DNA of 64,000 nucleotides, taken from the NCBI GenBank assembly GCA_016699425.1, contig CP064975.1, positions 789,698-853,697 of the forward strand, in the 5' to 3' direction. This DNA is from Candidatus Moraniibacteriota bacterium (GTDB taxonomy: Bacteria > Patescibacteriota > Minisyncoccia > Moranbacterales > UBA1568). The notes beneath the pieces were generated by a model, which was not told where the DNA came from, ran no database searches, and saw only the letters and a program-made list of their open reading frames with translations. This document shows, piece by piece, positions 1 through 64,000 of this stretch; within the stretch, counting starts at the first letter, position 1; each line of letters starts with the position of its first letter. The position numbers and the translations under genes are program-made.

Positions 1-1
1 C

Positions 2-1471
2 ATGAAGGAACTCCATGATACGGCATTTCGAAGACTGCTTCGTCACTCGTACCACTTCTTTTCCAATAATTTCTCAGGGAGCATAGTCGCTAAAGCAAAG
101 CGTTTTACCCGATCGTTCGAAACCTTTTTCGATGTCGTCAGTTTCCAACTCTGGTTCTCTTTGTTGGTATTGACCGGTATTATTGTTGTGCTGTTCATCA
201 AAGCACCGGTTTTGGCGTGGATATTTCTTGCCTGGACCGCCGTGTACATTTTCATCACCGGCTTGTTTATCCGGAAGAAAATAGGATATGACCTGAGTGA
301 AGCGGAAGCAGACTCTTCTGTTACCGCTCGCCTAGCCGATTCCATACTCAACGTCCTCAACATCAAAGTGTTCGGTGCCGATAAGCAGGAAAGGAAAAGC
401 TTCCAGGCCGTTACGGCAGATGAGGAAGAGAAGCGTCGCCGGGCGTGGAACTATGGTAACTTTCAGTATACTGTCCAAGGGTGCCTCATGGGAATCTTGC
501 AGGTCTCTGTTATTTTTCTTTCTATACGGCTCTGGTCTGCAGGAGAGCTTTCCATTGGCATGATCGTGCTGTTGCAGCTTTACATGCTTAATTTGTTTGA
601 TATTCTCTGGAACCTTGGGAAATCTCTTACTAAAGCAGTGAAGGCGATGACCGAGATGAAAGAAGTGGTGGATATTTTTGACTTGCCTATTGAAATTGCT
701 GACCCAGCCTCTCCGCAAAAGCTAGCGATTAAAGATGGCCATATTGTTTTTAATGACGTTACCTTTCGGTATCAGGACGGCGTATCTGTTTTTGAAAGTT
801 TCTCGCTTGAAATACAGCCGGGAGAGCGCATCGGCCTGGTTGGGCACTCTGGCGCCGGCAAATCAACCATTACCAAGCTTCTTCTTCGGTTCGCTGATGT
901 TAACCAAGGAAGTATTCTTATTGATGGCCAAGACATCCGGACACTGACTCAAAACGACCTACGCTCCGTTATCTCTTATGTACCCCAAGATTCCATTTTG
1001 TTTCACAGGAGCATTCGGGAAAATATCGCCTACGGAAAGCCAGAAGCCACTGACCAAGAAATCCAAGAAGTGGCTAAAAAAGCCCATGCCCATGGATTCA
1101 TTGCCAAACTCTCTAATGGCTACGAAACATTGGTAGGAGAGCGCGGCGTAAAACTCTCGGGCGGTGAACGCCAGCGCGTCGCCATTGCGAGGGCAATGCT
1201 AAAGAATTCTCCCATCCTTGTCCTGGACGAAGCGACCAGTTCTCTTGATAGTGTGAGTGAGGCTTATATTCAAGAAGCTTTCATCGAACTTATGAAGGAA
1301 AAAACCACGCTCGTGATTGCTCACCGCTTAAGTACCATTCAAAAAATGGATAGAATTGTCGTCCTGGAGGACGGCGCTATTGTTGAAGTTGGTACCCACA
1401 AAGAATTGCTTGCCAAACAAGGCGTATACGCGAATCTTTGGAGTCATCAGAGTGGAGGCTTCATCGAATAG
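2..1471 (+). CDS. ABC transporter permease/ATP-binding protein (MsbA-like exporter), 5'-truncated at window edge
   Basis: TM region then Walker A GHSGAGKST, ABC signature LSGGERQR, Walker B ILVLDEATS; ORF runs from window start. Confidence 0.85.
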   Translation: MKELHDTAFRRLLRHSYHFFSNNFSGSIVAKAKRFTRSFETFFDVVSFQLWFSLLVLTGIIVVLFIKAPVLAWIFLAWTAVYIFITGLFIRKKIGYDLSEAEADSSVTARLADSILNVLNIKVFGADKQERKSFQAVTADEEEKRRRAWNYGNFQYTVQGCLMGILQVSVIFLSIRLWSAGELSIGMIVLLQLYMLNLFDILWNLGKSLTKAVKAMTEMKEVVDIFDLPIEIADPASPQKLAIKDGHIVFNDVTFRYQDGVSVFESFSLEIQPGERIGLVGHSGAGKSTITKLLLRFADVNQGSILIDGQDIRTLTQNDLRSVISYVPQDSILFHRSIRENIAYGKPEATDQEIQEVAKKAHAHGFIAKLSNGYETLVGERGVKLSGGERQRVAIARAMLKNSPILVLDEATSSLDSVSEAYIQEAFIELMKEKTTLVIAHRLSTIQKMDRIVVLEDGAIVEVGTHKELLAKQGVYANLWSHQSGGFIE

Positions 1472-1747
1472 AGCCATATTCATTTCTTTGATAGAGGTTA
1501 TCCCGCACGGGATGCGTCGAAGAAAATCTTGAAATCGTGCTAAAATCTCCTTAACTGGCTTGATTTCTGGAGGTTCTAACTCGAGATGGCCCGCAGCGTA
1601 ACAAAGTGAAGCAAGGATGAGGAGAAAGTGCCCTGCGGCACTTTCGTGAGGGTGAGAAAGACGGAGCGATGTTTTGCCGAGCACGCAAAACCGCGAGTCG
1701 GGGTCGCGGAAGTTCATGAGCGACGGCGAGTGAACTATCTGTGACCG

Positions 1748-1764
1748 AATCCCTCCCTCTCCGC
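1748..1764 (+). repeat. 17-nt GC-rich motif AATCCCTCCCTCTCCGC (copy 1), tRNA-3'-end-like
   Basis: near-identical copies at 1855-1871 and 3886-3902 (latter preceded by GTTCGAATCC T-loop-like sequence); sits in 480-bp non-coding spacer. Confidence 0.4.
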
Positions 1765-1854
1765 CATGACCAATCCCCGGGCCTCTTCAGAGGTTTGGGG
1801 ATTTGTTCTATAGTGGAGAGGAAGGAGATGAGAAGTTTATACCCCGGAGGGGTA

Positions 1855-1871
1855 AATCCCTCCCTCTCCGC
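1855..1871 (+). repeat. 17-nt motif AATCCCTCCCTCTCCGC (copy 2)
   Basis: exact repeat of 1748-1764. Confidence 0.4.
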
Positions 1872-1951
1872 AGAAGGAAAATTTTTATTCTGTTTTTGAG
1901 AAGAAGCAGTAAAGCGTAATAGGAAGATACTAGGGACTTCCATTTTAAGCT

Positions 1952-2644
1952 ATGCCTGAACCAACCTGGCCAAAATCTGAAAAACCAGAGGAAGAACCGA
2001 GGGAGAAGCTCTCTGAAACCTTGCTTGGATATGACAATCCAAAAATGGCAGAAATCTTAGCCGAGACCGAGGAGGTCTTCAGTCACAATATAAGTGCTTC
2101 TAATGGAATGACGCATCTTTACGGCGATCTTGCCTACCCCCTTATGCCGCCAGAATTTGTGAGATTGCTCGATACCATAAAAGGAGAGGTACAGGGTGGA
2201 ATATTCGTAGATGCCGGATGCGGGAGTTCACCTGATGTACGAGCCGCCGGAAGACTCGGGATCAATAGAGTGGTAGGCATAGATCTTTTGTCACGGCCGG
2301 CCGATAGTCCTGACCCAAAAATTCAGCCCTATACTGAAGATGAGTTCTGGCAAGGGAAGACGATCCTTAAGATTGGAGATGAGATTACCAGAGGATTGGC
2401 TCGTATGAAATCGAGCATGGTTAATATAGTGCATATGCGAGCCCTGGATATTTTTTCAGGGGATGAAGAGCTTTGCCTCGATGAAATACACAGGGTATTA
2501 AAGGATGGTGGATATTTTATCCTCGACAGTAGCGGGAACTCTATATTCCGTAAGTTCGACCTGAATAAATTCGAGGAAGTTATCAATTATGGCGATGAAA
2601 TGAGAATACTCAAGAAAAAGACAATGGAAGATTTGGTTAAATAA
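1952..2644 (+). CDS. class I SAM-dependent methyltransferase (putative)
   Basis: motif I-like IFVDAGCGSS and post-I VLKDGGYFIL; start codon uncertain. Confidence 0.55.
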   Translation: MPEPTWPKSEKPEEEPREKLSETLLGYDNPKMAEILAETEEVFSHNISASNGMTHLYGDLAYPLMPPEFVRLLDTIKGEVQGGIFVDAGCGSSPDVRAAGRLGINRVVGIDLLSRPADSPDPKIQPYTEDEFWQGKTILKIGDEITRGLARMKSSMVNIVHMRALDIFSGDEELCLDEIHRVLKDGGYFILDSSGNSIFRKFDLNKFEEVINYGDEMRILKKKTMEDLVK

Positions 2645-2670
2645 TATTAATAAATCGAGAAAAATACACT

Positions 2671-3108
2671 ATGGCAACAATCAATCCTTATATTAACTTC
2701 AACGGAAATGCCGAAGAAGCGTTTACGTTTTACAAATCCATTTTCGGTGGAGAATTCGCTGGTATTACTCGTTTCAAAGACATAGCAAGCGCCGAGTTCC
2801 CAGTACCCGAAAATGAGGCAAATAAAATAATGCGCATTGCTCTGCCTATCGGCAAAAACATGTTAATTGCCAATGACGTTCCAGAAAGCATGGGACGGGT
2901 GAGCGAAAACGAGAACAGATCCAAAATAGCAGTCAGCGCAGAAAGCAAAGAAGAGGCCGATAGAATATGGAGCGGCCTTTCGGCAGGTGGGGCAGTCGAG
3001 ATGCCGATGGCAGAAAGCCCTTGGGGCACCTATTTTGCAATGTTTAGAGACAAATATGGCATTGAATGGACCGTGGAATTTGATCCAAAAAATAACGGAA
3101 AAAAATAA
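2671..3108 (+). CDS. VOC/glyoxalase superfamily protein (PhnB-like)
   Basis: N-terminus INPYINFNGNAEEAFTFYKSIFGG typical of PhnB/VOC family. Confidence 0.65.
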   Translation: MATINPYINFNGNAEEAFTFYKSIFGGEFAGITRFKDIASAEFPVPENEANKIMRIALPIGKNMLIANDVPESMGRVSENENRSKIAVSAESKEEADRIWSGLSAGGAVEMPMAESPWGTYFAMFRDKYGIEWTVEFDPKNNGKK

Positions 3109-3213
3109 TCATAACTTAGACTCGCGTGCCTCAGTAGAGTCTTAAAAAGACTCCCAGATTACCCTTCAACGGCCTTATCACTGGGTACTGAACCCGAGTG
3201 GCCCGCCAAGAAT

Positions 3214-3867
3214 ATGAAAAACATCTTGGACATAGATGATCTGTATCGGGCAACTATTATGGTTCTCAGCGACCGTCCTCATGAAACGGTTGACGCTGCT
3301 TTCTATCATGCCCGCTCTCGGGGGGATGAATTACACGAGTTTGTCGCAACTCTTTTCCTGAAAGAACACGTGATGGAGAAAGTTGTCATTAACGGCTCGG
3401 ATGGGCGGCACAAGGAAATGAATGATCCGGGAGCGGTTTGGCTTGGCGCGAATGCATGGGCATCGTCACTCAGAATGCGGGGCGTTTCCTCGCGGATTAT
3501 TCTGCATACTCCTCCTGCCTATGATACGCGAGAAGAAAGTCTCGCTTTCATTACTCTTGCTCAGAAGAAGGGCTGGAAAAGTGCAGTGATAGTCTCGCAG
3601 CCGCACCAGGTCCTGCGAGCCATGCTCAATGCGGTGGCGGCCATGCAGGAGCTCGGATACACCATGCGGATCTATGCTGTAGCGCCAAGTTCTGTTGCGT
3701 GGGAGAAGCTCGTCTACGGATCCCAAGGAGAGGAATGCTTGCCGCTCTCTGAACATATCCTGCCAGAGCGAAACCGCATCATCTCTTCTCATCGTGAGTA
3801 TAAGCTCCTCCCGATTCTTCCACGCCTCTTTCAGTATTGGAAAGATCGCGAGAAGATTCAAAGTTAA
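3214..3867 (+). CDS. DUF218/YdcF-like domain protein
   Basis: SAVIVSQPHQVLRA resembles DUF218 conserved core. Confidence 0.45.
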   Translation: MKNILDIDDLYRATIMVLSDRPHETVDAAFYHARSRGDELHEFVATLFLKEHVMEKVVINGSDGRHKEMNDPGAVWLGANAWASSLRMRGVSSRIILHTPPAYDTREESLAFITLAQKKGWKSAVIVSQPHQVLRAMLNAVAAMQELGYTMRIYAVAPSSVAWEKLVYGSQGEECLPLSEHILPERNRIISSHREYKLLPILPRLFQYWKDREKIQS

Positions 3868-3885
3868 TCGCATACTGATAGTTCG

Positions 3886-3902
3886 AATCCCGCCCTCTCC
3901 GC
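3886..3902 (+). repeat. 17-nt motif AATCCCGCCCTCTCCGC (copy 3) with upstream GTTCGAATCC, tRNA 3'-fragment-like
   Basis: GTTCGAATCC is the canonical tRNA T-loop sequence but flanking T-stem does not pair; lies at left edge of AT-rich island. Confidence 0.4.
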
Positions 3903-3987
3903 ACTGAGTATTTATTATCGGATGACCCGAGTGCCCGAAGATATAGGGCATGTAGATTATAGTCCCCGGAGGGTGTAAAGTTTCAAC

Positions 3988-4536
3988 ATGGATGAATCCA
4001 AAGATCCACTATTAAGTGAGCAAGAGGGTGTCTCAACAGGAGGATATGAATACTCCTTTGTTGCTATTCCCAAGCGCCACATAGTGATCGTCGCTGCCTA
4101 TATCCAACTGATATGGAAAGTGAAGAATTTTGAGAAAACAGTTTCCCCTGAGCAGGTGCTCGAAAATACAAAATCCCTTTTCCGGGAGAACCAAGATAGG
4201 ATTTCCGATAGTCTGTGGAAGGAACACTGCGCCGGATCTTTGAGAGAACTATTAGATTGCCACATGTCAGATCTGCCCTATGCACTTGCATCTCTACCTC
4301 CTCAAACGAACAGTACCGGGCAGCGCGAGCAGATATATGCGGACCTACAGTTATATAAGGAGTTTCTCAATGACCTCGCTCATTTGCAGGGAAACTCTGC
4401 TCTCAAGAATGCACGGTTGATACTGGGAGATACTACCCTGGCAGACATCGACGACAGAGTATTTGATAAAATATGCACACAGTTCATCGACCTGCTCTAT
4501 AGTCTCTTCAGACAACATTGTATGAAAGGCGACTAA
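3988..4536 (+). CDS. hypothetical protein (first gene of AT-rich island operon)
   Basis: 182-aa ORF, 4-nt gap to next ORF, visibly lower G+C than flanks. Confidence 0.5.
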   Translation: MDESKDPLLSEQEGVSTGGYEYSFVAIPKRHIVIVAAYIQLIWKVKNFEKTVSPEQVLENTKSLFRENQDRISDSLWKEHCAGSLRELLDCHMSDLPYALASLPPQTNSTGQREQIYADLQLYKEFLNDLAHLQGNSALKNARLILGDTTLADIDDRVFDKICTQFIDLLYSLFRQHCMKGD

Positions 4537-4540
4537 TACT

Positions 4541-7500
4541 ATGAACCAAATCGATTTACATAAAAAAATTGACGAATTAGTAAAAAAATCACCCCTTCTG
4601 GAAATGAAGGAGGAAGTTTCTGTATTCATGGAAAATGAGGATGCGAAAAGCTATTTTTATTCTACTGCAGATGAAAAATGGCTTCCTTGGCTTTGGAAAA
4701 ATTCATTTTTGGAATCAATAAAGGAAAAAGCTCAAGACTTAGATCGCTACAGTTACCGTACCCCAGAGCTGAACTACTTGGCCCGTATGGCTGAAAAGGA
4801 TCCAAAAACGGTAACTGATATTTTATTGGATACCCCGATTTCTTCTAGTAATTTCAATCCGGAAGTAGTTGATAGATTCTTTTGGATAGCTAGTGAGTTA
4901 CCAGCGGAAGAGCTGACAAGAGTAATTCCAAAAATGCGCGATGAGAAATGGATCTTCCTCATGAACAATTTTAATAGTCACGTTGGCTTCAAATTTGAAA
5001 GCATGTTTAAGACACTAAGCAAGGCAGGCGACGATAAGCATGCCCTTATTCTTAGTGATATACTCTTTGAAGTTCGGAAAAAAGATGCCCCAGAAGAAGA
5101 CAAGGACTTGTGGACCGAGAACCCATTTTACTTTAAAGACCTGGAATATTCTGGGGTATTCGATTTCCTTGAAGAAGTAAATGAAAAATATCTTAGTGAG
5201 TCGCTATCCTTAGTATCGAGTACGATGGGAAAGGTGATTCTGTTTAATGCAGATAAGCGTGAGCCTCGAAGCGCATTTTCTGTTGGTGATGGCCTGGCTT
5301 TTTACGAAATAGACTTTTTCTCGCTGGAAACAGGTCAGAAAAAACATACATCTTATCGTGATGATGTACGAGACCTCGTAGCGACCATGAAAACATTGGC
5401 AATACGCGCCTTTAAAGAGAGCTGTCCTGATAAGGAAAAAACGCAAGCTATTTTTGATGCTTACATAGCTACACTACCAGATAGTCAGGCTATGTGGCGC
5501 TTTCGCCTATTCGTTTATAGCCTCTGTCCAGATATTTTTAGTAAAGATATCAAGAAGGCCCTACTCCGTCTTTCAGAGGTCGAAAATCCGCACGATATTA
5601 CTATGGGAGCAGAATATCAACAACTCCTAAGACGGAGTTTAGATTTGTTTTCTGATCCAGAAAAGCAGAAGTTTAAAGAGGTTATTCTAGGAACTTTTTC
5701 AGACTTAGGTAATGAAAAACTTTCCAAGGGGGATGTATTTGGTATATTTTCTATCATTCAAAATTGGCTGACTGAAGAGGAGAAGGAGAAGGCTGAAAAA
5801 TATATTGGCCAAACACTGAAATCAGATTTCCAGCCAGAGCCCATGATTGGAAAAATGCGAGGTGGTTACGTTCAAGAGAAATCAGTGGTGTCTTCTGAAG
5901 AGTTGGCAGCTATGAGTGTGGTTGATATTTCTAAGAAACTGCAGAAAGATTGGATACCAAAAAATTTAACACGCGAAGAATATACTGAGAGCTCTATTAT
6001 TGAATATAGTGCAGAAGGCTTAGGAAAGGCGATCCAGGATGACATGACTAAGAGATTCCAAGATTACATCCAGAACGCCCCTCTGTTCTTTGAACGGGAA
6101 TTATTGGATGCGCACTATACTTACATCTTTGTACGAGGTGTCTATGAGGTTATTAAAAATACGAAAGGAAGTTTGGATATTGAGTGGGAAGGGCTATTCG
6201 GTCTAATTTCGTCAGTCATTACTTCATTTGAAAAGATTCCTGTAGAAGATGGAAAGAGAAAAAGAGATGGGGGGCACGTTTGGCTGGCTGGCTGGGATGC
6301 GGTGCATAACGCCATGGCAGAGGTAATGGAAGTGCTCCTTAAACAACGTGAGGATAAGACGGATGTAATCGAATTCAAAAAGTACAGAGATAAAATCCTA
6401 GTAATAATTAGATACCTTTTGGCGCATCCAAATCCTGATTTGGAAAGCGAGGTGTGCACGCCTCGATCAAATCAATCTTCAACTGGGAAGGGCCAATACG
6501 ATTGTTCCGATCCTTTCACTCACGCAATTAACTCTGTTCGTGGAAAAGCTTTTGAAGCATTAATAAGCTTTGTCTATAAGGACGGAGAACAATTTCCGAA
6601 AGAAGCTCCTGTAAAAGTTTCTTCTGATGTCGTAGCTATATACGAAGAACTTCTTGGTCGGGAAAATACCCGGGCAATTATGTTTTTGTTTGGGCATTAC
6701 TTGCCCTCTATCTACTTCCGTGACAAAAAATGGACTAGGACTTTATTCGATAAGTTATTCGGATTCGATACGCCTAAGCGAGACCTTGCTCTTGCGGCAT
6801 GGGAAGGCTACTTAACGAATAATCTTTACAACGAGATCTTCCAAGAATTGGAACCTTATTACTCTCGTGCTATTGAATTAAAACGAGAAGATTATACTCC
6901 ACGAGAGTATTTCAAGGATCTTGATGAAGTATTAGCAACGCATGTCGCGCTAGCTTTTATGCATTTTCCCCAGTTCACTTATGAATCAGCGCTTTTTAAA
7001 AAGTTCTGGCAAGAAAAGAATCTTAAAAGACAGACTGAATTTATCTCATTTATCGGTCGTTATTCTATATCTCGAGACCAGGCTAAGGAATGGTTAAAGA
7101 AAAGTAAAATAGATTCTAAGAAGTTGGAAAGTTTTTGGGATTGGATTTTAGAGGCACCAGTAGATCCAAAGGTGTTTGAATCATTTGGATTTTGGATGGA
7201 TGCCGAATGGAATGTTTTTGATCCTGCTTGGCAAGCTGAGCGCACACGAAAGACGCTAGAAAAAACAGGTGGTGCAATAGAGTGGAATCATAATCTTCAA
7301 GAATCGCTCCCTATCTTCGCAAAGGTATCCCCTCAAGACACTCTAACAATACTGAAATTGCATCTAGAATATGTTGCTAAGAAAGCTCCGCAACAGGGTT
7401 GGTTTCATCTTGATGACAAAGTTCAAGAAGTATTTCAGTTCCTCTACGAAAATCCTGAGACTAAAAAAGGAACTTACAACCTCATAGATATTTTATTGCC

Positions 7501-7549
7501 GCTTAGTAATGGAATGTTCTGGAAACTTAAAGATATCGTGAAGGAGTAA
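4541..7549 (+). CDS. large hypothetical protein (1002 aa), no recognisable catalytic motifs
   Basis: 3-kb uninterrupted ORF, AT-rich codon usage, followed by strong intrinsic terminator; no Walker/nuclease motifs found by eye. Confidence 0.7.
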   Translation: MNQIDLHKKIDELVKKSPLLEMKEEVSVFMENEDAKSYFYSTADEKWLPWLWKNSFLESIKEKAQDLDRYSYRTPELNYLARMAEKDPKTVTDILLDTPISSSNFNPEVVDRFFWIASELPAEELTRVIPKMRDEKWIFLMNNFNSHVGFKFESMFKTLSKAGDDKHALILSDILFEVRKKDAPEEDKDLWTENPFYFKDLEYSGVFDFLEEVNEKYLSESLSLVSSTMGKVILFNADKREPRSAFSVGDGLAFYEIDFFSLETGQKKHTSYRDDVRDLVATMKTLAIRAFKESCPDKEKTQAIFDAYIATLPDSQAMWRFRLFVYSLCPDIFSKDIKKALLRLSEVENPHDITMGAEYQQLLRRSLDLFSDPEKQKFKEVILGTFSDLGNEKLSKGDVFGIFSIIQNWLTEEEKEKAEKYIGQTLKSDFQPEPMIGKMRGGYVQEKSVVSSEELAAMSVVDISKKLQKDWIPKNLTREEYTESSIIEYSAEGLGKAIQDDMTKRFQDYIQNAPLFFERELLDAHYTYIFVRGVYEVIKNTKGSLDIEWEGLFGLISSVITSFEKIPVEDGKRKRDGGHVWLAGWDAVHNAMAEVMEVLLKQREDKTDVIEFKKYRDKILVIIRYLLAHPNPDLESEVCTPRSNQSSTGKGQYDCSDPFTHAINSVRGKAFEALISFVYKDGEQFPKEAPVKVSSDVVAIYEELLGRENTRAIMFLFGHYLPSIYFRDKKWTRTLFDKLFGFDTPKRDLALAAWEGYLTNNLYNEIFQELEPYYSRAIELKREDYTPREYFKDLDEVLATHVALAFMHFPQFTYESALFKKFWQEKNLKRQTEFISFIGRYSISRDQAKEWLKKSKIDSKKLESFWDWILEAPVDPKVFESFGFWMDAEWNVFDPAWQAERTRKTLEKTGGAIEWNHNLQESLPIFAKVSPQDTLTILKLHLEYVAKKAPQQGWFHLDDKVQEVFQFLYENPETKKGTYNLIDILLPLSNGMFWKLKDIVKE

Positions 7550-7561
7550 TTTTGGAATAGT

Positions 7562-7587
7562 AAAAACCGCCTGTGAGGGCGGTTTTT
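7562..7587. terminator. bidirectional rho-independent terminator
   Basis: AAAAACCGCC-TGTGAG-GGCGGTTTTT hairpin between convergent ORFs. Confidence 0.6.
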
Positions 7588-7597
7588 ACTAAGTTAC

Positions 7598-7933
7598 TTA
7601 TTGGATATTCACGAGTGTCTTACAGCCCGTATCCATAGTGCCCGTTACTTTCGCTTCTTGTTCTAGGAACTCACAGGAAGCTTTCTTGTCGAAGTTCTGC
7701 CAGTTAATCTTTCCATGGGTTGGCTTATCGATGAAGTAGGTAAGCACAACATCGTTTTTCTTGTTTCCATAACGATCAGTTGTTTCGGCATAGTACCAGA
7801 CAATGACATCGTAGGCCTGGATACTCGGAACATCGTACACCGTTTGGAAGATGGAGGTGGAAAGTTCTCCTGTATCCCTGAGAAGCGAGTTTTTACTGTA
7901 GAAGCTTTTGAGGTCAACTTTAACCGTCACCAT
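7598..7933 (-). CDS. hypothetical protein (111 aa)
   Basis: ORF convergent with 1002-aa gene, shares terminator. Confidence 0.4.
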   Translation of the reverse strand: MVTVKVDLKSFYSKNSLLRDTGELSTSIFQTVYDVPSIQAYDVIVWYYAETTDRYGNKKNDVVLTYFIDKPTHGKINWQNFDKKASCEFLEQEAKVTGTMDTGCKTLVNIQ

Positions 7934-8247
7934 TTTGGTATCTTTGGGACGAGAAAGCCAGCTATACCAAGCTTGGGTTTGAGAAGCCGGTTCTAGAGAA
8001 GGATGTTATCCTCGGATTCGGCCTCCAAGATGCCAAATCAGGCCGAGGAGAGTATGAGAGCCATCATGAACTCCAGAAACTTCTCAAAGATGCTCTAAGC
8101 CCTACAAATTGGCGTCTCATGAGCGATGGAGTCACTTATCGCCTTGGATTCCTCCAAGGGCGCTTAAGGGGCGTAGAAGGTGAGGAAAAGCTCAAAGACC
8201 TCCTAGAATCCGAGCAAAAGAAAAGAGACAAGAAAGTAATTAAATAG
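7924..8247 (+). pseudogene. start-less ORF remnant (about 107 codons, no in-frame ATG/GTG/TTG before codon 66)
   Basis: open frame from stop at 7921 to TAG 8245-8247 translating ...VILGFGLQDAKSGRGEYESHHELQKLLKDALSPTNWRL...; only in-frame start gives 42 aa. Confidence 0.3.
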
Positions 8248-8260
8248 CATTAATACCTCT

Positions 8261-8848
8261 ATGCACCGAAAACCATTTCTCCAGCTTCTCAAAGAATACG
8301 AGTTAACAGCTTCTCCTGACGAGAAAGAAGCTGTCGCAGAGCTTATTCAATATGTTTCAGAAAATCCAAACTGCTTCGGACGAGAAGCGAAAGATGGTGC
8401 CAAACATATTGCTGCTTCGGTCTTGCTCATCACGAGAGATTTCAAGAAAGCACTCTTTCTCTGGCATACAAAGATAGGGAGGTGGACACAGCCAGGTGGC
8501 CATGCCGATGGCAATCCCGACTTGCAAGGCGTTGCGCTCAAAGAGCTTGAGGAAGAAACAGGAATTACAGGCGCTCAGCTGGTGAGGCCCGCTCCCTTGG
8601 ACATCTACCGCTTTGATTATCCGTCTGAAGTCTTCGGTTATCGGAAAAGTATTTACAATCTTTGTTTTGCTGCTTTCCTGCCAGAAGGACAGGAGCCAAA
8701 GATAATGGAGCCTGAGAAATGTAAGGAAATGCACTTGGCTACTCCCGAAGAAGCCTTGGTCATGATTCAATCCGTGCATCATGAAGGGACAGAGCGACTC
8801 ATCCGAAAATGGCAGGCTTTGGCAAAGAAAAAAGAAGCAAGGGCGTAG
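8261..8848 (+). CDS. NUDIX hydrolase
   Basis: Nudix box GGHADGNPDLQGVALKELEEETGI. Confidence 0.8.
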   Translation: MHRKPFLQLLKEYELTASPDEKEAVAELIQYVSENPNCFGREAKDGAKHIAASVLLITRDFKKALFLWHTKIGRWTQPGGHADGNPDLQGVALKELEEETGITGAQLVRPAPLDIYRFDYPSEVFGYRKSIYNLCFAAFLPEGQEPKIMEPEKCKEMHLATPEEALVMIQSVHHEGTERLIRKWQALAKKKEARA

Positions 8849-8866
8849 CAATGCTTCTTTCGAAGT

Positions 8867-9493
8867 TCAATCTTTCCGAGCGAGGACCCAGAGGTGGCTT
8901 TCGGCGCTGCCGAAGTCTTTCTCATTGGCCATCTTCAGTATCGTGAAGCCGCTTTCCGTGATCATTCGCATGTTCGTTTCGGCATCAAAGAAACTCCAGG
9001 CCATCTCCGCACCGCAGAACGATTCTCGTTCTTTGTAGGGAACGTCCTCGGTACCAACCGTGATGAGAAGGTGCCCTTTCGGCTTGAGAAGTGCGCCGAC
9101 CTTTGAGAGCAATTCTTGGTGCCGCTCTCTTGGTACGTGGAAGAGCGAATACAGGGCGATCGCTCCATCGTAGTGCAGAGGAGTGAAAGGATGGTTCAGG
9201 AAGTCGCCCAGGATGTACTCTGCTTCCGGAACGCTCTTCTTGGCTTTCTTGAGATGCTTCGAAGAAAGCTCGATACCTGTCACCGAGAAACCCTGTTGTA
9301 CCAGGTAGAGGTCGTAGGGCACTCCAGGACCGGAACCAAGATCCAGCACGCTTGATTGCGCTGGAAGATTTGATCGCAGCTCTTCGAAGAACCCGGCCTC
9401 AAAGTCATTGAGTGACTGACGATTGCGGTAGACCACTTCGTAGTCACCCTTTTCGTAGCCTCGTTTCACTATATCCTGCATTTTCTTCTTCAC
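8867..9493 (-). CDS. class I SAM-dependent methyltransferase
   Basis: motif I VLDLGSGPG, post-I and motif II spacing typical. Confidence 0.8.
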   Translation of the reverse strand: MKKKMQDIVKRGYEKGDYEVVYRNRQSLNDFEAGFFEELRSNLPAQSSVLDLGSGPGVPYDLYLVQQGFSVTGIELSSKHLKKAKKSVPEAEYILGDFLNHPFTPLHYDGAIALYSLFHVPRERHQELLSKVGALLKPKGHLLITVGTEDVPYKERESFCGAEMAWSFFDAETNMRMITESGFTILKMANEKDFGSAESHLWVLARKD

Positions 9494-10230
9494 GCTAACC
9501 TCCGTAAACAGGTTTGGTTGAGGGGGCAGGTATCAGACTGGGGAGAGGATTCATGACAGAAATGCCTGCCTACAGACCAGAGTGCAGTACCGAGTAAAGC
9601 TGGAAACTGAGGGTAGTTTGCTTGCAAACAGTCATGCAGTTCCTTCAGTCCATCCTTGGTATCGGTGTCGAATAGACCGCTCCTGGAGAGAACCCGCTTG
9701 AGATGCACATCGAGAGCTAATGGGAGGCTACCGATATCCGTAAAATGAATGCCGAAGTCTCTTGCAAGCATGAGGATCGCAAGATTCGCTTTCTTTTCGC
9801 CGATCCCGCTTAACTTGAGGAAGTTCTTTCGAGCGGTAGCGACTGTTCCGTCGCCCTTCCACAAGTTTTCTGATTGGGCATCAAACTCAGATACCAACAC
9901 CGCACAGCTTGCGATGAGATACCTCGCCATGTTGCCGGGATACCTGTGGAGTGCTTTTTTCTCTGCGACAACCCGCTTCAGCTCCTCTATGTTCATTGAG
10001 GCAATCTTTTGGGCATCAAGATGTCCTAGACGTTCCTGCAAGACGAGAGGTGCCTCCCAAGCTAAGCGTGATTGGATGCTCTGATCAAAGATGAGTCCGA
10101 TCACAAAAGCGAGTGGGTTGCTGAATATCAAGGCGTTCGCTTTCTCTGAGTGCGAGTACCCCTTCTCTTCCGAGGACTCCTCCCTCCATATCGACTCCCC
10201 CTGAAGTAGTCCCTCTTTCACTGGGCTCAA
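9490..10230 (-). CDS. HhH-GPD superfamily DNA glycosylase (endonuclease III-like)
   Basis: HhH GIGEKKANLAI, LDVHLKRV matching EndoIII VDTHIFRV, C-terminal Cys cluster. Confidence 0.6.
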   Translation of the reverse strand: MSPVKEGLLQGESIWREESSEEKGYSHSEKANALIFSNPLAFVIGLIFDQSIQSRLAWEAPLVLQERLGHLDAQKIASMNIEELKRVVAEKKALHRYPGNMARYLIASCAVLVSEFDAQSENLWKGDGTVATARKNFLKLSGIGEKKANLAILMLARDFGIHFTDIGSLPLALDVHLKRVLSRSGLFDTDTKDGLKELHDCLQANYPQFPALLGTALWSVGRHFCHESSPQSDTCPLNQTCLRRLA

Positions 10231-10287
10231 CCATCTTCGACAGATTAGGATTTTCTTGCTAAACTTTAGGGCATTAATCCGCTTTTT

Positions 10288-11007
10288 TTGCGTATGGAAA
10301 ATCCCGCGACAGCTGCAGCGACCACCCTGCCAACAGAATCCACCCCGGCCCCGAAAGTGAAACAGTCAAAGCGCCAGGTCAGCAACCGGACCCTCATCCT
10401 CGGATTCATCGCCGCCTTTATCCTCGGGAGTGCCTACGGCTATCGCAGTCTCTTCATCGCGGCGACCATCGACGGCCAACCCGTGAGCCGCCTCGCCGTC
10501 ATCCGGCAACTGGAAAAGCAAGGGGGTGAAAACGCGCTCAACGCGCTCATCACCGAGCGACTTATCGCGGCCGAAGCCGTCCGTGCTGGAGTAGTTGTCG
10601 ATCCAGCCGACATCGACAAAGAGATTGAGAATATCAAGTCACAAGTGAGCGCCCAAGGCATGACGCTCGATGATGCGCTCGCCCAGCAAGGTATGACGCT
10701 CGATGATGTCCGCGAACAAATCACAACTCAGCAGCAATTGAAACTCATCCTTGGCGATTCCTTGAACGTCACTGACGCCGACATTGATGACTACATCGCC
10801 AAGACCAAACTCACGGTTCCGAAAAACATGAGCGAAGAAGATTTCCGATCCAAGATTAAAGCACAGCTCAACAGCCAGAAGTTCGGGACGGAAGCCGACC
10901 GCTGGATCACTGCCGCCCGCGAAAAAGCCGATATCAAGTACTTTGTCGGCTATGGCAAGGCCCCGGTCACAGAACCAGCAACGGCCACTGGCAGCGCCAC
11001 TCCCTAA
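10288..11007 (+). CDS. membrane-anchored SurA N-terminal-domain-like chaperone protein
   Basis: N-terminal TM helix then SurA_N-like region; contains 27-nt tandem duplication (GMTLDD x2). Confidence 0.5.
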   Translation: MRMENPATAAATTLPTESTPAPKVKQSKRQVSNRTLILGFIAAFILGSAYGYRSLFIAATIDGQPVSRLAVIRQLEKQGGENALNALITERLIAAEAVRAGVVVDPADIDKEIENIKSQVSAQGMTLDDALAQQGMTLDDVREQITTQQQLKLILGDSLNVTDADIDDYIAKTKLTVPKNMSEEDFRSKIKAQLNSQKFGTEADRWITAAREKADIKYFVGYGKAPVTEPATATGSATP

Positions 11008-11214
11008 GTTACCAGTCATCTCCCTTTTCCGATAACAACATCAGCTCACCTATTCCTGGTAGGCTGATGTTTTATTTTTTAACTTCTGTAGTAAGCTAGA
11101 GACTTAATATAGCGAGGACGACGCGAGTTTCTAGGAGGTGGCTGAAGGCTATTGTTAGCTGTACACTTATATATTTCATATCTAGTACTATACTGACAGT
11201 AGTGATAATACCCT

Positions 11215-11553
11215 ATGTATCAAGTGCCAGGTAAGAAATCCGTCCTCTCTACTAACTGCCCCAAACAGGCGCTTGAGATATTTGGTGATGCCCAGACACT
11301 TGCCATCATCGATACACTAGCCAGCGGTGAGCTCCGCTACTGCGCTCTCCAACGCGCCCTCGGCAACATGAACCCGGTCACGCTCGCCCGCCGGCTGAAG
11401 AAACTTGAAGCTGAGAGTATTATTGAGCGACGTGAGGAAACTATCGATAAATTGTCAGTTACCTACCGCTTGCAAGAGAAGGGTCGAGACATGCTCCCGG
11501 TCCTCCGAAGCATCAAGACTTTCGCCGAAACACACTTGAGAAATGGGATATGA
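11215..11553 (+). CDS. HxlR family winged-helix transcriptional regulator
   Basis: CP..AL...G..W...I...L..G..RY..L pattern typical of HxlR. Confidence 0.7.
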   Translation: MYQVPGKKSVLSTNCPKQALEIFGDAQTLAIIDTLASGELRYCALQRALGNMNPVTLARRLKKLEAESIIERREETIDKLSVTYRLQEKGRDMLPVLRSIKTFAETHLRNGI

Positions 11554-12128
11554 GTCGAGTACGAACCGCTGAAAAAATTCGTTGTCATTGGGTACCCGCT
11601 GAGCATACTCTCTACGAACGCTACCACGATACCGAGTGGAGCGTACCGGTGAAGCGTGATCGGATATTCTTTGAGTTCCTCCTCCTCGAAAGTGCTCAGG
11701 CTGGTTTGTCTTGGGCGACCATTTTGAAGCGACGCGCTGGCTATGCCCAGGCTTTTGCTGGTTTCGATGCCGAACAAGTCGCCCGTTTTAGCAGCCGCGA
11801 TATCGCCCGACTTATGAGTGACACCCGTATCATCCGGAATCGCCTGAAGATTGTGAGTGCCATCAGCAATGCCCAAGTATTCCTTGCCATCCGCCAAGAG
11901 TTCGGCACCTTCTCGAAATATGTCTGGCGCTTTGTCGGAGGGAAACCGCAGCATTCACCCCGATGGAAGCCCCGCACCACGAGTCCCGAAGCCACGTCCC
12001 TGGCAGCTGATCTAAAACGTCGTGGTTTCAAATTCTTTGGCCCTGTGATCGCCTACGCCTTTATGCAAGCGACCGGGCTTGTCGATGACCACGAACCGAC
12101 CTGCTTTCTCTCTCGTTCTAAAACCTAA
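11550..12128 (+). CDS. tag: DNA-3-methyladenine glycosylase I
   Basis: RCHWV...YHDTEWSVPV...FEFLLLESAQAGLSW hallmark of Tag. Confidence 0.85.
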   Translation: MSRVRTAEKIRCHWVPAEHTLYERYHDTEWSVPVKRDRIFFEFLLLESAQAGLSWATILKRRAGYAQAFAGFDAEQVARFSSRDIARLMSDTRIIRNRLKIVSAISNAQVFLAIRQEFGTFSKYVWRFVGGKPQHSPRWKPRTTSPEATSLAADLKRRGFKFFGPVIAYAFMQATGLVDDHEPTCFLSRSKT

Positions 12129-12150
12129 TCTTTCACAACTCTTTTCAACC

Positions 12151-12645
12151 ATGAATACACTCATCATTATCGGTGCGATTCTCGCCATCATCGGTGTCAT
12201 CGGTAGTCTCATCCCAGCCCTCCCCGGACCGGTTCTCGGCTATGCCGCCCTCGTGCTCCTCTACGTCGCCCGAGGTCCGACGGGTATCTCACTCGTTTCC
12301 CTCGGCGTCTTCGGCGTCTTGCTTATGCTCGTGACCATACTCGGGTATGTCGCCCCCGTCTGGGGTGCGCGGTTATCAGGTGCCTCCCGACGAGGACTCT
12401 GGGGCGCAGTCATCGGAGCGATCTTCGGAATTGTATTTTTCCTCCCACTCGGTCTCTTTCTCGGCGCCTTCATTGGAGCCATCCTCGGTGAACTTTCCAC
12501 TGGCAAAAATGGTGGTGCAGCTCTCAAAGCAGGTGTCGGTACCCTCCTGGGGTCTGTCATGATTATCATCCTGCAGACCCTCTTCGCCCTCGTGATGGCC
12601 GGATATTTCTTCTTCCGCCTTATCCATACATCATCCCTACTATGA
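12151..12645 (+). CDS. DUF456 family membrane protein
   Basis: multi-TM with GP.LGY motif; ATG at 12151 preferred over upstream TTG overlapping tag. Confidence 0.55.
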   Translation: MNTLIIIGAILAIIGVIGSLIPALPGPVLGYAALVLLYVARGPTGISLVSLGVFGVLLMLVTILGYVAPVWGARLSGASRRGLWGAVIGAIFGIVFFLPLGLFLGAFIGAILGELSTGKNGGAALKAGVGTLLGSVMIIILQTLFALVMAGYFFFRLIHTSSLL

Positions 12646-13349
12646 ACACCCGATTCTTTTCAGCGGCCAAGCGCGGCCACATCACCTGGGACTGGCTCGA
12701 TACGTATCATTCATTCAGTTTCGGCCACTTCTACGATCCTGAACTGATGGGTTTCGGGGCGCTGCGGGTCGTGAACGATGACACCATCGCACCAGATCAA
12801 GGCTTCGGTCAACATCCGCACAACGACATGGAAATCATCACCATCCCCCTCTCGGGCGCCGTCGAGCACCAGGACAATTCCGGTGCGCACGGCATCACAC
12901 CGACCGGCTCTGTCCAGGTCATGTCAGCTGGCCGACACGTCGCCCACTCAGAGCGGAACGCTTCAGCCACCGAACCACTCACTCTCTTCCAAATCTGGAT
13001 CGAGCCCAAAAGCTATGGCATCGACCCACGCTATGCAGAGGAGGCTTTTGATCCGAAGGAACGCGAAAACGCCTGGCAGCTCGTGGTTTCCAATGACGCT
13101 CGCGAAGGATCGCTTTCCATCCACCAAGATGCCTTTATCTCACTCGGCCGATACAGAGTGAATCGTCCCTTCCAGTATACCCTGCGAGAAGCCGGCCACG
13201 TCGCTTTCCTCATGGTGATCGCTGGTCAAGCACAGATCGCCGGGTACGAGCTCGGCCGCCGCGACGCACTCGGGATAAGTGACGCTGACAGCTTCAAAGG
13301 CATCATGACCGAGGCTGGCGAACTGATGGTCATCGAAGTTCCCGCCTGA
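12642..13349 (+). CDS. pirin family protein
   Basis: GFGQHPHNDMEIITIPLSGAVEHQD matches pirin N-terminal cupin motif. Confidence 0.85.
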   Translation: MNTRFFSAAKRGHITWDWLDTYHSFSFGHFYDPELMGFGALRVVNDDTIAPDQGFGQHPHNDMEIITIPLSGAVEHQDNSGAHGITPTGSVQVMSAGRHVAHSERNASATEPLTLFQIWIEPKSYGIDPRYAEEAFDPKERENAWQLVVSNDAREGSLSIHQDAFISLGRYRVNRPFQYTLREAGHVAFLMVIAGQAQIAGYELGRRDALGISDADSFKGIMTEAGELMVIEVPA

Positions 13350-13384
13350 GGGAGAAATGAAACGTTGACCGAAAAGAAAACCGC

Positions 13385-13420
13385 CCGATCTCTCGGGCGA
13401 TTATCTTTTCGGAGCTTAGG
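13385..13420. terminator. bidirectional intrinsic terminator
   Basis: AAAACCGCCCGATCTCTCGGGCGATTATCTTTT hairpin between convergent pirin and RRM genes. Confidence 0.5.
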
Positions 13421-13682
13421 CCTGGTCCCGGTTCTCGAGAGGGCGCGCCTCGTTGACTGTCAACGTGCGACCATCGAGTTCCTTGCCATGCCAGAGTTCG
13501 ATGGCTTTGGCTGCCTCTTCCGGAGTGGACATCTCGACGAACCCGAAACCGCGTGAGCGGCCTGTGGCTCGGTCGATGATGATCTTCGTAGAGACAACCG
13601 TACCAGCCTGCGAGAAGGCGACCTTCAGGTCTTCCTCTGTGGAGCGATACGGGATGCCACCGATGTACAGACGTGTCGACAT
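13416..13682 (-). CDS. RNA-binding protein (RRM domain)
   Basis: RNP-2 LYIGGI and RNP-1 RGFGFVEM. Confidence 0.85.
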   Translation of the reverse strand: MSTRLYIGGIPYRSTEEDLKVAFSQAGTVVSTKIIIDRATGRSRGFGFVEMSTPEEAAKAIELWHGKELDGRTLTVNEARPLENRDQA

Positions 13683-13902
13683 AGTGTGTAGAACTCTCTA
13701 GTTATGCAAACTACGTAAGACGACCTTCTGGCTTCATTCACGTAACTAGCGGGCACTGGAAAGTAGCCGACACCGTACACGCCGAAATTCCGACCGAGAA
13801 ACCTTACTGTTGCACCTAGAACATAGCATGAACCGGCCATAAAGGCAAGGGGCGAGACCTGTGCTACAATAGCCTTGAAACATAATCCTCGAACATTACC
13901 GT

Positions 13903-14124
13903 ATGCAGAAAACGACGCATTTCGCAGTTTCCCGGGACAAGCAGGGTGGGTATCGATGGAAGCTCGTTGGTGCCAATGGCGAGACTGTCGCTACCGGTGA
14001 GAGTTACAAGACGCGCACATCTATGATGAACGCTGTGAAGAAGCTCCGTGTCTGGGCCGCTACCGATCGAGTCGAGGAGCCGAAGAGCAAGCCAGCTCCG
14101 AAGAAAACGATTAAGAAAGCCTAG
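13903..14124 (+). CDS. DUF1508 (YegP-like) domain protein
   Basis: FAVSRDKQGGYRWKLVGANGETVATGESYKT pattern; extended -10 TGCTACAAT upstream. Confidence 0.75.
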   Translation: MQKTTHFAVSRDKQGGYRWKLVGANGETVATGESYKTRTSMMNAVKKLRVWAATDRVEEPKSKPAPKKTIKKA

Positions 14125-14182
14125 AGCCTATCCCTATAGGTTCTTCGTTACGCTGTCGGTATTTTCCGATTGGGGTAGGTCC

Positions 14183-15172
14183 TTAACCCGCGAAAGCGGG
14201 TTTTTCCTTTCTCTCCGTATCACTTGAAATCATCCAGCCCTTCCGGCGAACGAGCCACTGGAAAACAATGAGTCCGATATTCCACGGCAGCATGGACAGT
14301 ATCACGACGAGCATCGCCGCCGGATCACGGAAGAGCGTCTCAGCCAAAAATATCGCGAGGGTGAAATTCATATACGAGAGAGAAAGTGTCACGGTAATCC
14401 GGTCCCGGCGAGAACGCCAGAAACCGATGGCATAGCAAGCGAGATGGAACAAAACGAGCAACCCCGACATGATGAGGAAAGCGGTCAGAGCGTCGCTCCC
14501 GACGAAACCGCTCCGGATGGCTGCGCTGTTTTTCGAAGCAATCGTCCCAATCAGAAGCCATAGGGCGAGAATGGAACTGAAGCGTGAGAGTGACTGCCCC
14601 TTGACGATGAGGTCCCGACCGAATGGAAATGCCCGGACTGCCTGTGCGAGCGCAATCGGTACCGCCATGATAAACAGTAGGGTCCGAAATATCATCCACG
14701 GATCAAAGACTGTCGACTCCCCGCCCAGGAGGCCGAGAATGATCGGCAGCGTGATAACTGAGAGGAGCGATGTCCCTGCCGTCAGAAACAGTGCGAGCGG
14801 AACATTCCCTCGCACCATATCGACGAACAGGGGCGAAGTCATCCCCGCTGGCATCGCCGCCAAGAGCACCAGCGGCATCATGAGGTGCGGGAAGAAAACC
14901 ACTGCCAAAAGATAGACGAAGAGCGGAAAAACTACCAGCCGAAAAAGTGACACAGCCGCAAACAGTTTCATATCTCGCAGTTCGGAAAAAATTGCACGGG
15001 CATCGATCCGGAGTCCGCTCGTGAAAAAAATAAACTGCAGAAGGATACCAGTCCATCCAAAGTACGGCGAAAACCACGTAGGGAAAGCCAAGCCGCAACA
15101 TAAAGCCGCCGCCAGCCCGAGGAAAGGCAGATCATCGAGTCGGCGGTGGACACCGGTTGGCATGGAAGTCAT
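14183..15172 (-). CDS. bile acid:sodium symporter (BASS/AEC-like) family membrane transporter
   Basis: about 9-10 TM segments, family-level call only. Confidence 0.45.
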   Translation of the reverse strand: MTSMPTGVHRRLDDLPFLGLAAALCCGLAFPTWFSPYFGWTGILLQFIFFTSGLRIDARAIFSELRDMKLFAAVSLFRLVVFPLFVYLLAVVFFPHLMMPLVLLAAMPAGMTSPLFVDMVRGNVPLALFLTAGTSLLSVITLPIILGLLGGESTVFDPWMIFRTLLFIMAVPIALAQAVRAFPFGRDLIVKGQSLSRFSSILALWLLIGTIASKNSAAIRSGFVGSDALTAFLIMSGLLVLFHLACYAIGFWRSRRDRITVTLSLSYMNFTLAIFLAETLFRDPAAMLVVILSMLPWNIGLIVFQWLVRRKGWMISSDTERKEKPAFAG

Positions 15173-15795
15173 CGTGCGTGAATAATGGATTCGACAGCTG
15201 GAGCAATCCGATCAGAGATTTTTCGGTAGCCCGCATCGTTTGGGTGGATCGTATCACTCATGAGGGCTGGATCGCCGAAGACCCCCTGCAACGCGTCCTC
15301 GATATACAGCGCACCAGTCGCTCGTGCCAATGTCTGATACCGATCGTCTGCTCCCCCTCCTATGATACCGCTTCTCACACCGATAAGCACCACGGCCGCC
15401 CCAGCTGATTGAAACGCGGCAATCAATGACTGAAGATTTGCGAAAGTCTCATCGCGCGGCACCCGCTGGAGAAAATCATTCCCTCCCAGAAGTATGAGCA
15501 CGAGTCGCGGATGGACCACTTGTGCAGCGGTAACTCGAGTGAGCGCCTGACGCGTCGTATCACCCGCGACACCAAAGTTCAGGACTGGCTCGCCCACGGC
15601 CTCTGACAAAACCGTCGGCAAATCATGCCCCGAAGTCGCCCCTACCCCCGCGACGAGACTGTCTCCGAAAAAGAGTATCGGGCCTGTCTCACGAAGTGGC
15701 ACATTCTTTATAGACGCACCCCTGGACCAAAAAAACCATCCCACTCCGATAACGAGAACAAGAGAAAGAAGCGAAATAATAACTTTTGTCTGCAT
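15169..15795 (-). CDS. SGNH/GDSL hydrolase family protein
   Basis: FGDSL, GGNDF and DTIHPNDAGY blocks; 4-nt overlap with downstream transporter. Confidence 0.8.
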   Translation of the reverse strand: MQTKVIISLLSLVLVIGVGWFFWSRGASIKNVPLRETGPILFFGDSLVAGVGATSGHDLPTVLSEAVGEPVLNFGVAGDTTRQALTRVTAAQVVHPRLVLILLGGNDFLQRVPRDETFANLQSLIAAFQSAGAAVVLIGVRSGIIGGGADDRYQTLARATGALYIEDALQGVFGDPALMSDTIHPNDAGYRKISDRIAPAVESIIHAR

Positions 15796-15849
15796 GTTTT
15801 ATTTTATTTCTACTCGTATTTTACCCTGATTCAAGCCACTCTACGACCC

Positions 15850-15878
15850 TTGACTCAGGAATAGTTTTATGCTAGTAT
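15850..15878 (+). promoter_or_regulatory. sigma70-like promoter TTGACT-N17-TAGTAT
   Basis: hexamers at 15850-15855 and 15873-15878 upstream of small ORF 15933. Confidence 0.4.
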
Positions 15879-15932
15879 ATTGGCAACTGTTCTCTTTCCG
15901 ACCCACAACCCAATCGCTCAAGGGAGCATCTC

Positions 15933-16127
15933 ATGTCACTATTGGAAGAGTTTCACAATCGTTACAAGCATGGCCCGACAGAGCCAGCCAAAAAGATCCT
16001 CTTTGCGGTCTTAGGCGACCTGTTTGGTCGCAAAGGACTCAACAAGGAGTGGGACGGTATCGACGAAGAGACTCAGGAGGAGTTGCTGGAAACAAATCTG
16101 GAAATCATCCTGCGACATCTGCCCTGA
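15933..16127 (+). CDS. small hypothetical protein (64 aa)
   Basis: ORF with good upstream promoter-like hexamers. Confidence 0.4.
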   Translation: MSLLEEFHNRYKHGPTEPAKKILFAVLGDLFGRKGLNKEWDGIDEETQEELLETNLEIILRHLP

Positions 16128-16232
16128 AATAAGATTCCATCCCATAACCCACGAGGTGGTACGCATCTGCGTCCCACCTTGAACTTTTTTTAAACTTCAT
16201 CCCTCTCGATTCTGGATTCCGAATTCCAGATT

Positions 16233-16757
16233 CTATTTTCCCTTCTCATCCGGAATAAAGCGGAGTGCCGCACCATTCATACAATAGCGCCGTCCTGTCG
16301 GAGGCGGGCCGTCTTTGAAGACATGCCCGAGGTGACCACCAGCGGTCGACAAAACTTCCGTCCGCTCTATGAAAAAGCTGTCGTCGACACGCTCGATGAC
16401 CGCTTCGGGACGGATCGGACGAGTGAAGCTGGGCCAACCCGTACCCGAATCAAATTTGTCTTCCGAACGAAAAACTGGCTCGCCCGTATCAGCCGCGACA
16501 TACGTCCCGGATCGTTTCTCGGTATTCAGTGGGCTTGAAAACGGTGCTTCTGTCGCTCCCTCGCGCAGGATAGTGTACGCTTCCGGAGACAGTTTCCTGC
16601 GCCACTCATCTTCGGTCTGCCGTGGCTGATGTGAGAGCTCCTGCCGCACTTCCTGCGCCACCCGTCTAGTGTTCTGCCAATACCAGAACACTCCTCCCGC
16701 ACCGAGGCTGAGCAAAACCAATCCGACAATACAATATCTCATATATTTCAAAGACAC
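16233..16757 (-). CDS. msrB: peptide-methionine (R)-S-oxide reductase MsrB, membrane-anchored
   Basis: GWPSF...HLGHVFKDGPPPTGRRYCMN SelR motif incl. catalytic Cys. Confidence 0.9.
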   Translation of the reverse strand: MSLKYMRYCIVGLVLLSLGAGGVFWYWQNTRRVAQEVRQELSHQPRQTEDEWRRKLSPEAYTILREGATEAPFSSPLNTEKRSGTYVAADTGEPVFRSEDKFDSGTGWPSFTRPIRPEAVIERVDDSFFIERTEVLSTAGGHLGHVFKDGPPPTGRRYCMNGAALRFIPDEKGK

Positions 16758-16784
16758 GTGACTCTTCCTGGCTCAATGTCCTCA

Positions 16785-17558
16785 CTACGCTCGCAACCCA
16801 CGACCAGTTTTGAAGAGGTACCAGGTATAGCCGAAAAGACCAACCGTGAGTGTGATAAGGAGGCCAGCCGCAAAAGGCACGGAAACGTCTGAGACACCGA
16901 GGAAACCATAACGAAAACCGTTGATCATATAGAGGATCGGATTCCAATGCGAAACCGCCTGCCAAAATGGCGGGAGCATAGTCACTGAATAGAAAATCCC
17001 TCCGAGATAGGTCAGTGGCGTCAGAACAAAATTCGGTACGATGGAAATGCCATCAAAGCTGTTCGCAAAGACGCCATTGAGAAGCCCTACCATCGAAAAA
17101 AGAATCGAGGTAAGTAGCGCGAAGAGAAGCATGACGAGCGGATGAGCCATGGTGATGTCTGTGAAGAAGCTCGCCACCACCATGACGAGCGTGGCGATGG
17201 TCATGCCTCGCAGCACTCCGCCAGTGACATAGCCAGCGATGACGACTGGGTACGGTGTCGGCGAGACCATAATCTCTTCGAGTGTTTTCTGAAACTTGGC
17301 AAAGTAGAAAGACGAGACTGTATGCATGAATGAGCTCATGATGACTGACATCATGATCAGTCCGGGTACGATGAACTCCATGTAGGAATACCCGTTGATC
17401 GGTGCGATCTGCGAACCGATGAAGCCACCGAAGATGACGAAATAGAGCGACATCGTGACAACCGGCGGCAAGAGTGTTTGCGACCAGACCCGCAGGTATC
17501 GGATTGCTTCCTTACGGACAATCGTGAGATATGCTACCCAAAGTTCAGTCGAATTCAT
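16785..17558 (-). CDS. ABC-2 type transporter permease
   Basis: 6-TM ABC-2 architecture, directly downstream of ATPase. Confidence 0.8.
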   Translation of the reverse strand: MNSTELWVAYLTIVRKEAIRYLRVWSQTLLPPVVTMSLYFVIFGGFIGSQIAPINGYSYMEFIVPGLIMMSVIMSSFMHTVSSFYFAKFQKTLEEIMVSPTPYPVVIAGYVTGGVLRGMTIATLVMVVASFFTDITMAHPLVMLLFALLTSILFSMVGLLNGVFANSFDGISIVPNFVLTPLTYLGGIFYSVTMLPPFWQAVSHWNPILYMINGFRYGFLGVSDVSVPFAAGLLITLTVGLFGYTWYLFKTGRGLRA

Positions 17559-17562
17559 ACGC

Positions 17563-18480
17563 TTAGGATTTTTGAGTCTTCTGGACGAAGAATTCCTCGA
17601 GCCGATTCGTCTTGTTACGGAGACTTTTCACTTCGAGACCGAGTCCATGCAGTGCCAAGAGGGCTTTGTCCAGAGTATGATCCTTGGTCAGAGTCAGCTC
17701 GACGGATCGGTCACCGGCCATGGCCCGGAACGGCTGGAGCGAGTGCGTCATATCGACGGTCAACGCACTCCCCAGATCAAAGACAAACGTCTCCTCTTCC
17801 ATGGAGGCGAGCAATGTTTTGATTTCCCCGTGCTCCACAATCTCGCCCTGATTGATGATCGCGACGTGCCGACAGAGCTGTTCAGCTTCCTCCAGATAGT
17901 GGGTTGTGAGGATGATAGTGACACCTGAGGCATTTAGTTCGCGCAGGAAATCCCACATCCCTCGCCGGAGCTCGATGTCGACCCCGGCCGTCGGTTCATC
18001 GAGGATCAGGAGTCTCGGCTCGTGGACCAGCCCGCGGGCAATCATGAGGCGACGCTTCATACCACCCGAAAGGGCCCGGGCCTGTTCATGCCGCTTTTCC
18101 CACAAGCCCAGCTGTTTCAGATATTTCTCTGCGGCAATGAGTGCACGTTTCCGAGGGATGCCATAGTAACCAGCCTGATCAACGATGATGTCTTCGACCT
18201 TCTCAAAGATACCAAAGTTGAATTCCTGCGGGACAACACCGACATGCTGTTTCGCCTTGGCTGGTTCATCGTCGATCGAGAGTCCACCGATACGCACCTG
18301 ACCAGCATCCTTATTCACGAGTCCGGAGACGATACCGATCAGGGTCGTTTTACCAGCACCATTCGGACCGAGGAGAGCAAAGAAGTCCCCCTCCGCCACA
18401 TCGAGGCTGACCCCCTTGAGGGCCACTACGCCGCTACCGTAGGTCTTCTTCAGATTTTCGATCGACAATGCCGAGGCCAT
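17563..18480 (-). CDS. ABC transporter ATP-binding protein
   Basis: GPNGAGKTTL, LSGGMKRRL, ILDEPTAGVD. Confidence 0.9.
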   Translation of the reverse strand: MASALSIENLKKTYGSGVVALKGVSLDVAEGDFFALLGPNGAGKTTLIGIVSGLVNKDAGQVRIGGLSIDDEPAKAKQHVGVVPQEFNFGIFEKVEDIIVDQAGYYGIPRKRALIAAEKYLKQLGLWEKRHEQARALSGGMKRRLMIARGLVHEPRLLILDEPTAGVDIELRRGMWDFLRELNASGVTIILTTHYLEEAEQLCRHVAIINQGEIVEHGEIKTLLASMEEETFVFDLGSALTVDMTHSLQPFRAMAGDRSVELTLTKDHTLDKALLALHGLGLEVKSLRNKTNRLEEFFVQKTQKS

Positions 18481-18485
18481 AGCGA

Positions 18486-19004
18486 TTACTGTGCATTCGG
18501 CTTCAACGGCAGCGCACCGATAAAGTCCGCCTTGCCGAGCAGAACACCCTGGTTTCGAAGGATAGCGTACGCCGTCGTCACATGAAAGAAAAAGTTCGGC
18601 AAGTAAGACCGCAAAAGCGCCTCATGTCCCAACAGATACGTATCCGGGACATAAGGGAATGGGATATGACGGTCCTCAGCCCCCTCGAATTTCTCCCGAT
18701 TCAAAGTCTGAAGGTAGACCACAGTCTTGCGTGTGCGCTCAATCAGCTCCGCGAAGGTTGCCTCAATATCTTCCATCTTGGGGGGCTCTTCGCCAGCGAG
18801 CCGGGCCGAGATGGACTTCGCATTGTCCGATGCGATCTGAACCTGTTTCACTAGCGAGAACATATCCGGAGCGAGCCTGGCTTGGAGTACATCCTCATCA
18901 GACTTCCCGTTTTCAGTCGCCCAGACCTCGGCCTTCGCGAGTATGCCAGCGAGATTTTCAAGCATTGTGATAAAGACTGGTACCGAAGCATCATAGAGGT
19001 TCAT
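18486..19004 (-). CDS. DUF1993 family protein
   Basis: N-terminus MNLYDASVPVFITMLENL resembles DUF1993. Confidence 0.5.
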   Translation of the reverse strand: MNLYDASVPVFITMLENLAGILAKAEVWATENGKSDEDVLQARLAPDMFSLVKQVQIASDNAKSISARLAGEEPPKMEDIEATFAELIERTRKTVVYLQTLNREKFEGAEDRHIPFPYVPDTYLLGHEALLRSYLPNFFFHVTTAYAILRNQGVLLGKADFIGALPLKPNAQ

Positions 19005-19058
19005 ATCCTTGCCCTTAACAAATTAGGTCTGCGATAAACAAAAACGTAAACCGTAGCC

Positions 19059-19823
19059 TCAAAGGATTTCGTAGGTCAGTGTCACATTGACCGTCGTTTC
19101 GTTTGACCCTGGCTCGATCGATGGGGCCGGCACATTGGCAACCGCCGATTTCGCACTAAGCATATCCCCCTCTCCGCCAAAACCAAAGACATTCGGTGTT
19201 TCATAGATTGAAACAAGTTGTCCCATCTCAAACCCGGCGTCCGACGCGATCCGAATGGCTTTTGCCTTCGCTTTCTCTATGGCTTCCTTCCGTGCATCAG
19301 CCTTGGCTGCGTCTTCATCCTCAACCGTGAACGTGACTTGCGAAACACTGTTGGCACCCTTGGTCACCACGCCCGAGAGTAGGTCTCCGATCTTCTCGGT
19401 ATCGCGAACTGTGACACGAAGCGTCTGCGTCAACGAATAGCCACTGATACTCGGCTGCGGACAAGTTGAGAGCCCAGTGCAATTCGGATAGTCGTAACGT
19501 GGTGAGAGAGTGTATTCATCCGTTTTCAGATCTTTCTCCGCGACAGCTGACTCCTTGAGAAAGGCCGTAACAGCATTCATCTTTTCTGTATTCTTCGCCT
19601 GGACATCGACAACATCTTTCCCATCATCCGTCACGACCGAGACAGAGAACTTGGCGACATCCGGAGAAACCTCGATCCGACCCTCACCATCTGCTGAAAA
19701 AGTCCGAGTGGGATAGGTCTTGTCGACTGAGCGCGCGTATTCCACCGCAGCGAGGAGGGCAGCGATAGCGATCAGCAGCCAAGCAAGGGATTTGACTGAG
19801 TGGCGCGTGGATTCTTCGAACAT
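19059..19823 (-). CDS. SIMPL (DUF541) domain exported protein
   Basis: N-terminal TM, SIMPL-like core; last gene of efflux operon. Confidence 0.65.
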   Translation of the reverse strand: MFEESTRHSVKSLAWLLIAIAALLAAVEYARSVDKTYPTRTFSADGEGRIEVSPDVAKFSVSVVTDDGKDVVDVQAKNTEKMNAVTAFLKESAVAEKDLKTDEYTLSPRYDYPNCTGLSTCPQPSISGYSLTQTLRVTVRDTEKIGDLLSGVVTKGANSVSQVTFTVEDEDAAKADARKEAIEKAKAKAIRIASDAGFEMGQLVSIYETPNVFGFGGEGDMLSAKSAVANVPAPSIEPGSNETTVNVTLTYEIL

Positions 19824-19896
19824 AGGCAGGGAAAAAGGTTATTTAATGTACCCACAGTATATCACCCACGCCGGTACCCGCCTGAACGAGCCACCT

Positions 19897-20394
19897 CTAC
19901 ATCTGCGACTTCAATTGATCAATTGAGTCATTGAACGCTTTGGTCGTGAGGGAGGATCCGCCGACTCTATCGATGGCCGTGAGCTCAGTCAGTTTCTTCC
20001 CCTTCACCGCCGCCGACAACCCCTCAGCGAAGGCCAACTGTCGTTTCTTGGAAATATCGTTCGTGGCGAGCACTTCGGCCTTGGCATCGACAATCACCCC
20101 CGCTGCATCTACCGACAAGGTAAAGCCCACCTGATCCTCGCCCGATGGATTCTTATAACTCGCTTTTACCGAAACGTCCTTAGCTTTCACCGCGTCAGTC
20201 GCCAGTCCAGTGGAAGACTGCACGGATCCCTCCGGTGCTTTCGACGTTACAGTTTTAGTTGTATCACCTGACGTCGTGGTTATCGGTTTGGTAGCCTCAT
20301 TCCCCTTGGAGGGCATGAGGAACTTCACGGCTGCGACGAGCAGGGCAAGCGCCGCGACACCGAAAAAGAGCGTGCTTCTCTTTATTTGTGCCAT
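19897..20394 (-). CDS. membrane-anchored FMN-binding-domain-like protein (putative flavinylation substrate)
   Basis: C-terminus AIDRVGGSSLTTKAFNDSIDQL aligns to FMN_bind consensus VDAVSGATVTSKAV..A; paralog of 54384..54818. Confidence 0.5.
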   Translation of the reverse strand: MAQIKRSTLFFGVAALALLVAAVKFLMPSKGNEATKPITTTSGDTTKTVTSKAPEGSVQSSTGLATDAVKAKDVSVKASYKNPSGEDQVGFTLSVDAAGVIVDAKAEVLATNDISKKRQLAFAEGLSAAVKGKKLTELTAIDRVGGSSLTTKAFNDSIDQLKSQM

Positions 20395-20456
20395 ACTATA
20401 GAAAGTAAAGTGTTAAGTTCCTCCATTGTACTGATTTCACCGGAACAATCAACCCC

Positions 20457-21713
20457 TTATTCGTATCGCAAGGCCTCGATCGGATTCAGGCGAGCGGCCC
20501 GACTGGCTGGGTAATAGCCGAAAACGATGCCGATGGCTGCGGAGACGAGGAATGCCAGGATGATGGAATTTGTCGAAATCTCTGCGGCAATCCCATATCG
20601 ATTCATGACAGAGGCAATGACAAAGCCCCAGAAAATCCCGAAAAATCCGCCGAAGAATGTCAGTACGATCGCTTCGGCCAAGAACTGCAGTCGGATCTCT
20701 CGGCCGCGTGCGCCGATCGCTTTGCGAAGACCGATTTCCCGGGTCCGTTCGGTCACTGAGGTAAGCATCATATTCATGATACCGATGCCACCCACGACCA
20801 GTGAGATCCCCGCCACCGCACCGAGGAGCGTGGTGAAGGTACTCGTCACCGATGATGCTGTCGCGACGATATCCGCCTGGTTCAAGATCGAGAAATCCGC
20901 AGTCTCATCTGGAGCGATACCATGGGCCTCGAGCAGGGCCGCTTTTACATTCTCGGCCGCAGCGGTCATATCCTCGCCTGTGCGAATCTGGACATTGATA
21001 TTGGACAAGTATTTGTTGCCGATCAGAAACTGCTGGGCCGTCGAGACCGGGATATAAATCACGTCATCCGAACTGCCAAAGCCCGTCCCTCCGCGCGCCG
21101 CCGTCACACCGATGACAGTAAAGTCAACCGAGCCGATCCGAACCTTCTTGCCAATCGAACTGACGCCGTCGAACAGTTCCGTGACCACATCCGGCCCAAG
21201 AACAGCGACTTTTGCCAGTGATCGTTCATGAGTCTCCGTCAAAAAGGACCCTTCGGCCAACTTCACATTCCGAACGGTCGGATACTCACTCGTTACCCCC
21301 GTTACGCTCGTATTGGTATTTTTCCCCGCTGCCGTCACCTGTCGACTACGAGCCTGCGCTTCGACTGCAACGGCTTCGACCGCTGGAATCTTTTTGAGAT
21401 GAGTGACATCCGCCGTTGTCAGCGACTGAGCCGATCCTTGTGCCCCCTGCACCGGAGAGCCCGGTCCTTGCTGGGAACCAGGTCGGACGATGAGCAGGTT
21501 CGATCCGATGGCCTGGATGTTCTGTTGGATGGCGGTCTGCGCTCCCTGGCCGATCGCCACCATGACGATAACCGACGCGATCCCGATCACGATACCGAGC
21601 ACCGTGAGGCTCGAGCGTGATTTATTCACGGTGACCGCGGTATAGATTTCCTGCGTGAGATCGGTAAGATACATACGCGTATTATATTTTTTTTCGATTG
21701 CCTGTCCGGACAT
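20457..21713 (-). CDS. MacB-like ABC transporter permease (FtsX family)
   Basis: N-terminal TM, large periplasmic domain, C-terminal FtsX 3-TM bundle. Confidence 0.85.
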   Translation of the reverse strand: MSGQAIEKKYNTRMYLTDLTQEIYTAVTVNKSRSSLTVLGIVIGIASVIVMVAIGQGAQTAIQQNIQAIGSNLLIVRPGSQQGPGSPVQGAQGSAQSLTTADVTHLKKIPAVEAVAVEAQARSRQVTAAGKNTNTSVTGVTSEYPTVRNVKLAEGSFLTETHERSLAKVAVLGPDVVTELFDGVSSIGKKVRIGSVDFTVIGVTAARGGTGFGSSDDVIYIPVSTAQQFLIGNKYLSNINVQIRTGEDMTAAAENVKAALLEAHGIAPDETADFSILNQADIVATASSVTSTFTTLLGAVAGISLVVGGIGIMNMMLTSVTERTREIGLRKAIGARGREIRLQFLAEAIVLTFFGGFFGIFWGFVIASVMNRYGIAAEISTNSIILAFLVSAAIGIVFGYYPASRAARLNPIEALRYE

Positions 21714-22380
21714 CGCTCACGAGTTCGCCATCCCGAATCGAGAGGATACGGTCGGCATGAGCGGCAACTTCGTCTTCGTGAGTAATGAGAATGATAGTAT
21801 GCCCATGTTCACGATTGAGTCGCTCAAATGTTTCCAATACTTTTTCACCGGTCCGCGTGTCGAGGTTACCGGTCGGTTCATCAGCCAGGATGAGCGATGG
21901 ATTGTTGACGAGAGCCCGAGCGATGGCGACTCGCTGCATTTGCCCACCCGAAAGCTGATTGGAGCGATGTTTCCATCGAGCCTCATCGAGACCGACGGCT
22001 CGCAGCGCCTGAGCAACCCGTTCTGTCCGCTCCACTTGTGGCACTTCCAGATAGATGAGCGGCAGCATGACATTGCGGATGACCGTCGTGCGGGGCAGCA
22101 GATTGAATGACTGGAACACAAATCCGATTTTCTCCCGCCGGATAAGAGAAAGTTCGTCTTCAGAGAGCTTCGAGACATCCTGACCCTCAAAAAGATACGC
22201 GCCTGTTGTTGGTGTATCAAGCGCCCCCAGTATGTGCATGAGGGTCGATTTCCCGCTGCCACTCGGTCCCATGATAGAAACGAATTCCCCTTTGGCAACC
22301 GAGAATGAGACATCCTTCAACACGGTCGTCTGTTGATCACCGTTCATGTATGTCTTGGTGATACCGCGACACTCGAGCAT
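21682..22380 (-). CDS. ABC transporter ATP-binding protein (MacB/LolD-type)
   Basis: [36 protein letters not shown]; 32-nt overlap with permease. Confidence 0.9.
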
Positions 22381-22401
22381 ACTGATCGACGTTTCGTTAA
22401 A

Positions 22402-23610
22402 TTAACGTGGGAAGCCGCCCGAGCGATTACTGCCACCACCCGAACCCCGGAACAGATTGAGGATACTCCCTTGGCCAGCAGAAGTGCTACTGACTGAGGT
22501 GCTCACGGCAGCACCAGGGAGCTCAACCACGGTTCCTTCAGAAAGGCCGCTTACTATTTCAGTGACAGTGTCATTGGACAGTCCGGTGGAGATCTCCCGT
22601 TTCTCTCCAATCGACTGAGCTGTACTACTATTGGGCGTCTTCGGATTCTGATTCGCACCTCTATTAGTCTGCGGGCGGGTCCCATCCCCCATGACGGTCA
22701 CTACTGTCTTGCCGTCTGCGTTCGTGATAGCTGCATTCGGCACCACCAAGACACCAGATTTATCCGCCACACTGATATCAGCGGTTGCGCTCATGCCTGG
22801 CCGCAGCTCTCCCGGCTGCTGGTCGAGCTCGATTTCGGCCGTATACGAGACCACGTTCTGCGTCACCGTCCCGATAGTATCCAACTTCGACACCTTCCCC
22901 GAGATGGTGACATTGGGGAGCGCGACAAACGTCAGCTCGGCTGTGTTGCCCTCTTTCACCTTGGCCGCATCGACTTCATTGAGCTCGATGGAGACATGTA
23001 GTCGCTTCGTGATGACCGAGGCAAGGATACCAGTCTGGGATATCGTATCGCCGCTATCGACCGAAAGTCCCGTCACGATCCCATCAAAGGGCGCCCTGAT
23101 CGTATAATCCTGCAACTTATCGCGCATGTTCTGCAGGGCGATCTCGCTCTGCTTGACCGAGTCTGCGGCCAGCTGACGTTGGCGAGCACCATCCCGATCC
23201 AGTTTCGGATAGAGTTTATTCGTCTGTTTCGCCTTGATTTCCGTCTGATGCAAACTGAGCTCAGCGTTCACGACACTCCGACGGGCATCAGAATTGTCCA
23301 GGATAGCGATCACCTGACCCTTCGTCACTGCTTGATCATTTTGCACTGCCACTGTGGTCACTTCGATCGCGTCTCCCGCCACTACCGGTTTCAAATCAAC
23401 CTGAGAATCAGCTTCCACCTGGCCGCTCCCAGAGACGGTCACCTTCAAATCAGATCTCTCCACCCGTGCGGTACGGGGTGCGGACACAGTCGTATCTGTG
23501 CTGTTCGAACTTGATAGAAAAAAGTATCCACCATAAGCGACTATCCCGACAACAACCAGAGTCACAAACCAATGACTCCGCACATAGGATACTGACTGAG
23601 AAAGCTTCAT
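22402..23610 (-). CDS. efflux periplasmic adaptor (MacA/HlyD-like)
   Basis: N-terminal TM, coiled-coil, beta-barrel architecture. Confidence 0.75.
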   Translation of the reverse strand: MKLSQSVSYVRSHWFVTLVVVGIVAYGGYFFLSSSNSTDTTVSAPRTARVERSDLKVTVSGSGQVEADSQVDLKPVVAGDAIEVTTVAVQNDQAVTKGQVIAILDNSDARRSVVNAELSLHQTEIKAKQTNKLYPKLDRDGARQRQLAADSVKQSEIALQNMRDKLQDYTIRAPFDGIVTGLSVDSGDTISQTGILASVITKRLHVSIELNEVDAAKVKEGNTAELTFVALPNVTISGKVSKLDTIGTVTQNVVSYTAEIELDQQPGELRPGMSATADISVADKSGVLVVPNAAITNADGKTVVTVMGDGTRPQTNRGANQNPKTPNSSTAQSIGEKREISTGLSNDTVTEIVSGLSEGTVVELPGAAVSTSVSSTSAGQGSILNLFRGSGGGSNRSGGFPR

Positions 23611-23627
23611 AGCGTCTGGGTCAAAGA

Positions 23628-24212
23628 TTAACGAGTGCCTTTCGGAAACGGAACACCTGGTCGGCCCGCCTCTCCTTGCGGATCGAAGACCCGGATGAGC
23701 GCAGCGACGACCGTACCATCATCGCTCGGCTTGCCCAGGGCTACGACCATATCACCCACAGACAAGTCCTCGAAATTCACTCGATCACTTCCTTTGTTGT
23801 AGATGGTCGCATCGGTAACAGCGACGCTGCTCTCTTGGCCGGCCGGATTCCGGAGCGTCATCGTCCGATCAGCCAGTGAAAGAATCACCCCCGTCACCCC
23901 GTGACCACTCCGAAAGAGATCGCCATCCATCCGACGGAGCATTCCCTGATCCATCATAGGCATATCGCCCGGTCTGCCTTTCACAAAATTACGCTCATAA
24001 TTCTCGCCGAAACGATATGAAAAACGAGCCTTGTGCAGACCGGCCGAGAAACCGACTGCGAAACTCGCGACAGCTACGAGCACAACACCAATCACGACCG
24101 CAGCCAAGACAAATATCCGCTCCCGAGTCAGGCGACGCGAGACTGATGTGACTGGGCTGCCCATCGACTTTTCTGGGGACGAAATAGGCTTCGGTGTTGG
24201 TTCAGATTCCAT
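23628..24212 (-). CDS. hypothetical membrane-anchored protein
   Basis: first ORF of efflux operon, single TM. Confidence 0.45.
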   Translation of the reverse strand: MESEPTPKPISSPEKSMGSPVTSVSRRLTRERIFVLAAVVIGVVLVAVASFAVGFSAGLHKARFSYRFGENYERNFVKGRPGDMPMMDQGMLRRMDGDLFRSGHGVTGVILSLADRTMTLRNPAGQESSVAVTDATIYNKGSDRVNFEDLSVGDMVVALGKPSDDGTVVAALIRVFDPQGEAGRPGVPFPKGTR

Positions 24213-24230
24213 ACTTGTGAGCTATATGAT

Positions 24231-24653
24231 TTAGTGGACGACGTGCAATTGGAACTGTTCCTGCCGTGTTGCGAGACTGAGATACTTTGAGCGGAATGCG
24301 AGCGAGACGACCCCAAGGAAGAGCGGTGTGAGCAGAAGTGAGGCAGAGGCAGCGGGAAATGTCTCGGCGAGAGATGCAAGAAAATCCTCAGAATATGAAA
24401 GCGCCAACCCAAAATCAGTAAAGAGGAGTGAGATAATCCGCCAGAAGTCAGAGGAGAAAAAACTCTCACCAGCAACAGCAAAACTGACGAGCAAGAACAC
24501 TAACGAAACGGAAGCACACCCCGAGGCAACACGGGATCGGAACAAGATCTGTCGAGCAGCTTCGAGCTCGATAGCCGTCAGTATCCGACCAGAAAGCCCA
24601 GCGGGAACCTCTGGTCTTGCAGTCTCGAAAATTTCCTGTGTGGTTTGTGACAT
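24231..24653 (-). CDS. putative anti-sigma factor (membrane protein)
   Basis: TM protein immediately downstream of ECF sigma. Confidence 0.4.
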   Translation of the reverse strand: MSQTTQEIFETARPEVPAGLSGRILTAIELEAARQILFRSRVASGCASVSLVFLLVSFAVAGESFFSSDFWRIISLLFTDFGLALSYSEDFLASLAETFPAASASLLLTPLFLGVVSLAFRSKYLSLATRQEQFQLHVVH

Positions 24654-24681
24654 ATGGATGACTTCGATGGTAATACGCTCT

Positions 24682-25272
24682 TCACTCGGTTCCGGACGCA
24701 GACGACAGGCGGGCTCGAAGTTCCTGGATGGCGCGCTGATGCCGACTTTTCACCGTATTATACGGCTCACCCAAGATATCCGCCGCTTCATGAAGTGAAA
24801 AACCCTCTTGGTAAACGAGTACGATCAGAGACCGAGAGTGCTCCGTGAGTCGACCGAGTGCCTGATTCACCTCAGCCGCCGCATCCTCACGCATGAGTAG
24901 CTCAATCGGAAGCGGTTCGCTGTCAGGAATATTTTCAAAGGGCGTCTCAGCGCCGTCCGTCAGGAAAGCCGAAAATGGCACGGCCCGTTTTTTCTTGAGC
25001 CAATCGTACGCCGTGTTCTTGGCGATGGCAAACAGCCATGTCCGAAACGGCTTCCTTGCATCATAGCGATCGAGATGCCGCCACACTTTCACAAATGTCT
25101 CCTGCGCCAAGTCCTCTGCGACCGCACCATCACGGACAAGCTGGAAGACGAAAGCATAAATGGAGCCAAGGTGTTTTTCGAGCAGCGTCTTGAAAGCGAG
25201 CTCATCACCCGAACGATAGGCTTCAACGAGCGCCGTGTCCTCCGCATGACTGGTGTAAGGTCGTTGTATCAT
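24682..25272 (-). CDS. RNA polymerase sigma factor, ECF subfamily
   Basis: region 2 ...LAQETFVKVWR... and region 4 HTH SLHEAADILGEPYNTVKSR. Confidence 0.85.
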   Translation of the reverse strand: MIQRPYTSHAEDTALVEAYRSGDELAFKTLLEKHLGSIYAFVFQLVRDGAVAEDLAQETFVKVWRHLDRYDARKPFRTWLFAIAKNTAYDWLKKKRAVPFSAFLTDGAETPFENIPDSEPLPIELLMREDAAAEVNQALGRLTEHSRSLIVLVYQEGFSLHEAADILGEPYNTVKSRHQRAIQELRARLSSASGTE

Positions 25273-25553
25273 CAGTTCTCACTCGGGAGATCATCACTCG
25301 AAAGTCCAGAGAGCAGTATGTCGATATCATGCAGCATCGTCGCCATGACATCTCCGCTTTCCGTTTCACCCTTCGCGCTCTCCAAAGCCTTCTCCTGCTG
25401 GGAGGCTGCCTCCGCAGCTTCGAGCGCCTGTCGCTCCCGCTCAGCTAATCGTATCTGCTCATCTCGAACAATCCAGAAGATGACTCCGACAGAGGCCATG
25501 AGTAATAGAGCTGAGAGGCCAATGACACTATACCGCGTAAATTTGCCACTCAT
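25272..25553 (-). CDS. hypothetical membrane-anchored coiled-coil protein
   Basis: 93-aa ORF 1-nt overlap with sigma factor start. Confidence 0.4.
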   Translation of the reverse strand: MSGKFTRYSVIGLSALLLMASVGVIFWIVRDEQIRLAERERQALEAAEAASQQEKALESAKGETESGDVMATMLHDIDILLSGLSSDDLPSEN

Positions 25554-26245
25554 ATATTCTGTTCATGTGCCGTCCGAAGCGGTAACAAAATTGTCGTCTG
25601 ATAGTACTCGATCAGGCTCTCTTTCGCCTGGATGACCTTCCATCTCGCATCCTCCAGGATCGCTGGACGTGTCGCTTGAGCCTCCTTGGACGTCCCATCG
25701 GACACCGACCGATACGTATCATACGCTCCGAGCAATGCTTCGGCCCGTCGTTCGAATTCCGGGAACGCTGCCTCGATCGCCTGTGTGTCGACACCACGGT
25801 CCTTAAGCATATTGGTCATCGCCTCCGTACGTTTCCAAAGCGCGATGAGATCACGCTCTTTCTTCTCCCGCAGGCCAGTGAGCGTCCCATCGCTCCGGGA
25901 GGTTATCGGTGGCAATGCCACAGAGACTGGTGGCACATCCGGCTTCGTCACTGTGGACGACGGGGTTTCTGACGGACTCGGGGCAGTTATGGATTCGTTC
26001 TTTATCTCTTCAATTTTTTGCGCGCATTCTGCATCGGAGTACCCCGTGTACTCCTTGCACCGATCGACATTCATGTATTTTTTGATAAGTGTCGTGCAAG
26101 TACTATCGCCGAAACCAGTGCGCTTCTTGCACTCTCCGACCGCTAGCTCGAGAGCAGATGCTGCCCGCAATACGGACGCGACAACAAACAGACTCACGGT
26201 CGTGCCAACCAGGAGAACGAAAGTGATAAAGATGATTCTTGGCAT
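25550..26245 (-). CDS. secreted Cys-containing hypothetical protein
   Basis: start chosen at MPRIIFITF (signal/TM) rather than upstream start overlapping ruvX. Confidence 0.45.
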   Translation of the reverse strand: MPRIIFITFVLLVGTTVSLFVVASVLRAASALELAVGECKKRTGFGDSTCTTLIKKYMNVDRCKEYTGYSDAECAQKIEEIKNESITAPSPSETPSSTVTKPDVPPVSVALPPITSRSDGTLTGLREKKERDLIALWKRTEAMTNMLKDRGVDTQAIEAAFPEFERRAEALLGAYDTYRSVSDGTSKEAQATRPAILEDARWKVIQAKESLIEYYQTTILLPLRTAHEQNI

Positions 26246-26360
26246 ACAGAAAAGTGAGTGCACTGTCCCTCTAGTATAGACTACTGTCAATCGATGGTAA
26301 CGGGCGCGATTCCAGAGTCTCATCTCGGGCAGTATCAACCCACCAGAGACTATAGACGGT

Positions 26361-26774
26361 TCACTGTTTCTGATCCAACCACTGCTGGAGGATGATGCAA
26401 GCCGCCTCCGCATCGTCCTGTTTGCTCACCTGCCGTTCGCCCCGCTGGATGAGCGCTTGCTGAGCGAGCTTGGTGGTGAACATCTCATCCTGATAAGCAA
26501 TCCTGACACCGAGTCTCCGACTCATCAAGCGACCAAGTTTCTCGCCAGGATATTCCACCGTCGCGCGATTCACATGCGATGGGATACCAATCACGACCGT
26601 CCCGACTCCCTCTTCGACGATGAGCCGGGCGACACGGTCCAAGAACCCCGTATCGTTGCGTTCCGTTATAAACGGGATAGCGATACGCGTTTCGGCGTGA
26701 GCAAGTGCGATGCCGATATCACGTGACCCCCAATCGATACCGAGAAAATTCTCCCTTTGAGCCGGCTCCGTCAT
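26361..26774 (-). CDS. ruvX: Holliday junction resolvase-like RuvX (YqgF)
   Basis: LGIDWGSRDIGIAL and DEMFTT RNase H-like fold motifs. Confidence 0.85.
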   Translation of the reverse strand: MTEPAQRENFLGIDWGSRDIGIALAHAETRIAIPFITERNDTGFLDRVARLIVEEGVGTVVIGIPSHVNRATVEYPGEKLGRLMSRRLGVRIAYQDEMFTTKLAQQALIQRGERQVSKQDDAEAACIILQQWLDQKQ

Positions 26775-27547
26775 ACCTGGGTCAACAGTTCATAACCGTC
26801 CCGTGTGATAAGCACCGTGTCCTCCGTGTGGGCGGACAGCTTTCCGTCCCGGGTGCAGAACGTCCAGCCATCATCAGCCAGTCCTACCCGATATGTCCCC
26901 ACGTTCACCATCGGCTCGAGGGCCACAGTCATCCCCGCCGCAAAATGGAAGCTCGGTAGACCAGAGTCAAGATAATTCGGTATCTGCGGGTCTTCGTGAA
27001 GCTCACGACCGACACCATGTCCGACCAAGTCACGCACACAGGCATACCCGGCCGCCTTGACTATATCCTCGACCGCTTTGGCGTACGCATCCGAAGTCGA
27101 CCCATCATGGAGCGTCGCCACCCCAGCCGATAGCGCCGCCTCGGTAACGGTTTTGATCCTCGTTGCCTCAGGTGAAGCGGCGCCGATGACCTTCATCCGG
27201 GCCATATCCGAGACCATTCCCCGATAGCGCATCCCGATATCGATCTTCAAGAGATCGCCATCCGCGAGGACACGATCGACCCGAGGGATGCCATGGACGA
27301 CCTCTTCATTGATCGAAAGGCAGACAGCTGCCGGAAAAGGCGGGGCACCCCACGCCTTACCGTATCCCTTGAAAATCGGCTCGCCACCAGCTTGCTGAAT
27401 CAAAGTTTCAGCCAATTCACCTAGCGTCCCAGTCGACACGCCCACAGCAGCGGTAGACAAGAGCTCTGTCACGACTCGAGCGAGCCGCTGGCAGGATTCC
27501 CTGAGCGCGGCGATCTCCGTGTCGTCTTTTATCCAGTGCTTGGACAT
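26771..27547 (-). CDS. map: type I methionine aminopeptidase
   Basis: metal ligands D..D..H..E..E in conserved blocks; start at MSKHWIKDD. Confidence 0.85.
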   Translation of the reverse strand: MSKHWIKDDTEIAALRESCQRLARVVTELLSTAAVGVSTGTLGELAETLIQQAGGEPIFKGYGKAWGAPPFPAAVCLSINEEVVHGIPRVDRVLADGDLLKIDIGMRYRGMVSDMARMKVIGAASPEATRIKTVTEAALSAGVATLHDGSTSDAYAKAVEDIVKAAGYACVRDLVGHGVGRELHEDPQIPNYLDSGLPSFHFAAGMTVALEPMVNVGTYRVGLADDGWTFCTRDGKLSAHTEDTVLITRDGYELLTQV

Positions 27548-27548
27548 A

Positions 27549-28211
27549 TCAATCCGGCCGGACATGCTCGAGGATAAACTTGAACACCCGGTAGGTTTCC
27601 TGATTCCCGTCGACATGGAGCAACTGGCCGGTCGACTCGAAGTATCGAATCACAGGCAAGGTTTTCTGGTGAAATATCTGATGACGCTTCCGAACTCCAT
27701 CCTCGGTATCATCCACCCGTTGCGCGATGTGTCCACCGCAATACCGGCACGGTTTGGTACTATCGATCAGATTCTTACCGAGGATATAGGTGCGTTTGCA
27801 ACCCTCGCAAGCATAGCGTTTGGAAATACGTTCGACAGAAACTGCTTCCGGCACATCGATGAAAATTACTTTATTCAAAGTCCGACCAGATTCTTCCAGA
27901 ACCTTGAGAACTTCGTCAATCTGACTCTCCCCTCGAGGGATACCATCAATCAGCAGCCCAACCGTCTCGGGTACAGAATGCACCGCGTCAACGAGCACTG
28001 CGAACACGGTATCGTCGGGAGCGAGTTCGTGCTTCACATTGATGAACTCATTTACCTGCCGCCCGAGCTCAGTATCATGCGCCGCGACCGCCCGTAACTC
28101 CGCACCGATATCGATATGTGCCAGATGAAGCGAGCTCTTGAGCAATTCCGCTTGGGTGCTTTTTCCGCTGCCGGCCGAACCGAGCAGAATATAGGTGTCT
28201 TTGAGAGGCAT
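27549..28211 (-). CDS. adk: adenylate kinase (Zn-binding LID)
   Basis: P-loop GSAGSGKST, LID with CEGC...CRYC. Confidence 0.9.
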   Translation of the reverse strand: MPLKDTYILLGSAGSGKSTQAELLKSSLHLAHIDIGAELRAVAAHDTELGRQVNEFINVKHELAPDDTVFAVLVDAVHSVPETVGLLIDGIPRGESQIDEVLKVLEESGRTLNKVIFIDVPEAVSVERISKRYACEGCKRTYILGKNLIDSTKPCRYCGGHIAQRVDDTEDGVRKRHQIFHQKTLPVIRYFESTGQLLHVDGNQETYRVFKFILEHVRPD

Positions 28212-28331
28212 GTGGTTAAAAATTTCTAATTACTCAATTTCTCATTTCTAAACAATTTCCAATGAAAGAAGTCTCGTATTGAAACATTGCTCCATTGTTT
28301 GAAGATTGTGAATTGAAACTTGAAAATTCTC

Positions 28332-29636
28332 TTAGAGTCCTTCGTAGCTGCGCATCATGAGCTGACTCTGAATATGCTTCACCAGCTCGAGAACGACCGA
28401 CACGACGATGAGGATACTCACGCCACCGATCGAAAGTGCTTGGATACCGGTCATCCCCTGGACCGCTATCGGGAGGACCGCTATAACCCCGAGAAAGAGT
28501 GCTCCCGTGAAGGTGATCCGTGTGATGATGTGATGGAGATACTCAGCCGTAGACATCCCGGGCCGGATACCGGGCACATAGCCGCCCTGCTTCTGGAGAT
28601 TCTCCGAAATCTTCACCGGATCAAAGACAACTGCGGTGTAGAAATAGGTGAAGAGTACGACGAGGACGAAGTACGCAATGCCGTAGACCCACTGGTTCTG
28701 GAGAAATGTCGCAACGGAGATAGCAATATCCGCAATCCGGGCATTTGGCGAAGTGACAAAAAAGTTTGCGAGCATGGTCGGGATGAGGATAAGCGACACC
28801 GCAAAGATGATCGGGATCACGCCCGCCTGGTTCACTCGGAGCGGCAGGTGTGTCGCCGATCCGCCGTAGACACTTGAGCCGCGCACCCGCTTGGCATAGG
28901 CGATAGGGATGGTCCGCTGTCCTTCATTGATGAAGATCACACCCGCAACGGTGATGAGCCCCAGCGCGAGGAAGACGAGATAGGTGAAGAACTGCGATGG
29001 ATCCCACGTCGCCAAGAGCCGCGAGGCCCCCGTCGGCAGCGCTGCGACGATCCCCGCAAAGATGAGCATGGAGACACCATTGCCCAACCCCTTCTCGGTG
29101 ATGAGTTCACCCAGCCACATGAGAAACACGGTGCCCGCCGTCGCCGAGAGGATGATCACCACGATCGTAAACGGTGTGATATCGGTGAGGATGTTCTGCG
29201 ATCGCAGAAGCGAGATCATGCTGAATGACTGGAGCGCCGCCAGAGGCACGGTAAGCCAGCGCGTCCACATATTGAATTTCTGACGGCCCTGTTCACCCTC
29301 TTCTTTGTACAGCTTCTCGAGCACCGGGAAGATGGTCTGCATGAGCTGCATGATGATACTCGCGGTGATATACGGCGCCACACCGAGGAGCACCACCGAG
29401 ATATTGGACAGTCCACCACCTGAAAAAATATTCAAGAGACCGAGGAGCGCATTGTCCTCAAAGAGTCGCTTCAACTGAAAGACATCCACCCCTGGCAAGG
29501 GGATATTCGCGACAAGCCGGTATACCACCAAGAGCCCCACGATAAAGAGGATCTTCTTACGAAGGTCCGGGGTGCGGAAGATTTGAGAGAAAATATCGTA
29601 CATAGAGGCGTCAATCACTCCTGTCCATTCGGCCAC
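28332..29636 (-). CDS. secY: preprotein translocase subunit SecY
   Basis: 10-TM SecY architecture and conserved N-terminal plug region. Confidence 0.95.
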   Translation of the reverse strand: MAEWTGVIDASMYDIFSQIFRTPDLRKKILFIVGLLVVYRLVANIPLPGVDVFQLKRLFEDNALLGLLNIFSGGGLSNISVVLLGVAPYITASIIMQLMQTIFPVLEKLYKEEGEQGRQKFNMWTRWLTVPLAALQSFSMISLLRSQNILTDITPFTIVVIILSATAGTVFLMWLGELITEKGLGNGVSMLIFAGIVAALPTGASRLLATWDPSQFFTYLVFLALGLITVAGVIFINEGQRTIPIAYAKRVRGSSVYGGSATHLPLRVNQAGVIPIIFAVSLILIPTMLANFFVTSPNARIADIAISVATFLQNQWVYGIAYFVLVVLFTYFYTAVVFDPVKISENLQKQGGYVPGIRPGMSTAEYLHHIITRITFTGALFLGVIAVLPIAVQGMTGIQALSIGGVSILIVVSVVLELVKHIQSQLMMRSYEGL

Positions 29637-29726
29637 AAAACATCCTCATTTTAGGCCAAAACCAAGGAAATGGCAATCGTCAGAAAAATGCTACACTAGA
29701 GGCAGAATTTCTCTCTCTTTAACCTT

Positions 29727-30449
29727 ATGTCGAATCCTTGGGAACAGTCATCGATCACGGTTCCAGCAGCAGAACAGCAGACCATCACTGAACTCCTCGA
29801 CGCCCGGCTCGAAAAGCTCGGCATTGACGAGAACATCCGAGAGAGTGTCATAGCGCTCAACCAGCTCAACTTTGTCACAACCGAGTCCTGCGAAGGCCAC
29901 CTTGACCACGGCAATATCGCGCCGCGCATCCGCTTCGAAGCCCCTAGTCGGCCAGAATGGCGCTATATCGGCGAACGCGAAGCGTTCGAATCTGTCGCCC
30001 AAGCCAATGGAATTACCGTTGCAGACATCCGCGAAACACAAAGACCGAAATACGGCGAGGATGTCGGGCACGATGAAGCACTAGAAGAACGTGCTTTCCA
30101 AGCACTCCAGCAAGCTCGCACCACAACACCGCACGAAAAGGAAACATCTGAATTCATCCGCTTCCGCGAAGCGACCGATGTGCTTGCCGAAAAACTAAAG
30201 GCATGGATCACCGAATACGAACGGTCACACGAGAGCGATGTCAAGCTCACCGTCGATGTCTTTGATGATCCAGCGTTTGGCCAGTATGGTTATTTTCTGC
30301 ATGTCGGTGGCGCGGACTATCTCGATATGGCCGACCCCGAAGCGCTCCAGCAATTACCCGAAGCTGAACAAGAAAAACGCCATAAACAACACACCGCCTA
30401 TCGAGAAGCCATGAAGGCCTTCACGGATTTCCTACGACAGAAAATCTAA
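29727..30449 (+). CDS. hypothetical protein (inserted between secY and rplO)
   Basis: 240-aa acidic ORF on opposite strand to ribosomal operon. Confidence 0.5.
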   Translation: MSNPWEQSSITVPAAEQQTITELLDARLEKLGIDENIRESVIALNQLNFVTTESCEGHLDHGNIAPRIRFEAPSRPEWRYIGEREAFESVAQANGITVADIRETQRPKYGEDVGHDEALEERAFQALQQARTTTPHEKETSEFIRFREATDVLAEKLKAWITEYERSHESDVKLTVDVFDDPAFGQYGYFLHVGGADYLDMADPEALQQLPEAEQEKRHKQHTAYREAMKAFTDFLRQKI

Positions 30450-30503
30450 GAAAGAGAGGGTCTCGGTGTCATCTCCGTTAACTGGGTGTTATGAGGACCC
30501 CTC

Positions 30504-31124
30504 CTATGCTGCTTTCGATCTAAGAATCTTACTCTCTCCATCTTTCACCAAAACGGCCTCGTCGTCAGCCAAAGGAATGAATTGATATTCTTTATACTCT
30601 CTCTGCATTACCTCAAGCTCATCTCTCTGCTCTTCTACGAAGTGAGGCCAGGGCACAAAGTTGACTAACGACAATCCCTCAAACGAAGTTAGTCCAGGCG
30701 CTCTCCCTGGATCATCGGCATCTTTTGCCAGTTCGACCGTGGGTCCCGCGAGAAGTGCGCCCGCACTCGAACCAATGTATACCGCTCCTTCCTGGACTCT
30801 TTTCTTCACAACCTCATTCAGTCCACTCTTTCTTACCTCCTGAAGAAGATAAAAAGTATTCCCTCCGCTAAAGAAAATTACATCTGCTTTACTTATTTTT
30901 GGCATCCACACTTCCTTAGCAACAGAGGCGACATCTATCACTGCTACTTCTTGAAAAATTTTCCGACAAGCTTCAATATCAGCTTGAAGCCAAGGTTTCG
31001 GACCGTCTTCTACGGTTGCAGCTGTATCAATAAAGATCAGGTTCATTTCGCTCGCAGGTCTTGGAAGTGCAGACACGAGAAGATTCAAAGTTTTCGAGGC
31101 AACAGAGGTGAGATAAAGAAGCAT
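30504..31124 (-). CDS. peptidase S51 (PepE-like) / type-1 glutamine amidotransferase-like protein
   Basis: FFSGGNTFYLL and IGSSAGA blocks. Confidence 0.65.
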   Translation of the reverse strand: MLLYLTSVASKTLNLLVSALPRPASEMNLIFIDTAATVEDGPKPWLQADIEACRKIFQEVAVIDVASVAKEVWMPKISKADVIFFSGGNTFYLLQEVRKSGLNEVVKKRVQEGAVYIGSSAGALLAGPTVELAKDADDPGRAPGLTSFEGLSLVNFVPWPHFVEEQRDELEVMQREYKEYQFIPLADDEAVLVKDGESKILRSKAA

Positions 31125-31244
31125 AAATAGTCGTTAATCTTACGCCAGTATACCAGGTCCGAATGTCATATCCGGAGTACGAAAAAGAGGCTCAGATAAG
31201 CCTCGGATTTCGGTGCTCCCATCGATGGAAGAATCTGGACTCGA

Positions 31245-31580
31245 TTATTTCGGCGCATTTAAATCGTTAAGCATGGCCTTGAGCAGCTGCTGTGTATCGT
31301 CTTGTGTTTTACCTACTTTCAATAATATTTTTCCTAAATAATCCAAACCTCCCCCAACCACCACTTGGTTATAAGATGTTGTATCGCCAAATGGACCAGG
31401 GCCAGCTCCTTTTTTGGCAAGACTAATAATATCCTGGACATCCTCGATTTCTTCCGATGTGAGAGAATTGGCATGTGCCATTATTGACTCCAACACCAAT
31501 TCTATATGGCGATGCCTATTAGGCACAGCCTCTTTCTCTTTAATCTCTTTTTGATGGAACTCTGGAGTCTCTGGACCCAT
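31245..31580 (-). CDS. hypothetical protein
   Basis: 111-aa ORF. Confidence 0.4.
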   Translation of the reverse strand: MGPETPEFHQKEIKEKEAVPNRHRHIELVLESIMAHANSLTSEEIEDVQDIISLAKKGAGPGPFGDTTSYNQVVVGGGLDYLGKILLKVGKTQDDTQQLLKAMLNDLNAPK

Positions 31581-31733
31581 ATGTTTTGAATATTATCATG
31601 GGTTCTTAACCTTCTCTCGGAGGTACAAAAAAGAACTTCAAATAAGCCTCTATTTTAACTGCTCCGCCTGATTGCCAGCACGAGAACCTCTCTACAAGAG
31701 GAAGCTTTTTTACCCAGGATTAGTAGCTGGACT

Positions 31734-32168
31734 TTATTCCTCAATCATTGAGCCGCCAGCTCGCAGCACTTCAGCCGCGCCAGTGGTGAGCTCGATGTCC
31801 TTGCCGATGACGAGTTTCTTGGTGAGCTTGCCCGTGTTGACGATTTTCACGCCGGCGCGACGGACGACTTTGCCAAAGATTTTCTTCTCGACAAACGCAT
31901 CGCGCGTCACCTTCTCGCCATCCTGGAAATGTTTCTCGAGACGATCCAATGTCACGGTGAAGAGCTTCTGATAAACCGACTTGAACCCGCGAAGTTTCTT
32001 CATCCGTTCGACGAGCGAAGAGCGACCACCTTCAAAGAGTGGATCTTTCTTCTTACCATGTGCGCCCTGGCCTTTGGTCCCGCGACCAGCGGTCGTGCCG
32101 CGTTTCCCTCCGCGACCAATGCGTTGTGTCTTCTTCCGCGGGGCGAGTTGTAATTCGTGGATCTGCAT
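31734..32168 (-). CDS. rplO: 50S ribosomal protein L15
   Basis: KKTQRIGRGGKRGTTAGRGTKGQ. Confidence 0.9.
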   Translation of the reverse strand: MQIHELQLAPRKKTQRIGRGGKRGTTAGRGTKGQGAHGKKKDPLFEGGRSSLVERMKKLRGFKSVYQKLFTVTLDRLEKHFQDGEKVTRDAFVEKKIFGKVVRRAGVKIVNTGKLTKKLVIGKDIELTTGAAEVLRAGGSMIEE

Positions 32169-32177
32169 AGGAGTATC

Positions 32178-32768
32178 TTAGGCGGCGACTTCCGCTGGGC
32201 TAACTTTTTCTTTGACTTCTTTGACCTCCGACTTGGCTTCGACGGCTTTTTCCGCCACAACTTCTTCTGGCTTGGTGCGGAGCTTCTGGAGGGCGAGGAG
32301 TGTTGCCTGAGCAACATTCAGATTATTGGAGCTCCCGAGACTCTTGGCGATGATGTCTTTTGCTCCAAGAAGATCCATAACCGCTCGTACGGCACCTCCG
32401 GCGATGAGCCCACGACCAGCTGTGGCGGGTTTGAGAAGCACCTTGGCACTCCCGTACTTGGCATTCACATCGTGCGCGATCGAGCTCCCTGTAAGCTGGA
32501 CTGTGATCATGCTCTTCTTCGCGGCCTGGAAGGCTTTCTGGATCGCATCCGAGACATCGCTCCCTTTGGCGACACCGACACCGACTTTGCCTTTGCGATT
32601 GCCGATGACGAGGGTCGCGCGGAAACGGAAACGCCGTCCGCCCTTCACGACACGCGTTACGCGCGCGAGATTGAGCATTTTCTGATCGTACTCCGGTCGT
32701 TCACGGCGCTGTCCCCGTGGTCCACCGCGACGTGGCCGCCCACCCTTCGATTGTTCATTTGTCGCCAT
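32178..32768 (-). CDS. rpsE: 30S ribosomal protein S5
   Basis: VVKGGRRFRFRATLVIGNRKGKVGVG. Confidence 0.9.
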   Translation of the reverse strand: MATNEQSKGGRPRRGGPRGQRRERPEYDQKMLNLARVTRVVKGGRRFRFRATLVIGNRKGKVGVGVAKGSDVSDAIQKAFQAAKKSMITVQLTGSSIAHDVNAKYGSAKVLLKPATAGRGLIAGGAVRAVMDLLGAKDIIAKSLGSSNNLNVAQATLLALQKLRTKPEEVVAEKAVEAKSEVKEVKEKVSPAEVAA

Positions 32769-32803
32769 AGAGCGTGATTATAGAGCGTTTACGTATTCAA
32801 AAC

Positions 32804-33160
32804 TTACATGGTAATGCCTGCTCCTCGCACGGCTTCAGCGACAGCCTTCACCTTGCCATGATAGAGGTAGCCGGCCCGATCGAACACCGCCGCCTTCACA
32901 CCGAGCTTGACCAGACGTTCACCGAGAAGCTTACCGATCGCGCTCGCCTCAGCGACGGTATTCTTTCGCTTCTTACCGAGCTCGAGGAAATTGGCCTGAG
33001 CCAGGGTCTTACCCGCCTGGTCATCGATGGCTTGTACAGAGACGCCTCGGAGACTACGATGGACAGCAACCCGCGGACACGCTGGCGTACCGATTATCTT
33101 CGATCGAACTCTGACATGCCGCCGGATGCGCTTTTCGATTTTGTTCTGTAGCTTCTTCAT
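32804..33160 (-). CDS. rplR: 50S ribosomal protein L18
   Basis: RVAVHRSLRGVSVQ...AAVFDRAGYLYHGKVKA. Confidence 0.9.
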   Translation of the reverse strand: MKKLQNKIEKRIRRHVRVRSKIIGTPACPRVAVHRSLRGVSVQAIDDQAGKTLAQANFLELGKKRKNTVAEASAIGKLLGERLVKLGVKAAVFDRAGYLYHGKVKAVAEAVRGAGITM

Positions 33161-33176
33161 AAAGTTTCATTCTCAA

Positions 33177-33713
33177 TTAGGCCGCGGCTTTCTTGCCTTC
33201 TTTGTGCCGCACCTGCTCACCGACATAGCGGAAGCCTTTGCCCTTATACGGTTCGACGGGTTTGAGCTTCTTCACCACTGCGGCAAATTGTCCGACTTTC
33301 TGCTTGTCGAGGCCCGTTATCGTGAGCACATTATTCTCGATTTTCACTTCGAGACCATCTGGCACCTCCATCACCACAGGGTGAGAGAAACCCAGCGCAA
33401 GGGTCAGTTTCTTGCCAGCGGCCGTCATGCGATAGCCGACGCCATTGAGCTCCAACGCTCGAGAGAATCCAGTCGTCACACCTTCGAAGAGGTTCTTCAC
33501 GAGCTTGGCCATCGTCCCCCACATAGCGAGAGCCTGAAGTGAACTCCCCTTCTTCTCGATCGTGATCTGGCCGTCCGCGATCGTGATCGAGACGTCGAGC
33601 GTATGCGTCAGAGACAGCGTGCCCTTCGGACCCTTCACGGTCAACACGTTTGCGTGCAGTGAGGCTTCGCAATTGGCCGGGATCTGAAATGGCTTTTTTC
33701 CGATTCTACTCAT
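33177..33713 (-). CDS. rplF: 50S ribosomal protein L6
   Basis: MSRIGKKPFQIP. Confidence 0.9.
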   Translation of the reverse strand: MSRIGKKPFQIPANCEASLHANVLTVKGPKGTLSLTHTLDVSITIADGQITIEKKGSSLQALAMWGTMAKLVKNLFEGVTTGFSRALELNGVGYRMTAAGKKLTLALGFSHPVVMEVPDGLEVKIENNVLTITGLDKQKVGQFAAVVKKLKPVEPYKGKGFRYVGEQVRHKEGKKAAA

Positions 33714-33723
33714 AGTCGTGATA

Positions 33724-34128
33724 TTACCAGGCTTGGCAGATATATTCCCCTCCGAGTCGGCGCTTGTGCGCTGCGAGTCCAGTCATGAGTCCCTGAGAGG
33801 TCGAGATGATCGAGATGCCATAGCCGTTCTTCACTTTGACAACCTCATTCTGCTTCACATAGACACGGCGGCCCTCCTTGCTGATCCGCTCAATTTCCTG
33901 GATGGCCGGCTCACGCTTCGTGAGCGAAACCTGGCGATACTTCAAGCCGATGACCAGAGTCTTTCGGATGCCCTCTTCAATCACCTCCACGCTCTCGACA
34001 AAGCCTTCCGCCTTGAGAATCTCGGCGATCGCCAGTTTCATTCGGGAAGCCGGAAGAGCAACGCTCGGATGGCCGGCGCGCTGGGCATTCCTGATTCGAG
34101 TAAGCATTTCTGCGATTGGGTCTAACAT
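33724..34128 (-). CDS. rpsH: 30S ribosomal protein S8
   Basis: DPIAEMLTRIRNA. Confidence 0.9.
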   Translation of the reverse strand: MLDPIAEMLTRIRNAQRAGHPSVALPASRMKLAIAEILKAEGFVESVEVIEEGIRKTLVIGLKYRQVSLTKREPAIQEIERISKEGRRVYVKQNEVVKVKNGYGISIISTSQGLMTGLAAHKRRLGGEYICQAW

Positions 34129-34158
34129 AATCGAGTGTGATGTTTGAGGATCTCGTAA

Positions 34159-34344
34159 TTACCACGATGACTTCCGAACGCCTGGTATCTCGCCTTTGCT
34201 CGCGAGCTCACGGAAGCAGATGCGGCAGATATCGTACGCCCGGAGATACCCATGCTTCCGGCCACAGCGCCAGCAACGCCGCACGATCCGAGTCGAGAAC
34301 TTCGGCGTCTTCTGAGAGCGAGCGTAGGTCGATGTTTTTGCCAT
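34159..34344 (-). CDS. rpsZ: 30S ribosomal protein S14 type Z (zinc-binding)
   Basis: 61-aa [13 protein letters not shown]...[23 protein letters not shown]; ATG at 34344 within longer track ORF. Confidence 0.85.
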
Positions 34345-34355
34345 ATGCTTCGTGT

Positions 34356-34919
34356 TTAGTGTGAGGCTTCTTGGGTAACCGTCTGGAGTGGGAGACCGAG
34401 GGCACGGAACAGACATTCGCCAGCTGTTTTGTCTTTGGCGGTCGTGACAATCGTGACTTGGAAGCTGAAAACGGTCTGGACTTTTTCCGGAATGATTTCT
34501 GGGAAGACCATGTGTTCTTTGATACCGATATTGCAATTGCCATAGGTATCGACCGATCGGAGTGTGATGCCCTGGAAATCACGCACGCGCGGCAGGGCCA
34601 CATGGACGAGCCGGTCGAGGAAGTCCCACATCCGCTTGCCGCGTATGGTCACACGCATCCCGACTTCGAGCTCTTCACGGATCTTGAACCCGGCGATGGC
34701 CTTGCGCGCCTTGGTCGCGACGACCTTCTGCCCGGTGATCATCTCGAGTGACGAACGAATCTCTTCGATCCGGTTCGCCTCCTTGAGGAACTTGCCGACG
34801 CCCACGTTCACGACCACCCGGTCGATTTTCGGGAGTGCATTCGGATTCTCCGTTTTGAGGAGCTGCTTCAGCGCCGGGAGAGCCTTCTGTTCGTAATTTT
34901 TCTTGGTGAGGGATGACAT
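34356..34919 (-). CDS. rplE: 50S ribosomal protein L5
   Basis: conserved L5 blocks. Confidence 0.9.
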
Positions 34920-34923
34920 ATCG

Positions 34924-35232
34924 CTAGTTCAAATCTTTGCCGGATTTCTTACTGACGCGGACTTTCTCGGTGCCACTGACCCGGTACCCGACACGCGATG
35001 GCTTGCCAGTCTCCGGGTCAACGAGCATGACATTCGAGACATGGATCGGCATCGCCAGTTCCACACGCTCACCCTTTTCACCCGCTGTCTTAGCCTTGCG
35101 ATGACGCTTGCCCATATTCGCTCCTTCGACGATGACCTTATCGAGCGTCGGAAACACGCGAGACACGGTGCCACGCTTGCCCCGGTCCTTGCCGGCTATT
35201 ACTTGCACTTGGTCGCCTTTCTTGATCTTCAT
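34924..35232 (-). CDS. rplX: 50S ribosomal protein L24
   Basis: MKIKKGDQVQVIAGKDRGKRG; start at 35232. Confidence 0.85.
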   Translation of the reverse strand: MKIKKGDQVQVIAGKDRGKRGTVSRVFPTLDKVIVEGANMGKRHRKAKTAGEKGERVELAMPIHVSNVMLVDPETGKPSRVGYRVSGTEKVRVSKKSGKDLN

Positions 35233-35236
35233 AACC

Positions 35237-35608
35237 TTAGAGTACTTCAGGAGCGAGTGAGACGATTTTTGCGAATCCCTTTTCGCGCAGTTCACGGGCA
35301 ATCGGTCCGAAGATACGGGAACCCTTCGGATCCTGCGTCGTGCCTTCGAGGATGACGGCCGCGTTCTCATCGAAACGGATATAGGAGTTGTCCTTGCGAC
35401 GATGGGCGGTCCGCTGGCGGACGATGACTGCCTTTACCTTGTCACCCTTCTTCACGAGACCACGCGGCTCCGCGACTTTGACCGAGGCCACCACGATATC
35501 GCCGAGACCAGCATACCGGCGGCGTGTGCCACCGAGCACCTTGAAGCACTCGATGACTCGGGCCCCGGAGTTGTCTGCGACGATCAGTCTGGATTCTGCT
35601 TGGATCAT
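35237..35608 (-). CDS. rplN: 50S ribosomal protein L14
   Basis: [17 protein letters not shown]. Confidence 0.9.
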
Positions 35609-35628
35609 AGTCTAGTCTCAGGGAGCAT

Positions 35629-35889
35629 TTATTCAGCAATGACGATATGGTGTTTCTCTTTCGAAAGCGGGCGGCACTCGCGAAATGTCACCACCGTACC
35701 GAGCGCGTATTCCTTACCCTCCGTTTCCACCTTGTAGCGCTTCGTTGCTTGGTACTGTTTCTTATATTTCGGGTGCGTCTTGAGGGTCTCAACAGCGACC
35801 ACCACCGTGTTCTTCATGCGATTCGAAACCACCGTGCCTTTCCAGGTCGGGGTATTCTTCTGCTTACTGGTGTTCGGTGCTGTCGTCAT
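35629..35889 (-). CDS. rpsQ: 30S ribosomal protein S17
   Basis: GTVVSNRMKNTVVVAVE. Confidence 0.9.
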   Translation of the reverse strand: MTTAPNTSKQKNTPTWKGTVVSNRMKNTVVVAVETLKTHPKYKKQYQATKRYKVETEGKEYALGTVVTFRECRPLSKEKHHIVIAE

Positions 35890-35911
35890 ACACTTGTTAC
35901 ATTCATCGGGC

Positions 35912-36109
35912 TTAATCTTGTTTCATGCCTTCTTCACGCTCGAGCGTCAGGAGCCGGGCGATATCGCGCCGCGTTTTCCGATGCTCGCTGTGCTGCTTCG
36001 AAGCGCGTGTCGCGAGATCGAAACGGAGCACTCGCAGGCGATCACGGAGCTCGAGCAAGGTCTTCTCGCGCTCACCGACTGTTTTTTCCCGCCATTCTTT
36101 CGCTTTCAT
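35912..36109 (-). CDS. rpmC: 50S ribosomal protein L29
   Basis: [10 protein letters not shown]...; alternative start 36130. Confidence 0.8.
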   Translation of the reverse strand: MKAKEWREKTVGEREKTLLELRDRLRVLRFDLATRASKQHSEHRKTRRDIARLLTLEREEGMKQD

Positions 36110-36113
36110 ACGC

Positions 36114-36530
36114 TTATTCTTTGACAACAAATCGGCTCTTCACAGACAGTTTGTGGGCTGCGAGCCGCATCGCCTCAGCCGCTGTAGTTTTCGAGACACC
36201 ATCGAGCTCAAAGAGCATCCGACCAGCCGAAACCTTGGCCGCAAAATGGTCCGGCGTCCCCTTCCCCTTCCCCATCGGGACCTGCTCGCCCTTCTTGGTA
36301 ATCGGCTTATCTGGGAAAATACGGATCCAGACCTTGCCACCGCGCTGAATGAACCGGGTCATAGCCCGCCGCGCCGCTTCAATCTGACGAGCCGAGATGA
36401 TACCGCCCTCAGTCGCCTTCAGCCCGAAAGCGCCAAAGCTAATCTTGTCGCCACGCGACGCCACCGTACCAACGGGATTGTATCCGCGTTGGACTTTTCG
36501 GTGCTTCACTTTTCGGGGCATGAGGTTCAT
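36114..36530 (-). CDS. rplP: 50S ribosomal protein L16
   Basis: [13 protein letters not shown]. Confidence 0.9.
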
Positions 36531-36554
36531 AGCCGTCTTCTTCTGGTATCGAGA

Positions 36555-37224
36555 TTATTCTTCGGTCTTTTCCTTTTCTTCAAACTTCTCTCCCTTGTAA
36601 ATCCAAACCTTCACACCGATGACACCATAGGTTGTCCGTGCTTCATAGCGAGCGAAATCCACTTCAGAACGGAGCGTATGGAGCGGGATTTTCCCGCGGG
36701 ACAGCCACTCACGTCGGGACATCTCGGCACCACCCAGCCGGCCCGCGATTTCGATCTTTACGCCGAGGATAGCTTTGTTCGCTTCGACCTGGTCGAGCGT
36801 GCCCTTCAGGACGCGGCGAAACGGGGTGCGTTTCTCGAGCTGCTCCGCCACCTGCTGAGCGACAAGCATCGCGCTCTCTTCCATATACTTCACTTCCTGG
36901 ACTTCGACTTTGAGGTCGACTTTCTTGCCGGCAAAGAAACGCTTGCGGAGAACCCGGGTGAGGTCCTCAATCCCGGTACCACCGCGGCCGATGAGGACGC
37001 CCGGACGAGACGTCCGGATGATCAGCTTCATCATGCCCGTGGATCGCTCGATCTCAACTGAAGCGATGGCCGCGCTCTTCCACTGCCTCTGGATGAACGC
37101 TGCGCATCTCGACATCCTTCCGGAGATTGGTGCGGAGGCTCTTCTTGCTATCGGCAAACCAGCGTGACTGCCAGTCAGCGGTGATGCCGAGTCGAATTCC
37201 AGTTGGATTGGTCTTGTTTCCCAT
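36555..37224 (-). CDS. rpsC: 30S ribosomal protein S3 with apparent +1 frameshift near 37101
   Basis: ATG 37224 gives [41 protein letters not shown] then stops at 37054; rest of S3 ([19 protein letters not shown]...[13 protein letters not shown]) is in the +1 frame (track ORF 36555..37157). Confidence 0.8.
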
Positions 37225-37229
37225 AGCGC

Positions 37230-37682
37230 TTAGGCTTGCTTGTTTTCAGACTTCTTAACAGTTGTTGGTTTCTTGGCGGTCATCGTCGAAGTTTTGGCGA
37301 CCTTCTTCACTACTGCTTTCTTCGCGACAGCTTTCACCGACGCCTTCGGAGCACGCTCATCCAGGATGATATGGATTTTCGATGTCCGACGGAGGATCGG
37401 TGTCGCCTGACCAAATGCCTTTGGTGTGAAGCGCTTTAGCCGAGTACCGTCGAGCACACGGACTTCTTTCACGTACAGAGCCTCTTCGGCGAGTTTAAAA
37501 TTGTTCTTCGCGTTGGCGATGGCGCTCTTCAGAAGCACAGTAATCGGCTGAGAGCTCCGCTTCACCTGTCGACGGAGCTGGACGAGCGCCGCCGCGACAG
37601 GCAACCCCACAATCGAGTGGGTGACCAATCGCACCTTGCGAGGGGCGATGCGCAGATTGTTCAGCTTGGCTACAACGCGCAT
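37230..37682 (-). CDS. rplV: 50S ribosomal protein L22 (C-terminal Lys/Ala-rich extension)
   Basis: conserved L22 core. Confidence 0.9.
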
Positions 37683-37692
37683 AGAGTCTCAG

Positions 37693-38028
37693 TTATTTCT
37701 TGTCAGAACTTTTGGCGGCCTTCGCAGCATCGAGTTCACGTTGCTTGCCAGCGAGCTCGATTTCCTTCTGCATCTTGCCACCGTGGCGAGAGAACTTCCG
37801 CGTTGAAGAAAACTCGCCCAGCCGATGACCAACCATTTCTTCAGTCGCCAGCACGGGAATGAAGTCCTTGCCATTGTGAACACCAAAGGTAAAGCCTACC
37901 ATCTCAGGCGCGATGATGCAAGCACGCGACCAGGTCTTGATGACCGTGCGGTCGCCGTGTTTCCGTCCTTCGAGCTTCTTCAAGACTCTCGGGTCGACGT
38001 ATGGTCCTTTTTTGAGACTGCGTGACAT
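37693..38028 (-). CDS. rpsS: 30S ribosomal protein S19
   Basis: [12 protein letters not shown]...[13 protein letters not shown]. Confidence 0.9.
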
Positions 38029-38131
38029 AATTCTTGACTATCTACCAACAACCGACAACTGACGACAATGCTCCTCTCTGGATGACTCGGGCATTACGGT
38101 GAGTTGTAGGTTGTCGGTTGTATGTCGTTAG

Positions 38132-38959
38132 TTATTTCTTATTGCGGCGGCGAATGATGTACTGGTTGCTACGGTGCTTACGTTTGCGAGTTTTCTTACC
38201 GAGTGCCGGCTTCCCCCATGGTGTCTTCGGGTGCATACCAAGCGGCTGCCGACCTTCACCACCACCGTGCGGGTGATCGACCGGGTTCATGGCCGTACCC
38301 CGGACTGTCGGACGACGGTTCATGTGACGGGCGCGACCCGCCTTGCCGATACGCTCGGCACTGTGTTCAAAATTACTCACCTGGCCGATTGTCGCATAGC
38401 AGTCCTTTGGAACGAGACGGACCTCGCTCGAGGACAGTTTCACCTGCGCCATCGGTCCATCGAGCGCCATGAGGGTCGCCTGGGAACCAGCACTCCGGAC
38501 GATCTGTCCGCCCTTGCCGCGCTGCATTTCGATATTGCAGATGGTCGTACCAGCAGGAATATTGGAAAGCAGAAGTCGATTTCCAGGCGCGACCGGCGCT
38601 TCCGGACCCGACACAACCGTCTGCCCAGCTCGCATATCATGTGTCGCAAGGATATAGCGCTTTTCTCCGTCTGCATAGGTGAGAAGGGCAATCAAGGCCG
38701 AGCGATTTGGATCTTTCTCGATCGAGGCGATCTTTGCCGGGATACCGTGCTTGTCCTGCTTGAAATCGATCATGCGGTAGCGCCGTTTGGCTCCCCCGCC
38801 CTGGTGACGGACAGAAATTTTTCCGAGCGAGCGACCGGCTTTCTTCGGCAACGGGGCCAGCAATGTCTTTTCCGGTTTCTTGTCCGTCAAAGCATCCGGC
38901 TTCACGACTGACATGAAGCGGCGACCAGCAGTATTCTTTTTGTAGATCTTGATGGCCAT
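38132..38959 (-). CDS. rplB: 50S ribosomal protein L2
   Basis: [14 protein letters not shown]...HGGGEGR. Confidence 0.9.
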
Positions 38960-38963
38960 AGTC

Positions 38964-39305
38964 TTAGATACCGGCTTGGAATAACTGGATTGATTCGCCC
39001 TTCTTGAGCCGGACGAGCGCTTTTTTCACCGAACTCCGCTGACCGACCGTTCGGCCGAGGTTTTTACGCTTGCCCGGAAGGCGCACCATATTCACAGCGA
39101 TGACTGTGACACCATAGGCTTCCTCGACCGCCCGTTTCACCTCAGTCTTGGTCGCCGCACTTGCCACCTGGAATACATACTGGTCGAGCGCGTTCACAGC
39201 ATATGCCTTTTCGGTGATGCGTGGACGAAGCAATACGCGCGTCGCCAAGGACGAGAGTTGCTTCTCGACTTTCATTTCTTTGGTTGCGGTCGGTTTCGTA
39301 GCCAT
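38964..39305 (-). CDS. rplW: 50S ribosomal protein L23
   Basis: start at ATG 39305 (MATKPT...) downstream of rplD stop. Confidence 0.85.
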
Positions 39306-39309
39306 ACGA

Positions 39310-39951
39310 TTATTTCTTCCAGCTCTTGAAGCGAGTATCAATTTCCATGAGCGCATTCTTGCTCATGAGCACGTACTCAGCCGAGAGGAGGTGCAGGACA
39401 TTCAGGTCGGGATTGTGAACGACGGTAGCGGTCGGGATGTTGCGTATCGCACGCCCCTCGGACTGTTCAGCGGTCATGAGGCTCACGACGACTTTGCGTG
39501 GATTGATGGCGAGTGCGTCCAGCGCCGTATTGAAGGCCTGTGTCTTCTGGTTGGCGACAGCGAGCGTGTCTGCCACGACAAGTTTTCCGGTGCGAAGCTT
39601 TTCCGACAAAGCGATGAGGACGGCTTTCTGGCGCATCTTTTGGCTGACTTCACGGTAGAAATTCCGCTCATTCGTCGGTCCGTGGGTGACGCCACCTTTG
39701 CGCCAGAGCGGACTCCGGACGGAACCGGCCCGAGCACGCCCCGTTCCCTTCTGTTTCCATGGCTTCTTGCCAGTCCCCGCACGTTCGCTCCGGTCCTTGG
39801 TATGGGCGATAGTGCTCCGGAGATTGCCCATGAGGACGGTGAAAACTTGGTGAACGAGCGCATCATTGCGCTTCACATCAAAGATCCGGTCGTCGAGCTC
39901 AATCGTTTCGACATCCTGTCCGGCTAAGTTTTTGACAGTGATCTTGGACAT
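39310..39951 (-). CDS. rplD: 50S ribosomal protein L4
   Basis: conserved L4 blocks. Confidence 0.9.
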   Translation of the reverse strand: MSKITVKNLAGQDVETIELDDRIFDVKRNDALVHQVFTVLMGNLRSTIAHTKDRSERAGTGKKPWKQKGTGRARAGSVRSPLWRKGGVTHGPTNERNFYREVSQKMRQKAVLIALSEKLRTGKLVVADTLAVANQKTQAFNTALDALAINPRKVVVSLMTAEQSEGRAIRNIPTATVVHNPDLNVLHLLSAEYVLMSKNALMEIDTRFKSWKK

Positions 39952-39959
39952 AAGGTCAG

Positions 39960-40559
39960 TTATTTGGCGCTGCGGATTTCAACGATACGACCCGTTACCC
40001 CGGGCACCGCGCCGCGAACACCGAGAATACCCTTCTCCTCATCAATGAAATCAACAACGAGATTCTTCACGGTGAATCGATCTGCACCCATCCGTCCCGC
40101 CATGCGGCGGCCCTTGATGACGTGCTCCGGAAATGTCGCCCCGATTGATCCGGGCTTCCGCAGGTCATGCTTGCCACCATGACTCCCGCGACCCCCTGCA
40201 AAACCGTGACGCTTCACGACACCCTGGAAACCTTTGGCCTTGGTAATGCCCGAGATATGAACCTTCTCACCGACAACAAACTGAGCAACCGTGAGAGTTG
40301 AGGCAACCGCGAGCGACTCAAGTGTCTTCACTGCTTCTTCCTCGGTTGTGTCGTTGAGATCGAGGCGGAACTCACGGGCCGTCATGACTTTCTTGGTCTT
40401 GGGATGGGAAAGCTGGACGGCGACATAGCCGTTCTTCTCAGTCGTCCGATGCAGCGCGATAGTGTTCGGTTCGCACTCGATCAGAGTCACGTTCAACGCT
40501 CCCTTGGCTTCATCAAAGAGTGTCGTCATGCCAAGTTTTTTCCCCAAAAGACACTTCAT
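39960..40559 (-). CDS. rplC: 50S ribosomal protein L3
   Basis: start at MKCLLGKKLGMTTLF (40559). Confidence 0.85.
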   Translation of the reverse strand: MKCLLGKKLGMTTLFDEAKGALNVTLIECEPNTIALHRTTEKNGYVAVQLSHPKTKKVMTAREFRLDLNDTTEEEAVKTLESLAVASTLTVAQFVVGEKVHISGITKAKGFQGVVKRHGFAGGRGSHGGKHDLRKPGSIGATFPEHVIKGRRMAGRMGADRFTVKNLVVDFIDEEKGILGVRGAVPGVTGRIVEIRSAK

Positions 40560-40886
40560 ATGATTCGCTCGTGACTTACTTTCTGATTTCAACAAAAAAA
40601 CTGGATCGCCGTCCACGCGTGCCAGTTCCTGTCTGGCTCGCTTAGTATCCCCGCCCGCAACGCTTCGCGTAGCGATGCGGACGGACCACATCTGACTACA
40701 CTTAGCTTACGCGTCCATCACTCTATGGACAGGGACTTGAACGAGTACCTCACTATTTTCTTTAAAATCCTTGTTTCTGGATGGGCTGCGCAAAGCCACC
40801 GAGGAACCGAGCAAGGTGTATAAGAATACATCGAGCTCGGGCCGGAGATGAAGCGAAAGCAGATCGCCAGAAACAAGGATTTTAAA

Positions 40887-41216
40887 CTACATTTTGATCT
40901 CAATATCCACCCCCGCTGGCAAATCCAGATTTGTGAGGTTGTCGATCGTCTTTGCATTCGGGTTCAGGATATCGATGAGCCGCTTATGCACCCGCATCTC
41001 ATACTGATCGCGCGCATTCTTGTGGACGAACGTCGACCGATTGACCGTCACCTTGTGGATCTCGGTCGGGAGCGGAACTGGGCCAGTGATTTCGGCACCT
41101 GTTCGCTCTGCGGTTTCGACGATCTTCCGAGCCGACTGATCGATGACCTTGTGGTCATACGCCTTGATCTTGATGCGGACTCGCGTCGTCACTTCCTCTT
41201 TTTTCTTGGTAGCCAT
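40887..41216 (-). CDS. rpsJ: 30S ribosomal protein S10
   Basis: [28 protein letters not shown]; start 41216. Confidence 0.9.
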
Positions 41217-41287
41217 GATTGTGAATGAGTTCTTTTGAGAGAACAGTCCCCAGCGCCTCACGAGGTGCTGGGTCAGTTCCGTCAAAG

Positions 41288-42478
41288 TTACTTGATGATT
41301 TTTGTCGCGACACCGGCACCGACGGTACGACCACCTTCACGGATAGCAAAACGCATACCCTCTTCCATGGCGACCGGAGCGATGAGCACGATCTTGAGTT
41401 TCACCGTGTCACCTGGCATGACCATTTCCGTCCCCTCCGGGAGGATGACTTCGCCGGTCACATCCGTCGTCCGAATATAGAACTGCGGCTTGTAGCCTTT
41501 GAAGAACGGGGTGTGACGGCCGCCTTCTTCCTTGTTCAGGATATAGACTTCGCCCTCAAATTCAGTGTGCGGAGTGATTGATCCAGGCTTGGCCAACACC
41601 TGGCCGCGCTCGACGTCTTCCTTTTTGATACCCCGGATGAGGAGACCGGCGTTGTCACCTGCCTGGCCACGGTCGAGTTGCTTGTTGAACATCTCGATAC
41701 CGGTCACGACCGTCTTGGCTGTGTCACGGATACCGACGATTTCGACTTCTTCGTTGATATTGACGACCCCCCGCTCGATTCGGCCAGTGACGACGGTTCC
41801 ACGGCCTTCGATGGAGAAGATGTCTTCGATCGGCATGAGGAACGCCATTTCTGTGTCACGGACTGGTTCTGGGATACGCTCGTCAAGTGCCGCGACGAGG
41901 TCGAGGATCGGCTTGGCATCGGCGTCATCGATTGACTTGGACTCAAGTGCCTTCAGACCACTCCCACGAATGACCGCGGCATTGTCGCCATCGAAATCGT
42001 ACTTGGAAAGAAGTTCGCGGACTTCGGCTTCGACGAGGTCGATAAGCTCGGCATCGTCCACCATATCCACCTTATTGAGGAACACAACGATGTTCTTCAC
42101 ACCGACCTGGCTCGCCAAGAGGATATGCTCACGCGTCTGCGGCATCGGACCGTCTGTTGCAGACACAACGAGAATCGCACCGTCCATCTGGGCGGCACCA
42201 GTGATCATGTTCTTGATATAGTCCGCGTGGCCAGGACAGTCGACATGCGCGTAGTGGCGTTTGTCGGACTCGTACTCACAGTGAGACGTCGAGATAGTGA
42301 TACCGCGCTCCTTTTCCTCCGGCGCCTTGTCGATCTCGTCGACACCTTTTTCCTTGGCAAAGCCCTTCATGGAGAGCACGTGAAGGATGGCGGCCGTCGT
42401 GGTCGTCTTACCGTGGTCGACGTGACCGATCGTGCCGACGTTTACGTGCGGCTTAGTTCGCTGAAATTGCTCTGCCAT
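41288..42478 (-). CDS. tuf: elongation factor Tu
   Basis: [26 protein letters not shown]; ATG at 42478 (track ORF starts at upstream GTG). Confidence 0.95.
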
Positions 42479-42798
42479 ACTGTTGACTGACACCCGAAGC
42501 CGTCTTTGACGACTTTCTTGTGTACATCATTAAGTAAATGATTGATTACGAAAAATTTTTCATTTTCCTGGTCCGTCCTCACCAACAGACAAAAACGGCT
42601 CAGGAAAGCGTCAATCAGGATAATAGCAAGGAGAAAAAATCCTGTCAACCCCAGCACCCTTTCTACAAAAAAATAGTCCCTTCTTCGTGTTTATGCCGTG
42701 AAGTGGCTATGCCTTTTGTCTTCAAATTACTCGAGATTCTCCTCTGAAATGGTGCGGGGTCAAGTCCAGCCCTGTTTCACGCCGTAAACCAGTCTTCC

Positions 42799-43221
42799 TT
42801 AGTATTTTCCAAAGGCCTTCAGGAGCGCATCACGACATGCCTTGCCGTGTGGCGATCCAGGGAAACCAGCCATTCTCCCTTCTTTTATACTTCCATCCGG
42901 GAGAGAAATAGTCGCAATGATTGTGTACACTTCTAATTCATCGGGTGGCATATATTGAAACTGAGCAGCGGCACCGGACGCAAGCGTATTGAGTGTCTTG
43001 GCTATTGCTTTCTTATCAAATTCTGTCACAACAACTCCTCTCTCAAAGAAGAGGTCACCCCCTGTCTCTGCTTGAGATTCGGACGGGAGTGCCTCGAGTA
43101 CTGCACCCGCCGCCGCAGCACCCGCTACCTTTAGAAATGTCCGCCGACTCATAACCGCTTTATCTTCCGGGGAAAGTTCCTTTTCTGTTGGAGCCGAGGA
43201 CACGCTCTCAAAACCTAGCAT
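42799..43221 (-). CDS. Tat-signal exported hypothetical protein
   Basis: SRRTFLKVAGAAAAGA twin-arginine motif. Confidence 0.55.
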   Translation of the reverse strand: MLGFESVSSAPTEKELSPEDKAVMSRRTFLKVAGAAAAGAVLEALPSESQAETGGDLFFERGVVVTEFDKKAIAKTLNTLASGAAAQFQYMPPDELEVYTIIATISLPDGSIKEGRMAGFPGSPHGKACRDALLKAFGKY

Positions 43222-43749
43222 AAGGAGGATTTTAGAAATTATCTACTTTCCTTATTCTACACCTCTTTCAGGTTCAATATGAATAGCCCCCTCATCACTC
43301 CACATATCCAAGACCAGTGATGCCCTGATGGCCCTTCTGAGTGGGATTTCCTGATTATTCTTAAATGAAGATCCCGCGGCGGCTGATGCCACACGCGGGA
43401 TATCGGAATTTCTTGCTGACTTTAATCTGGAAGCTACTCGATGAACATCCCATAATAGCCATCGGGAGCCACGCGGAACTGATGCGGGGCTTGTTTCGCC
43501 CCTCCTTCATATCCCCACACATAGGACGTCCGGGGTACCCATTCTTCCGCCCTCACCAGCTTTCCGTACCGCGTACACTCCTCCCATTCCCTGTCAGGAG
43601 TAAAGACGTACACGCAGTACTGAACACCCGTTTCCGGATGCGCCATAAACGCCAGTGAGATCAAGGATCGATATGTGAGGCGTTGCCAGTGCTCCTTTCT
43701 CATGCGAGCGATGAGTGTGAAGAAAGACGCTGGATAAATCGGGACAGTA

Positions 43750-44954
43750 GTTACCGTTACCTTTTCAGTTGATAGTAGGACGCTTTTTTTCAAAAAGTTT
43801 TACTGCTTCTACGCCTAGTTTTACTAATGTCTCAGGCCAGCGAGCCTGTTTTTTGATACTCAAAGAGAGTGAAGGGTAACCGTTCAAATATTTAAATTTA
43901 GCTTCACAATCTGTAAAAGGCTTGGTTCTCCTCCGTATCATCCACGCATTCAACCAACACTGAGCCGAAGCAAAACTCTGAAAACCCTTGATCGTCTTCA
44001 GCCTCCCATTGAGATGGGAATTGTAGAGTTCAATGAGATTGGTGTTGTTGGGACAGCCTGGCAGCAGCAAGTAATTGAAGAGTTCCTCCTGCCGGTACGC
44101 TATCTCACTTACGATGTTTTTGAGCAGACGTTTCTCTCTCTTGATGCTCGCGGCAAAAGATCGAATGGCGTTCGTCACATCCTCTCGTTCTCCAAACACG
44201 CTCTCCTTGAGAGCGTAAAAGAAGGGCCGGTATCGCTCTTCACTCCGCACCCGTAAAGCCACCCGGATATTCTCCAGGTAGTGGTTGTGGCAGAGCTGCA
44301 GCCGAGCCGACGGAAAAACCTTCAGGAGAGCCTTTTTCAGGCCAGAGCGGTCATCGGCGACCACGATCTGAAGATCATAGCCAAGTTGCTTCACTTGATG
44401 GAAGAAACGTGAGAAGGACACCTCATCTTCCGCTGTATACAAAGCCCCGAAGGGAATATCGTGGGTCAAGTAATCAATGCCGTAGAGAAAAGGAATCTTT
44501 CTCGCAAAGCCTTTGACCGCCACATACTTCCCATCCATGACAAGGATGCCCGAGAAGCGTCTCGGGTCACAGAGGGTTTGCGTCAGAGCGTCATTGGAAG
44601 GAAGTTGTGCTAATTCTCTTGTAACTCTCACGAAGGCTTGTTTTCCCGAGAGACCATATTCATCTCCTAATTTACGAAACGGTACCCCATCAATATGCTC
44701 GATCCACAGCAGTCTCGGATCATGCCCGAAGTAACGAGAAAAAGAATGTTCACAAGCACGACACAGGTAGTGATGGCTGTAGCCTTGGGAGCCATTCTTC
44801 ACCGTCTCACGACTGCTGCAGCGGGGACAGTGACGTGACCATTTTTTTTGACATGCTGAATGAAATTTAAGGCTTAAAGTCAACTTTACAGCCGGTTTGA
44901 GGCTCTAGTCTAACAAGAACAACACTTTCCATCAACTGAAAAGGTAACGGTATC
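43750..44954 (-). mobile_element. IS element (IS1/IS1595-like) with 24-bp terminal inverted repeats and 9-bp target-site duplication
   Basis: IRL 43750-43773 G[T]TACCGTTACCTTTTCAGTTGAT, IRR 44931-44954 reverse complement (1 mismatch); TSD GGGACAGTA at 43741-43749 and 44955-44963. Confidence 0.8.
43765..44883 (-). CDS. DDE transposase with N-terminal zinc ribbon
   Basis: CPRCSSRETVKNGSQGYSHHYLCRACEHSFS resembles IS1 InsA / IS1595 zinc finger; fills the IS. Confidence 0.7.
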   Translation of the reverse strand: MTLSLKFHSACQKKWSRHCPRCSSRETVKNGSQGYSHHYLCRACEHSFSRYFGHDPRLLWIEHIDGVPFRKLGDEYGLSGKQAFVRVTRELAQLPSNDALTQTLCDPRRFSGILVMDGKYVAVKGFARKIPFLYGIDYLTHDIPFGALYTAEDEVSFSRFFHQVKQLGYDLQIVVADDRSGLKKALLKVFPSARLQLCHNHYLENIRVALRVRSEERYRPFFYALKESVFGEREDVTNAIRSFAASIKREKRLLKNIVSEIAYRQEELFNYLLLPGCPNNTNLIELYNSHLNGRLKTIKGFQSFASAQCWLNAWMIRRRTKPFTDCEAKFKYLNGYPSLSLSIKKQARWPETLVKLGVEAVKLFEKKRPTIN

Positions 44955-45476
44955 GGGACAGTACGGCCGTCAGAAAACCTATCGGTCGTTACCTGCACGT
45001 AATAGTCACCGGCCACTGCTCCGTTAAAGCGATCTCGCACGCTTACAACGCATGTCTCTGCAGCGGGCAGCTGGTTATGTTTCACCAGTACATCCAGCAG
45101 GGCCACATCGGCGGCACTGAACGTAATTCCCGCCAAGGTAATCAAATCAGCGAGACTCCCCTGAAGACCCACGAAAGGCTCGATCAAATAGTCGCCAGAC
45201 GACATAGCAGCTCTCCCTCTTGGTTGGTGGTAAGGTTCTTCCCGTTCCGTAGTTTTACGGAAGTGCAAGATATCATAAAACTATTTCTCTAGGCAAACGC
45301 CCCACGCGTCCAAGAGAATCAAACAACTTTTTCGTACGAGTCAGAAATGCCCCCATTACAAAAAACTCGTCCTTTTTAATGAGCTCCCGACCTTGTCGGG
45401 CAGCAGGAGAGAGGCGATGTAAAAGCCCGGGAAGGACCCGGGCTTTTACGTACGCTGACTCAAATTTGCTGGAAAA

Positions 45477-47585
45477 TTATTTCTCTTCTTTGGCCGCTCC
45501 ACCCGTCTTGGCACCCATGATTTCTTCCGCCACGTTCCGTGGGACTTCCGCATAGTGAGCGAATTCCATGGAGTAGCTCGCCCGGCCCTGACTCATCGAG
45601 CGCATTTGAGTCGCATAGCCGAACATGCTGGCGAGCGGAACTTCGGCCGTTACTTCCTTCACACGCGCATTGCCCTCGCCCCGGTCGGTCATTTCCTTGA
45701 TGATGCCACGCTTCGCATTCAGGTCGCCGACGATATCGCCCATGAAGCTCTCTGGCATAATAACGGCGACTTTCATGATCGGCTCGAGGATGATCGGCTT
45801 GGCGCGCCGCATTGCCTCCTTGAAGGCAAGCGAACCGGCGATCTTGAACGCCGCTTCGGATGAGTCGACGTCGTGGAATGATCCGTCATAGACCGTCGCC
45901 TTCACATCGACGACCGGATAACCCGCCAAGACACCCGTCTGGGTCGCCTCTTCGATGCCCTTGTTGATCGGCTTGATGAATTCCTGTGGGATGACACCGC
46001 CTTTGGTCTCGTCGAAGAATTCATAGCCCTTACCCTGCTCATTCGGCTCGAGCCGGATCCAACAATGGCCGTACTGCCCGCGACCACCCGACTGACGGAC
46101 ATACTTGCCTTCGGCTTGAGCCATCTCACGAATTGTTTCACGATAAGCGACCTGCGGTCGACCGACATTCACTTCGACTTTGAATTCGCGACGCATGCGA
46201 TCGACGATGATATCGAGGTGCAGCTCGCCCATACCCGAGAGGATAGTCTGGCCCGAGTCTTCATCCGTGTGAACGCGGAAGGTCGGATCTTCTTCGGAAA
46301 GTTTCTTTAAGGCAACGCCCATCTTTTCCTGATCAGCCTTCGTCTTCGGTTCGACTGCGATATCGATGACCGGCTCCGGAAAGACAATGTTTTCGAGAAT
46401 CACCGGCGCTTCTGGATCACACAGCGTATCACCGGTCATGGTCGCCTTCATCCCAACGAGGGCACCGATATCACCAGCTGCGAGATCTTCGATGTCCTCA
46501 CGATGATTAGCATGCATCCGGAGGATACGACCGATTCGTTCCTTTTCATTTTTTGTGGAATTGAGGACATACGATCCAGCCTTGACCGTACCGGAATAGA
46601 CACGGAAAAAGGTGAGCTGGCCGACGAATGGGTCGGTCGCGACCTTGAACGCGAGCGCGGAAAATTTTTCGTTGTCGTCAGTCTTGCGCTCCACTTCCTG
46701 CTCGGTCTTGGCATCGATGCCCGTAACTGGTGGAATATCGACGGGTGACGGGAGATAATCGACGACCGCATCGAGCACGAGCTGAACGCCTTTGTTGCGG
46801 AGCGCCGTCCCCGTCATGACCGGATGGAGTCGGACCTCGATGGTTGCCTTACGCAGAGCCGCCTTCAGTTCCGGCACAGAGATTTCAACCCCCGAGAGGA
46901 ATTTCTCGGTCAGCGCATCATCGCTCTCGGCGATCTTTTCCACCATTTTCTCGCGCCACTCTTTGGCCTTCTCGGCGTATTCAGCCGGGACCTCGCTTTC
47001 AATTACCTTCTCACCCATCTCCCCTTCAAAGGTATAGGCCTTCATGGTCATGAGGTCGATGAGACCGTAAAAGTCCCCACGGAGGCCGAGCGGATACTGG
47101 ATCGCGACCGCGTTCGGCGTAAGACGATTCCAAATAGACGTCAATGCATCTTCGAAGACAGCCCCTTCCTTGTCGATCTTGTTGATGAAACACATGCGCG
47201 GCACTTTGTATTTTTCCGCCTGGCGCCAGACCGTCTCGGACTGCGGCTCCACGCCTTCCTTGCCATCGAACACAACCACACCACCGTCGAGGACACGGAG
47301 AGAGCGTTCCACTTCTACCGTAAAGTCCACATGTCCGGGTGTGTCGATGATATTGATATGGTGGTCCTTCCAGTAGCACGTCGTCGCGGCGCTGGTGATG
47401 GTGATACCACGCTCCCGCTCCTGCTCCATCCAGTCCATGGTCGCCTCACCTTCGTGCACCTCGCCGATCTTGTGCGTGATGCCAGTGTAGAAGAGGATAC
47501 GCTCAGTCGTCGTCGTCTTACCGGCGTCGATGTGCGCGATGATACCAATATTGCGATACTTCTCGATGGCGATTTTACGGGGCAT
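45477..47585 (-). CDS. fusA: elongation factor G
   Basis: [23 protein letters not shown], full five-domain length. Confidence 0.95.
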
Positions 47586-47690
47586 ACTTTGTTTAACCTA
47601 CAACTTACGACTTACGACCAACAACTCCTGAATCATCCCTTACCTCTCTTTGTTCTGTTGTGGGTTATGGGTTGTCGGTTGTTGGTTAGC

Positions 47691-48158
47691 TTACGCGAAA
47701 TGAGCGAAGGCCTTGTTGGCTTCGGCCATGCGGTGCGTCTCATCGCGTTTCTTCATCGCCGAACCAATCTTGTTCGAAGCATCGATCAGCTCATCGGCGA
47801 GCTTGTTGGCCATCGACTTTCCCTTGCGGTTACGGCAAGCATCGCGGATCCAGCGCATAGCGAGGACTTGGCGCCGTTCGCCCGAAACTGGAACTGGGAC
47901 CTGATAGTTGGCCCCACCGACACGACGGCTCTTCAATTGGAGCAACGGCGCGACATTCTTGATGGCCTGCTCAAAAGTGTTGAGACCGGCTTTTTTGGTC
48001 CGCTCGGCGATGATATCAAACGCATCATAGATGATCCGTTCGGCCGTACTCTTCTTGCCCGCCCACATGATCATCCCGACAAAATGCCCCACGAGCGGGT
48101 TCCCGAAACGGGCATCCGCCTTCCATTCCTTATCAAACTGTCGTTTTCTCCGTGGCAT
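47691..48158 (-). CDS. rpsG: 30S ribosomal protein S7
   Basis: conserved S7 blocks. Confidence 0.95.
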   Translation of the reverse strand: MPRRKRQFDKEWKADARFGNPLVGHFVGMIMWAGKKSTAERIIYDAFDIIAERTKKAGLNTFEQAIKNVAPLLQLKSRRVGGANYQVPVPVSGERRQVLAMRWIRDACRNRKGKSMANKLADELIDASNKIGSAMKKRDETHRMAEANKAFAHFA

Positions 48159-48270
48159 AGTTGTCGAGCTTCTTAGGTAATAGTAAGTAGCTTGTAGCGG
48201 ACTCTCAAAAAATTTTCTTCCCTTCTCTCTAATAAGCTACCAGCTACGAGCCACTAGCTCTCGAGAGAAT

Positions 48271-48714
48271 TTAGTCTTTCTTCTTCTCCTTCTTGGCACC
48301 GTACTTGGAGCGGCTCTGCTTGCGAGTATTCACCCCAGCGGCGTCAAAGATCCCACGCACGACGTGATACCGCACACCCGGCAAGTCCTTCACCCGGCCG
48401 CCGCGGATCATGACGATTGAGTGCTCCTGGAGATTGTGACCTTCACCACCGATATAGGCAGTGACTTCCATACCATTGGTCAGGCGGACACGGGCGATCT
48501 TGCGCAAGGCTGAGTTCGGCTTCTTCGGAGTCATCGTCGTCACCTTCAGACACACACCACGCTTGTACGGGCTATCGGTCTTGGTGATGCGGTTCTTGAC
48601 CGTATTGATGACGAAGGTCATCGCCGGAGACTTAGATTTCTTCCGAGCAGTCTTGCGGGGACGCTTGATGAGTTGGTTGATCGTGGCCACAGCAGAGATT
48701 TCGTTATGAGACAA
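48271..48714 (-). CDS. rpsL: 30S ribosomal protein S12 (short N-terminal extension)
   Basis: [11 protein letters not shown]...[10 protein letters not shown]. Confidence 0.9.
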
Positions 48715-48869
48715 ACAAAAAAAGACTAGGTGTCGAATGTGGAGCCAGTGTATCGGATGAGGAGGGGCTTGTCAAGATAGCCAAAAGTTAGCCCACGAGG
48801 AGGAACCCGCTCATTGATTGGTCCCGTGTTCCCCCTCCTCTCACTCGGGGTCTGCCGGTTCTTGCCACT

Positions 48870-49595
48870 CTAATGTGTGAACCCTAGGAACAGATTCAGG
48901 AAGAATCCGATAATCATCGAGATGAGGTGGCTCGTCGGGGGGAAAATAAGCAAAAGAATCAGGAAAAAGAACCCGTATTGTTGGAAGAAAAATTGGGTCT
49001 TCTCCTTGATCGGAAAGAGGGTAAAGAGCAATCTCGATCCGTCAAGCGGGGGAAACGGTAACAGATTGAAACATCCGAGAACGATATTCCAAAAGATCAC
49101 AAAGAGGAGCAGCCCGAAGGTAATGCCAGGCAATGATCCTGCCATCGCATCGGCCAGAAAACCGAAACGTTCGAAGAAACCATCCCCACCGCGGATGACG
49201 ATAGAAAATCGGTTAAGAATATCGATCTTTGCAATGGACGAAAGAGGCAAGACAGCCGCCATGACAGCCGCTACCCCCGCAATCAGGAAGTTCGAGAAAG
49301 GACCAGCGAGTGCGACCATGAGCGGTCCCCACTTCTGATCGCGCAGATTGTAGGGGTTATACGGCACCGGTTTGGCATAGCCGAACGCGAAACCAGTCGG
49401 GATGAGGAGGAGTGGGATGAGGATGGAACCGACCGGATCGATGTGACTGATCGGGTTCAGCGACAACCGTCCCTCGTATTTCGCCGTCAAGTCTCCCAGC
49501 CAGAGCGCCACGAACCCATGTGACACTTCATGCAAGATAATCGAGTAGAGGAGAATCGAAAAATAGAACGCGATCAAGACTATTTCGTTCGACAT
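48870..49595 (-). CDS. site-2 protease family (peptidase M50) membrane metalloprotease
   Basis: HEVSHG zinc motif and LLPFPPLDGSR. Confidence 0.85.
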   Translation of the reverse strand: MSNEIVLIAFYFSILLYSIILHEVSHGFVALWLGDLTAKYEGRLSLNPISHIDPVGSILIPLLLIPTGFAFGYAKPVPYNPYNLRDQKWGPLMVALAGPFSNFLIAGVAAVMAAVLPLSSIAKIDILNRFSIVIRGGDGFFERFGFLADAMAGSLPGITFGLLLFVIFWNIVLGCFNLLPFPPLDGSRLLFTLFPIKEKTQFFFQQYGFFFLILLLIFPPTSHLISMIIGFFLNLFLGFTH

Positions 49596-49786
49596 ATGGC
49601 AGAAAAATTAAGCAGTTCGAATAAAGAATATGGATCAGAAAGAATTCCCATGGCCAGACAAAACAGACAAAAACCACTGGCTCCGGCGCTTGCTAAAACT
49701 ATAATACCATGCTAGACTCTCGAGTACTGTGCTTCCTCGTATCGAACCATAATTCTCAATTCATCATTCTTGATTCTATCCATCGT

Positions 49787-49963
49787 ATGAGCCGCGTCTG
49801 CCAACTTTCCGGCCGGGGGACCCAAACCGGTAACAAGATCAGTCATTCCAAGCGCCACACCCGCCGCACGTTTGCGATCAATTTGCAAACCAAGCACATC
49901 GGTGGCATGAAGCTGCGCCTCTCGACCCGCGCCATCCGCACCCTGGCCAAGTCCGCCGCCTAG
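49787..49963 (+). CDS. rpmB: 50S ribosomal protein L28
   Basis: [34 protein letters not shown]; internal Met of track ORF 49709..49963. Confidence 0.8.
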
Positions 49964-50180
49964 GGGCTGATGCCGATGATGTAGAATCAATCCGCTCCGG
50001 CGGATTTTTTCATAGCTCTTGACAGTGTTTGATGCGAGTAGCATGATGGCCAGGTTGGTCCGGTTACCCAATCTGACGCTTGGCACTCAACCGAGTGAAC
50101 CAAGGAAAGATTTCGTGACAAGATCACCAAGATCTTCGCTACTTAACAACTCAACTACCCCACCCAGGAGAATTTGCATC

Positions 50181-50816
50181 ATGCCGATGAGCTTCTGTTC
50201 TGCCGACGATCTCGCGCTCCTGAAGGAGCTCAGCGCTACCGTGGCGCTTATCCCTTTCGACGGGACCCGTTTCCAACACTACCAGGCCTGCGGGCTCTGC
50301 TCCGATGGAAGCCGCTTTCACATGAAGGGCTATTTCCCGGCGCTCTGCCAACAAAACGGCGGAGGCGATTCGATGATGTTCGAATACAAGACGCACGGCA
50401 CTGCCATGTGCTTTGGCTTGGAAAGTCCGCTCTCGCCAGATGACATCTGGTGGCGCGCCTACTTGCCGAAGTTTCGGCACGCTCAGGATGTGGCTGGCGG
50501 GCAAATCAAGCAGTTCAATTTCGTCCACCACTGGCCCTGCCGCGCCGCGCTCGACGAGGGTATTTCCCTGGAGCATTCCATCCTACTCGCCCTCATGAGC
50601 AAGACTCGGCTGAAACGCGCGGGTGTCTTCCCTGAAGTGGCTATCCTGATGTGGGCCGACACTGCTCCCGGCCACCATGAACTGTCACGAGTCAAAATCG
50701 ACCCGTATATCCAGTGGATGACCGCGCATCGTCCCGGGCTGCTCCCGCTCTGGCAACGCCACGATCAGCTTCTGGCGCTCGAATTGCCCGGATCGAAGCT
50801 TCAAGCAGCAGCCTAG
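50181..50816 (+). CDS. Cys-containing hypothetical protein
   Basis: ATG 50181 with AGGAG 11 nt upstream; upstream TTG start less likely. Confidence 0.4.
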   Translation: MPMSFCSADDLALLKELSATVALIPFDGTRFQHYQACGLCSDGSRFHMKGYFPALCQQNGGGDSMMFEYKTHGTAMCFGLESPLSPDDIWWRAYLPKFRHAQDVAGGQIKQFNFVHHWPCRAALDEGISLEHSILLALMSKTRLKRAGVFPEVAILMWADTAPGHHELSRVKIDPYIQWMTAHRPGLLPLWQRHDQLLALELPGSKLQAAA

Positions 50817-50913
50817 CCTCCAAGACGAGACACGAACCAGACACTATGAAGACACCAACCGATCAACGATCGGACGGTGTTCTTTTTTTATCCAACCGAA
50901 ATACAACAAGATG

Positions 50914-51468
50914 CTACACTGCTGACAGTGAGACTCCAGCTGGCGGAGTTTGAGAATCCAGAGATTTGCTTTTGAGAAAGATCCAGACACCGGCCGCCGT
51001 GAGCCCAGTGAAGGCGATGAGAGACCAGTCAGCGATCGAAAGCCCGATGAGCGTCCAATCAACCGTCGCGCAATTCCCCGTCCCACCGAGCGCAAAGACG
51101 ACATCATCGATGAATGATCCGAAAGAGACCGCGCAACCCTCAGTGGCATCGTGGGCGACCGGAAAGCGCTGTAGTATGACATTGCGAAACGCTACCAGCC
51201 AGCCGAGGAAAGCAAAGACAGCAACCACCGCGCCGGACACGCGCACACTGAAGCGTGGCCACCAGGCCATGTATCCCACGAGTGCCGAGAGGCCGACCAA
51301 AGCATAGCCGAAACGCTGGACGATGCAGAGCGGACAGGGAGTGAGTCCGATCACCCGGACGAGAATCATGGCAAAGATGAGAAGTGCTGCGCAATACAGC
51401 GCGATGAGGAGGAGGAGCGTCTTCGGGTTACGGAGCGCTTCAAGCCCCTTCGAAACAATTCGGTTCAT
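50914..51468 (-). CDS. disulfide bond formation protein B-like (DsbB family)
   Basis: 4 TM, CPLC pair in first loop and second Cys pair (GCAV...GNCAT) in second loop. Confidence 0.7.
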   Translation of the reverse strand: MNRIVSKGLEALRNPKTLLLLIALYCAALLIFAMILVRVIGLTPCPLCIVQRFGYALVGLSALVGYMAWWPRFSVRVSGAVVAVFAFLGWLVAFRNVILQRFPVAHDATEGCAVSFGSFIDDVVFALGGTGNCATVDWTLIGLSIADWSLIAFTGLTAAGVWIFLKSKSLDSQTPPAGVSLSAV

Positions 51469-51583
51469 AAATAAATCGACACAGATGAACGTATACCCCT
51501 ATAAGTATAGCAGCCAAAGGAACTGAAAAAGAAGAGGTGGCCCGGAATCATCAGGGTCACCTATCTCAGGAAAGCTAGTAATC

Positions 51584-51916
51584 TCAGCGTCGCTGCGCTA
51601 TCTCCGCATAAAAAAGCAGTGCGAGTGCAGCGATTACGCTCATCTGTAAGGCTGGCCCAAGCAGACCAATTAGGTCAGCAGGCGCTTCTCCTCGTGGATA
51701 GAGTATCGCCAAAAGGAGGACACCGTTATAGGCCACTGCATACTTCAGTAGCTGATCAGCGTCCTGAGAACAGAAAACGGTTTTAAGTCGGCTCCAGGAA
51801 CGGGCTATAAACTTCGGCCCAAACCGGGTTTCAATCAAGATCACGATCAGCACCGTGACCAGAACCATTATAATGCCGATCACCAACACGGCAAAGAGTT
51901 GCCAGAGACTGACCAT
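51584..51916 (-). CDS. hypothetical membrane protein
   Basis: 3 predicted TM helices. Confidence 0.4.
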   Translation of the reverse strand: MVSLWQLFAVLVIGIIMVLVTVLIVILIETRFGPKFIARSWSRLKTVFCSQDADQLLKYAVAYNGVLLLAILYPRGEAPADLIGLLGPALQMSVIAALALLFYAEIAQRR

Positions 51917-52111
51917 GATGGACCTCCAATATGTGGTCAGGTTGAGGAAAAGAACGTAGCTCTAGGATAACACAGCCCACTACCACTTTACAGTGTTTCT
52001 GTCAAGTTTTACTGATTGATGACACCAGTCTTATGGCTTTAAATAGCAATAAACTAAACACAGTTGGAAATCTCCCATCCAAGAAAAAGTTTCTATTTAC
52101 CCATTCTCCTA

Positions 52112-52342
52112 TTACATCGCCGACGCTGAGCTTTCAGACGCACACATGCGGCAATTCGCCTTGTGTGTCGCGAGCTCAAAGATCGCTGACGCACCGACGA
52201 GCACATATACCACCTTGGCAAGCATCGATGACATACCACCGAGGAGACTGGCGACGAGATCTGTCTCGAGCAATCCGACCGAGAGCCAGTTCAGCCCACC
52301 CACGACCAAGAGCAAAAACGCGACCATGTGAAGTTGTTTCAT
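52112..52342 (-). CDS. DUF378 family membrane protein
   Basis: VGGLNWLSVGL...YVLVGASAIFEL. Confidence 0.7.
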   Translation of the reverse strand: MKQLHMVAFLLLVVGGLNWLSVGLLETDLVASLLGGMSSMLAKVVYVLVGASAIFELATHKANCRMCASESSASAM

Positions 52343-52470
52343 AAGAATAGTATTAGATTGAATAGGTCTAGTACGTAGAGACCGACCGAAGGCTAATCCC
52401 TCCCTACGCCCCTATTGTACTCCTGAAAACTTCCTTTTTGGATTTTCCGTCAAGCACAGTCCGAGAAAAG

Positions 52471-52752
52471 TTATTTCTGACTAATTGTTCCTCGCTCACC
52501 TTTTCGCAGAGAAATATCGACATCCAGCAGTGTATCTCCGAGGTTTTTTTCGAGCAACGGTTTTAGATCATCGAGCGCTTTATTGTAAACGGAGTTGCCC
52601 ACGACTTGCAGGAAGAAATCCAGAATGTTTCCAGCAGCAACGACTCCTATCTTCTCATTTCGTTCTTCAGCGAAATAAGCAATTATCTCATCGATAACCA
52701 AGCGACGCCTTGCATCCGACAACACATCCCAATCGCGTTTTACCTCACCCAT
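52471..52752 (-). CDS. DUF2164 family protein
   Basis: family-level resemblance of N-terminal region. Confidence 0.55.
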   Translation of the reverse strand: MGEVKRDWDVLSDARRRLVIDEIIAYFAEERNEKIGVVAAGNILDFFLQVVGNSVYNKALDDLKPLLEKNLGDTLLDVDISLRKGERGTISQK

Positions 52753-52791
52753 ATACCCTTTTCAACAACAAATCTGATTAGCGCACTACTT

Positions 52792-53442
52792 CTACTTCGG
52801 CATCTTCAGGACATCGACGACGCGCCCATTGATGACGAAGTTGTCATCCGGCGTGAGAAAAATCGGCTGATGACGTTTGTCCGTCGACTCCGGCATGAGC
52901 GCGATAGTCCGACCGTCGACCGAGCGATAGGTTTTTACGGTGGCGAGCCCGTCGATCACGACCAGCACGCGGTCCCCGCTCTTGTAGTCCTTCACATCGG
53001 CGTCGACGAGGATGAAGTCACCGTTCTGAATTGTTTTCCCATTCACCTTAGCTCGATTCATGGACGTCCCCGATACCTGAACGGCAAAGACATTGTGATC
53101 CTTCACGAGTCGCTTCGAAACACGGAGATACCCCTCGACATACTGGTCCGCAAACATGGTCGCTGCACCAGCACTCGCCGCACCAAAGACCGGAATCTGG
53201 ACAAAGTTATCCGAGCTCACACCCTTCAGGAGGATACCCCGGTCCTCGCTCGTCCGCTCAATATAGCCCTTATTCTCGAGCGCATTCAGATAGAGGAAGA
53301 AACTTCTCAGACTTTTCAGATTGAGCCCGAGCTTGCCGCTCTCTTCTTTGATTTCACGCACGGTCGGCATTTCGCCGTGCTCGGTGAAGAACTGCTTGAT
53401 CGCCTGGAGCACAATCCGCTGCTTTTGGGTGAGGATTTCCAT
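52792..53442 (-). CDS. lexA: LexA repressor (wHTH + S24 peptidase)
   Basis: MEILTQKQRIVLQAIK wHTH; cleavage AG, Ser in VSGTSM, Lys in KVNGK; ATG 53442; TTGACA-N16-TATACT upstream (53471-53498, minus strand). Confidence 0.85.
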   Translation of the reverse strand: MEILTQKQRIVLQAIKQFFTEHGEMPTVREIKEESGKLGLNLKSLRSFFLYLNALENKGYIERTSEDRGILLKGVSSDNFVQIPVFGAASAGAATMFADQYVEGYLRVSKRLVKDHNVFAVQVSGTSMNRAKVNGKTIQNGDFILVDADVKDYKSGDRVLVVIDGLATVKTYRSVDGRTIALMPESTDKRHQPIFLTPDDNFVINGRVVDVLKMPK

Positions 53443-53509
53443 ATGTTTGTTTACTCTACTTACACTATAGAGTATACAACTGGTTCGGAGGGTGTCAACT
53501 GTCCAGAAT

Positions 53510-54373
53510 TTAGAACAACTCCCCCACCCAATCCGGACTAACGATCGTCTGGCCATCGGCGCGGAAGACAAGGTATGTCGCGGCCAGTGCCCTGGCAAGC
53601 GTCGGAAATTGCTCCGGCGGAGCGAAGAAGAGTCCCGAGGTCATGCAGTCGGCCGCCCATGCATCTGGTGCGACCGCCGCGCAGCCGACGACTGTCTCGA
53701 CGCTTTTCCGTGCGCCCATATCGACGAGGTGATGCCACTTCCCAAACCGCCGCCGGAAGCTGTCAGAAACAGCCAGTCCTCGGTTGCAAAGCTCGACGAT
53801 CCCTGCTGCGACATCGGGTTTCCCGGGATACTCGATCGCCACGCGCCATGGCTGGCCATCGGTCTTGGTCGTCGCAACCATATCGCCCCCTCCATCGACG
53901 ATGAAATGTCCGTACCCCGCGGTACGGATGAGATCGGCAATCCGATCGATACAGTACCCCTTGCCGATGCCACCGAGATCAAAGGCCACCGGACCATCAA
54001 GTGTGAGTACTTCACCGTCAATTGACCATATGGGCAATGCCTCGCCGTATTCGACTGGTCGCACACCTGACTGTGCACCATAGCCTGCACCCTCGAGCAC
54101 GCCACCGACAATCGGATCATAGACACCACCCGTCAGCTGGCGCAAAAGCGCGGCTCGTTCGAGGAGCCGGGCGAACTCTGATGAAACTGGGTAGCTGCCG
54201 GCGGCCACTTCACGATACGCATTCACTTCCGATCCCGGGAGAAAGCGCGAAAAGCGGGACTCGAAGTCCCGCGCATAGCCGATAATCGTTTCATCCAAAC
54301 GCTCTGGGAGAGACTCGGCATCGATCACGATCGACCAGGCCGTCCCCAGTCCCTGGAAATCGATTGTCTGCAT
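53510..54373 (-). CDS. apbE: FAD:protein FMN transferase (ApbE family), no signal peptide
   Basis: DLGGIGKGY and downstream ApbE blocks; N-terminus MQTIDFQGLGTAW lacks signal/lipobox. Confidence 0.8.
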   Translation of the reverse strand: MQTIDFQGLGTAWSIVIDAESLPERLDETIIGYARDFESRFSRFLPGSEVNAYREVAAGSYPVSSEFARLLERAALLRQLTGGVYDPIVGGVLEGAGYGAQSGVRPVEYGEALPIWSIDGEVLTLDGPVAFDLGGIGKGYCIDRIADLIRTAGYGHFIVDGGGDMVATTKTDGQPWRVAIEYPGKPDVAAGIVELCNRGLAVSDSFRRRFGKWHHLVDMGARKSVETVVGCAAVAPDAWAADCMTSGLFFAPPEQFPTLARALAATYLVFRADGQTIVSPDWVGELF

Positions 54374-54383
54374 TGCTTATCTG

Positions 54384-54818
54384 TTAGAGCTGGCTCTTCA
54401 GCTTGTCGATGACGCTATTGAACGCATCGGTTGTCATCGATGATTTGCCGATCCGGTCCACTGCTGTGAGTTCGGAAAGTTTCTTGCCCTTAATGACCGC
54501 TGCAAGTCCCTGGGCGAACTCGATCTGATGCTCATCGGCTTCATTCGTCTCGACCGCTACTTCACGGACATCGGTGATGACACCTTCTGCATCCAGGACA
54601 AGCGTAAACCGCACACTGTCATACCCGTCATTCGGCACGGGGTAGCCCACCTCGGCACTCACCTCTCGCGGCTTATCAACAGCGACCTTGGTCACCGCTA
54701 TCGGCGTTTCCTCGGTGCGCGCGGCTGGGAGAAGCTTCAACGTGTACCGACAGTACACAAACGCCGTGAGCACGAGCACGACTGCGATAGCGATGATCCC
54801 CTTGGGTATCTTTTGCAT
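54384..54818 (-). CDS. membrane-anchored FMN-binding-domain-like protein, paralog of 19897..20394
   Basis: C-terminus AVDRIGKSSMTTDAFNSVIDKLKSQL aligns to FMN_bind consensus; N-terminal TM. Confidence 0.55.
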   Translation of the reverse strand: MQKIPKGIIAIAVVLVLTAFVYCRYTLKLLPAARTEETPIAVTKVAVDKPREVSAEVGYPVPNDGYDSVRFTLVLDAEGVITDVREVAVETNEADEHQIEFAQGLAAVIKGKKLSELTAVDRIGKSSMTTDAFNSVIDKLKSQL

Positions 54819-54930
54819 AGGTTTATTTTTTTCTTACACCCGAGAAAAGAAAAATCTCTCGAGATCTCTGCCTTTATGGTACCACAACAGGCTCTTTCTC
54901 CGCCAAGACCCAGCGTACATCTGTCGAACG

Positions 54931-55839
54931 TTACTTCCAATATACCTGAGACGTCGTCACGATTTCCTTCCACGGCCCGTCCGGCACGGCGTCCGCGACA
55001 ACAAAGCGCCAATCGACGATATCGATATCCTTCAGTCCCAGACACTGACTCGCAGCCGGGGAAAGGTCGAGACCGGCGTGCTTATTGGTCTTGCTCTCGG
55101 GAGTGGCTGTGCCAAAGACATAGGCGCTGTCGTTTTCCTTGAAGGGTCCCACGTCTTGCCACTGAGCGTAGCAGGTTTTCTCACCCTTGGTCACTTCGAT
55201 CCACCGGTTCTTGAGCATGGATTCATCATCCTTCCACGTCCGGTCCTTGGCCCAGGGGATGATCGAAGCAGCGTCTTTCTTACGCTTTCCCTTGGAATCG
55301 AAGTCATTGTACGGCAAAGCAAAATAGAATGGATTCTCCTGTGGCGTAAACTTGGCCGGGAAGTTGCCATTCCGTTTGTCCGGATCGTCTACACCCCCAA
55401 AATGTTTGACCCATTTCTCATCCCACGCACTCGGGAGATTGGAGATATCCTTATTGTCGTCCCCCGCCTCCTCGCCCACCCAGAAAAGTGTCGTCGTCAC
55501 ATCCTGATGGAGAGGGTACGGCGGGTCCTCTGCAACTGTGTCGTCTCCAATTCCTTCAGGTTTCGGCAGAGCCGTCTCGGCCGGTGTGACCAATGAGGGT
55601 GCCATCTCGACAGGACTCATGGGGGTGTCTATGTTCTCTTCCGTCAGCGTCTCTTCCGGTGTCGCGCTTCCAACGTTCGCTCCAACAGAAAGCACCGCTT
55701 CTCCTCCTTGAGGGGCTGTCTCACTCTCCGTATCTTCCGAACTCGAAATCTTTTTCCCGACAGCGACAAACGCGAGGGACGTCCCAATGATGATGGAACT
55801 CAACAACATGAGTACTCCCACGCGATGTAAACTTCTCAT
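54931..55839 (-). CDS. secreted protein with RlpA-like double-psi beta-barrel domain (putative)
   Basis: signal/TM then ...WIEVTKGEKTCYAQWQDVGPF...AGLDLSPAASQCLGL resembles DPBB/RlpA. Confidence 0.45.
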   Translation of the reverse strand: MRSLHRVGVLMLLSSIIIGTSLAFVAVGKKISSSEDTESETAPQGGEAVLSVGANVGSATPEETLTEENIDTPMSPVEMAPSLVTPAETALPKPEGIGDDTVAEDPPYPLHQDVTTTLFWVGEEAGDDNKDISNLPSAWDEKWVKHFGGVDDPDKRNGNFPAKFTPQENPFYFALPYNDFDSKGKRKKDAASIIPWAKDRTWKDDESMLKNRWIEVTKGEKTCYAQWQDVGPFKENDSAYVFGTATPESKTNKHAGLDLSPAASQCLGLKDIDIVDWRFVVADAVPDGPWKEIVTTSQVYWK

Positions 55840-56063
55840 GCAGTATTTTTAGTGTTTAGGGGAGACTGTTCTCTCCAGAACCTCTCAACATTCAAACAAA
55901 CACGCGGCCCATGAAACGGGCGGAAGGAACTCTATTGTACCAGTATAATCGGCGTCCGACAAAGTCCGCATATCCTACGCTGAGAGAGATATCCACTCCC
56001 CGCCACCGAGATAGAAAGTGCAGATCTGAGCGACAAAAAATCCCCTTGGCGGGGATAATTGGC

Positions 56064-56347
56064 ATCAGAGCTCTTGAGAGGAGAGGAAGGCGTGGTACTG
56101 CATCGTCTTCCTCTCGAATAGGTCGGCTAGACAGGAGCAGGACTCCCATACTAACCTCCCTCCAGTGCTAGCTGTACGGTGTTCGACCTCGCCCACCCCA
56201 TCCGTTTAGAGGAGGAAGTGAGGAAACCAAACCTCTCCATACCATTTTCCGAACGAAGACCCATTCGGTGCTGTCCAACTCACGCCAAGCGACGTGAGGG
56301 CACTGGAAGAACTGACTTAGAGAGCATGCTCTCTCAAGAATGCTGAT
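56064..56347 (+). other. noncoding unit bracketed by about 20-bp inverted repeats (ATCAGAGCTCTTGAGAGG ... GCTCTCTCAAGAATGCTGAT)
   Basis: same bracket sequences as units at 62666-62862 and 62880-63136; lies in 680-bp ORF-free divergent region. Confidence 0.35.
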
Positions 56348-56517
56348 GATCGAGAAAATATTCTCGAACTCCAGGGTAACAGACCATCGCCGATCGGTCA
56401 ATCCCGCAGGATTCTGACACCACCTAAAAAGCTGATACAATATCCTTGACTGAGAATACTGCAAGCCTGCGGAATAACCGGGTGTGTGATTTCTTCACTT
56501 ACATAATCAGCATCGAT

Positions 56518-57465
56518 ATGAATAAACCACTTGTCGTAGCCGGTGTTGTTCTTACCCTCTTCTCGCTCACCGCGCTCGCTCTCGCCTGGTGGTCAGCCTA
56601 TCGGGTGACACAAATACAGAAAACAATGAACACGGCTGACAAAAATCCAACACTCGATTCACACACGCCGTCAGGCGATGACTCACCCACACCTGTTCTT
56701 GATCAATCGCAAGATGCTCTGGTAATGACCAAGCCAATAACAGATGAAAAATATACTCTCGTAACGCTCGGTGACCTCTCGGTCAATCGGCAAGCCTACA
56801 ATGGCCACCCGATTGAAATCATCGACTATATGGACACGGGACCCCTTCCCTCACCCAATGGGACGAAAAAGTATACTGAGTACATCAAAATCCTCTCGCC
56901 AGATTATGTCCGAGGGCTTGACCTGGTCTATCCTCCATTCACGACCGATGATCCGGCTCGCTATGCCCGTGTGGCGCCGCTCTACCGCGGCGAGCAACGA
57001 GTGAGCATCAAGGGGAAATTTGTCATCGACCTCATGAAGACACCGACGCGTCCGATAGAAAACGACGTCATCGTGGTTGATCACTTCGACATTCTCCCCT
57101 TCCCAGAGCCGGAAAAGGGAGTGATCACGAAAGAAATTTTCTCCCAGATGATCGAGGATGGCACAATCGCATCGCTGAATCGGAAACGCATCACCTATGA
57201 AGGCGAGTACGGCTCCGGTTTCGAAGTGTCGCTCCTCGATAAACTGATTTGGGCGAACTTCATTGAAACCGAAATGGGCAATGCCGTCGATGAACTCGAA
57301 CGATTCATGCGTACTCACTCCGAAATGAAGAAAGAAGATGGGCAAATGAAGTCCAAAGTCCGAGTCACCGGTGTGCTCTATGCCACCCCCGGACAGCGTT
57401 ATGGCCACCTCGGACGCACCCTATATCAGATGATGGTCGACACGGTTGTTTTCCTCGAACAGTAA
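56518..57465 (+). CDS. membrane-anchored hypothetical protein
   Basis: start at MNKPLVVAGVVLTLF (56518). Confidence 0.55.
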   Translation: MNKPLVVAGVVLTLFSLTALALAWWSAYRVTQIQKTMNTADKNPTLDSHTPSGDDSPTPVLDQSQDALVMTKPITDEKYTLVTLGDLSVNRQAYNGHPIEIIDYMDTGPLPSPNGTKKYTEYIKILSPDYVRGLDLVYPPFTTDDPARYARVAPLYRGEQRVSIKGKFVIDLMKTPTRPIENDVIVVDHFDILPFPEPEKGVITKEIFSQMIEDGTIASLNRKRITYEGEYGSGFEVSLLDKLIWANFIETEMGNAVDELERFMRTHSEMKKEDGQMKSKVRVTGVLYATPGQRYGHLGRTLYQMMVDTVVFLEQ

Positions 57466-57684
57466 CGTTCACACCAGACACCCGCCCATCTCCTTCGAAA
57501 TGACGCCCTTCCTGGTACCATACTGCGGCACAAGAATTGCCTCGTGACCCAAAAAGAAAAGCTCCCGATGTCGGTATTCTGACAACTGGGAGCTGAACAC
57601 CTGGTAAGTGACCACGAGGACCGCCCGAGAAGATCCGAATGTACCGACAAAAACGGAAACTCAGCCTGAATCAGGAGAGCTCTC

Positions 57685-58413
57685 TCATGTGGACGCATTC
57701 AGCATGCGCTGCGCCGCCATCCTGACCGCTGTCGGTAGCATCAGCCATTCATACGGCAGCACGATTTCCCGCAGCTTGAGCGCAGCCGCCCTGATGTCAT
57801 ATGTCCCATCGAGGACACCCTGCAACAGCGTAGACGGAATCTCCACTGCTCCCATCAGAAGTGGTGGACCATCGCCCGGTCTCTCCGTGACCTCATGGAC
57901 GGTCGGATAGGTGAAAAAACGGTCGCACCCGAGGCTTTTCTTGCCGCGCCGGATGTGATCGAGCTCCGCCTCGAGAACGTGCTCGTGCACCCGTAGGCCA
58001 TGCATCCCCTGACCCCCGTGAGCATCGATGTCTGCCGGGTGGATGTTGTACATTGGCAGCCCGCATATTGGATAGGCAATGGAGGAGTCAAATGGCACGA
58101 TCACATTGCAGCCAACAAGAAACACGAGGCGACATTGACGGGCCTGAGCTACCCTCGAAAGCTCATTGAGAAATCCGCGTTTTTCGTACGTATACTGAAA
58201 CGACGTACTCCCTACTTCGATGACTACGCTGGGATAGTCGAGATCATTCGCCTTTTCAATGCAACCCGCACCCGGTTTGGTACTCACGAGCACGATCTGC
58301 CCGACTTCCGGGATCTGACCGGCGTGATGAGCCTTCATGATGGAAAACATACCGGTACCATTGCCGGAGGCGATGACCATCAGGTTCACTTCGCCACTTG
58401 TACGCTTGGGCAT
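57685..58413 (-). CDS. formyltransferase family protein (PurN-like)
   Basis: VIASGNGTG N-terminal and NIHP...TVHEVTERPGDGP blocks. Confidence 0.55.
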   Translation of the reverse strand: MPKRTSGEVNLMVIASGNGTGMFSIMKAHHAGQIPEVGQIVLVSTKPGAGCIEKANDLDYPSVVIEVGSTSFQYTYEKRGFLNELSRVAQARQCRLVFLVGCNVIVPFDSSIAYPICGLPMYNIHPADIDAHGGQGMHGLRVHEHVLEAELDHIRRGKKSLGCDRFFTYPTVHEVTERPGDGPPLLMGAVEIPSTLLQGVLDGTYDIRAAALKLREIVLPYEWLMLPTAVRMAAQRMLNAST

Positions 58414-58577
58414 GGGAGCCCTCCTCTCTTGTAATCACAACACTCTATAAACCGGCCTCCCATGAGGAAGGCCACCAAAGAACTAGTCACCGAGTATCGC
58501 AAATTCGGACGTCCCAGTCAAATGGAAATCACCAAGGATCACATCCGATGCGGCTTTCTATTTTTTCCGAGCCGTAT

Positions 58578-58606
58578 TTGACGAGGGAACAAATGTTCCC
58601 TATAAT
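58578..58606 (+). promoter_or_regulatory. sigma70 promoter TTGACG-N17-TATAAT with embedded LexA (Cheo-type) box GGAACAAATGTTCC
   Basis: -35 58578-58583, -10 58601-58606, perfect inverted repeat GAAC-N4-GTTC at 58587-58598 between them. Confidence 0.55.
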
Positions 58607-58625
58607 CAGAGAAGGAAAACCACCT

Positions 58626-59198
58626 ATGGAAACAGCCACCGCCCTCGCCAAAATCCAAGCCTTCTATGAAAAGAGGTGGCGCATGCCGACCGTGCGCGAA
58701 GTCATGTCGCTCATCCGCACTCGATCGATGAAGCAGACAACCGCCCTCATCGAGGGACTCGTCGAGTCCGGTGCGATCGAACGCGACAAGAATGGCAAAC
58801 TCCTCCCGAGTCACCTCTTCGGCAGCATCCGTAAGCTCGGACTCGTCGAAGCTGGTTTCCCCTCGCCCGCCGAAGAGGAGCTCCTCGATACTCTGACGCT
58901 CGACGAGTGGCTCATCCGCCGGCGCGAAGCGACTTACATGCTCGAGATCAAGGGCGAATCGATGATCAATGCCGGTATCCGACCCGGCGACACCGCCCTC
59001 GTCGAACGCGGCCGCGAACCAAAACATGGTGACATCGTCATCGCAGAGGTCGACGGCAAGTGGACGATGAAGTACTACCACGTCGAGTCGCGAGGACGTA
59101 TCGCGCTCGTCCCAGCCAATCCGAAATTCCCGACCATCTACCCGCAAGAAGAACTCCACATTGAGGCAATCGTCACGGCCATCATCCGGAAATACTAA
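58626..59198 (+). CDS. second LexA-like repressor (wHTH + S24 peptidase)
   Basis: IKGESMINAGI (Ser) and KHGDIVIAEVDGKWTMKYY (Lys); start 58626 after AAGGA; 58593 alternative. Confidence 0.8.
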   Translation: METATALAKIQAFYEKRWRMPTVREVMSLIRTRSMKQTTALIEGLVESGAIERDKNGKLLPSHLFGSIRKLGLVEAGFPSPAEEELLDTLTLDEWLIRRREATYMLEIKGESMINAGIRPGDTALVERGREPKHGDIVIAEVDGKWTMKYYHVESRGRIALVPANPKFPTIYPQEELHIEAIVTAIIRKY

Positions 59199-59202
59199 CC
59201 CT

Positions 59203-60513
59203 ATGTCCGCCCCCATCGTTCTGGGGAGATTCCCCCGTGCCATCCTCCACATCGATGGTGATGCTTTTTTCGCGTCATGCGAGCAAGCAAGGAATCCCGA
59301 ACTCCGCGGAAAGCCGGTCATCTGCGGAGCCGAGCGCGGCATCGCCGCGTCGATGAGCTATGAAGCCAAAGCCAAGGGCGTCACCCGTGCCATGCGCCTC
59401 TTCGAAATAAAGAAACTCTGTCCGGACGCGGTCGTCCTCCCCTCCGACTACGAGACGTATTCGCTCCTCTCCAAACGCTTCTACGAAGTCGTCCGCCGCT
59501 ACACATCCGATGTCGAGGAATACGGCATCGACGAATGCTTTGCCGATATCACCGGTTTGCAGCGACCGCACAAGAAAAGCTATGCCGCGATTGCCGCAGC
59601 GATCCAGTCGGACCTCCAGCGCGAGCTCGGCTTCACCTTTTCCATCGGCCTCGCCTCGACCAAAGTCCTCGCCAAGATCGGCTCGAAGTGGGCGAAGCCC
59701 CATGGCCTGACCGCTATCCCGAACAAATATATCCACCGCTACCTCGAGACGCACCCCGCGGGAAATGTCTGGGGCATCGGTCCGCAGACGACCGCGCTCC
59801 TCCAGAAATTCGGTATTCATACCGCGCTCGACTTCGCCCACCGCGACGAAGCCTGGGTGAAACACTACTGCTCGAAACCGTTCCAAGAGATCTGGCACGA
59901 GCTCCGGGGAAAGAGCGTCATGCCGCTCGCGACCGCGCCACGGACCGACCACTCCTCGGTGCAAAAGATGAAGACCTTCACCCCGCCGTCAAACGACCCG
60001 CGCTTCGTCTTTGCCCAGCTCGCGAAAAACATCGAGAGCGCCTGCATGCGCGCGCGGCAGTACCGGCTCGAGGCCAAGCGGGTGTACATCCTGCTCCGGA
60101 CGCAATCGTTCGAGCATCACTCGACCGAGCTCACGCTCTCGCGGCCGACCAATTTCGCCCACGAACTCCTCGACATCGCCCGTCCGGCCTTCGCCGAACT
60201 CTTCCGCCCCGGCACCTTCTACCGCGCGACCATGGTCACGCTCGCCGAGCTCACCGTCCCCGAATCGCAGCCTGATCTCTTCGGTGGATCACTCCGAGTG
60301 GACAACTATCGCCGGCTCTACGAGGGCATCGACCAGGTCCGCGCCAAGTACGGCAAGCACACCATCCATTTCGGCTCGTCATTCATGGCGCACGACGGCG
60401 CACAGCACACGGGCGACCGCGCCGACACCCCCGAGCGCCAGCGCCATCTCCTCAAGGGCGAGACCAAACGCCGCCGCCTCGGCATCCCCATGTTCACCGC
60501 CGAACTCTCCTAA
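59203..60513 (+). CDS. dinB: Y-family DNA polymerase (DinB/UmuC-like)
   Basis: ILHIDGDAFFASCE and GIDECFADITG catalytic motifs; starts 4 nt after LexA-like stop. Confidence 0.85.
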   Translation: MSAPIVLGRFPRAILHIDGDAFFASCEQARNPELRGKPVICGAERGIAASMSYEAKAKGVTRAMRLFEIKKLCPDAVVLPSDYETYSLLSKRFYEVVRRYTSDVEEYGIDECFADITGLQRPHKKSYAAIAAAIQSDLQRELGFTFSIGLASTKVLAKIGSKWAKPHGLTAIPNKYIHRYLETHPAGNVWGIGPQTTALLQKFGIHTALDFAHRDEAWVKHYCSKPFQEIWHELRGKSVMPLATAPRTDHSSVQKMKTFTPPSNDPRFVFAQLAKNIESACMRARQYRLEAKRVYILLRTQSFEHHSTELTLSRPTNFAHELLDIARPAFAELFRPGTFYRATMVTLAELTVPESQPDLFGGSLRVDNYRRLYEGIDQVRAKYGKHTIHFGSSFMAHDGAQHTGDRADTPERQRHLLKGETKRRRLGIPMFTAELS

Positions 60514-60515
60514 CC

Positions 60516-60561
60516 AAAAAAAACCGCCCCGGTTCCCTCCAAGGCGGCTTTCAATTTTTCC
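60516..60561. repeat. 46-nt terminator-like direct repeat A (AAAAAAAACCGCCCCGGTTCCCTCCAAGGCGGCTTTCAATTTTTCC)
   Basis: 39/46 identical to 63187-63232; hairpin CCGCC..GGCGG flanked by A- and T-tracts. Confidence 0.5.
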
Positions 60562-60567
60562 TTTTCA

Positions 60568-61440
60568 TTAGCTTTTCTGAATCAAGCTAACTAGTGCTTT
60601 TACGGAGGACAGCTCTGGCTCCTCAATTTTTTTTGCGTCAATAATCCGCGGAGGTTTAGTATCGTCACTAAAAGTAACATAATAGTAATTGCCCCTATCT
60701 ATAATTCCATGACCAATTTCTTGAGAAGTTGCTGCTTTATATTTCCCTTCAATTGTTTTTTCTTTAATTACCTCAAAACGAACTTCATAATCTGAATCTC
60801 TCCTTTTCCCAAGCGGTGCATGGGAACCAATCCTGATAAGATGCCGCTGACCAACCTCCGTGAAAGGAATGAACTGCGATCCCCTCCCAAGGAGAAAGTT
60901 CCCCTGCTTGTAAGGATTAAGATTAAAGTTCACTAATTTTGAAACGCTTTTGGCCGCCTTTTTTGCCGACCTATCGACAATCCTTGTCTCCTCAGTGCTT
61001 TTTCCCTCCACCCAATGAAGATTAAATCCAAATCGAATTTTCTTTTTTTCTCTTAAGTAATCCTTCCATAATCCCTGATGCTTAACATCATAACCATCCC
61101 GAGTCTTCCATTTATCTTTGCCGAATGGTTTAGCCCACCTATATACGCTACTATTTGCGCTATCAACTACATACCTAGAATCACTAAGAACAGTAATCGA
61201 AGTAATTCCAAGTTGAGAGATTTCCTTGGTATTCCTATTTATCCACTTCAGCGCATTAACCAATGCCTGTAATTCCATCGCCCCACTTGTTCCGCCAGAA
61301 TAAGGAAACTTAATCTCCCTATTTGGTAGATTAAGAAACTTGGGATACACGACAAGCATCGCACATCCAACCATTTCACCTGGATTGGTGATTGCTGATC
61401 CGTCTATATAAATCACCAGTTCATCTTCGCTATCCAACAT
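60568..61440 (-). CDS. RNase H (type 1) domain protein with 140-aa uncharacterised C-terminal domain
   Basis: DEDD residues in IYIDGS / MELQAL / LSDSRY / IVDRSA; start at ATG 61440; AT-rich. Confidence 0.7.
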   Translation of the reverse strand: MLDSEDELVIYIDGSAITNPGEMVGCAMLVVYPKFLNLPNREIKFPYSGGTSGAMELQALVNALKWINRNTKEISQLGITSITVLSDSRYVVDSANSSVYRWAKPFGKDKWKTRDGYDVKHQGLWKDYLREKKKIRFGFNLHWVEGKSTEETRIVDRSAKKAAKSVSKLVNFNLNPYKQGNFLLGRGSQFIPFTEVGQRHLIRIGSHAPLGKRRDSDYEVRFEVIKEKTIEGKYKAATSQEIGHGIIDRGNYYYVTFSDDTKPPRIIDAKKIEEPELSSVKALVSLIQKS

Positions 61441-61463
61441 GTCGAGCCAATATAGTTTGGGAT

Positions 61464-61545
61464 GCACCAAGACGGGAATCGAACCCGTACGATCCAAAGA
61501 TCATCTTCTTGTAGAATTTCAAAAAAATTAGAAACTCTAGTAGGA
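61464..61545 (-). other. tRNA-like T-arm/acceptor fragment (GTACGGGTTCGATTCCCGTCTTGGTGC) plus long AT-rich hairpin; not a complete cloverleaf by eye
   Basis: perfect T-arm ACGGG-TTCGATT-CCCGT on minus strand; no matching 5' acceptor strand found. Confidence 0.3.
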
Positions 61546-61630
61546 AGATGTGTCTACCATTCCACCACTCGAGCAAAGCTTTTACCCATAATACTATCTC
61601 CAGCTAAATCAATATTAAGCAGAAAAAGAG

Positions 61631-62206
61631 TCAGGACAGTATCTTTTCGTTACGCTTTTGAAGTAAATATCCCGCTATACCTAAAATAATTGGCATGGCT
61701 AGTCCCATAATTACAATTGTATCCACTCGTTCATTTATTCGAACATACGCCCCTTCTAAATCCTCAACACTTTCATTCAAAACATCCTGTTTATCCTTCA
61801 ATGTTCTTGAGGTTATTGCCTTATCAGTATCATAAAGTATTGTCTCTTCGATTGAGTTCTGCCTTGCCTCCAAACCAGTTACTCGCTGATTTACCAAGGC
61901 AAGTGATGTGCCCTGGTTATTTTTCAGCACCTCCCGCAATGATAACAGCTCTTTCTCAAGAGCCAGGTTTTTCTTATTTAGATTTTCAATTTTTTCCAAG
62001 ATCTCATCCTTATTCCTTATCAAAGAGAATGGGAAACTATCAATTCTTGTCTGATAGAGTAGGTAGCCAATAGAAAGGACGGCGTAGACTATAGTGAGAC
62101 TGAGAACGAGACTCTGTTTTCTCTTCCTTCTTTCTTCTAAAGACTTCTGAAGAGCCAAGTACTCAGAGAAAGACTCAGATAGCTTTTTTTGTGAGGAATA
62201 GGCCAT
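61631..62206 (-). CDS. hypothetical coiled-coil membrane protein
   Basis: 2 TM helices flanking coiled-coil; AT-rich. Confidence 0.5.
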   Translation of the reverse strand: MAYSSQKKLSESFSEYLALQKSLEERRKRKQSLVLSLTIVYAVLSIGYLLYQTRIDSFPFSLIRNKDEILEKIENLNKKNLALEKELLSLREVLKNNQGTSLALVNQRVTGLEARQNSIEETILYDTDKAITSRTLKDKQDVLNESVEDLEGAYVRINERVDTIVIMGLAMPIILGIAGYLLQKRNEKILS

Positions 62207-62209
62207 ACC

Positions 62210-62416
62210 TTATTTCTTTGGGAAAGCTTCATCAATCGCTTCAGCAACAATATCGAGCTCCTTTTCCAGTTCAGTTGAAATCTCCTCCTCAGTAACAATT
62301 TTTTTTTCAATAAGGATCTTCTCTATTGCATTCAATCTCGCATTTCTCGCAAAATCAAAGGCCGATCTTGGACCAACCTTTGAATTTATTCTATCTAAAA
62401 ATTCTTGCAGCTTCAT
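62210..62416 (-). CDS. small hypothetical protein (68 aa)
   Basis: 3-nt gap to downstream ORF. Confidence 0.4.
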   Translation of the reverse strand: MKLQEFLDRINSKVGPRSAFDFARNARLNAIEKILIEKKIVTEEEISTELEKELDIVAEAIDEAFPKK

Positions 62417-62665
62417 ATCTTTTCTTTTGTGATAAAAACCCGGCCGAAACCGTGAGTCCTAAGTAACTTCCTTGTAGAGGGAAGATAGTCTAAAAACCTA
62501 GTTCGGTCAAGCATACAAAAAACCAGTCTTGCGACTGGTTTCGTGCCTTACACGGTATCAGAAGGAAATTCCTTGATCCTTGGATATTCGTGCGGAGAGT
62601 GCTGATCATATAAAGTGGGACCTCTTCACGGAGTCGCCCACCAAAGGGCTGTCCCACCGACAATA

Positions 62666-63136
62666 ATCAATACTCTTGAGAGAGAAGAAGTCTGGGTGTG
62701 ACCATGACTTCTCCGAGGAAGAAAAAGTCCGACGAGAGCAAGCGGCGCAGAGGGTAACGCGTCGCAGGTGGAGGAGAACGGAGAAGCTCTTCGTCGGCCC
62801 TGACGACACTGGATGCCAGGGGAAATTTTCAGGAGCGCATTCGCTCTCTCAAGAGAACTGATATTCGATTGTAAACTGCATCAATACTCTTGAGAGAGAA
62901 GGAATCGAAGCGGTTGCGACGATTCCCTCTCGAGTGGGTTGCCGATCACAGATTGCCTGCGACCGGGCCCCCGGCGCCTTGCCCGCAGATACCGGGAAGT
63001 ATGCTGCAAGCCTCAGTCTGCCCGAGAGTGGTAGGGTCCCCCTGGGTTGGGGTGGTGAGAGGGACCGCTCGGAGCGACGACGACCTTGCGCCGGAAAGAA
63101 CAAAAGAGAACCCGAGGCTCTCTCAAGAATATTGAT
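62666..63136 (+). ncRNA. candidate structured RNA, possibly RNase P RNA (rnpB), built from two tandem inverted-repeat-bracketed units
   Basis: 5' TCAATACTC/TTGAGAGAG pairs with 3' CTCTCTCAA/GAATATTGA (P1/P2-like); P3-like hairpin GAAGTC..GACTTC; GAGGAAGAAAAAGTCCGAC (cf. GAGGAAAGUCCGGGC); GGGTAACGC; GGTGAGAGGGAC; AGAGAACCCGAGG before 3' stem (cf. ACAGAACCCGGCUUA); no credible ORFs. Confidence 0.35.
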
Positions 63137-63186
63137 CTGTGAAATAGCGTAGGGAGAGTATCGCAAATCCGGCTATCTAAGTCAAC

Positions 63187-63232
63187 AAAAAAAACCACCC
63201 AGGATCACTCCGAGGCGGCTTTCAATTTTTCC
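63187..63232. repeat. 46-nt terminator-like direct repeat B
   Basis: AAAAAAAACCACCCAGGATCACTCCGAGGCGGCTTTCAATTTTTCC, last 20 nt identical to repeat A. Confidence 0.5.
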
Positions 63233-63261
63233 GTATCCCGCGAACACGAGACGATCAAGCG

Positions 63262-64000
63262 CTATTTCCTCCCAATCAGAAGCATGACCAACTTCACCAT
63301 TTTTTCCTTGTCTCTCGGATGGCTTTCAGCAATGAGGAGCGTGATCGCCGTGAGCGCCTCGGGCGTAAGGCGTGTGGCATCGAGTAGCCGAGTCATGTTC
63401 AGAAACCACACGAAAGCATACGCACCCGTGCGTTTGTTCCCATCCACAAATGGATGATTTTTCACGATGAAATAGAGAAGATGCGCTGCCTTGGCTTCGA
63501 CACTCGGGTAGACATCTCGGCCACCGATCGCCTGCATCACATTTCCGACAATCCCCTCCAGTCCTTGTTTGCCCCGCTCCTGTGCGAACAGTTCTGTGGC
63601 TTCATGTTTCTTCAGTAGTTCGGCTTTCAGGATACTGACGGCCTCGGCCAATCGAGCGCCGGTCAAGATCACCTTCTTCTTTGTCGGCTTGGCAACATCA
63701 AACACCTCCCGGTCATAAGCATCGAGAGATACCCAGGTATCGGCAAACGATCGCACGAGCTCGAGGATACTCCCCGTATCGGTTTTCATCCCGGCTGGCA
63801 GCAAAGCCCTCACGTCAGCGACGGCTTGCGAGAACGCCTCATAATTCTTCCCGATCCGTGAACGATTGATAGTGTAACCCTCCACGAGATGACGGCGCAG
63901 CACACCGGTCGCCCACCTCCGAAACTGGGTCGCTTTCTTGGAATTAACACGGTAACCCACAGAAATGATCACATCCAGGTTGAAATACTCTACTTGGTAG
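63262..64000 (-). CDS. RhuM-family / Fic-DOC domain protein, 5'-partial (continues past window end)
   Basis: ...YQVEYFNLDVIISVGYRVNSKKATQFRRWAT RhuM core; HPFVDGNKRTGA Fic motif; frame open to position 64000. Confidence 0.75.
   Translation of the reverse strand, partial: YQVEYFNLDVIISVGYRVNSKKATQFRRWATGVLRRHLVEGYTINRSRIGKNYEAFSQAVADVRALLPAGMKTDTGSILELVRSFADTWVSLDAYDREVFDVAKPTKKKVILTGARLAEAVSILKAELLKKHEATELFAQERGKQGLEGIVGNVMQAIGGRDVYPSVEAKAAHLLYFIVKNHPFVDGNKRTGAYAFVWFLNMTRLLDATRLTPEALTAITLLIAESHPRDKEKMVKLVMLLIGRK

Follow-up and report, generated by a model that had tools for sequence, protein, structure and literature searches.

Patescibacteria have tiny genomes, and to our knowledge their phage-defence repertoire is poorly described. 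The locus studied here raises the question of what two closely spaced genes, encoding proteins of 182 and 1002 aa, do in such a genome, and how they came to lie there. It is part of a window of 64,000 nt (the whole stretch of DNA that was analysed), for which a sequence-only reading had proposed open reading frames at 3988-4536, 4541-7549 and 7598-7933, with a 4-nt spacing between the first two; all three were recovered exactly as claimed. The features of the locus are as follows.

3881..3903, + strand: tRNA-Ser 3'-end fragment, 23 nt, from the T-loop to the discriminator, an exact match to tRNA-Ser genes
3988..4536, + strand: effector-slot gene, 182 aa (QQR78227.1), a seven-helix domain that forms the N-terminus of fused relatives
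4541..7549, + strand: sensor gene, 1002 aa (QQR78228.1), an all-alpha HEAT/TPR-like solenoid with a PADLOC Dsr1 match
7558..7591, no strand: perfect hairpin of 14-15 bp with T and A runs on both sides, an inverted repeat that is 100% complementary
7598..7933, - strand: convergent orphan gene, 111 aa, with no family match and no homologue at related loci
7951..8247, + strand: remnant without a start codon, from the 3' end of a 356-aa Zn-ribbon gene, recognized by similarity to 10670-11740 of a related locus (L002)

A helical protein related to the sensor of Dsr1

The 1002-aa protein had been described as an all-helical repeat protein with no Walker motif. Consistent with this description, its structure model consists of all-helical repeats (pLDDT 89.7), and the sequence has neither a Walker A motif nor a match to an NTPase family in Pfam. 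Indeed, no Pfam or NCBIfam family matched QQR78228.1 and it has no SIR2 domain, and scans of all three island proteins against Pfam, NCBIfam and PHROGs returned nothing usable. A specific match came from PADLOC, in which the Dsr1 profile (PDLC04166) aligned residues 444-842 of the protein to positions 730-1077 of 1227 with an E value of 2.6e-21, and in which no other defence family matched it. Dsr1 stands for defence-associated sirtuin 1 (Gao et al. 2020), whose sensor was characterized in 2026 (Nature, PMC13581612). Six of nine relatives matched the same profile, with E values of 1e-14 to 1e-23 and coverage of up to positions 556-1197 of 1227; three of the ten family members tested fell short of E 1e-3, and the homology to Dsr1 is at the HMM level only. 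Sequence searches of the PDB found nothing, whether run with one sequence at a time or with the profiles A2, A3 and A4, and fold searches there matched generic solenoids only, such as importins, CAND1 and PP2A-A, with no Dsr1 or Avs7 chain among the matches. Judged by sequence profiles, the sensor region of Dsr1 is the only specific relative of the 1002-aa protein. The cassette had been called one of unknown function; this no longer holds in full, given that its sensor is a member of a superfamily that has been described (PMC13581612).

One slot, fused, split or exchanged

We surveyed related loci for architecture (90 loci) and for neighbouring genes (82 loci). At 30 of the 90, the effector domain makes up the N-terminal part of a fused sensor protein, and at another 39 it is encoded by a tightly coupled upstream gene, the intergenic gaps at split loci being mostly -4 to +10 nt. 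In the window, the effector-slot gene ends with the stop codon TAA at 4534-4536, and the four letters 'tact' separate it from the ATG of the sensor gene at 4541. Over its full length, the 182-aa protein aligns to the N-terminal part of fused relatives (BLASTP against the N-terminus of P0097, a 1200-aa relative, gave an E value of 5e-27), and nearly all of the 287 representatives of its family are either standalone proteins of about 180 aa or the N-terminal part of proteins of about 1150 aa. That the two are a single gene in many relatives supports a functional link between them. The split point differs among relatives, the N-terminal extension was found in 21 of 102 homologues, and related loci have no third conserved gene.

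The slot can also hold other proteins. At 17 of the 90 loci a different partner takes the place of the effector domain, namely 12 proteins with a single transmembrane segment and 5 others (one weakly CHAT-like). The identities of effector and sensor are uncoupled: at one related locus (L008) the effector is 54% and the sensor 41% identical to those of the window, and in another relative (P0002) the sensor is 57% identical and the effector domain gave no BLAST match.

No homologue of the convergent 111-aa gene turned up at about 90 related loci. For that reason we rejected the idea that this gene, or a weak match to PADLOC PDC-M65B (E 0.008), belongs to the system, and the comparison of loci indicates that the gene is cargo of the island and no conserved part of the system. 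Between it and the sensor gene, the hairpin at 7558-7591 has the look of a bidirectional terminator, at which both the operon and the convergent gene would end.

A conserved arginine and histidine in the putative effector domain

The AF2 model of QQR78227.1 is helical (pLDDT 80.9, pTM 0.77), a fold search with the domain returned generic bundles only, and the window's protein has no match in Pfam or PADLOC. Alignments of the family revealed that W77, R86 and H132 are invariant and that A82, S84 and E87 are nearly so; the pair R86 and H132 is invariant across 65 diverse members. HEPN RNase effectors (RnlA/LsoA, HepT and Csx1/Csm6) have a conserved Rx4-6H catalytic motif, which the window's protein does have (R86...H92), yet it occurs in no more than 12 of the 65 family members. 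The invariant pair is R86 and H132. HEPN membership was considered for the domain and not adopted.

The sole Pfam family to recur among the members was PF18165 (pP_pnuc_1, 'Predicted pPIWI-associating nuclease'), matched by 10 of 65 at E <= 0.01 (best E 7.3e-6), with the window's protein unmatched; PADLOC Aga_Nuclease matched weakly in two members. The matches lie at or below the gathering cut-off of PF18165; the best-scoring relative reached 26.0 bits against 26.3, over profile positions 3-43 of 133 only. The aligned stretch, roughly one third of the profile, includes the helix that bears the conserved arginine of SLRE, and the likeness to PF18165/Aga_Nuclease is limited to this stretch. The annotated neighbourhoods contained no pAgo gene. 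It is possible, and we suggest it tentatively, that the domain with W77, R86, E87 and H132 is a new immune effector, either a metal-independent non-HEPN nuclease or a non-enzymatic killer, that is almost exclusive to this sensor clade; the clade itself may be a Patescibacteria-centred branch of capsid sensors that is tuned to CPR phages and can receive its effector as a separate subunit.

Composition and edges of the island

For measurements of composition, the island was taken as 3904-7990. Its GC content is 0.407, compared with 0.527 elsewhere in the window, and it is the lowest-GC 4-kb stretch of the 64 kb (4-kb mean 0.522, sd 0.035). Among 74 long ORFs, the 1002-aa gene has the lowest GC3 (0.363, against a mean of 0.589, sd 0.091). 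Sliding-window GC, which the sequence-only reading had named as a check together with codon usage, set the island apart from the rest of the window. The AT-richness of the island stood up to calculation; the wording that it was far more A+T-rich than everything around it proved too strong, neighbouring genes being low as well. The left-hand genes at 1952-3108 (GC 0.44) and the NUDIX gene (0.47) are likewise under the average GC.

The right-hand edge had been placed at a start-less remnant at 7924-8247. A real gene remnant is indeed present, but the breakpoint lies near 7951 and not at 7924. Positions 7951-8227 match the 3' end of a 356-aa gene at related loci (L001/L002) with 87.7% DNA identity and, across 89 aa, 86.5% protein identity, and we regard 7951-8247 as a true truncated gene because of this high identity to the end of the intact one. 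In L002 the intact Zn-ribbon gene (10670-11740) sits two genes downstream of a homologous sensor, so that in this related genome it adjoins a different version of the cassette, with a sensor that is 52% identical, a different partner and a rearranged locus. The remnant marks the right-hand rearrangement junction of the island.

At the left edge, the motif at 3881-3903 that had been likened to a tRNA 3' end turned out to be an exact tRNA-Ser 3' end. The fragment (GTTCGAATCCCGCCCTCTCCGCA) starts 13 nt past the DUF218 stop codon and occurs once in the window, with 0 chance matches expected. Viral contigs contain the same 22-mer 47 times; of 20 such contigs that were scanned, 9 have it as the 3' end of a tRNA-Ser gene, and others have it with no tRNA. 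The fragment is probably a relic att-type scar. Its orientation is wrong for the canonical distal att site of an element to its right and fits an element to its left. A search for att-type direct repeats flanking the island found none, and no integrase ORF was present in 1-12 kb of the window. ARAGORN found no intact tRNA in the window, and Rfam gave no match. Of the hallmarks of a tRNA-associated island, the locus thus has a deviant composition (GC and GC3) and a disrupted junction gene (the truncated 356-aa gene), and from the set of intact tRNA, 3'-end repeat at the other end and integrase it has only the 23-nt tRNA-Ser 3' fragment.

The comparison of this locus between related genomes with and without the island found no close relative to draw on: a contig scan with the DUF218 protein yielded only a 28%-identical match from Saccharibacteria, and exact look-ups of the DUF218, NUDIX and sensor sequences returned nothing, or just a 952-nt contig. 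The earlier view of a horizontally acquired accessory island is upheld by the deviant composition, the truncated gene at the right junction and the position of relatives beside restriction-modification (RM) genes and recombinases. As part of the reading that we favour, the island would have been acquired horizontally and rearranged, carrying the two-gene system with it.

Neighbourhoods and distribution of relatives

An RM-like gene was present at 35 of the 82 loci surveyed for neighbours, a recombinase or integrase at 17, and either of the two at 43. The RM genes belong to types I, IIG and III, and two loci (L004 and L008) lie in RM clusters. Next to fused relatives, all eight large upstream genes tested were RM components of different types; we rejected the idea that these genes form one conserved multi-gene system, because their RM types differ, and the differing types therefore point to co-location in defence islands. 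Three relatives are on contigs classed as viral. The family, many of whose members come from Patescibacteria, comprises at least 102 clusters of proteins and 299 loci in metagenomes; its distribution across phyla is patchy, with members in Elusimicrobiales, Aureabacteria and large-genome bacteria as well. The suggestion that the cassette is a candidate defence system is strengthened by the sensor homology to Dsr1, the fusions and these RM and recombinase neighbourhoods.

Proposed function and alternatives

Taken together, we think it likely that 3988-4536 and 4541-7549 are the two genes of an anti-phage system in the Dsr1/Avs7-sensor class, on an acquired and rearranged island. We favour this sequence-based reading because of the sensor homology, the fusion and fission of the two genes, the swapping of effectors, the defence-island and mobile-element context and the deviant composition. 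By homology to Dsr1 and Avs7, the sensor would bind a conserved structural protein of the phage, probably the major capsid protein. The 182-aa protein, in the effector position, would be made by coupled translation and, as the fusions suggest, would dock at the N-terminus of the sensor. Binding of the phage protein would then release or assemble the effector and stop the infected cell, that is, lead to abortive infection. In the weakest step of this model, R86, E87 and H132 may point to a metal-independent nuclease or RNase-type chemistry; in relatives whose slot holds a single-pass membrane protein, damage to the membrane would take the place of such chemistry.

The same sensor-based defence could operate with a 182-aa domain that is not an enzyme but an adaptor or regulator, which recruits or sequesters a host factor or steers oligomerization of the sensor, with the toxicity located elsewhere. 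The confinement of the PF18165 similarity to profile positions 3-43 around the conserved arginine would suit such a role, as would the generic outcome of the fold search; in pPIWI-RE partners, a helical arginine-containing domain lies N-terminal to the true REase domain, and SeAvs7 has host EF-Tu as a stably bound cofactor, so that host-factor binding does occur in this class of sensor. We nevertheless consider this alternative unlikely: the domain sits where enzymatic effectors sit in Dsr1/Avs7-type proteins and is exchangeable with transmembrane proteins, which are self-sufficient effectors, no third conserved gene accompanies the pair, and the invariance of R86 and H132 and near-invariance of E87 in divergent members fit catalysis better than docking.

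Two further explanations dispense with phage sensing. The pair might be an addiction, toxin-antitoxin-like or exclusion module that serves its mobile element, the large protein restraining a toxic partner. Two closely spaced genes of which the first is small resemble such a module, and serine recombinases, integrases and mobile-element genes are frequent near relatives, three of which are on the viral-classed contigs; but an antitoxin of the 1000-aa solenoid type would be atypical, one third of the relatives are single fused chains, which clashes with the differential stability that toxin-antitoxin logic requires, and the sensor is specifically homologous to a capsid-sensing domain. This makes the module quite improbable. 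The least probable explanation is a non-defence cellular role, for example as a scaffold or chaperone pair of CPR episymbionts, with the low GC reflecting gene-specific bias. The resemblance of the fold to eukaryotic scaffolds (importins, CAND1 and PP2A-A) and the enrichment of the family in Patescibacteria would agree with it, but the Dsr1 HMM match, the patchy distribution across phyla, the variable, defence-rich and mobile-element-linked neighbours and the swapping of partners do not, and neither does the related genome in which a 52%-identical sensor has another partner and the locus is rearranged.

If the anti-phage reading is true, a capsid-type sensor of the Dsr1/Avs7 kind is used in Patescibacteria too, and two families annotated as 'hypothetical protein' gain a testable function. 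The natural split form would lend itself to work on the communication between sensor and effector, and the effector domain, with just two invariant polar residues, would be an easy target for mutagenesis.

Comparison with Dsr1 and Avs7

The sensors of Dsr1 and Avs7 are homologous, are triggered by the phage major capsid protein and are found with many swapped N-terminal effectors, including HEPN-like, transmembrane and unknown ones (PMC12803255, PMC13581612). The alternative effectors reported on this sensor are nuclease, NADase, kinase, transmembrane and unknown domains, and a Streptomyces protein is labelled 'HEPN-like RNase'; activation by the capsid protein and anti-phage protection have been established for SeAvs7 and EcDsr1 only (PMC12803255, PMC13581612). 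The sensor architecture that characterizes the superfamily is bilobed and sharply bent. Proteins with the sensor have undergone extensive horizontal transfer (PMC12803255, PMC13581612). The paper text consulted is on single-chain proteins, with mention of neither split two-gene forms nor CPR hosts (PMC12803255, PMC13581612).

With Dsr1, the window's system shares an alpha-solenoid/TPR-type sensor, the lack of a STAND NTPase, the N-terminal position of the effector in fused relatives and the occurrence in defence islands. It differs in that Dsr1 is a single gene with a SIR2 NADase, whereas the window's system has two genes, a helical domain with the conserved arginine and histidine, no SIR2 and mostly Patescibacteria as hosts. 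Avs7 has a STAND NTPase with Walker A and B motifs between effector and sensor, in contrast to the window's pair, which is without an NTPase. What the pair shares with the Avs7/Dsr1 superfamily as a whole is its logic, in which one conserved sensor is combined with many alternative effectors, and by analogy the expected trigger would be the major capsid protein.

Organization and composition of the island

Three open reading frames lie where the sequence-only reading placed them within the AT-rich island (about 3886-7990) between the DUF218 and NUDIX genes. Two of them form a pair annotated as hypothetical proteins on a 1,217,328-bp contig of a Candidatus Moraniibacteriota (Patescibacteria/CPR) genome, with only the spacer 'tact' between the stop of the first (4536) and the ATG of the second (4541).

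3988-4536, +, 182-aa protein (QQR78227.1)
4541-7549, +, 1002-aa protein (QQR78228.1)
7558-7591, perfect hairpin between the two-gene operon and the convergent 111-aa gene
7598-7933, convergent 111-aa gene

The GC content of 3904-7990 is 0.407, compared with 0.527 in the remaining window, and no 4-kb stretch in the 64 kb is lower (mean 0.522, sd 0.035). The 1002-aa gene has a GC3 of 0.363, the minimum among 74 long ORFs (mean 0.589, sd 0.091). The island had been described as far more A+T-rich than its surroundings; the contrast is real but milder than that, because the left neighbours (1952-3108) and the NUDIX gene share some of this AT-richness. The segment 1952-3108 (GC 0.44) encodes a methyltransferase (230 aa) and a glyoxalase/3-dmu-9_3-mt-like protein (145 aa), and the compositionally atypical region may therefore begin well to the left of 3886. 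Two further low-GC pockets occur in the window. One, at 30504-31580 (GC 0.42-0.45, GC3 0.38-0.40), encodes a Peptidase_S51 protein (206 aa) and a 111-aa protein without a family match; the other, at 60568-62206 (GC 0.39-0.41), encodes a 309-aa RNase H-domain protein and a 191-aa protein without a convincing family match, and may be another acquired segment.

A putative Dsr1-type sensor and its effector slot

Searches of Pfam, NCBIfam, PHROGs and PDB sequences returned no match for the 1002-aa protein. By profile similarity, it appears to be a Dsr1-type sensor: residues 444-842 align to positions 730-1077 of the 1,227-position PADLOC Dsr1 model (E 2.6e-21), which is also matched by 6 of 9 further family members (1e-14 to 1e-23), one further member covering positions 556-1197. 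The matched part of the model is the portion of Dsr1 behind its SIR2 domain, and no SIR2 domain was found in the 1002-aa protein; nor was a Walker A motif, as had been noted from the sequence. The sensors of Dsr1 and Avs7 are homologous, and phage major capsid protein triggers both EcDsr1 and SeAvs7; this sensor is found in approximately 9,100 proteins, joined at the N-terminus to a wide choice of effectors such as NADases, nucleases, kinases, a HEPN-like RNase, transmembrane domains and unknown domains (bioRxiv Jan 2026, PMC12803255; Nature Jul 2026, PMC13581612).

We found 102 full-length homologues of the 1002-aa protein (29-57% identity), which fall into two length classes (~1000 aa and ~1150-1210 aa), the longer having an extra 147-193 aa at the N-terminus. 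Named hosts are Patescibacteria lineages as well as Elusimicrobiales and Aureabacteria, and some relatives reside on multi-Mb contigs. The 182-aa protein matches this N-terminal extension end to end in two fused homologues (P0097, E 5e-27, and P0034), and alignments place standalone homologues and extensions in one common domain, so that the 182-aa protein would fill the effector slot of the sensor system. Residues R86 and H132, which give the R/H domain its name here, do not vary in either the 30- or the 65-sequence alignment; in the former W77 is likewise invariant. A82, S84 and E87 are nearly invariant. An exhaustive profile search yielded 287 representatives, nearly all of which are proteins of ~170-190 aa or the N-terminus of ~1110-1310-aa proteins; the domain is therefore essentially dedicated to this sensor. 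The fission point varies by lineage, and many standalone proteins end in a helix, 'RQxDxHxEID', that in the window forms the sensor start ('MNQIDLHKKIDEL').

The sole recurrent Pfam family in the R/H domain is PF18165 ('Predicted pPIWI-associating nuclease'), matched by 10 of 65 members (best E 7.3e-6). The best relative reaches 26.0 bits (cut-off 26.3) over profile positions 3-43, the SLRE helix, and this common segment may be other than the catalytic part. Two members weakly match PADLOC Aga_Nuclease. The window protein contains the HEPN Rx4-6H motif, but most members do not (12 of 65 have it). The likeliest chemistry, nuclease or RNase activity through R86, E87 and H132, has a roughly even chance of being correct.

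Effector exchange across relatives

Our survey of 90 loci covered 80 from metagenomes and 3 on viral contigs, together with the window and those obtained by look-up. Gaps between paired genes are mostly -4 to +10 nt.

Arrangement of the sensor gene among the 90 loci
Fused single genes: 30
Split pairs with the R/H domain gene upstream: 39
Pairs with a single-pass membrane protein as the upstream gene instead: 12
Pairs with another small partner, one weakly CHAT-like: 5
Sensor genes interrupted by a contig end: 3

These fused, split and swapped partners represent the modular effector swapping typical of immune sensors. Effector and sensor identities to the window pair also vary independently: L008 has a 54%-identical effector but only a 41%-identical sensor; P0002 has a 57%-identical sensor and an effector domain without a BLAST match; and the 52%-identical sensor of L001 is partnered by a transmembrane protein. 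Upstream of the sensor in L117 (4051-5232), a 393-aa protein shows a weak, below-cut-off match to CHAT (caspase-like protease; E 0.0056) and may be another effector type. A further ~220-aa family, with the N-terminus 'ME(L/F)P.WLK.ENL' and no family match, occupies the slot in L075 (5322-5990), L078 (5309-5968) and L118 (997-1686); a hydropathy scan found no transmembrane segment in it.

Defence genes and mobile DNA around related loci

The large gene immediately upstream of fused relatives is a restriction-modification (RM) component in 8 of 8 cases, of differing types (Eco57I/MmeI type IIG, type I HsdR, ResIII helicase and N6_N4 methylase). In a phmmer census of 82 non-duplicate loci, 35 had an RM-like gene, 17 a recombinase or integrase and 43 either; with many short contigs in the set, these counts are minimum values. 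Individual neighbourhoods include the following.

L004: fused gene directly after a PLD-SNF2 helicase and an MmeI/Eco57I-type enzyme
L008: pair among an MmeI-type restriction-modification gene, a DEAD helicase, a T5orf172 gene and a serine recombinase
L006: pair adjoining a tyrosine integrase, an HTH_17 gene and a TrwB gene
L001: pair adjoining a serine recombinase, a ParB-methylase and an SLFN_AlbA_2 gene

This genomic context supports a defence function on mobile DNA. A 246-aa protein encoded two genes to the right of the island (9490-10230) has a homologue at 32% identity in L099 (4720-5361), immediately before another split sensor-effector pair; this may be a coincidence or a recurring neighbour.

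Junctions of the island

At the right junction, the start-less ORF suspected to be a gene remnant is indeed one: 7951-8227 matches the final part of a 356-aa Zn-ribbon gene from L001/L002 (87.7% DNA identity; 86.5% over 89 aa), which derive from a related organism (HxlR 67% identical). There, the 52%-identical sensor and its transmembrane partner are followed by the SLFN_AlbA_2 gene and an intact Zn-ribbon gene; in the window, a terminator and the orphan 111-aa gene come after the sensor, and the Zn-ribbon gene is reduced to its final ~100 codons. Because the remnant (87.7% DNA identity) is far closer to L001/L002 than are the sensor (~67%) and HxlR (68.6%), the comparison points to a common accessory segment undergoing rearrangement, with a probable breakpoint near 7951. 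None of the related loci has a homologue of the 111-aa gene, which was rejected as a system component.

The tRNA-3'-end-like motif reported at the left edge is also real. Its 23-mer (3881-3903) has a single occurrence in the window, where chance predicts 0, and viral contigs contain its 22-mer 47 times. Of 20 such contigs scanned, 9 have the 22-mer as the 3' end of a tRNA-Ser gene, and in others it is isolated and att-fragment-like. ARAGORN and Rfam called no tRNA in the window, and no integrase, intact tRNA or flanking repeat was found for the island. By the usual geometry of tRNA 3'-end integration, the '+' orientation places the fragment at the distal end of an element on its left. Another reading is that the fragment is the remnant of a tRNA after deletion of the 5' part. 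Two further degenerate copies lie within 1735-1885, between the ABC transporter and methyltransferase genes.

1743-1765, +, degenerate tRNA-Ser 3'-end copy, GACCGAATCCCTCCCTCTCCGCC
1858-1872, +, degenerate tRNA-Ser 3'-end copy, CCCTCCCTCTCCGCA

GGAGAGG (1815-1821) can pair with either copy, and the RNA fold of 1735-1885 has a minimum free energy of -67.3 kcal/mol (z = -4.8 versus shuffles); no Rfam family or tRNA was called there. A decayed tRNA-Ser or a series of att scars could explain this segment, which would make the entire 1.7-8 kb stretch an old integration hotspot. Near both tRNA-like motifs, CCCCGGAGGG (1848-1857 and 3964-3973) lies inside 'tata(g)(t)ccccggaggg(g)(t)gtaaa' and could belong to a small repeated element.

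Relationship to known systems

Taken together, the low GC content, the truncated gene at the right junction, the homology to the Dsr1 sensor, the gene fusions in relatives and their RM and recombinase neighbours support the proposal that the island is an acquired defence cassette. The pair is probably an anti-phage sensor-effector system; a capsid-protein trigger and nuclease chemistry are held with less confidence. Its working mode would be that of defence proteins with the Dsr1/Avs7 sensor. Lacking a SIR2 domain, however, it does not qualify as a Dsr1, and the absence of an NTPase sets it apart from Avs7. The sensor is already known; the effector domain is uncharacterised and is encoded here as a separate gene, predicted to be translationally coupled, in a largely Patescibacteria-centred clade.

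Follow-up and report, generated by a model that had tools for sequence, protein, structure and literature searches.

The window analysed here is a 64,000-nt stretch of a Moranbacteria (CPR) genome, and all gene coordinates are given as positions in it. An exporter cassette headed by a sigma factor gene is followed by genes for a 165-aa FMN_bind-like protein, FMNb1, and for a SIMPL protein. The features of this region are as follows.

24682..25272, minus strand: ECF-type sigma factor, first gene of the cassette (Sigma70_r2 E 1e-21, Sigma70_r4 E 1e-10, TIGR02937 sigma70-ECF E 1e-34)
24231..24653, minus strand: 140-aa membrane protein in the anti-sigma position, a position conserved in Moraniibacteriota loci
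23628..24212, minus strand: membrane protein with one TM pass and an extracytosolic DUF5666 domain (PF18914 E 2.6e-7, above cut-off)
22402..23610, minus strand: membrane-fusion (periplasmic adaptor) protein (HlyD_D23 E 4e-17, TIGR01730 E 5e-38)
21682..22380, minus strand: ABC ATPase of the MacB/LolD type (ABC_tran E 6e-36)
20457..21713, minus strand: MacB-type (FtsX-fold) permease (MacB_PCD PF12704 E 1e-51, FtsX PF02687 E 5e-21)
20425..20452, minus strand: sigma-70-like promoter from a consensus scan, in the MacB-FMNb1 spacer (TTGATT-16 nt-TACAAT)
20395..20414, minus strand: leader AACACTTTACTTTCTATAGT, 20 nt, conserved and directly adjoining the start codon of FMNb1
19897..20394, minus strand: FMNb1, 165 aa, with an N-terminal TM anchor, a Ser/Thr/Pro-rich linker and a diverged FMN_bind domain (residues ~70-165)
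19951..19971, minus strand: codons for D142-R-V-G-G-S-S148, the predicted flavinylation motif with acceptor Ser148
19856..19864, minus strand: extended -10-like element TGATATACT upstream of SIMPL
19059..19823, minus strand: membrane-anchored SIMPL/DUF541 protein with an N-terminal TM helix (PF04402 E 2.4e-48)

The six co-directional ORFs of the initial annotation, from the DUF5666 gene to SIMPL, are indeed all encoded on the minus strand at these positions, and its identifications of the membrane protein, adaptor, ABC ATPase, FtsX-type permease and SIMPL protein are matched by Pfam and NCBIfam profiles. The boundary of the set has to be moved, since the conserved block begins further upstream, with the ECF sigma factor. 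Nor is the 165-aa gene embedded among the pump genes, as had been stated: FMNb1 and SIMPL both lie downstream of them. Every real gene checked at 16-28 kb and at 50.9-55.8 kb is likewise encoded on the minus strand; co-direction by itself is thus a weak argument for an operon.

The pump itself is an ordinary, probably stress-regulated MacB-type exporter. The permease contains both the MacB periplasmic core and the FtsX four-helix module, and the ATPase and an HlyD-family membrane-fusion protein are encoded in the same gene cluster, as in other MacB-type (type VII) exporters. Solved relatives of the permease include MacB 5gko (E 5e-64) and the S. pneumoniae permease 5xu1 (E 1e-40), the nearest solved structures to the adaptor are those of a MacA chimera and MacA (4dk1, 4dk0, 5nik), and in NCBIfam the ATPase best matches the N-terminal half of MacB (E 3.5e-75) and LolD (E 2.5e-74). 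A 32-nt overlap between the ATPase and permease genes, noted previously, holds for the longest permease ORF but not for its likely start: in six of eight relatives the longest ORF begins at the homolog of M14 (window 21674), which is the probable true start and would leave a 7-nt gap after the ATPase. The DUF5666 protein is a pump accessory, and the 140-aa membrane protein, for which a Pfam search returned no match, is a putative anti-sigma factor by its gene position. Together, these genes (24231/24682 to 20457) form a monoderm MacAB/YknXYZ-like exporter. Judged from its analogues, YknWXYZ of B. subtilis and Spr0693-0695 of S. pneumoniae, it would most likely be controlled by envelope stress and remove toxic peptides or other compounds that damage the envelope.

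Cassettes of the type sigma/anti-sigma/DUF5666/MFP/ABC/MacB are widespread and do not depend on FMNb or SIMPL genes. Of 80 metagenome loci seeded with MacB, 45 extend at least 4.5 kb upstream and 58 at least 1.2 kb downstream. The former carry a sigma gene in 39 cases, a membrane-fusion protein gene in 44, a membrane protein in the anti-sigma position in 21 and a DUF5666 gene in 34, with a second DUF5666 copy after MacB in some. Downstream of MacB, SIMPL was found in none of the 58 loci and an FMN_bind-like gene in one, L086, a distant second lineage with the order MacB-DUF5666-FMN_bind-like-ApbE. The co-occurrence of MacB and FMN_bind, for which a neighbourhood survey had been proposed, is therefore lacking in 57 of 58 loci.

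FMNb1 is a real, highly diverged relative of the FMN_bind superfamily, assigned at the level of family and fold. A search with PF04205 had been suggested as the test of its likeness to FMN_bind, and the protein fails it directly: no match is found for FMNb1 at E<=1, so that the gathering cut-off of 22 bits is not reached, and none at E<=10 for its paralog FMNb2 (54384-54818). Precomputed Pfam domains are absent from all 97 close FMNb homologs as well. The motif similarity is nevertheless not coincidental, since homology can be traced through other family members and the fold. PF04205 is matched by 27 of 54 members of the family; P0086 (23.6 bits), P0200 (24.7) and P0227 (32.1) exceed the cut-off in alignments that cover the whole domain (profile positions 3-5 to 72-74 of 77). 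P0086 strongly matches FMNb1 itself (E 3e-21), and the family profile matches P0200 (E 2.8e-24) and P0227 (E 1.1e-22). The structural model of FMNb1 is predicted to comprise a three-stranded antiparallel sheet, a helix, the cofactor loop and a second helix, which is the element order described for SaFMN3-D2. With a hydrophobic helix at its N-terminus, and a textbook lipobox in 19 of the 97 homologs, FMNb1 is probably membrane-anchored and extracytosolic. The family also has multi-repeat members (e.g., P0098 with 7 repeats).

A second group of genes, 33 kb away, contains the paralog and a candidate modifying enzyme.

54384..54818, minus strand: FMNb2, 144-aa paralog of FMNb1 with the motif VDRIGKSS, directly upstream of ApbE (family profile E 1.8e-31)
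53510..54373, minus strand: ApbE-family flavin transferase (PF02424 E 7.5e-39, domain from residue 9)
52792..53598, minus strand: LexA repressor (Peptidase_S24 E 2e-21, LexA_DNA_bind E 3e-12)

FMNb2 is 50% identical to FMNb1 over 105 residues (BLASTP E 3e-32), and its gene ends 10 nt before the start of ApbE. The window ApbE is 39-43% identical to FMNb-adjacent ApbEs of loci L004, L006 and L008. An FMNb gene adjoins ApbE in 23 of the 28 loci seeded from genomes, and again in three protein-seeded contigs that were fetched separately; in most lineages only 8-20 nt lie between the two genes. FMNb1 thus has a cognate ApbE, present in the window and adjacent to the family in relatives. Neither a signal peptide nor a TM segment was detected in ApbE of the window or of any related locus inspected; the window ORF already begins with the earliest start codon available downstream of a stop. 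The conserved start of LexA is probably internal, giving ~217 aa, and LexA occurs in 12 related loci, in most of them directly beside SIMPL or ApbE. For an RnfD-like protein, tblastn against the window yielded nothing below E 0.09, and no membrane electron-transfer partner was found there.

The region of the predicted flavinylation motif is the best conserved part of the family. D-[RK]-[VI]-G-G-[SA]-S is present in all 97 FMNb homologs, with D, GG, S and LTT invariant, and in the model Ser148 would occupy the N-terminus of helix 2; the corresponding helix in SaFMN3-D2 spans residues 72-87. Such conservation is expected of a cofactor site rather than of a decayed one. Compared with the known ApbE motif, D-x-x-[S/T]-G-A-[S/T] (PMC12052999), the Asp, the second Gly and the acceptor agree, while two of seven positions differ: Gly replaces Ser/Thr at position 4 and usually Ser replaces Ala at position 6. 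These differences, together with the lack of a direct Pfam match, speak for an alternative in which FMNb1 retains the FMN_bind fold without flavinylation, as a degenerate domain whose function at the cell surface is structural or in binding, and ApbE modifies another target, such as a cytoplasmic or RnfD-like protein. Cytoplasmic ApbEs with cytoplasmic targets are known (PMC12052999). An ApbE that lacks any export signal, set against anchored or lipobox-bearing FMNb proteins, also counts against the flavinylation that we favour. However, a degenerate domain is hard to reconcile with invariance in 97 of 97 homologs, with a graded series of GGAS and SGAS intermediates that leads to the canonical SGAS in Pfam-positive relatives, or with the close spacing of FMNb and ApbE genes. 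Mutagenesis has demonstrated that ApbE accepts Ser as the acceptor and that changes at the Gly and Ala positions are tolerated with partial loss (PMC12052999), and the multi-repeat relatives resemble known multi-flavinylated proteins. We therefore regard a non-flavinylated FMNb1 as unlikely, although it is the strongest of the alternatives.

The SIMPL protein is matched over its full length (residues 45-251 on PF04402 profile positions 4-205 of 205) and is similar to BP26 (4hvz, E 1e-21) and to the YggE model NF008299 (E 1.7e-26). It carries a clade-specific cysteine pair, C-x6-C-P, in YPNCTGLSTCPQP. The pair, as a C-x4-6-C-P loop, is invariant in 18 Patescibacteria SIMPL proteins, and in BP26 the aligned positions are not cysteines. 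SIMPL is encoded directly beside an FMNb gene or ApbE-LexA in L013, L015, L016, L029 and L031, and at distances from a few hundred bases up to 4 kb in L017, L019, L027, L028 and L034; in the SIMPL-seeded loci L118 and L119 it is one gene away, with DUF378 in between. This gene neighbourhood makes SIMPL the most likely partner of FMNb1.

In the initial annotation the flavoprotein was coupled to a MacB-type mechanotransmission pump. Extended to what are really eight genes, this would make the pump, FMNb1 and SIMPL one redox-linked envelope system, in which the pump, for example, exports, inserts or services the redox module or its cofactor. Consistent with such a system, the order MacB-FMNb1-SIMPL is kept in 8 Moraniibacteriota loci (L002, L003, L009-L012, L014, L018), L086 has a comparable arrangement in a distant lineage, and every product is predicted to act at the membrane or beyond. 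No terminator could be recognised between MacB and FMNb1 of the window, so read-through co-transcription is possible. On the other side, the MacB-FMNb1 and FMNb1-SIMPL spacers measure 62 and 73 nt (60-121 nt in relatives), against at most 28 nt within the sigma-to-MacB cassette, and they contain promoter-like elements. In front of FMNb1, TTGAT is invariant and an nAnAnT -10-like hexamer at a spacing of 16-17 nt is kept in 7 genomes, while the sequence between the hexamers varies. The leader AACACTTTACTTTCTATAGT has 16 of 20 positions invariant across 7 Moraniibacteriota loci in which the proteins are only ~60% identical; it is unique in the window, where 0 matches are expected by chance. TGnTATA[AC]T-like elements occur in the FMNb1-SIMPL spacer of the window, L002, L009, L010 and L012, and a looser TATACT in L011 and L014. 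A terminator-like hairpin with a T-run precedes the SIMPL -10-like element in three relatives (L002, z -4.0; L010, z -2.4; L011, z -3.6); the same spacer of the window contains no significant hairpin (z 0.24). FMNb1 and SIMPL would thus each be under a conserved promoter-like element of their own, these calls being consensus matches backed by conservation and not mapped transcription starts. Short spacers, freedom from internal promoters and terminators, and co-occurrence across lineages, by which a single six-gene operon would be recognised, are not found together here.

The phylogenetic distribution points in the same direction. FMNb loci mostly lack MacB and carry ApbE, RnfD-like, SIMPL or LexA genes instead; in other Patescibacteria the family adjoins ApbE, often along with a Cys-pair SIMPL and LexA. 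A divergently transcribed gene for an RnfD-like membrane protein (PF03116, weak) lies beside FMNb-ApbE in L004, L006, L017, L020, L023, L033 and L035, and beside FMNb alone, at a contig end, in L024; L008 has a homologous membrane-protein gene beside FMNb-ApbE with no recorded Pfam match. In a neighbour-joining (NJ) tree the MacB-adjacent FMNb copies form one clade, and the 8 loci therefore count as one evolutionary event. The sister of this clade is the L013 copy, which belongs to an FMNb1-FMNb2-ApbE-LexA-SIMPL cluster. Sequence comparison thus suggests that the adjacency of pump and FMNb1 arose once, in a single Moraniibacteriota clade, with L086 as a further, separate case, and the simplest reading of its origin is that an ancestral cluster of the L013 type was rearranged. 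Mechanistic coupling of the flavoprotein to MacB is unsupported, given the single clade, the separate promoter-like elements and the MacB-seeded loci without FMN_bind-like genes. A single redox-linked system of pump, FMNb1 and SIMPL appears improbable, more so than the absence of flavinylation. An IscU/NifU-like iron-sulfur scaffold, hinted at by the best Foldseek PDB matches of FMNb1 (IscU, E 3.5e-3), a weak match of the family profile to NifU-like 1q48 (E 0.78) and the JGI naming of two homologs as NifU-like, is ruled out with near certainty, because FMNb1 has no cysteine or histidine with which to ligate a cluster, and it further disagrees with the membrane anchor, the exported-type linker and the family's Pfam matches (27 members to FMN_bind versus 3 to NifU_N).

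We therefore favour, with moderate confidence, a region of two separable units side by side: an ordinary pump, and a flavinylation-type unit of FMNb1 and SIMPL that belongs with ApbE 33 kb away, and is served by it, rather than with the pump. ApbE (53510-54373) would attach FMN to Ser148 by a phosphoester bond, turning FMNb1 into a small flavoprotein that carries electrons at the cell surface, between a presumed electron donor and a presumed acceptor. The invariant cysteine pair of SIMPL could be a redox-active or redox-controlled site, and the two proteins may constitute an envelope redox or oxidative-stress module. Of the earlier redox-linked reading, a redox-type role for FMNb1 and SIMPL is reasonable, in view of an FMN_bind domain on an anchor, the conserved motif and an ApbE in the window; redox coupling to the pump is not.

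The pump shares a MacB_PCD and FtsX permease, a MacB/LolD-type ATPase and an HlyD-family adaptor with E. coli MacAB-TolC, Spr0693-0695 and YknWXYZ. As in the Gram-positive systems (Spr0693-0695, YknWXYZ), the ATPase and the permease are encoded by two genes. A further small membrane protein is also shared, here DUF5666 instead of YknW. The sigma/anti-sigma pair of the window belongs to the conserved cassette. The ECF sigma factor upstream recalls the control of yknWXYZ by sigma-W. Unlike in MacAB-TolC, no TolC gene is seen in the immediate surroundings of the cassette, and an outer membrane is not expected in CPR cells.

FMNb1 shares fold and element order with NqrC, RnfG, Listeria PplA and the single domains of the multi-flavinylated SaFMN3 (8P2A) and CbFMN4 (8P2B). 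As in ApbE-flavinylated FMN_bind proteins, the acceptor Ser/Thr is at the start of the last helix, and a motif of seven residues runs from an Asp to the acceptor; membrane or lipid anchoring, adjacency to ApbE in most lineages and multi-repeat versions are likewise common to both. FMNb differs in its divergence, its motif and a signal-less ApbE, and its flavinylation is predicted. NQR/RNF-like flavinylation clusters have been described for Actinobacteria and the candidate phyla radiation (Meheust et al. 2021, PMC8238504). They have in common with the loci studied here the CPR lineage and an NqrB/RnfD-like gene beside FMNb-ApbE; however, their RnfD is fused to an NqrF-type NAD-binding domain, whereas the RnfD-like protein here is a stand-alone one of ~286 aa. 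The census in that work required a PF04205 match and a signal peptide and found flavinylation strikingly underrepresented in CPR (PMC8238504); the FMNb family would mostly escape it. With respect to the extracytosolic criterion of Meheust et al. 2021, ApbE has no signal, and the hydrophobic helix of FMNb1 and the lipoboxes of its homologs are on the substrate side. A term search of that paper (PMC8238504) and of the 2024 follow-up returned no mention of SIMPL, LexA or MacB, nor of a link between SIMPL and FMN_bind, ApbE or LexA, and a link of SIMPL to flavinylation genes is absent from the titles and abstracts retrieved in a search of the SIMPL literature. The full-length SIMPL domain is shared with Brucella BP26 (4HVZ) and E. 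coli YggE, annotated as 'oxidative stress defense protein'. To this domain the window protein adds an N-terminal TM anchor, which sets it apart from both, and the C-x4-6-C-P loop missing from BP26, and SIMPL proteins of Patescibacteria, in contrast to BP26 and YggE, have genes for FMN_bind-like proteins, ApbE and LexA as recurrent neighbours.

All six co-directional open reading frames (ORFs) that the initial annotation described at 19059-24212 are present on the minus strand, within a block that extends upstream to a sigma factor gene:

24682-25272, minus strand: ECF sigma factor, directly upstream of the pump genes and within the same conserved block
24231-24653, minus strand: 140-aa membrane protein in the anti-sigma position, same conserved block
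23628-24212, minus strand: single-pass membrane protein with DUF5666 (profile scan E 2.6e-7)
22402-23610, minus strand: HlyD/RND_mfp adaptor, MFP (TIGR01730 E 5e-38)
21682-22380, minus strand: MacB/LolD-type ABC ATPase (ABC_tran E 6e-36)
20457-21713, minus strand: permease with MacB_PCD (E 1e-51) and FtsX (E 5e-21)
19897-20394, minus strand: FMNb1, 165-aa protein with no significant family match of its own
19059-19823, minus strand: SIMPL protein (profile E 2.4e-48)

Proteins 99-100% identical to those of the window, found in NCBI MAGs, identify the organism as a Candidatus Moraniibacteriota (CPR/Patescibacteria) bacterium. The nearest solved structures to the permease are those of MacB (5gko, E 5e-64; Streptococcus pneumoniae permease 5xu1, E 1e-40), and those to the adaptor are of MacA. 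The pump is an ordinary member of the MacB/adaptor class. It is most similar to monoderm MacB-type systems, in which ATPase and permease are separate and a further small membrane protein is present. The yknWXYZ operon is under sigma-W control, a parallel to the ECF sigma factor encoded upstream of the pump in the window. The reported 32-nt overlap of the ATPase and permease genes holds for the longest permease ORF, but with the conserved start M14 (21674) it is replaced by a 7-nt gap. In six of eight relatives, the longest permease ORF starts at the Met homologous to M14 and lacks the 13 extra residues of the longest MacB ORF in the window (21674-21713, minus strand). FMNb1 is not embedded among the pump genes, as had been proposed: both FMNb1 and SIMPL come after them, with spacers of 62 nt before FMNb1 and 73 nt before SIMPL, compared to at most 28 nt inside the sigma-to-MacB cassette.

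Both longer spacers contain candidate transcription signals. The one between MacB and FMNb1 carries a promoter-like TTGATT-16 nt-TACAAT; in all seven genomes compared, the TTGAT is unchanged and lies 16-17 nt from a -10-like hexamer of the form nAnAnT, with drift in the sequence between the two. A 20-nt leader, AACACTTTACTTTCTATAGT (20395-20414, minus strand), abuts the FMNb1 start codon and occurs once in the window. It is more conserved than the FMNb1 protein (16 of 20 positions invariant in seven Moraniibacteriota genomes) and contains no Shine-Dalgarno-like sequence. We rejected its reading as an ECF-type promoter, since the AAC element is so near the start codon that a -35/-10 pair would not fit. 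In the FMNb1-SIMPL spacer, an extended -10-like TGnTATA[AC]T is found in five of seven sequences and a looser TATACT in two (L011, L014). A GC-rich hairpin followed by a T-run precedes the -10-like element in three related loci (L002, z -4.0; L010, z -2.4; L011, z -3.6); the corresponding spacer of the window shows none of significance (z 0.24). Neither Rfam nor tRNA scans, run over the whole window, gave a match, so both this locus and the ApbE locus described below lack an FMN riboswitch or any other known RNA nearby. These signals, all predicted from sequence, speak for FMNb1 and SIMPL each being expressible independently.

The FMN_bind-like assignment of the 165-aa protein could be placed at the level of the family. 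Direct Pfam and NCBIfam scans of FMNb1 gave nothing useful, with no PF04205 match even at E<=1, and a precomputed Pfam domain is present in none of the 97 relatives recovered by homolog search. When 54 homologs were scanned singly, FMN_bind was the commonest family by far (27/54, best E 8e-5), and the homolog P0086 scored above the PF04205 curated cut-off (23.6 versus 22 bits, profile positions 5-72 of 77). A family profile searched against 1.84 billion representatives matched 2,905 of them with the limit set at E<=1e-3, and 1,923 still matched under E<=1e-10; the remoter matches include bona fide Pfam FMN_bind proteins (P0227, 32.1 bits; P0200, 24.7 bits). The most conserved stretch of the family is I-D-[RK]-[VI]-G-G-[SA]-S-L-T-T-x-x-F-N, and its core, D[RK][VI]GG[SA]S, is present in all 97 homologs. 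Set against the seven residues of the established ApbE motif, D-x-x-[S/T]-G-A-[S/T] (PMC12052999), it deviates at two positions, and this alignment makes Ser148, where the last helix begins, the predicted flavin acceptor. Intermediates (GGAS) and the canonical SGAS occur in relatives. Judged from these comparisons, the FMN_bind-like call is correct at the level of remote homology only. Of the two circumstances under which the initial annotation would have withdrawn it, the missing PF04205 match of FMNb1 was indeed found, but the motif similarity reflects homology and not coincidence. An IscU/NifU identity, indicated by Foldseek and by two source annotations, is ruled out because FMNb1 has neither Cys nor His. 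Searches of PDB-chain sequences with the family profile and with P0086 returned chance-level matches only (IscU at E 0.78 and unrelated proteins). Some relatives contain FMN_bind-like domains in tandem, namely, seven in P0098 (1005 aa) and three each in P0128 (554 aa) and P0166 (440 aa). With motifs such as IGGASLTT, these proteins resemble known multi-flavinylated proteins; a Pfam scan at E<=1 finds no FMN_bind domain in any of the three.

A flavin transferase is encoded in the same window, 33 kb from the FMNb1/pump locus. Tblastn with ApbE proteins from the homolog contexts matched 53510-54373 (39-43% identity, E down to 1e-75), within the following cluster:

54384-54818, minus strand: FMNb2, 144 aa, motif VDRIGKSS (GKSS), a paralog 50% identical to FMNb1 over the domain
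53510-54373, minus strand: ApbE (Pfam E 7.5e-39)
52792-53598: LexA

FMNb2 lies 10 nt upstream of ApbE, and LexA comes after ApbE, the FMNb2-ApbE pair spanning 53510-54818. The genome thus has an enzyme that could flavinylate FMNb1 and FMNb2. LexA recurs beside SIMPL and/or ApbE with striking conservation: it is found in 12 related loci (for example, L013 2948-3601, L016 5228-5881 and L118 6920-7573) in addition to the window, where translation probably begins at an internal Met of the ORF and yields a protein of ~217 aa. Directly upstream of FMNb2-ApbE, a 302-aa protein without a Pfam match (54931-55839, minus strand) carries a hydrophobic segment at its N terminus. Tblastn for an RnfD-like partner and for a flavodoxin gave no match within the window, where no membrane electron-transfer partner was found, and Pfam scans of 20 further window ORFs revealed no flavin-related genes. 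Elsewhere in the window, a 1002-aa ORF without a Pfam match (4541-7549, plus strand) lies in a low-GC stretch at ~4000-8000 (GC 0.41 versus ~0.54), possibly acquired DNA. A small protein that carries a leader of the twin-arginine type (TAT_signal; 42799-43221, minus strand) adjoins a Mutator-family transposase (43765-44883, minus strand), the two sitting between translation-factor genes.

To place these genes in context, we surveyed neighbourhoods of the FMNb1 family in 28 loci from a one-genome-per-species collection and eight loci fetched by exact protein (L001-L008). Eight loci, all from Moraniibacteriota, were the only ones with the order from sigma through MacB to FMNb1 and SIMPL. In other loci, ApbE is directly preceded by the type-1 copy (GGSS), an arrangement shared by 23 of 28 genome-seeded loci and three protein-seeded contigs (L004/L005, L006, L008). 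In nine genome- or protein-seeded contigs the divergent neighbour of this copy is a gene for an RnfD-like membrane protein of ~286 aa (weak PF03116 matches are on record for L004 and L006; the others were recognised by tblastn similarity to those). In L013 and L031, a copy of the second subfamily, type 2, separates type 1 from ApbE, in the order FMNb1-FMNb2-ApbE-LexA-SIMPL. In six loci (L015, L016, L019, L027, L028, L034), type 2 is instead found just before SIMPL-LexA, with FMNb1-ApbE a few kb farther downstream; L029 has SIMPL-FMNb1-ApbE. Among three contexts seeded with SIMPL, L118 and L119 contain FMNb2-DUF378-SIMPL-LexA followed 3-4 kb on by FMNb1-ApbE, and L117 contains neither arrangement. 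In a neighbour-joining tree of the domains, all MacB-adjacent copies form one clade, the sister of which is the L013 copy from the full cluster. We read FMNb with ApbE, SIMPL and LexA as the recurrent association, and the MacB adjacency as a single lineage-specific rearrangement.

A further survey was seeded with MacB. In 80 metagenome loci (53-70% identity) the sigma/anti-sigma/DUF5666/MFP/ABC/MacB cassette is well conserved, with sigma in 39 and MFP in 44 of the 45 loci whose upstream sequence is long enough. An FMN_bind-like gene after MacB is present in just one, L086, of the 58 loci with 1.2 kb or more downstream, and SIMPL in none of them. L086, from a distant metagenome lineage, encodes MacB-DUF5666-FMN_bind-like (motif VSGSS)-ApbE in a row (6010-9118), and is a second, independent juxtaposition of the MacB cassette with flavinylation genes. 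What the initial annotation observed is largely correct. The coupling of a flavoprotein to the MacB pump, from which a redox-linked envelope function had been proposed, is unsupported. More generally, co-directional adjacency to a MacB cassette should not be taken for functional coupling. MsrB (SelR; 16233-16757, minus strand) was dropped as a conserved partner, since it co-occurs only through local Moraniibacteriota synteny and near FMNb-ApbE in one other locus, L006. With an N-terminal TM helix, it is apparently an extracytosolic methionine-sulfoxide reductase, which would need an outside reductant.

The Patescibacteria SIMPL proteins have a feature of their own. All 18 recovered, one from the window and 17 from related loci, are anchored at the N terminus and share a C-x4-6-C-P loop that does not vary, whereas the solved SIMPL homolog, Brucella BP26 (4hvz), lacks cysteines at the aligned position. 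A DsbB-family disulfide-bond formation protein with a CPLC motif (50914-51468, minus strand; PF02600 E 1e-26) makes extracytoplasmic disulfide chemistry plausible. Given the co-inheritance of the genes, the SIMPL Cys pair may be redox-active, with FMNb1 as its partner.

The site of flavin attachment is less obvious. The ApbE of the window and all ApbEs beside the FMNb family (including those of L004, L006, L008, L013, L016 and L086) begin with the catalytic domain, without a signal peptide or TM segment. Their presumed substrates have an N-terminal hydrophobic segment in 93 of 97 homologs a textbook lipobox in 19 and a twin-arginine motif in none; three lipobox-bearing ones (P0065, P0092, P0095) sit beside signal-less ApbEs. 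Possibly flavin is attached in the cytoplasm and FMNb is then exported by Sec. Alternatively, ApbE may get outside by a route other than a recognised signal. Finally, the FMNb domain might not be the substrate of the adjoining ApbE.

Tentatively, and as a possibility rather than an expectation, we propose a hitherto unrecognised flavinylation system of Patescibacteria, composed of an FMN_bind-derived family missed by Pfam (~2,900 clusters at 50% identity, up to seven repeats), an ApbE without an export signal for outside-anchored or lipidated substrates, and a Cys-pair SIMPL as functional partner. Such a system would imply flavin attachment before export or a new enzyme route, would reverse the published picture of flavinylation as scarce among CPR bacteria and would provide the first biochemical context for the SIMPL family. 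Flavinylation was "strikingly underrepresented" in CPR in the 2021 genome-wide census, which required a PF04205 match and a signal peptide and described only RnfD-NqrF fusion clusters there (PMC8238504). If the FMNb family is flavinylated, this scarcity is partly due to the detection criteria, and a redox module would exist at the surface of CPR cells, which are ultrasmall and fermentative. Neither the census nor its 2024 follow-up mentions SIMPL, MacB or Patescibacteria; we found no paper tying SIMPL or MacB to ApbE/FMN_bind, and none on ApbE in Patescibacteria besides the census. The repeated SIMPL/LexA association offers a testable clue to the function of SIMPL/YggE/BP26. In Moraniibacteriota, the FMNb1-SIMPL pair may have been recruited to an envelope-stress pump locus as well; the pump itself is routine, and the value of the region is in the small gene adjoining it. 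Compared to ApbE-flavinylated FMN_bind domains, FMNb1 is homologous and predicted to work alike, but it fails the Pfam model and differs at two motif positions. FMNb1-SIMPL together with the ApbE-FMNb2-LexA locus would represent a previously undescribed version of known flavinylation systems.

What the first reader, a model, noticed from the sequence alone, without database searches (positions are those of the whole stretch)
37054..37224. Apparent +1 frameshift inside the essential S3 gene
The N-terminal 41 residues of S3 ([41 protein letters not shown]) are read from ATG 37224. The rest of S3 is in the +1 frame, in a track ORF that begins at TTG 37157. Skipping one base near 37101 (cgc-A-gcg) restores a colinear S3, with [24 protein letters not shown] matching E. 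coli [24 protein letters not shown]. The cause is either an indel error in the assembly or, far less likely, a real frameshift in an essential ribosomal gene.
Basis: seen in the sequence. Interest (0 to 1): 0.5.

Follow-up and report, generated by a model that had tools for sequence, protein, structure and literature searches.

The report
One-base insertion breaking the S3 gene
The ribosomal protein S3 gene in this Moranbacteria genome piece is split by one extra base that no other assembly of the same species has, so it is most likely a sequence-consensus error rather than unusual biology.

Summary
rpsC (S3) on the minus strand reads codons 1-42 from ATG 37224, then needs a +1 shift to continue to the stop at 36555. 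The repaired protein matches the bacterial S3 model end to end.

The lesion is private to this sequence. Ten independent assemblies carry the window's exact L16 protein, eight of them at 98.9-99.6% DNA identity. All have an intact 222-aa S3. Each of the eight alignments has exactly one gap, at window 37098 (AGC-G-TTC, not a homopolymer). More distant relatives are intact too.

Across about 23 kb compared with conspecifics, this is the only frame-breaking indel inside a gene. About 39 Pfam-matched ORFs look whole.

The extra base sits at S3's highly variable codon 42, at the edge of a 31-nt cluster of three private substitutions. The string CGCAGCGTTC is the unique shortest merge of two intact alleles: CGC AGC TTC (seen) and CGC/CGA GCG TTC (inferred).

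There is no slippery codon, rare codon, unusual RNA structure or conservation to support programmed frameshifting.

Best reading: a consensus or polishing artefact where two alleles were merged (about 0.8). A real private mutation stays possible (about 0.15). Only reads can settle it. Interest is low.

The parts
37099..37224 (-). rpsC (ribosomal protein uS3), 5' part: codons 1-42 in the frame of ATG 37224
   Evidence: tblastn places residues 1-42 here at 100% identity. In this stretch the window shows no difference that is private to it versus the conspecific loci L010-L018.
37098..37098 (-). The extra base: G on the minus strand, C on the plus strand, between AGC (Ser42) and TTC (Phe43). Removing A 37101 or C 37102 instead also restores the frame and gives Ala42.
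   Evidence: This is the only gap in each of eight blastn/MAFFT alignments to conspecific assemblies. The context CGCAGC-G-TTC is not a homopolymer. The alternative repairs are listed.
36555..37097 (-). rpsC 3' part: codons 43-222 plus stop, in the +1 frame. Contains the KH_2 and Ribosomal_S3_C domains.
   Evidence: Pfam PF07650 and PF00189. TIGR01009 positions 41-211. 99.4% identical to the repaired protein by tblastn.
37054..37056 (-). Premature TGA that ends the unshifted frame, 14 codons after the extra base
37068..37087 (-). Three substitutions private to the window: 37087 AAG>AGG (K46R, a codon used for only 2% of Arg here), 37074 AGT>AGC (synonymous), 37068 GCG>GCC (synonymous). Together with the indel they form a 31-nt divergent patch.
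   Evidence: 4 of the 8 private differences in 33114-38279 lie here. Poisson P about 2e-6, about 4e-4 after correcting for scanning; codon positions 2, 3, 3 in the S3 frame; codon usage.
37230..37682 (-). rplV (L22), upstream neighbour, intact
   Evidence: It has the same 150-aa length as in the conspecific loci.
36114..36530 (-). rplP (L16), downstream neighbour, intact. Its exact protein sequence was the handle that retrieved the conspecific assemblies.
   Evidence: 23 contigs read, indexed in 26 blocks of the collection.

Best explanation
This is an ordinary single-copy rpsC gene of a Candidatus Moranbacteria (Patescibacteria/CPR) bacterium, in its usual place between rplV and rplP. It carries one spurious extra base at codon 42.

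The most likely origin is consensus building or polishing over reads from two co-occurring alleles that differ at this variable codon. One allele is AGC (Ser), seen in all conspecifics. The other is GCG (Ala), the type seen in the next lineages. An aligner can represent the triple substitution AGC>GCG as 'delete A plus insert G'. If only the insertion is accepted, the result is CGC-A-GC-G-TTC, which is exactly the window's string.

The organism would then make a normal 222-aa S3, and nothing unusual happens at translation.

Shown here: the insertion is private, sits at a variable codon, abuts a private SNP cluster and equals the merge of two intact alleles. Inferred: the second allele existed in the reads, and the consensus step created the hybrid.
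For: 1. The insertion is private. Ten independent assemblies (JGI, two NCBI MAGs, Logan runs from several studies) carry the window's exact L16 next to an intact 222-aa S3. Eight of them are 98.9-99.6% identical to the window over 4.2-6.4 kb, with exactly one gap each, at 37098. The common conspecific S3, P0121 (on 18 contigs), is 221/222 identical to the window protein repaired by deleting the G.

2. More distant relatives are intact too. The truncated calls P0132 and P0125 are a start-codon choice by the gene caller and a contig end; their DNA is intact.

3. Residue 42 is among the most variable in this part of S3. It is E, A, S, Q, D, R, T, M, G or K among 78 of the 134 S3 homologs held.

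4. The indel sits at the 5' edge of three more private substitutions within 31 nt (P about 2e-6, or 4e-4 scan-corrected). Two of the three are synonymous in the true S3 frame, which suggests a second functional allele.

5. GAGATGCGCAGCGTTCATCCAG is the unique shortest common supersequence of the conspecific allele and a CGC/CGA-GCG-TTC allele. CGA, CGC and GCG each occur at these codons in relatives.

6. The inserted G does not duplicate the base before it (C) or after it (T). So it does not look like a replication-slippage product (the mutation-spectrum argument is from general knowledge).

7. S3 is a universal ribosomal protein, and only one rpsC locus exists in the window. A fixed null allele is therefore implausible (general knowledge).

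8. Long-read assemblers are reported to collapse related strains into one consensus, and indels are reported as a main cause of broken ORFs (PMC8302730).
Against: No reads are available, so the error is not demonstrated.

The assembly is otherwise clean. There is no other frame-breaking coding indel in about 23 kb compared with conspecifics, and the roughly 39 Pfam-matched ORFs cover most or all of their profiles. A generally noisy assembly therefore cannot be blamed.

The site is not a homopolymer, the usual place for sequencing indels.

The postulated second allele (Ala42 plus Arg46) was not found. It is absent from the 15-billion-protein collection, from genome contigs and from metagenome contigs.

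The window's other divergent patch, in rplW, is a genuine natural allele seen in four other assemblies. So the private differences of this strain can be real.
Confidence: 0.8

Rival explanations
1. The insertion is a real, recent mutation in the sampled strain or a subpopulation. It would be a null or crippled rpsC allele caught in the assembly, for example created at the imprecise edge of a short recombination tract imported from a divergent lineage. It would persist only transiently, or beside a wild-type majority.
For: The assembly is otherwise accurate: no other frame-breaking indel in about 23 kb. The strain is a genuine mosaic. The 28-SNP patch in rplW (39072-39189) is confirmed in four other assemblies, one of them 100% identical to the window. 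The S3 patch could therefore also be an imported tract, with the indel at its boundary.
Against: S3 is a universal ribosomal protein, and the shift at codon 42 removes 180 of its 222 residues from the frame. No second copy exists in the window. A consensus sequence normally reflects the majority genotype, which could not be a null in this gene. Neither the broken fragments nor this allele were seen in any other assembly. The inserted G is not a duplication of a neighbouring base.
Confidence: 0.15
2. The gene is decoded by programmed +1 ribosomal frameshifting at CGC-AGC-G, as in prfB, so the cell makes full-length S3 from the interrupted gene.
For: The required shift is +1, and an SD-like GGAAGGA lies 12 nt upstream of the AGC codon, or 9 nt upstream of CGC. 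The 0-frame ends soon after, at a TGA 14 codons downstream.
Against: No relative has the interruption, including eight assemblies at 99% identity or more. Programmed sites are conserved, so this counts heavily.

There is no slippery P-site codon. CGC to GCA, and AGC to GCG, cannot re-pair. No stop or rare codon follows. CGC is the commonest Arg codon (30%), AGC makes up 14% of Ser and GTT 14% of Val.

The SD-like element encodes the conserved LRKDVE and is equally present in the intact genes. Its spacing is not the 3 nt of prfB (general knowledge).

Local RNA folding is unremarkable (z = -1.2), and the intact conspecific sequence folds at least as well. No report of programmed frameshifting in rpsC was found.
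Confidence: 0.02
3. S3 is made as two polypeptides that assemble on the ribosome. One is the 56-aa N-terminal piece. The other is a C-terminal piece started at ATG 37115 or TTG 37157.
For: Both ORFs have start codons, and the C-terminal ORF keeps the KH and S3_C domains.
Against: No relative is organised this way. The ATG at 37115 directly abuts the GGAAGG motif, leaving no spacer for a ribosome-binding site. The split removes the first four positions of the KH_2 domain model and 40 positions of the S3 model from the C-terminal piece. It would add 15 and 5-19 foreign residues to the two pieces.
Confidence: 0.01

Closest known systems
Bacterial ribosomal protein uS3 (rpsC; TIGR01009, Pfam KH_2 + Ribosomal_S3_C) of Candidatus Moranbacteria, e.g. 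P0121 = NCBI MGB3073197.1 / MGB4833925.1
   Same: After removing one base the protein is 221/222 identical to P0121. It matches TIGR01009 end to end at 244.9 bits. It lies between rplV and rplP in the conserved ribosomal-protein gene cluster, as in all relatives.
   Different: There is one extra base at codon 42 and a K46R change through the rare AGG codon. The reading frame is interrupted only in this sequence.
Consensus or polishing indels in metagenome assemblies of mixed strains (collapsed haplotypes)
   Same: It is a private single-base indel. It lies at a strain-variable site, sits next to a cluster of private SNPs and equals a merge of two alleles. Strain collapse and indel-caused frameshifts are documented for such assemblies (PMC8302730).
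   Different: It is not in a homopolymer, and the rest of the assembly shows no comparable errors. The sequencing and assembly method of the source is unknown.
prfB (release factor 2) programmed +1 frameshift, CUU UGA C with an upstream SD-like element
   Same: A +1 shift early in an essential translation gene, with an SD-like sequence upstream.
   Different: There is no slippery codon, no in-frame stop or hungry codon at the site, the SD spacing is wrong and there is no conservation. This site fails every tested defining feature.

Membership tests
Bacterial ribosomal protein uS3 (rpsC) | KH type-2 domain followed by the S3 C-terminal domain | tested here: met
   PF07650 (E 3e-16) and PF00189 (E 4e-29) on the repaired protein. 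Both are also present in the 200-aa ORF.
Bacterial ribosomal protein uS3 (rpsC) | Full-length match to the equivalog model TIGR01009 above its cut-off | tested here: met
   Repaired protein: 244.9 bits against a cut-off of 114.5, model positions 1-211 of 212. The unrepaired 200-aa ORF covers only positions 41-211.
Bacterial ribosomal protein uS3 (rpsC) | Position between rplV (L22) and rplP (L16) in the conserved ribosomal-protein gene cluster | tested here: met
   Window ORFs show the same order as L003, L007 and L009-L018.
Bacterial ribosomal protein uS3 (rpsC) | Single uninterrupted reading frame | tested here: not met
   The frame changes at 37098. It is intact in all relatives examined.
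Programmed +1 ribosomal frameshift site (prfB type) | The interruption is conserved among relatives | tested here: not met
   It is absent from 10 assemblies carrying the window's exact L16 and from all more distant Moranbacteria S3 genes examined.
Programmed +1 ribosomal frameshift site (prfB type) | A P-site codon whose tRNA can re-pair in the +1 frame (e.g. CUU U) | tested here: not met
   The sequence is AUG CGC AGC G UUC. Neither CGC to GCA nor AGC to GCG re-pairs.
Programmed +1 ribosomal frameshift site (prfB type) | A stop codon or rare, slowly decoded codon in the A site | tested here: not met
   CGC is 30% of Arg, AGC 14% of Ser and GTT 14% of Val among 6,539 codons of window genes. 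There is no stop at the site.
Programmed +1 ribosomal frameshift site (prfB type) | A site-specific stimulatory element (a closely spaced SD-like sequence, or an RNA structure) | tested here: not met
   GGAAGGA is present, but it lies 12 nt upstream of AGC (9 nt upstream of CGC). It encodes conserved residues and is identical in the intact genes. Folding z = -1.2, no better than the intact conspecific sequence.
Assembly or consensus indel artefact | Private to one assembly; absent from independent assemblies of the same population or species | tested here: met
   The junction string is absent from genome contigs. The metagenome contigs pattern found neither the broken nor the intact junction. 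The fragments are absent from the gene and protein collections.
Assembly or consensus indel artefact | Located where co-occurring alleles differ; the sequence can be explained as a merge of alleles | tested here: inconclusive
   The indel is at the variable codon 42, with a flanking private SNP cluster and the unique-supersequence property. However, the second allele itself was not found anywhere.
Assembly or consensus indel artefact | The reads do not support the consensus base | not testable with these tools
   No read data are accessible.

The most novel reading that the evidence does not exclude
The extra base is real and fixed in this Moranbacteria strain, and full-length S3 is still produced. 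That would require either an unconventional +1 recoding event at a non-slippery CGC-AGC-G site or a two-piece S3. Either would be a new way of expressing a universal ribosomal protein in a reduced-genome CPR bacterium.
Probability: 0.02. Interest if true: 0.7.

Novelty: not a real feature. Interest (0 to 1): 0.07.

Why it matters
As biology it matters little. The gene is an ordinary rpsC, and the interruption is most likely a one-base consensus error.

It has some practical value:
- The gene would be annotated as a pseudogene or as two fragments. S3 is a standard single-copy marker, so this lowers completeness estimates and drops S3 from ribosomal-protein phylogenies.
- It is a clean worked example of a non-homopolymer indel at a strain-variable codon in an otherwise accurate assembly.

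Only if reads proved the base real would it become interesting, as recoding or splitting of an essential ribosomal protein.

Tried and rejected
1. A shared frameshift in relatives was rejected. All relatives are intact.

2. A second frameshifted lineage was suspected from the truncated S3 proteins P0132 (181 aa, 8 contigs) and P0125 (183 aa), which start exactly at the junction. This was rejected. The L019-L023 DNA is intact and the gene caller simply chose Met-40 behind an SD-like GGAAGGA. P0125 is cut by a contig end.

3. A generally error-prone assembly was rejected. There is no other frame-breaking coding indel in about 23 kb. Overlapping same-strand ORF pairs turned out to be separate genes or shadow ORFs. 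About 39 ORFs have Pfam matches covering most or all of their profiles.

4. The source or an independent copy of the broken gene was not found. The exact junction is absent from genome contigs. A pattern allowing either the broken or the intact junction found nothing in metagenome contigs. The 56-, 186- and 200-aa fragments are not on record.

5. The inferred donor allele was not found, either as DNA or as protein, full-length or Met-40-start.

6. I tried to recover this strain's S3 from other samples using its private L23 allele. This found the strain: L032 and L029 are 100% identical to the window. The contigs end before S3.

7. The S7 protein (47691-48158) as a handle for conspecific DNA was not on record. 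The region above 40.7 kb therefore could not be compared.

8. No stimulatory RNA structure and no Rfam hit at gathering threshold in the window.

Full report
**What is there**

On the minus strand, ATG 37224 opens the S3 gene. The first 41-42 codons give [41 protein letters not shown](S). This frame then runs into 14 unrelated codons and a TGA at 37056-37054. The remainder of S3 ([18 protein letters not shown]...) is in the +1 frame, inside the ORF 37157..36555.

A tblastn of the repaired protein finds a single locus in the window, split between two frames at residue 42. The 200-aa ORF carries KH_2 and Ribosomal_S3_C but covers only positions 41-211 of the bacterial S3 equivalog model TIGR01009. 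The repaired protein covers positions 1-211 of 212 at 244.9 bits. The neighbours are L22 upstream and L16 downstream, the usual order.

**Whose genome**

S3 homologs place the window in Candidatus Moranbacteria/Moraniibacteriota (Patescibacteria, CPR). The 120 best hits listed are intact proteins of 215-229 aa.

**Is the interruption shared?**

It is not.

- The lineages at 87-95% protein identity (L001-L008) are intact. At the junction they read ATG CGG GCG TTC, CGC GCC TTT or CGT TCC TTC.
- The window's exact L16 protein occurs on at least 23 contigs from independent assemblies. The sources are JGI 3300045395 and 3300045389, NCBI MAGs GCA_049645545.1 and GCA_049662085.1, and Logan runs from several studies.
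- In all 10 places returned, the adjacent S3 is an intact 222-aa gene.
- Eight of these loci are 98.9-99.6% identical to the window over 4.2-6.4 kb, so they are conspecific. Each alignment contains exactly one gap, at window 37098.
- All ten read ATG CGC AGC TTC ATC CAG AAG. The window reads ATG CGC AGC G TTC ATC CAG AGG.
- The common conspecific protein P0121 is 221/222 identical to the window protein repaired by deleting that G.

Two truncated S3 entries in the same 90% cluster, P0132 and P0125, begin exactly at Met-40 and briefly suggested a second disrupted lineage. Their DNA is intact. The gene caller preferred Met-40, which lies 7 nt behind an SD-like GGAAGGA, and P0125 is cut by a contig end.

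**Is the assembly error-prone?**

It is not. Over window 16,364-39,531, compared with conspecific assemblies, four places show indels:

| Location | Nature |
|---|---|
| 37098 | the S3 base; the only frame-breaking indel inside a gene |
| 28212-28321 | intergenic, between adk and secY |
| 16656-16786 | a divergent gene start plus spacer; net change a multiple of three |
| 22630 | in-frame 3-nt indel |

Pfam scans of 40 ORFs between 8 and 56 kb gave matches for about 30, and those matches cover most or all of their profiles. Suspected split pairs were separate genes or shadow ORFs. The lesion is local, not part of general noise.

**Anatomy of the lesion**

- The extra base is not in a homopolymer and does not duplicate either neighbour. 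It is a G inserted between C and T.
- It falls in codon 42, among the most variable residues in this part of S3. Residue 42 is E, A, S, Q, D, R, T, M, G or K among 78 of the 134 S3 homologs held.
- Three further substitutions private to the window follow within 31 nt, at 37087, 37074 and 37068. Together with the indel they make up 4 of the 8 private differences in about 5.2 kb. For the three substitutions, the Poisson P is about 2e-6, or about 4e-4 after correcting for scanning.
- In the true S3 frame the three changes are one conservative replacement (K46R) and two synonymous third-position changes. That is the signature of a second, functional allele and not of random error. The Arg codon used, AGG, is rare here at 2% of Arg codons.
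- The window string GAGATGCGCAGCGTTCATCCAG is the unique shortest common supersequence of two alleles. One is the conspecific allele (...CGC AGC TTC...). The other is an allele reading ...CGC GCG TTC... or ...CGA GCG TTC....
- CGA, CGC and GCG each occur at these two codons in related lineages.
- Deleting G, A or C all restore the frame, giving Ser42 or Ala42.

**Most likely mechanism (inferred)**

Reads from two alleles that differ by the triple substitution AGC>GCG were merged into one consensus. An aligner can write that substitution as 'delete A, insert G'. Accepting the insertion but not the deletion gives exactly CGCAGCGTTC, while the downstream positions take the second allele's bases.

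Long-read assemblers are reported to collapse related strains into one consensus, and indels are reported as a main cause of broken ORFs (PMC8302730). I could not find the second allele. It is absent from the protein collection and from both contig collections. This step therefore remains an inference.

**Rivals**

*A real private mutation* cannot be excluded. The strain is a genuine mosaic. A 118-nt patch in rplW carries 28 substitutions but only about 6 amino-acid changes. That patch is confirmed as a natural allele on four other contigs, and one of them, from SRR11674038, is 100% identical to the window. The S3 patch could likewise be an imported tract with an imprecise edge. However, a frameshift at codon 42 of a universal, apparently single-copy ribosomal protein should not be the majority genotype.

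*Programmed +1 frameshifting* fails every tested criterion. There is no conservation, no re-pairing P-site codon and no stop or rare A-site codon. CGC is 30% of Arg, AGC 14% of Ser and GTT 14% of Val. The upstream SD-like motif is equally present in the intact genes, and its spacing is wrong for prfB-type stimulation. Folding is not unusual (z = -1.2), and the intact conspecific sequence folds at least as well. I found no literature precedent for rpsC.

*A two-piece S3* has no support in any relative and lacks a proper ribosome-binding site for the C-terminal piece.

**Verdict**

My probabilities are:

| Explanation | Probability |
|---|---|
| consensus artefact | about 0.80 |
| real private mutation | about 0.15 |
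| recoding or split protein | about 0.03 |

The decisive test is a read pile-up at 37090-37110 in the source data or in SRR11674038 and SRR11674051. Interest is low.

Noticed in passing
window 42799-45268 (minus strand), between fusA (45477-47585) and tuf (41288-42493): A Mutator/IS256-type transposase with an N-terminal zinc ribbon (43765-44883; PF00872 E 2e-11) and three ORFs (44867-45268 and 43434-43793 with no family match; 42799-43221 with a TAT signal) interrupt the normally adjacent fusA-tuf pair. The conspecific NCBI MAG contig JBARUC010000065.1 ends at about window 42.9 kb, right next to this insert. That fits a repeat that short-read assemblies cannot span.
   Followed up: partly
window 39072-39189 (rplW / L23 gene): There are 28 substitutions in 118 nt relative to conspecifics that are 99% identical elsewhere, but only about 6 amino-acid changes. 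The allele is real: it occurs on four other contigs, and L032 is 100% identical to the window. No sampled lineage matches the patch better than 83%, so it looks like a short recombination tract from an unsampled relative.
   Followed up: yes
window 38029-38131 (spacer between rplB and rpsS): A 103-nt spacer is present in the window and in L010-L012 and L014-L016. It is absent from the 96.7%-identical relatives L009 and L013, where L2 and S19 are 5 nt apart. It may be a small insertion or a regulatory element. It has no Rfam hit.
   Followed up: no
L019-L023 (Logan SRR305022xx / SRR30502325), S3 gene at locus 2381-3046: Public gene calls start S3 at Met-40 (P0132, 181 aa, on 8 contigs) although the full 220-aa frame is open. 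The internal GGAAGGA-N7-ATG mimics a ribosome-binding site and misleads the gene caller.
   Followed up: yes
L024:1-60 (JGI 3300045379 contig Ga0490030_015629): The contig begins with about 30 nt that encode [10 protein letters not shown], a downstream part of S3. These are joined directly to ...EMRSFIQ at the junction region, so the contig end looks chimeric at the same spot in another assembly.
   Followed up: no
window 37087 (codon 46 of S3): The private K46R change uses AGG, which makes up only 2% of Arg codons in window genes. That is unusual for a highly expressed ribosomal-protein gene. No other held S3 homolog has IQRQW.
   Followed up: partly
window 28212-28321 and 22630: The adk-secY intergenic spacer is indel-rich compared with L026. 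There is also a 3-nt in-frame indel in the HlyD-like gene (22402-23610) relative to L026 and L027.
   Followed up: no
protein P0126 (NCBI MFA9262059.1): An S3 from this Moranbacteria 90%-identity cluster is labelled 'Undibacterium sp.' in an NCBI MAG. This is probably bin contamination.
   Followed up: no
window 1-64000: No Rfam family reaches its gathering score anywhere in the 64 kb. There are no matches to tRNA, rRNA or ribosomal-protein leader families.
   Followed up: no

Follow-up and report, generated by a model that had tools for sequence, protein, structure and literature searches.

The IS256 family has IS256 as its prototype and ISCth4 as a structurally characterised member (PDB 6XG8, 6XGW and 6XGX), and it corresponds to p-MULT 1 of Guerillot et al. 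(2014). In the ISfinder description its members are 1.2-1.5 kb long, carry a single ORF between terminal inverted repeats and generate target duplications of 8-9 bp, and copy-out/paste-in transposition through a circular intermediate has been shown for elements of the family. IS1 is about 770 bp long, with insA and insB' joined by a -1 ribosomal frameshift at an A6C motif to produce InsAB'. For slippage on homopolymers, A9-10 is often quoted as the efficient length, and A8 is shorter. In ~16% of IS1447 transcripts the A9 run, of which A7 is sufficient, is one A short, and the full transposase is thereby produced (PMC6211511). The ISMich2 group (p-MULT 4) is prokaryotic and Mutator-like and needs a conserved frameshift for full-length transposase (PMC3942029). 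Mixed shift directions are regarded as a signature of transcriptional realignment, and ribosomal frameshifts hold their direction among orthologues (Antonov et al., PMC3711429).

The element described here lies between fusA and tuf in the MAG of a Candidatus Moraniibacteriota (Moranbacteria) bacterium of ~1.2 Mb and has the same orientation as the surrounding operon; the whole 64-kb stretch of DNA analysed is called the window (Table 1). There is a high probability that it is an intact, recently transposed IS256/Mutator copy whose transposase is gated by a slip on an A8 tract. As an IS insertion in a MAG the element is ordinary. It adds a record of an active IS with several copies in a CPR genome of 1.2 Mb, within the fusA-tuf stretch of the str operon, and a literature search returned nothing on the clade of this element or on CPR IS elements.

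Table 1. Positions of the element and associated features in the window
Feature	Position	Strand	Details
Complete insertion sequence	43750..44954	-	1205 bp, transposase on minus strand; homology boundaries in 11 independent contigs
Left terminal inverted repeat (IRL, transposase orientation)	44931..44954	-	GATACCGTTACCTTTTCAGTTGAT
Right terminal inverted repeat (IRR)	43750..43773	-	reverse complement = GTTACCGTTACCTTTTCAGTTGAT
Target-site duplication, copy 1	43741..43749	.	GGGACAGTA
Target-site duplication, copy 2	44955..44963	.	GGGACAGTA
Inferred transposase gene	43765..44854	-	ATG 44854-44852, frame change in A8, stop 43767-43765
A8 tract, proposed slippage site	44842..44849	-	T8 on plus strand, two bases past ATG
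Short ORF from ATG without slip	44807..44854	-	MSKKMVTSLSPLQQS*
Candidate promoter	44907..44935	-	TTGATG, 17 nt, TG-T-TAGACT (extended -10-like); inferred by reading only
Disrupted orphan gene, N-terminal part	44964..45205	-	annotated IPJ68_04345, frame extends into element
Disrupted orphan gene, C-terminal part	43434..43740	-	annotated IPJ68_04335, TTG start inside element

Element ends, disrupted gene and copies

The ends of the 1205-bp element are fixed by 11 independent short-read contigs (L001 and L004-L013) that carry the same unit beside other flanks, with homology beginning and ending exactly at 43750 and 44954 and unrelated sequence beyond. The 24-nt inverted repeats with one mismatch (43750-43773 and 44931-44954), given in the preliminary description as the bounds of the element, were found again at the same coordinates. 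The mismatch falls at position 2, where IRR has T and not A, and the 22-nt core (43752-43773 and 44931-44952) is 100% complementary; this 22-mer occurs at two sites only in the window, with 0 expected from shuffles. The tips GATACCGTT of IRL and GTTACCGTT of IRR are kept throughout the clade, and the transposase stop codon (43765-43767) falls within IRR. The perfect 9-bp duplication reported directly outside both ends is likewise present. The exact direct repeat extends over 12 nt (ATCGGGACAGTA, 43738-43749 and 44952-44963), the extra ATC of its right-hand copy being the element's own tip (...GGTATC). As independent copies retain this tip beside unrelated flanks and relatives show duplications of 9 bp, the duplication is taken as 9 bp and the additional 3 nt as coincidental. 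Such 9-bp duplications occur in 14 of the 47 relatives with both flanks, in L094, and in one pair rebuilt across contigs, where the left flank of L009 and the right flank of L008 share TCCTTTGCG. Within single short-read contigs the left and right flanks of element copies do not match, as expected of collapsed repeats. The element ends, the 9-bp duplication and the conserved GA/GT asymmetry of the ends are now defined for a clade that is not named by NCBI models.

Excision of 43750-44963 fuses both flanking fragments into one open frame (...DGRTVPIYPAS...), which is 185 aa long when begun at ATG 45205, or 206 aa with an upstream TTG as start, and scores best of the six frames for codon usage. 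The proposal that the split gene can be rebuilt exactly by removing the element and one duplicate is thus borne out, and the T-V-P triplets said to be encoded in both flanking fragments are seen on both sides. Searched against 5.8 billion proteins, the reconstructed protein of 185 aa retrieved nothing beyond its own two fragments, so that neither an intact allele, which would represent the empty site, nor a homologue was found in public data, and exact sequence look-up of IPJ68_04335 and of the 372-aa transposase ORF matched no record. Judged by these searches, the split gene is a lineage-specific orphan between fusA and tuf. Homopolymer errors in other copies of the MAG, together with the absence of the insertion site from other public assemblies, would be compatible with a long-read assembler having misplaced a repeat copy into the locus, but misplacing a repeat would not produce a perfect duplication of 9 bp, nor one that can be taken out to recover an in-frame ORF of 185 codons, and such an assembly artefact is considered extremely improbable.

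The 11 short-read contigs derive from at least eight sequencing runs and carry the 1205-bp element with 0-6 differences beside many different flanks. The window copy differs at 1 nt of 1205 from the commonest copy, which is found beside at least eight other left flanks. Near-identical copies beside other flanks indicate recent multi-copy activity, in agreement with the recent transposition that had been proposed from the perfect duplication, and by these comparisons the insertion is a real, recently active 1.2-kb element. Genome-wide, the MAG contig of 1,217,328 bp holds seven transposase accessions that belong to one 90% cluster, and the host genome would encode about 6-7 transposases of the element (~0.6% of the genome), a copy number defined by cluster membership only. 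The clade occurs in CPR bacteria and in many soil, sediment and wastewater metagenomes; in a genome-contig collection that does not include the host genome, a scan gave two relatives only, one from Doudnabacteria and one from an uncultured MAG, which are 46-48% identical, and no relatives of the transposase were found in viral contigs.

Family assignment of the transposase

The catalytic region of the transposase matches Pfam Transposase_mut (PF00872) with a score of 43.8 bits (gathering score 21, E 2e-11), a model precomputed on 120 of 120 homologues among the matches listed, and also matches Pfam MULE and NCBIfam IS256. The latter is the top match for all 40 clade members tested (best E 1.4e-21), and the cut-off of 150 bits of its equivalog model NF033543 is not reached by the element (58.2 bits). 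Identity to entries named 'IS256 family transposase' is only 22-26% in a tblastn search against plasmids. The scores under the NCBI IS256 cut-offs indicate that the element represents an unnamed, divergent clade and belongs to the superfamily without being a canonical IS256 equivalog.

The 362-aa product that results when one A is dropped from the A8 tract is ordered as zinc ribbon, HTH and RNase-H-like DDE core, with D107, D167, C188-x2-H191 and E275 invariant in the clade (adding 10 converts this numbering to that of the 372-aa TTG ORF). For the first D, the assignment is based only on the DGK motif inside the region that the Pfam MULE and NCBIfam alignments cover. A DDE triad with a helical insertion domain that bears a C/DxxH motif between the second D and the E is the arrangement of the IS256/Mutator superfamily, and the element shows it. 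A family profile aligns with ISCth4 (E 1.5e-4) such that the invariant D, CxxH and E correspond to D241, C262/H265 and E348. The AlphaFold (AF2) model (pLDDT 81, beta strands at residues 27-51 in the zinc ribbon) has ISCth4 chains as its five best Foldseek matches in the PDB (E 5.6e-10 to 1.5e-7; TM 0.50-0.54 over ~300-356 columns), and the next matches are generic integrase cores with TM ~0.2. The general traits of the IS256 family are present as well, with a length of 1205 bp, a single ORF, 24-bp inverted repeats and a 9-bp duplication.

The earlier label of the element was IS1-like, with an IS1-InsA/IS1595-type zinc ribbon in the transposase and a 9-bp duplication taken as IS1 behaviour. 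The zinc ribbon itself stands, as residues ~18-50 match NF050000 IS1_IS1595_Zn at 28.5 bits (cut-off 28), and it is the only part of the protein that matches IS1/IS1595 models. With Pfam Zn_ribbon_InsA the score is 17.4 bits, under the gathering score of 26.1, and with the IS1 transposase model NF033558 the alignment is confined to residues 19-50 (21.4 bits; cut-off 100). The scan of the transposase against Pfam and NCBIfam gave no match to DDE_Tnp_IS1 or to DDE_Tnp_IS1595, and the duplication of 9 bp, found here and in 15 relatives, differs from the 8 bp of the IS1595 family. The length of 9 bp is compatible with IS1 but fits IS256 equally well. An IS1-family element with an InsA-like zinc-ribbon transposase, to which the resemblance of the A-rich recoding site to the IS1 A6C frameshift might also be credited, is very improbable given the Transposase_mut/MULE core with its CxxH insertion domain and ISCth4 fold, the length of 1205 bp versus ~770 bp, the single ORF in place of insA and insB', and a needed shift of +1 at codon 3-4 versus -1 between two domains. 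For the catalytic domain, IS1 identity is refuted by the domain models, the CxxH motif and the ISCth4 fold match, and the IS1-like label is replaced; a zinc ribbon by itself does not define IS1. Taken together, the domain models and predicted fold indicate that the element is a divergent member of the IS256/Mutator superfamily with an IS1-type N-terminal zinc ribbon, belonging to no named clade.

By family membership, the DDE transposase would bind the 24-bp ends and the element would probably move by copy-out/paste-in via a circular intermediate, with staggered target cuts 9 bp apart giving rise to the 9-bp duplication. Such transfer of mechanism at the family level is an extrapolation, as the scores are far below the IS256 cut-offs and identity is 22-26%.

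Start region of the transposase gene and the A8 tract

The 372-aa transposase of the preliminary description exists as an ORF (43765-44883, minus strand), which is possible only with a TTG start; it depends on a TTG that is specific to this lineage, and the conserved ATG lies in a different frame. This ATG (44854-44852) is the only one preceded by an SD sequence and is followed by TC and then by A8 (44849-44842). The 362-aa product of one-A removal begins with MSKKWSRHCPRC..., and exactly this N-terminus is also annotated for further copies within the MAG. AAGAAGAA is a substitute for A8 that has the same frame offset and an interrupted run.

The arrangement ATG-N2-3-A7-9, with the ATG out of frame, is found in 46 of 47 distinct elements, and 41 of the 47 have no in-frame ATG, GTG or TTG ahead of the zinc-ribbon CxxC. 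In several relatives the main frame has a stop codon that shares bases with the ATG or with the A-run, many have a GAAAGGA-like SD ahead of the ATG, and the peptides read in the ATG frame comprise 5-33 codons. An A7-A9 run at nt 80-125 is present in 50 of 50 distinct relatives, in which just 69% of Lys codons elsewhere are AAA, and, down to 46% identity, relatives retain the ATG, its spacing from the end (~nt 100) and the A-run. The relatives number ~800, and an in-frame ATG is seen in distant ones. The frame correction required is the loss of one base in 39 elements and the gain of one in seven. A homopolymer of at least seven A/T at the frame junction, maintained by selection among diverged orthologues, and the occurrence of both shift directions within one family are each hallmarks of transcriptional realignment, and the conserved layout points to programmed transcriptional slippage that would throttle transposase synthesis. 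The whole clade seems to require a slip at the A-run just past the start codon for transposase production.

From comparative sequence, translation would begin at ATG 44854, out of frame, and full-length transposase would arise only through a frame correction within A8, most likely by RNA polymerase slippage that drops one A. Unslipped mRNA would yield a peptide of 15 aa, and the slip could keep transposase rare even under operon read-through into the element. A conserved extended -10-like motif upstream is a possible promoter, as 31 of the 46 distinct 5' regions contain TGnTAnnnT and 26 have it at the same position; a promoter consensus scan of the element gave none above threshold. Folding around the A-run is no better than in shuffles (z = 0.12), with no stimulatory hairpin predicted, RNAalifold gave no consensus structure for 46 5' regions, and Rfam had no matches within the element. 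The lack of a predicted hairpin and a run shorter than A9-10 count against slippage.

The in-frame TTG at 44883 in the window lineage, which most relatives do not have, could start the 372-aa protein without recoding, with A8 read as two Lys codons. The ORF is open from 44883 to 43765 and includes the entire zinc ribbon, but the TTG is confined to a near-identical lineage (the window copy, L001, L004 and L006) and has no SD-like sequence ahead of it, 41 of 47 relatives are without any in-frame start, and the ATG, its spacing and the A-run persist at 46% identity; initiation at TTG is an unlikely explanation. Similarly doubtful is a DNA phase switch, in which replication slippage would toggle between OFF (A8) and ON (A7 or A9) and rare ON copies would make transposase. 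Homopolymer runs are well-known contingency loci, A9 puts relative L039 in frame, and three other MAG copies are annotated with an in-frame MSKKW... start (A7). These same copies carry further homopolymer contractions (A7 to A6 and A5 to A4) that truncate the protein and are typical of nanopore consensus error, and A8 is present in 11 of 11 Illumina-derived contigs; the copies that spread should be ON copies, whereas OFF is the state of 46 of 47 lineages.

Correction of the frame in translation, with the ribosome frameshifting by +1 or sliding on AAA AAA A, would draw on the slipperiness of tRNA-Lys on A runs and on the 39 of 47 elements whose main frame is +1 to the ATG. It is rated slightly lower still, as seven clade members need the reverse shift and ribosomal shifts keep their direction among orthologues (PMC3711429), the zero-frame codon after the slip site is ATG or ACG, neither slow nor a stop, and no stimulatory structure is predicted.

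Transcriptional slippage is the preferred route to the full-length protein, and the balance of the comparative evidence tips modestly towards a widespread clade that has lost any in-frame start and depends on an A8 slip two bases past the ATG as a start-codon-proximal throttle. If so, this would be a minimal transcriptional-slippage throttle next to the start codon, undescribed for IS256-like elements, and a literature search gave no report joining the IS256 family with transcriptional realignment. Automated annotation would then truncate practically all clade members; the out-of-frame ATG and A8 tract would account for the truncated public gene calls (305-345 aa, or starting inside the zinc ribbon), and correct calls of the clade transposases would take a recoding rule in annotation pipelines and IS databases. 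Within the superfamily, the combination of out-of-frame ATG and A8 is a clear-cut candidate for programmed transcriptional slippage and is open to experimental test.

Comparison with known systems

The element resembles the IS256 family in its single transposase gene, its Pfam Transposase_mut domain and ISCth4 as best structural match, and also in its length of ~1.2 kb, inverted repeats of ~24 bp starting with G and a duplication within 8-9 bp. It differs from the family in its 22-26% identity to annotated transposases, its scores below the NCBIfam equivalog cut-offs and a start codon out of frame with the ORF, and from ISCth4 in a four-cysteine zinc ribbon that replaces the ISCth4 N-terminal domain. 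An N-terminal four-cysteine domain joined to an IS256-type core is shared with NF048019 (IS256 variant Zn-binding type), NF048018 (IS256_N_4Cys) and the IS1249 group. NF048018 is passed at 28.3 against a cut-off of 27. NF048019 is matched by 40 of 40 clade members, the element scoring 47.8 bits against a cut-off of 150 over positions 2-177 of 304 and not over the full length, and the IS1249 model gives 27.6 against 300. By these profile scores the clade is separate from the NF048019 and IS1249 groups.

With IS1 the element shares the type of N-terminal zinc ribbon, the 9-bp duplication and, as proposed here, a slip on an A-rich run that limits output, and it differs in catalytic domain, size and gene layout. 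IS1 joins two functional ORFs, whereas the slip site of the element is at codon 3-4 and its upstream 'ORF' is a 15-aa peptide only. The ISMich2 group is likewise a Mutator-related prokaryotic IS group with a conserved frame change for full-length transposase, but it belongs to another p-MULT family and its -1 frameshift, between two substantial ORFs, is interpreted as translational (PMC3942029). The IS1447/IS120 subgroup belongs to IS3 and, unlike the element, has its run at the OrfA/OrfB junction, yields OrfAB and has a hairpin adjoining the run, where none is predicted here; its slippage was shown by experiment (~16%), that of the element being deduced from sequence. What the two have in common is an A7-A9 run at which the loss of one A puts the transposase in frame (PMC6211511).

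Insertion site, element ends and recent spread

The insertion itself is ordinary, and most of what the preliminary description claimed of it stands: facing 24-bp terminal inverted repeats, a 9-bp target duplication and a gene that can be rebuilt around the element. The two arms differ by a single mismatch and their inner 22 nt are 100% complementary; this 22-mer has no further occurrence in the 64-kb window, where none is expected by chance, and no second copy of the element was found there. The exact direct repeat around the element is 12 nt rather than 9 (43738-43749 and 44952-44963). As independent copies retain the extra ATC on the right beside unrelated flanks, it is assigned to the element's own tip, leaving a duplication of 9 bp and a coincidental 3-nt extension. 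The ATC preceding the left duplication equals the right tip by coincidence and could mislead boundary calling. The transposase reading frame ends at a TGA within the right inverted repeat (43765-43773).

Features of the element and its neighbourhood (window positions)
Feature	Position	Strand or remark
Terminal inverted repeat arm GTTACCGTTACCTTTTCAGTTGAT	43750-43773	plus
Opposing terminal inverted repeat arm ATCAACTGAAAAGGTAACGGTATC, plus-strand sequence	44931-44954	
Target duplication GGGACAGTA	43741-43749 and 44955-44963	both ends of element
rpsG	47691-48158	minus
fusA	45477-47585	minus
Split orphan gene	between fusA and small TAT-signal ORF	minus
Small ORF with TAT signal, 140-aa protein	42799-43221	minus
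tuf	41288-42493	minus
rplC	beyond tuf	minus

Eleven short contigs, drawn from no fewer than eight unrelated sequencing runs, contain the element at a length of exactly 1205 bp and with identical tips; at least eight distinct sequences adjoin it on the left and five on the right, and nine of these copies differ from that in the window at one base only (43780), with no indels. Near-identical copies beside different flanks fix the ends at 43750 and 44954 and show very recent spread, in line with the boundaries and the recent transposition proposed earlier. Within single short-read contigs the left and right flanks mismatch, as expected of collapsed repeats; the left flank of one (L009) and the right flank of another (L008) have TCCTTTGCG in common, a further 9-bp duplication. 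Counted genome-wide through cluster membership at 99% identity, the transposase has seven accessions on the same MAG contig. The copies P0124-P0129, from this MAG outside the window, differ from the Illumina consensus solely by shortened homopolymers (for example A8 shortened to A7 at the start, A7 to A6 close to the stop codon, and A5 to A4), which are probably long-read consensus errors. Since the stop lies inside the right inverted repeat, the A7 to A6 contraction gives read-through past the element end into host DNA, as in P0124, whose tail …VTVTSPPPPNW matches the right flank of short-read contig L004; that insertion site is therefore also present in independent data.

With 43750-44963 removed, the flanking fragments (GenBank proteins IPJ68_04335 and IPJ68_04345, on the 1,217,328-bp contig of this Candidatus Moraniibacteriota (Moranbacteria, CPR) MAG) read as a single uninterrupted frame, 185 codons long if counted from the ATG at 45205 and 206 if counted from an upstream TTG; of the six frames it has the top codon-usage score. 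A search of the rebuilt protein against 5.8 billion proteins matched its own two fragments only, with no empty site, so the insertion target is considered an orphan gene. The element's neighbours are all on the minus strand, and their order (rpsG, fusA, orphan gene, TAT-signal ORF, tuf) places it between fusA and tuf within the str operon, whose orientation it shares; it might exert polarity on tuf or receive read-through transcription from the operon. The region 42799-45205 of this otherwise conserved operon holds two lineage-specific ORFs between fusA and tuf, the split orphan gene and the 140-aa TAT-signal protein.

A divergent IS256-like transposase with a zinc ribbon

The label IS1-like did not survive comparison with family models, although the zinc ribbon of IS1-InsA/IS1595 type was confirmed for the first ~50 residues. 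Likeness to IS1 is limited to this part, which matches the NCBIfam IS1/IS1595 zinc-binding domain and the Pfam InsA ribbon, and the IS1 transposase model aligns with residues 19-50 only. The core matches Pfam Transposase_mut (2e-11, above gathering) and MULE, and the top full-length model is NCBIfam IS256, followed by IS256 'variant Zn-binding type'. Membership of IS1, with this Mutator/IS256 core, and of IS1595, whose likeness is restricted to the N-terminal domain, was ruled out. A 20-sequence family profile matched the IS256-family ISCth4 transposase (PDB 6XG8) at E 1.5e-4, aligning ISCth4 D241, C262/H265 and E348, residues as given in PMC7780238, with the clade-invariant D167, C188/H191 and E275 (numbering of the 362-aa product). 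An AlphaFold model (pLDDT 81, pTM 0.77) predicts a ribbon of three strands, helices, and an RNase-H-like core into which a helical segment is inserted; its top five PDB matches are all ISCth4 chains (E 5.6e-10 to 1.5e-7, TM 0.50-0.54), followed by generic integrase cores at TM ~0.2. The transposase scores 58 and 48 bits against the NCBIfam IS256 models, both of which require 150, and scores much above these were not reached by any of 40 clade members; identity to annotated IS256 transposases on plasmids is 22-26%, and of 1.84 billion representatives searched exhaustively with the profile, 804 were retrieved as relatives, just 73 of them at E<=1e-30. The IS256-like core, zinc ribbon and low scores together place the element in a divergent subgroup of the IS256 superfamily, provisionally unnamed.

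Comparison with eighty metagenomic loci, two CPR genome loci and one locus on a 699-kb contig gave related elements of 1150-1240 bp, with tips GATACCGTT on the left and GTTACCGTT on the right. As these tips are conserved clade-wide, the single inverted-repeat mismatch in the window represents a conserved left/right difference: at position 2, GA on the left and GT on the right (43750-43752, 44952-44954), it is retained in about 55 of 57 related elements and looks like a functional asymmetry rather than a mutation. A perfect 9-bp duplication flanks 14 of the 47 loci with both flanks, plus the locus L094; the remainder show 4-9 mismatches, as chimeric contigs would give. No target-site consensus is apparent across the gathered loci.

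An out-of-frame start before a run of adenines

The 372-codon ORF (43765-44883, minus strand) does fill the element, as first described, but it has TTG as its only in-frame start, and the conserved ATG lies in another frame. Read in the transposase direction, the window has the sequence CAGC ATG TC AAAAAAAA TGG TCA CGT CAC TGT CCC CGC TGC, with the ATG (44854-44852) one base off register with the zinc-ribbon ORF; ATG and A run together span 44842-44854. Unslipped reading from the ATG gives MSKKMVTSLSPLQQS-stop; with seven A's it gives MSKKWSRHCPRC..., a product of 362 aa, and this N-terminus is exactly that annotated for three further copies in the MAG. A DNA-level phase switch at the A run is one alternative suggested by such copies; yet the Illumina-derived copies are all A8 and the A7 copies also have other homopolymer contractions that truncate the protein, so A7 is attributed to long-read consensus error and A8 taken as the true state.

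In 47 distinct relatives an ATG at about nt 100, often preceded by GAAAGGA, is followed after 2-3 bases by A8 (38), A7 (7) or A9 (2), and in 46 of them its frame differs from that of the ORF. For the lineage of the window element only, translation may alternatively begin at the TTG at 44883; 41 of the 47 relatives have no in-frame ATG, GTG or TTG from the preceding stop to the CxxC, and in several a main-frame TAA or TGA overlaps the ATG or A run. The arrangement extends to CPR genomes at 46-48% protein identity and to the element on the 699-kb contig, which has a perfect duplication. A run of at least seven A's occurs at nt 80-125 in 50 of 50 distinct elements, although AAA makes up just 69% of the Lys codons elsewhere in the genes. 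More distant relatives (P0133, P0135, P0142, P0159, P0234; profile E 1e-23 to 1e-122) begin ordinarily, with an in-frame ATG ahead of the zinc ribbon, e.g., MVKRRNPKCPKC or MTKKRRHFKCPKC; the out-of-frame A8 arrangement thus seems to have arisen inside the core clade, which has kept it while diversifying and transposing. A practical consequence is N-terminal truncation in databases: among 1375 homologues, most have been annotated with a length of 305-345 aa or with a start inside the zinc ribbon. Public calls for P0001-P0120 and L094 systematically start at an internal Met, Val or Leu, often without the zinc ribbon, and one call for the clade is named 'ribosome modulation factor' by its source.

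Expression, movement and comparison with known elements

The frame would be restored by dropping one base, or adding two, in 39 elements and by adding one in seven. Mixed directions within one transposase family were taken by Antonov et al. to mark transcriptional realignment and not ribosomal frameshifting (PMC3711429). In IS1447 (IS3 family) ~16% of transcripts lack one A of an A9 run and ~16% have one too many; full transposase arises from the deletion only, and A7 suffices (PMC6211511). Given both shift directions in the clade and this experimental precedent, slippage of RNA polymerase on the T8 template, which would join the ATG in frame to the transposase, is favoured; +1 ribosomal shifting is an alternative way of restoring the frame. 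No stimulatory hairpin was predicted near the A run and no Rfam family matched. The slippage requirement would keep transposase scarce, which would be useful for an element exposed to transcription of the str operon. In 31 of 46 elements TGnTAnnnT is conserved at nt ~40-48 and may be an extended -10 promoter; it was not called by a promoter consensus scan. In many clade members the interval from the putative -10 to the SD contains an AT-rich palindrome (element nt ~60-85; window ~44870-44885) of the form TTTAAC-NN-GTTAAA or ATGTTT...AAACAT, TTTAAGCCTTAAA in the window, which could be an operator or weak hairpin; no significant RNA structure was predicted for it.

IS256-family elements including ISCth4 move by copy-out/paste-in via a circular intermediate (PMC7780238), and by analogy the element would do the same, with which its 9-bp duplication and G-initial ends are compatible. 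In ISMich2, another group of prokaryotic Mutator-like elements, a -1 frameshift between two ORFs is conserved (PMC3942029). Neither slippage on an A run in IS256-like elements nor a slip site at codon 3-4 with a mere 5-33-residue upstream peptide was found described in the searchable literature, and the clade-wide out-of-frame start with its A8 tract is a well-supported sequence observation of modest novelty. Taken together, the element resembles IS256 in chemistry and architecture, IS1 in its DNA-binding head and IS1447 in its inferred expression control.
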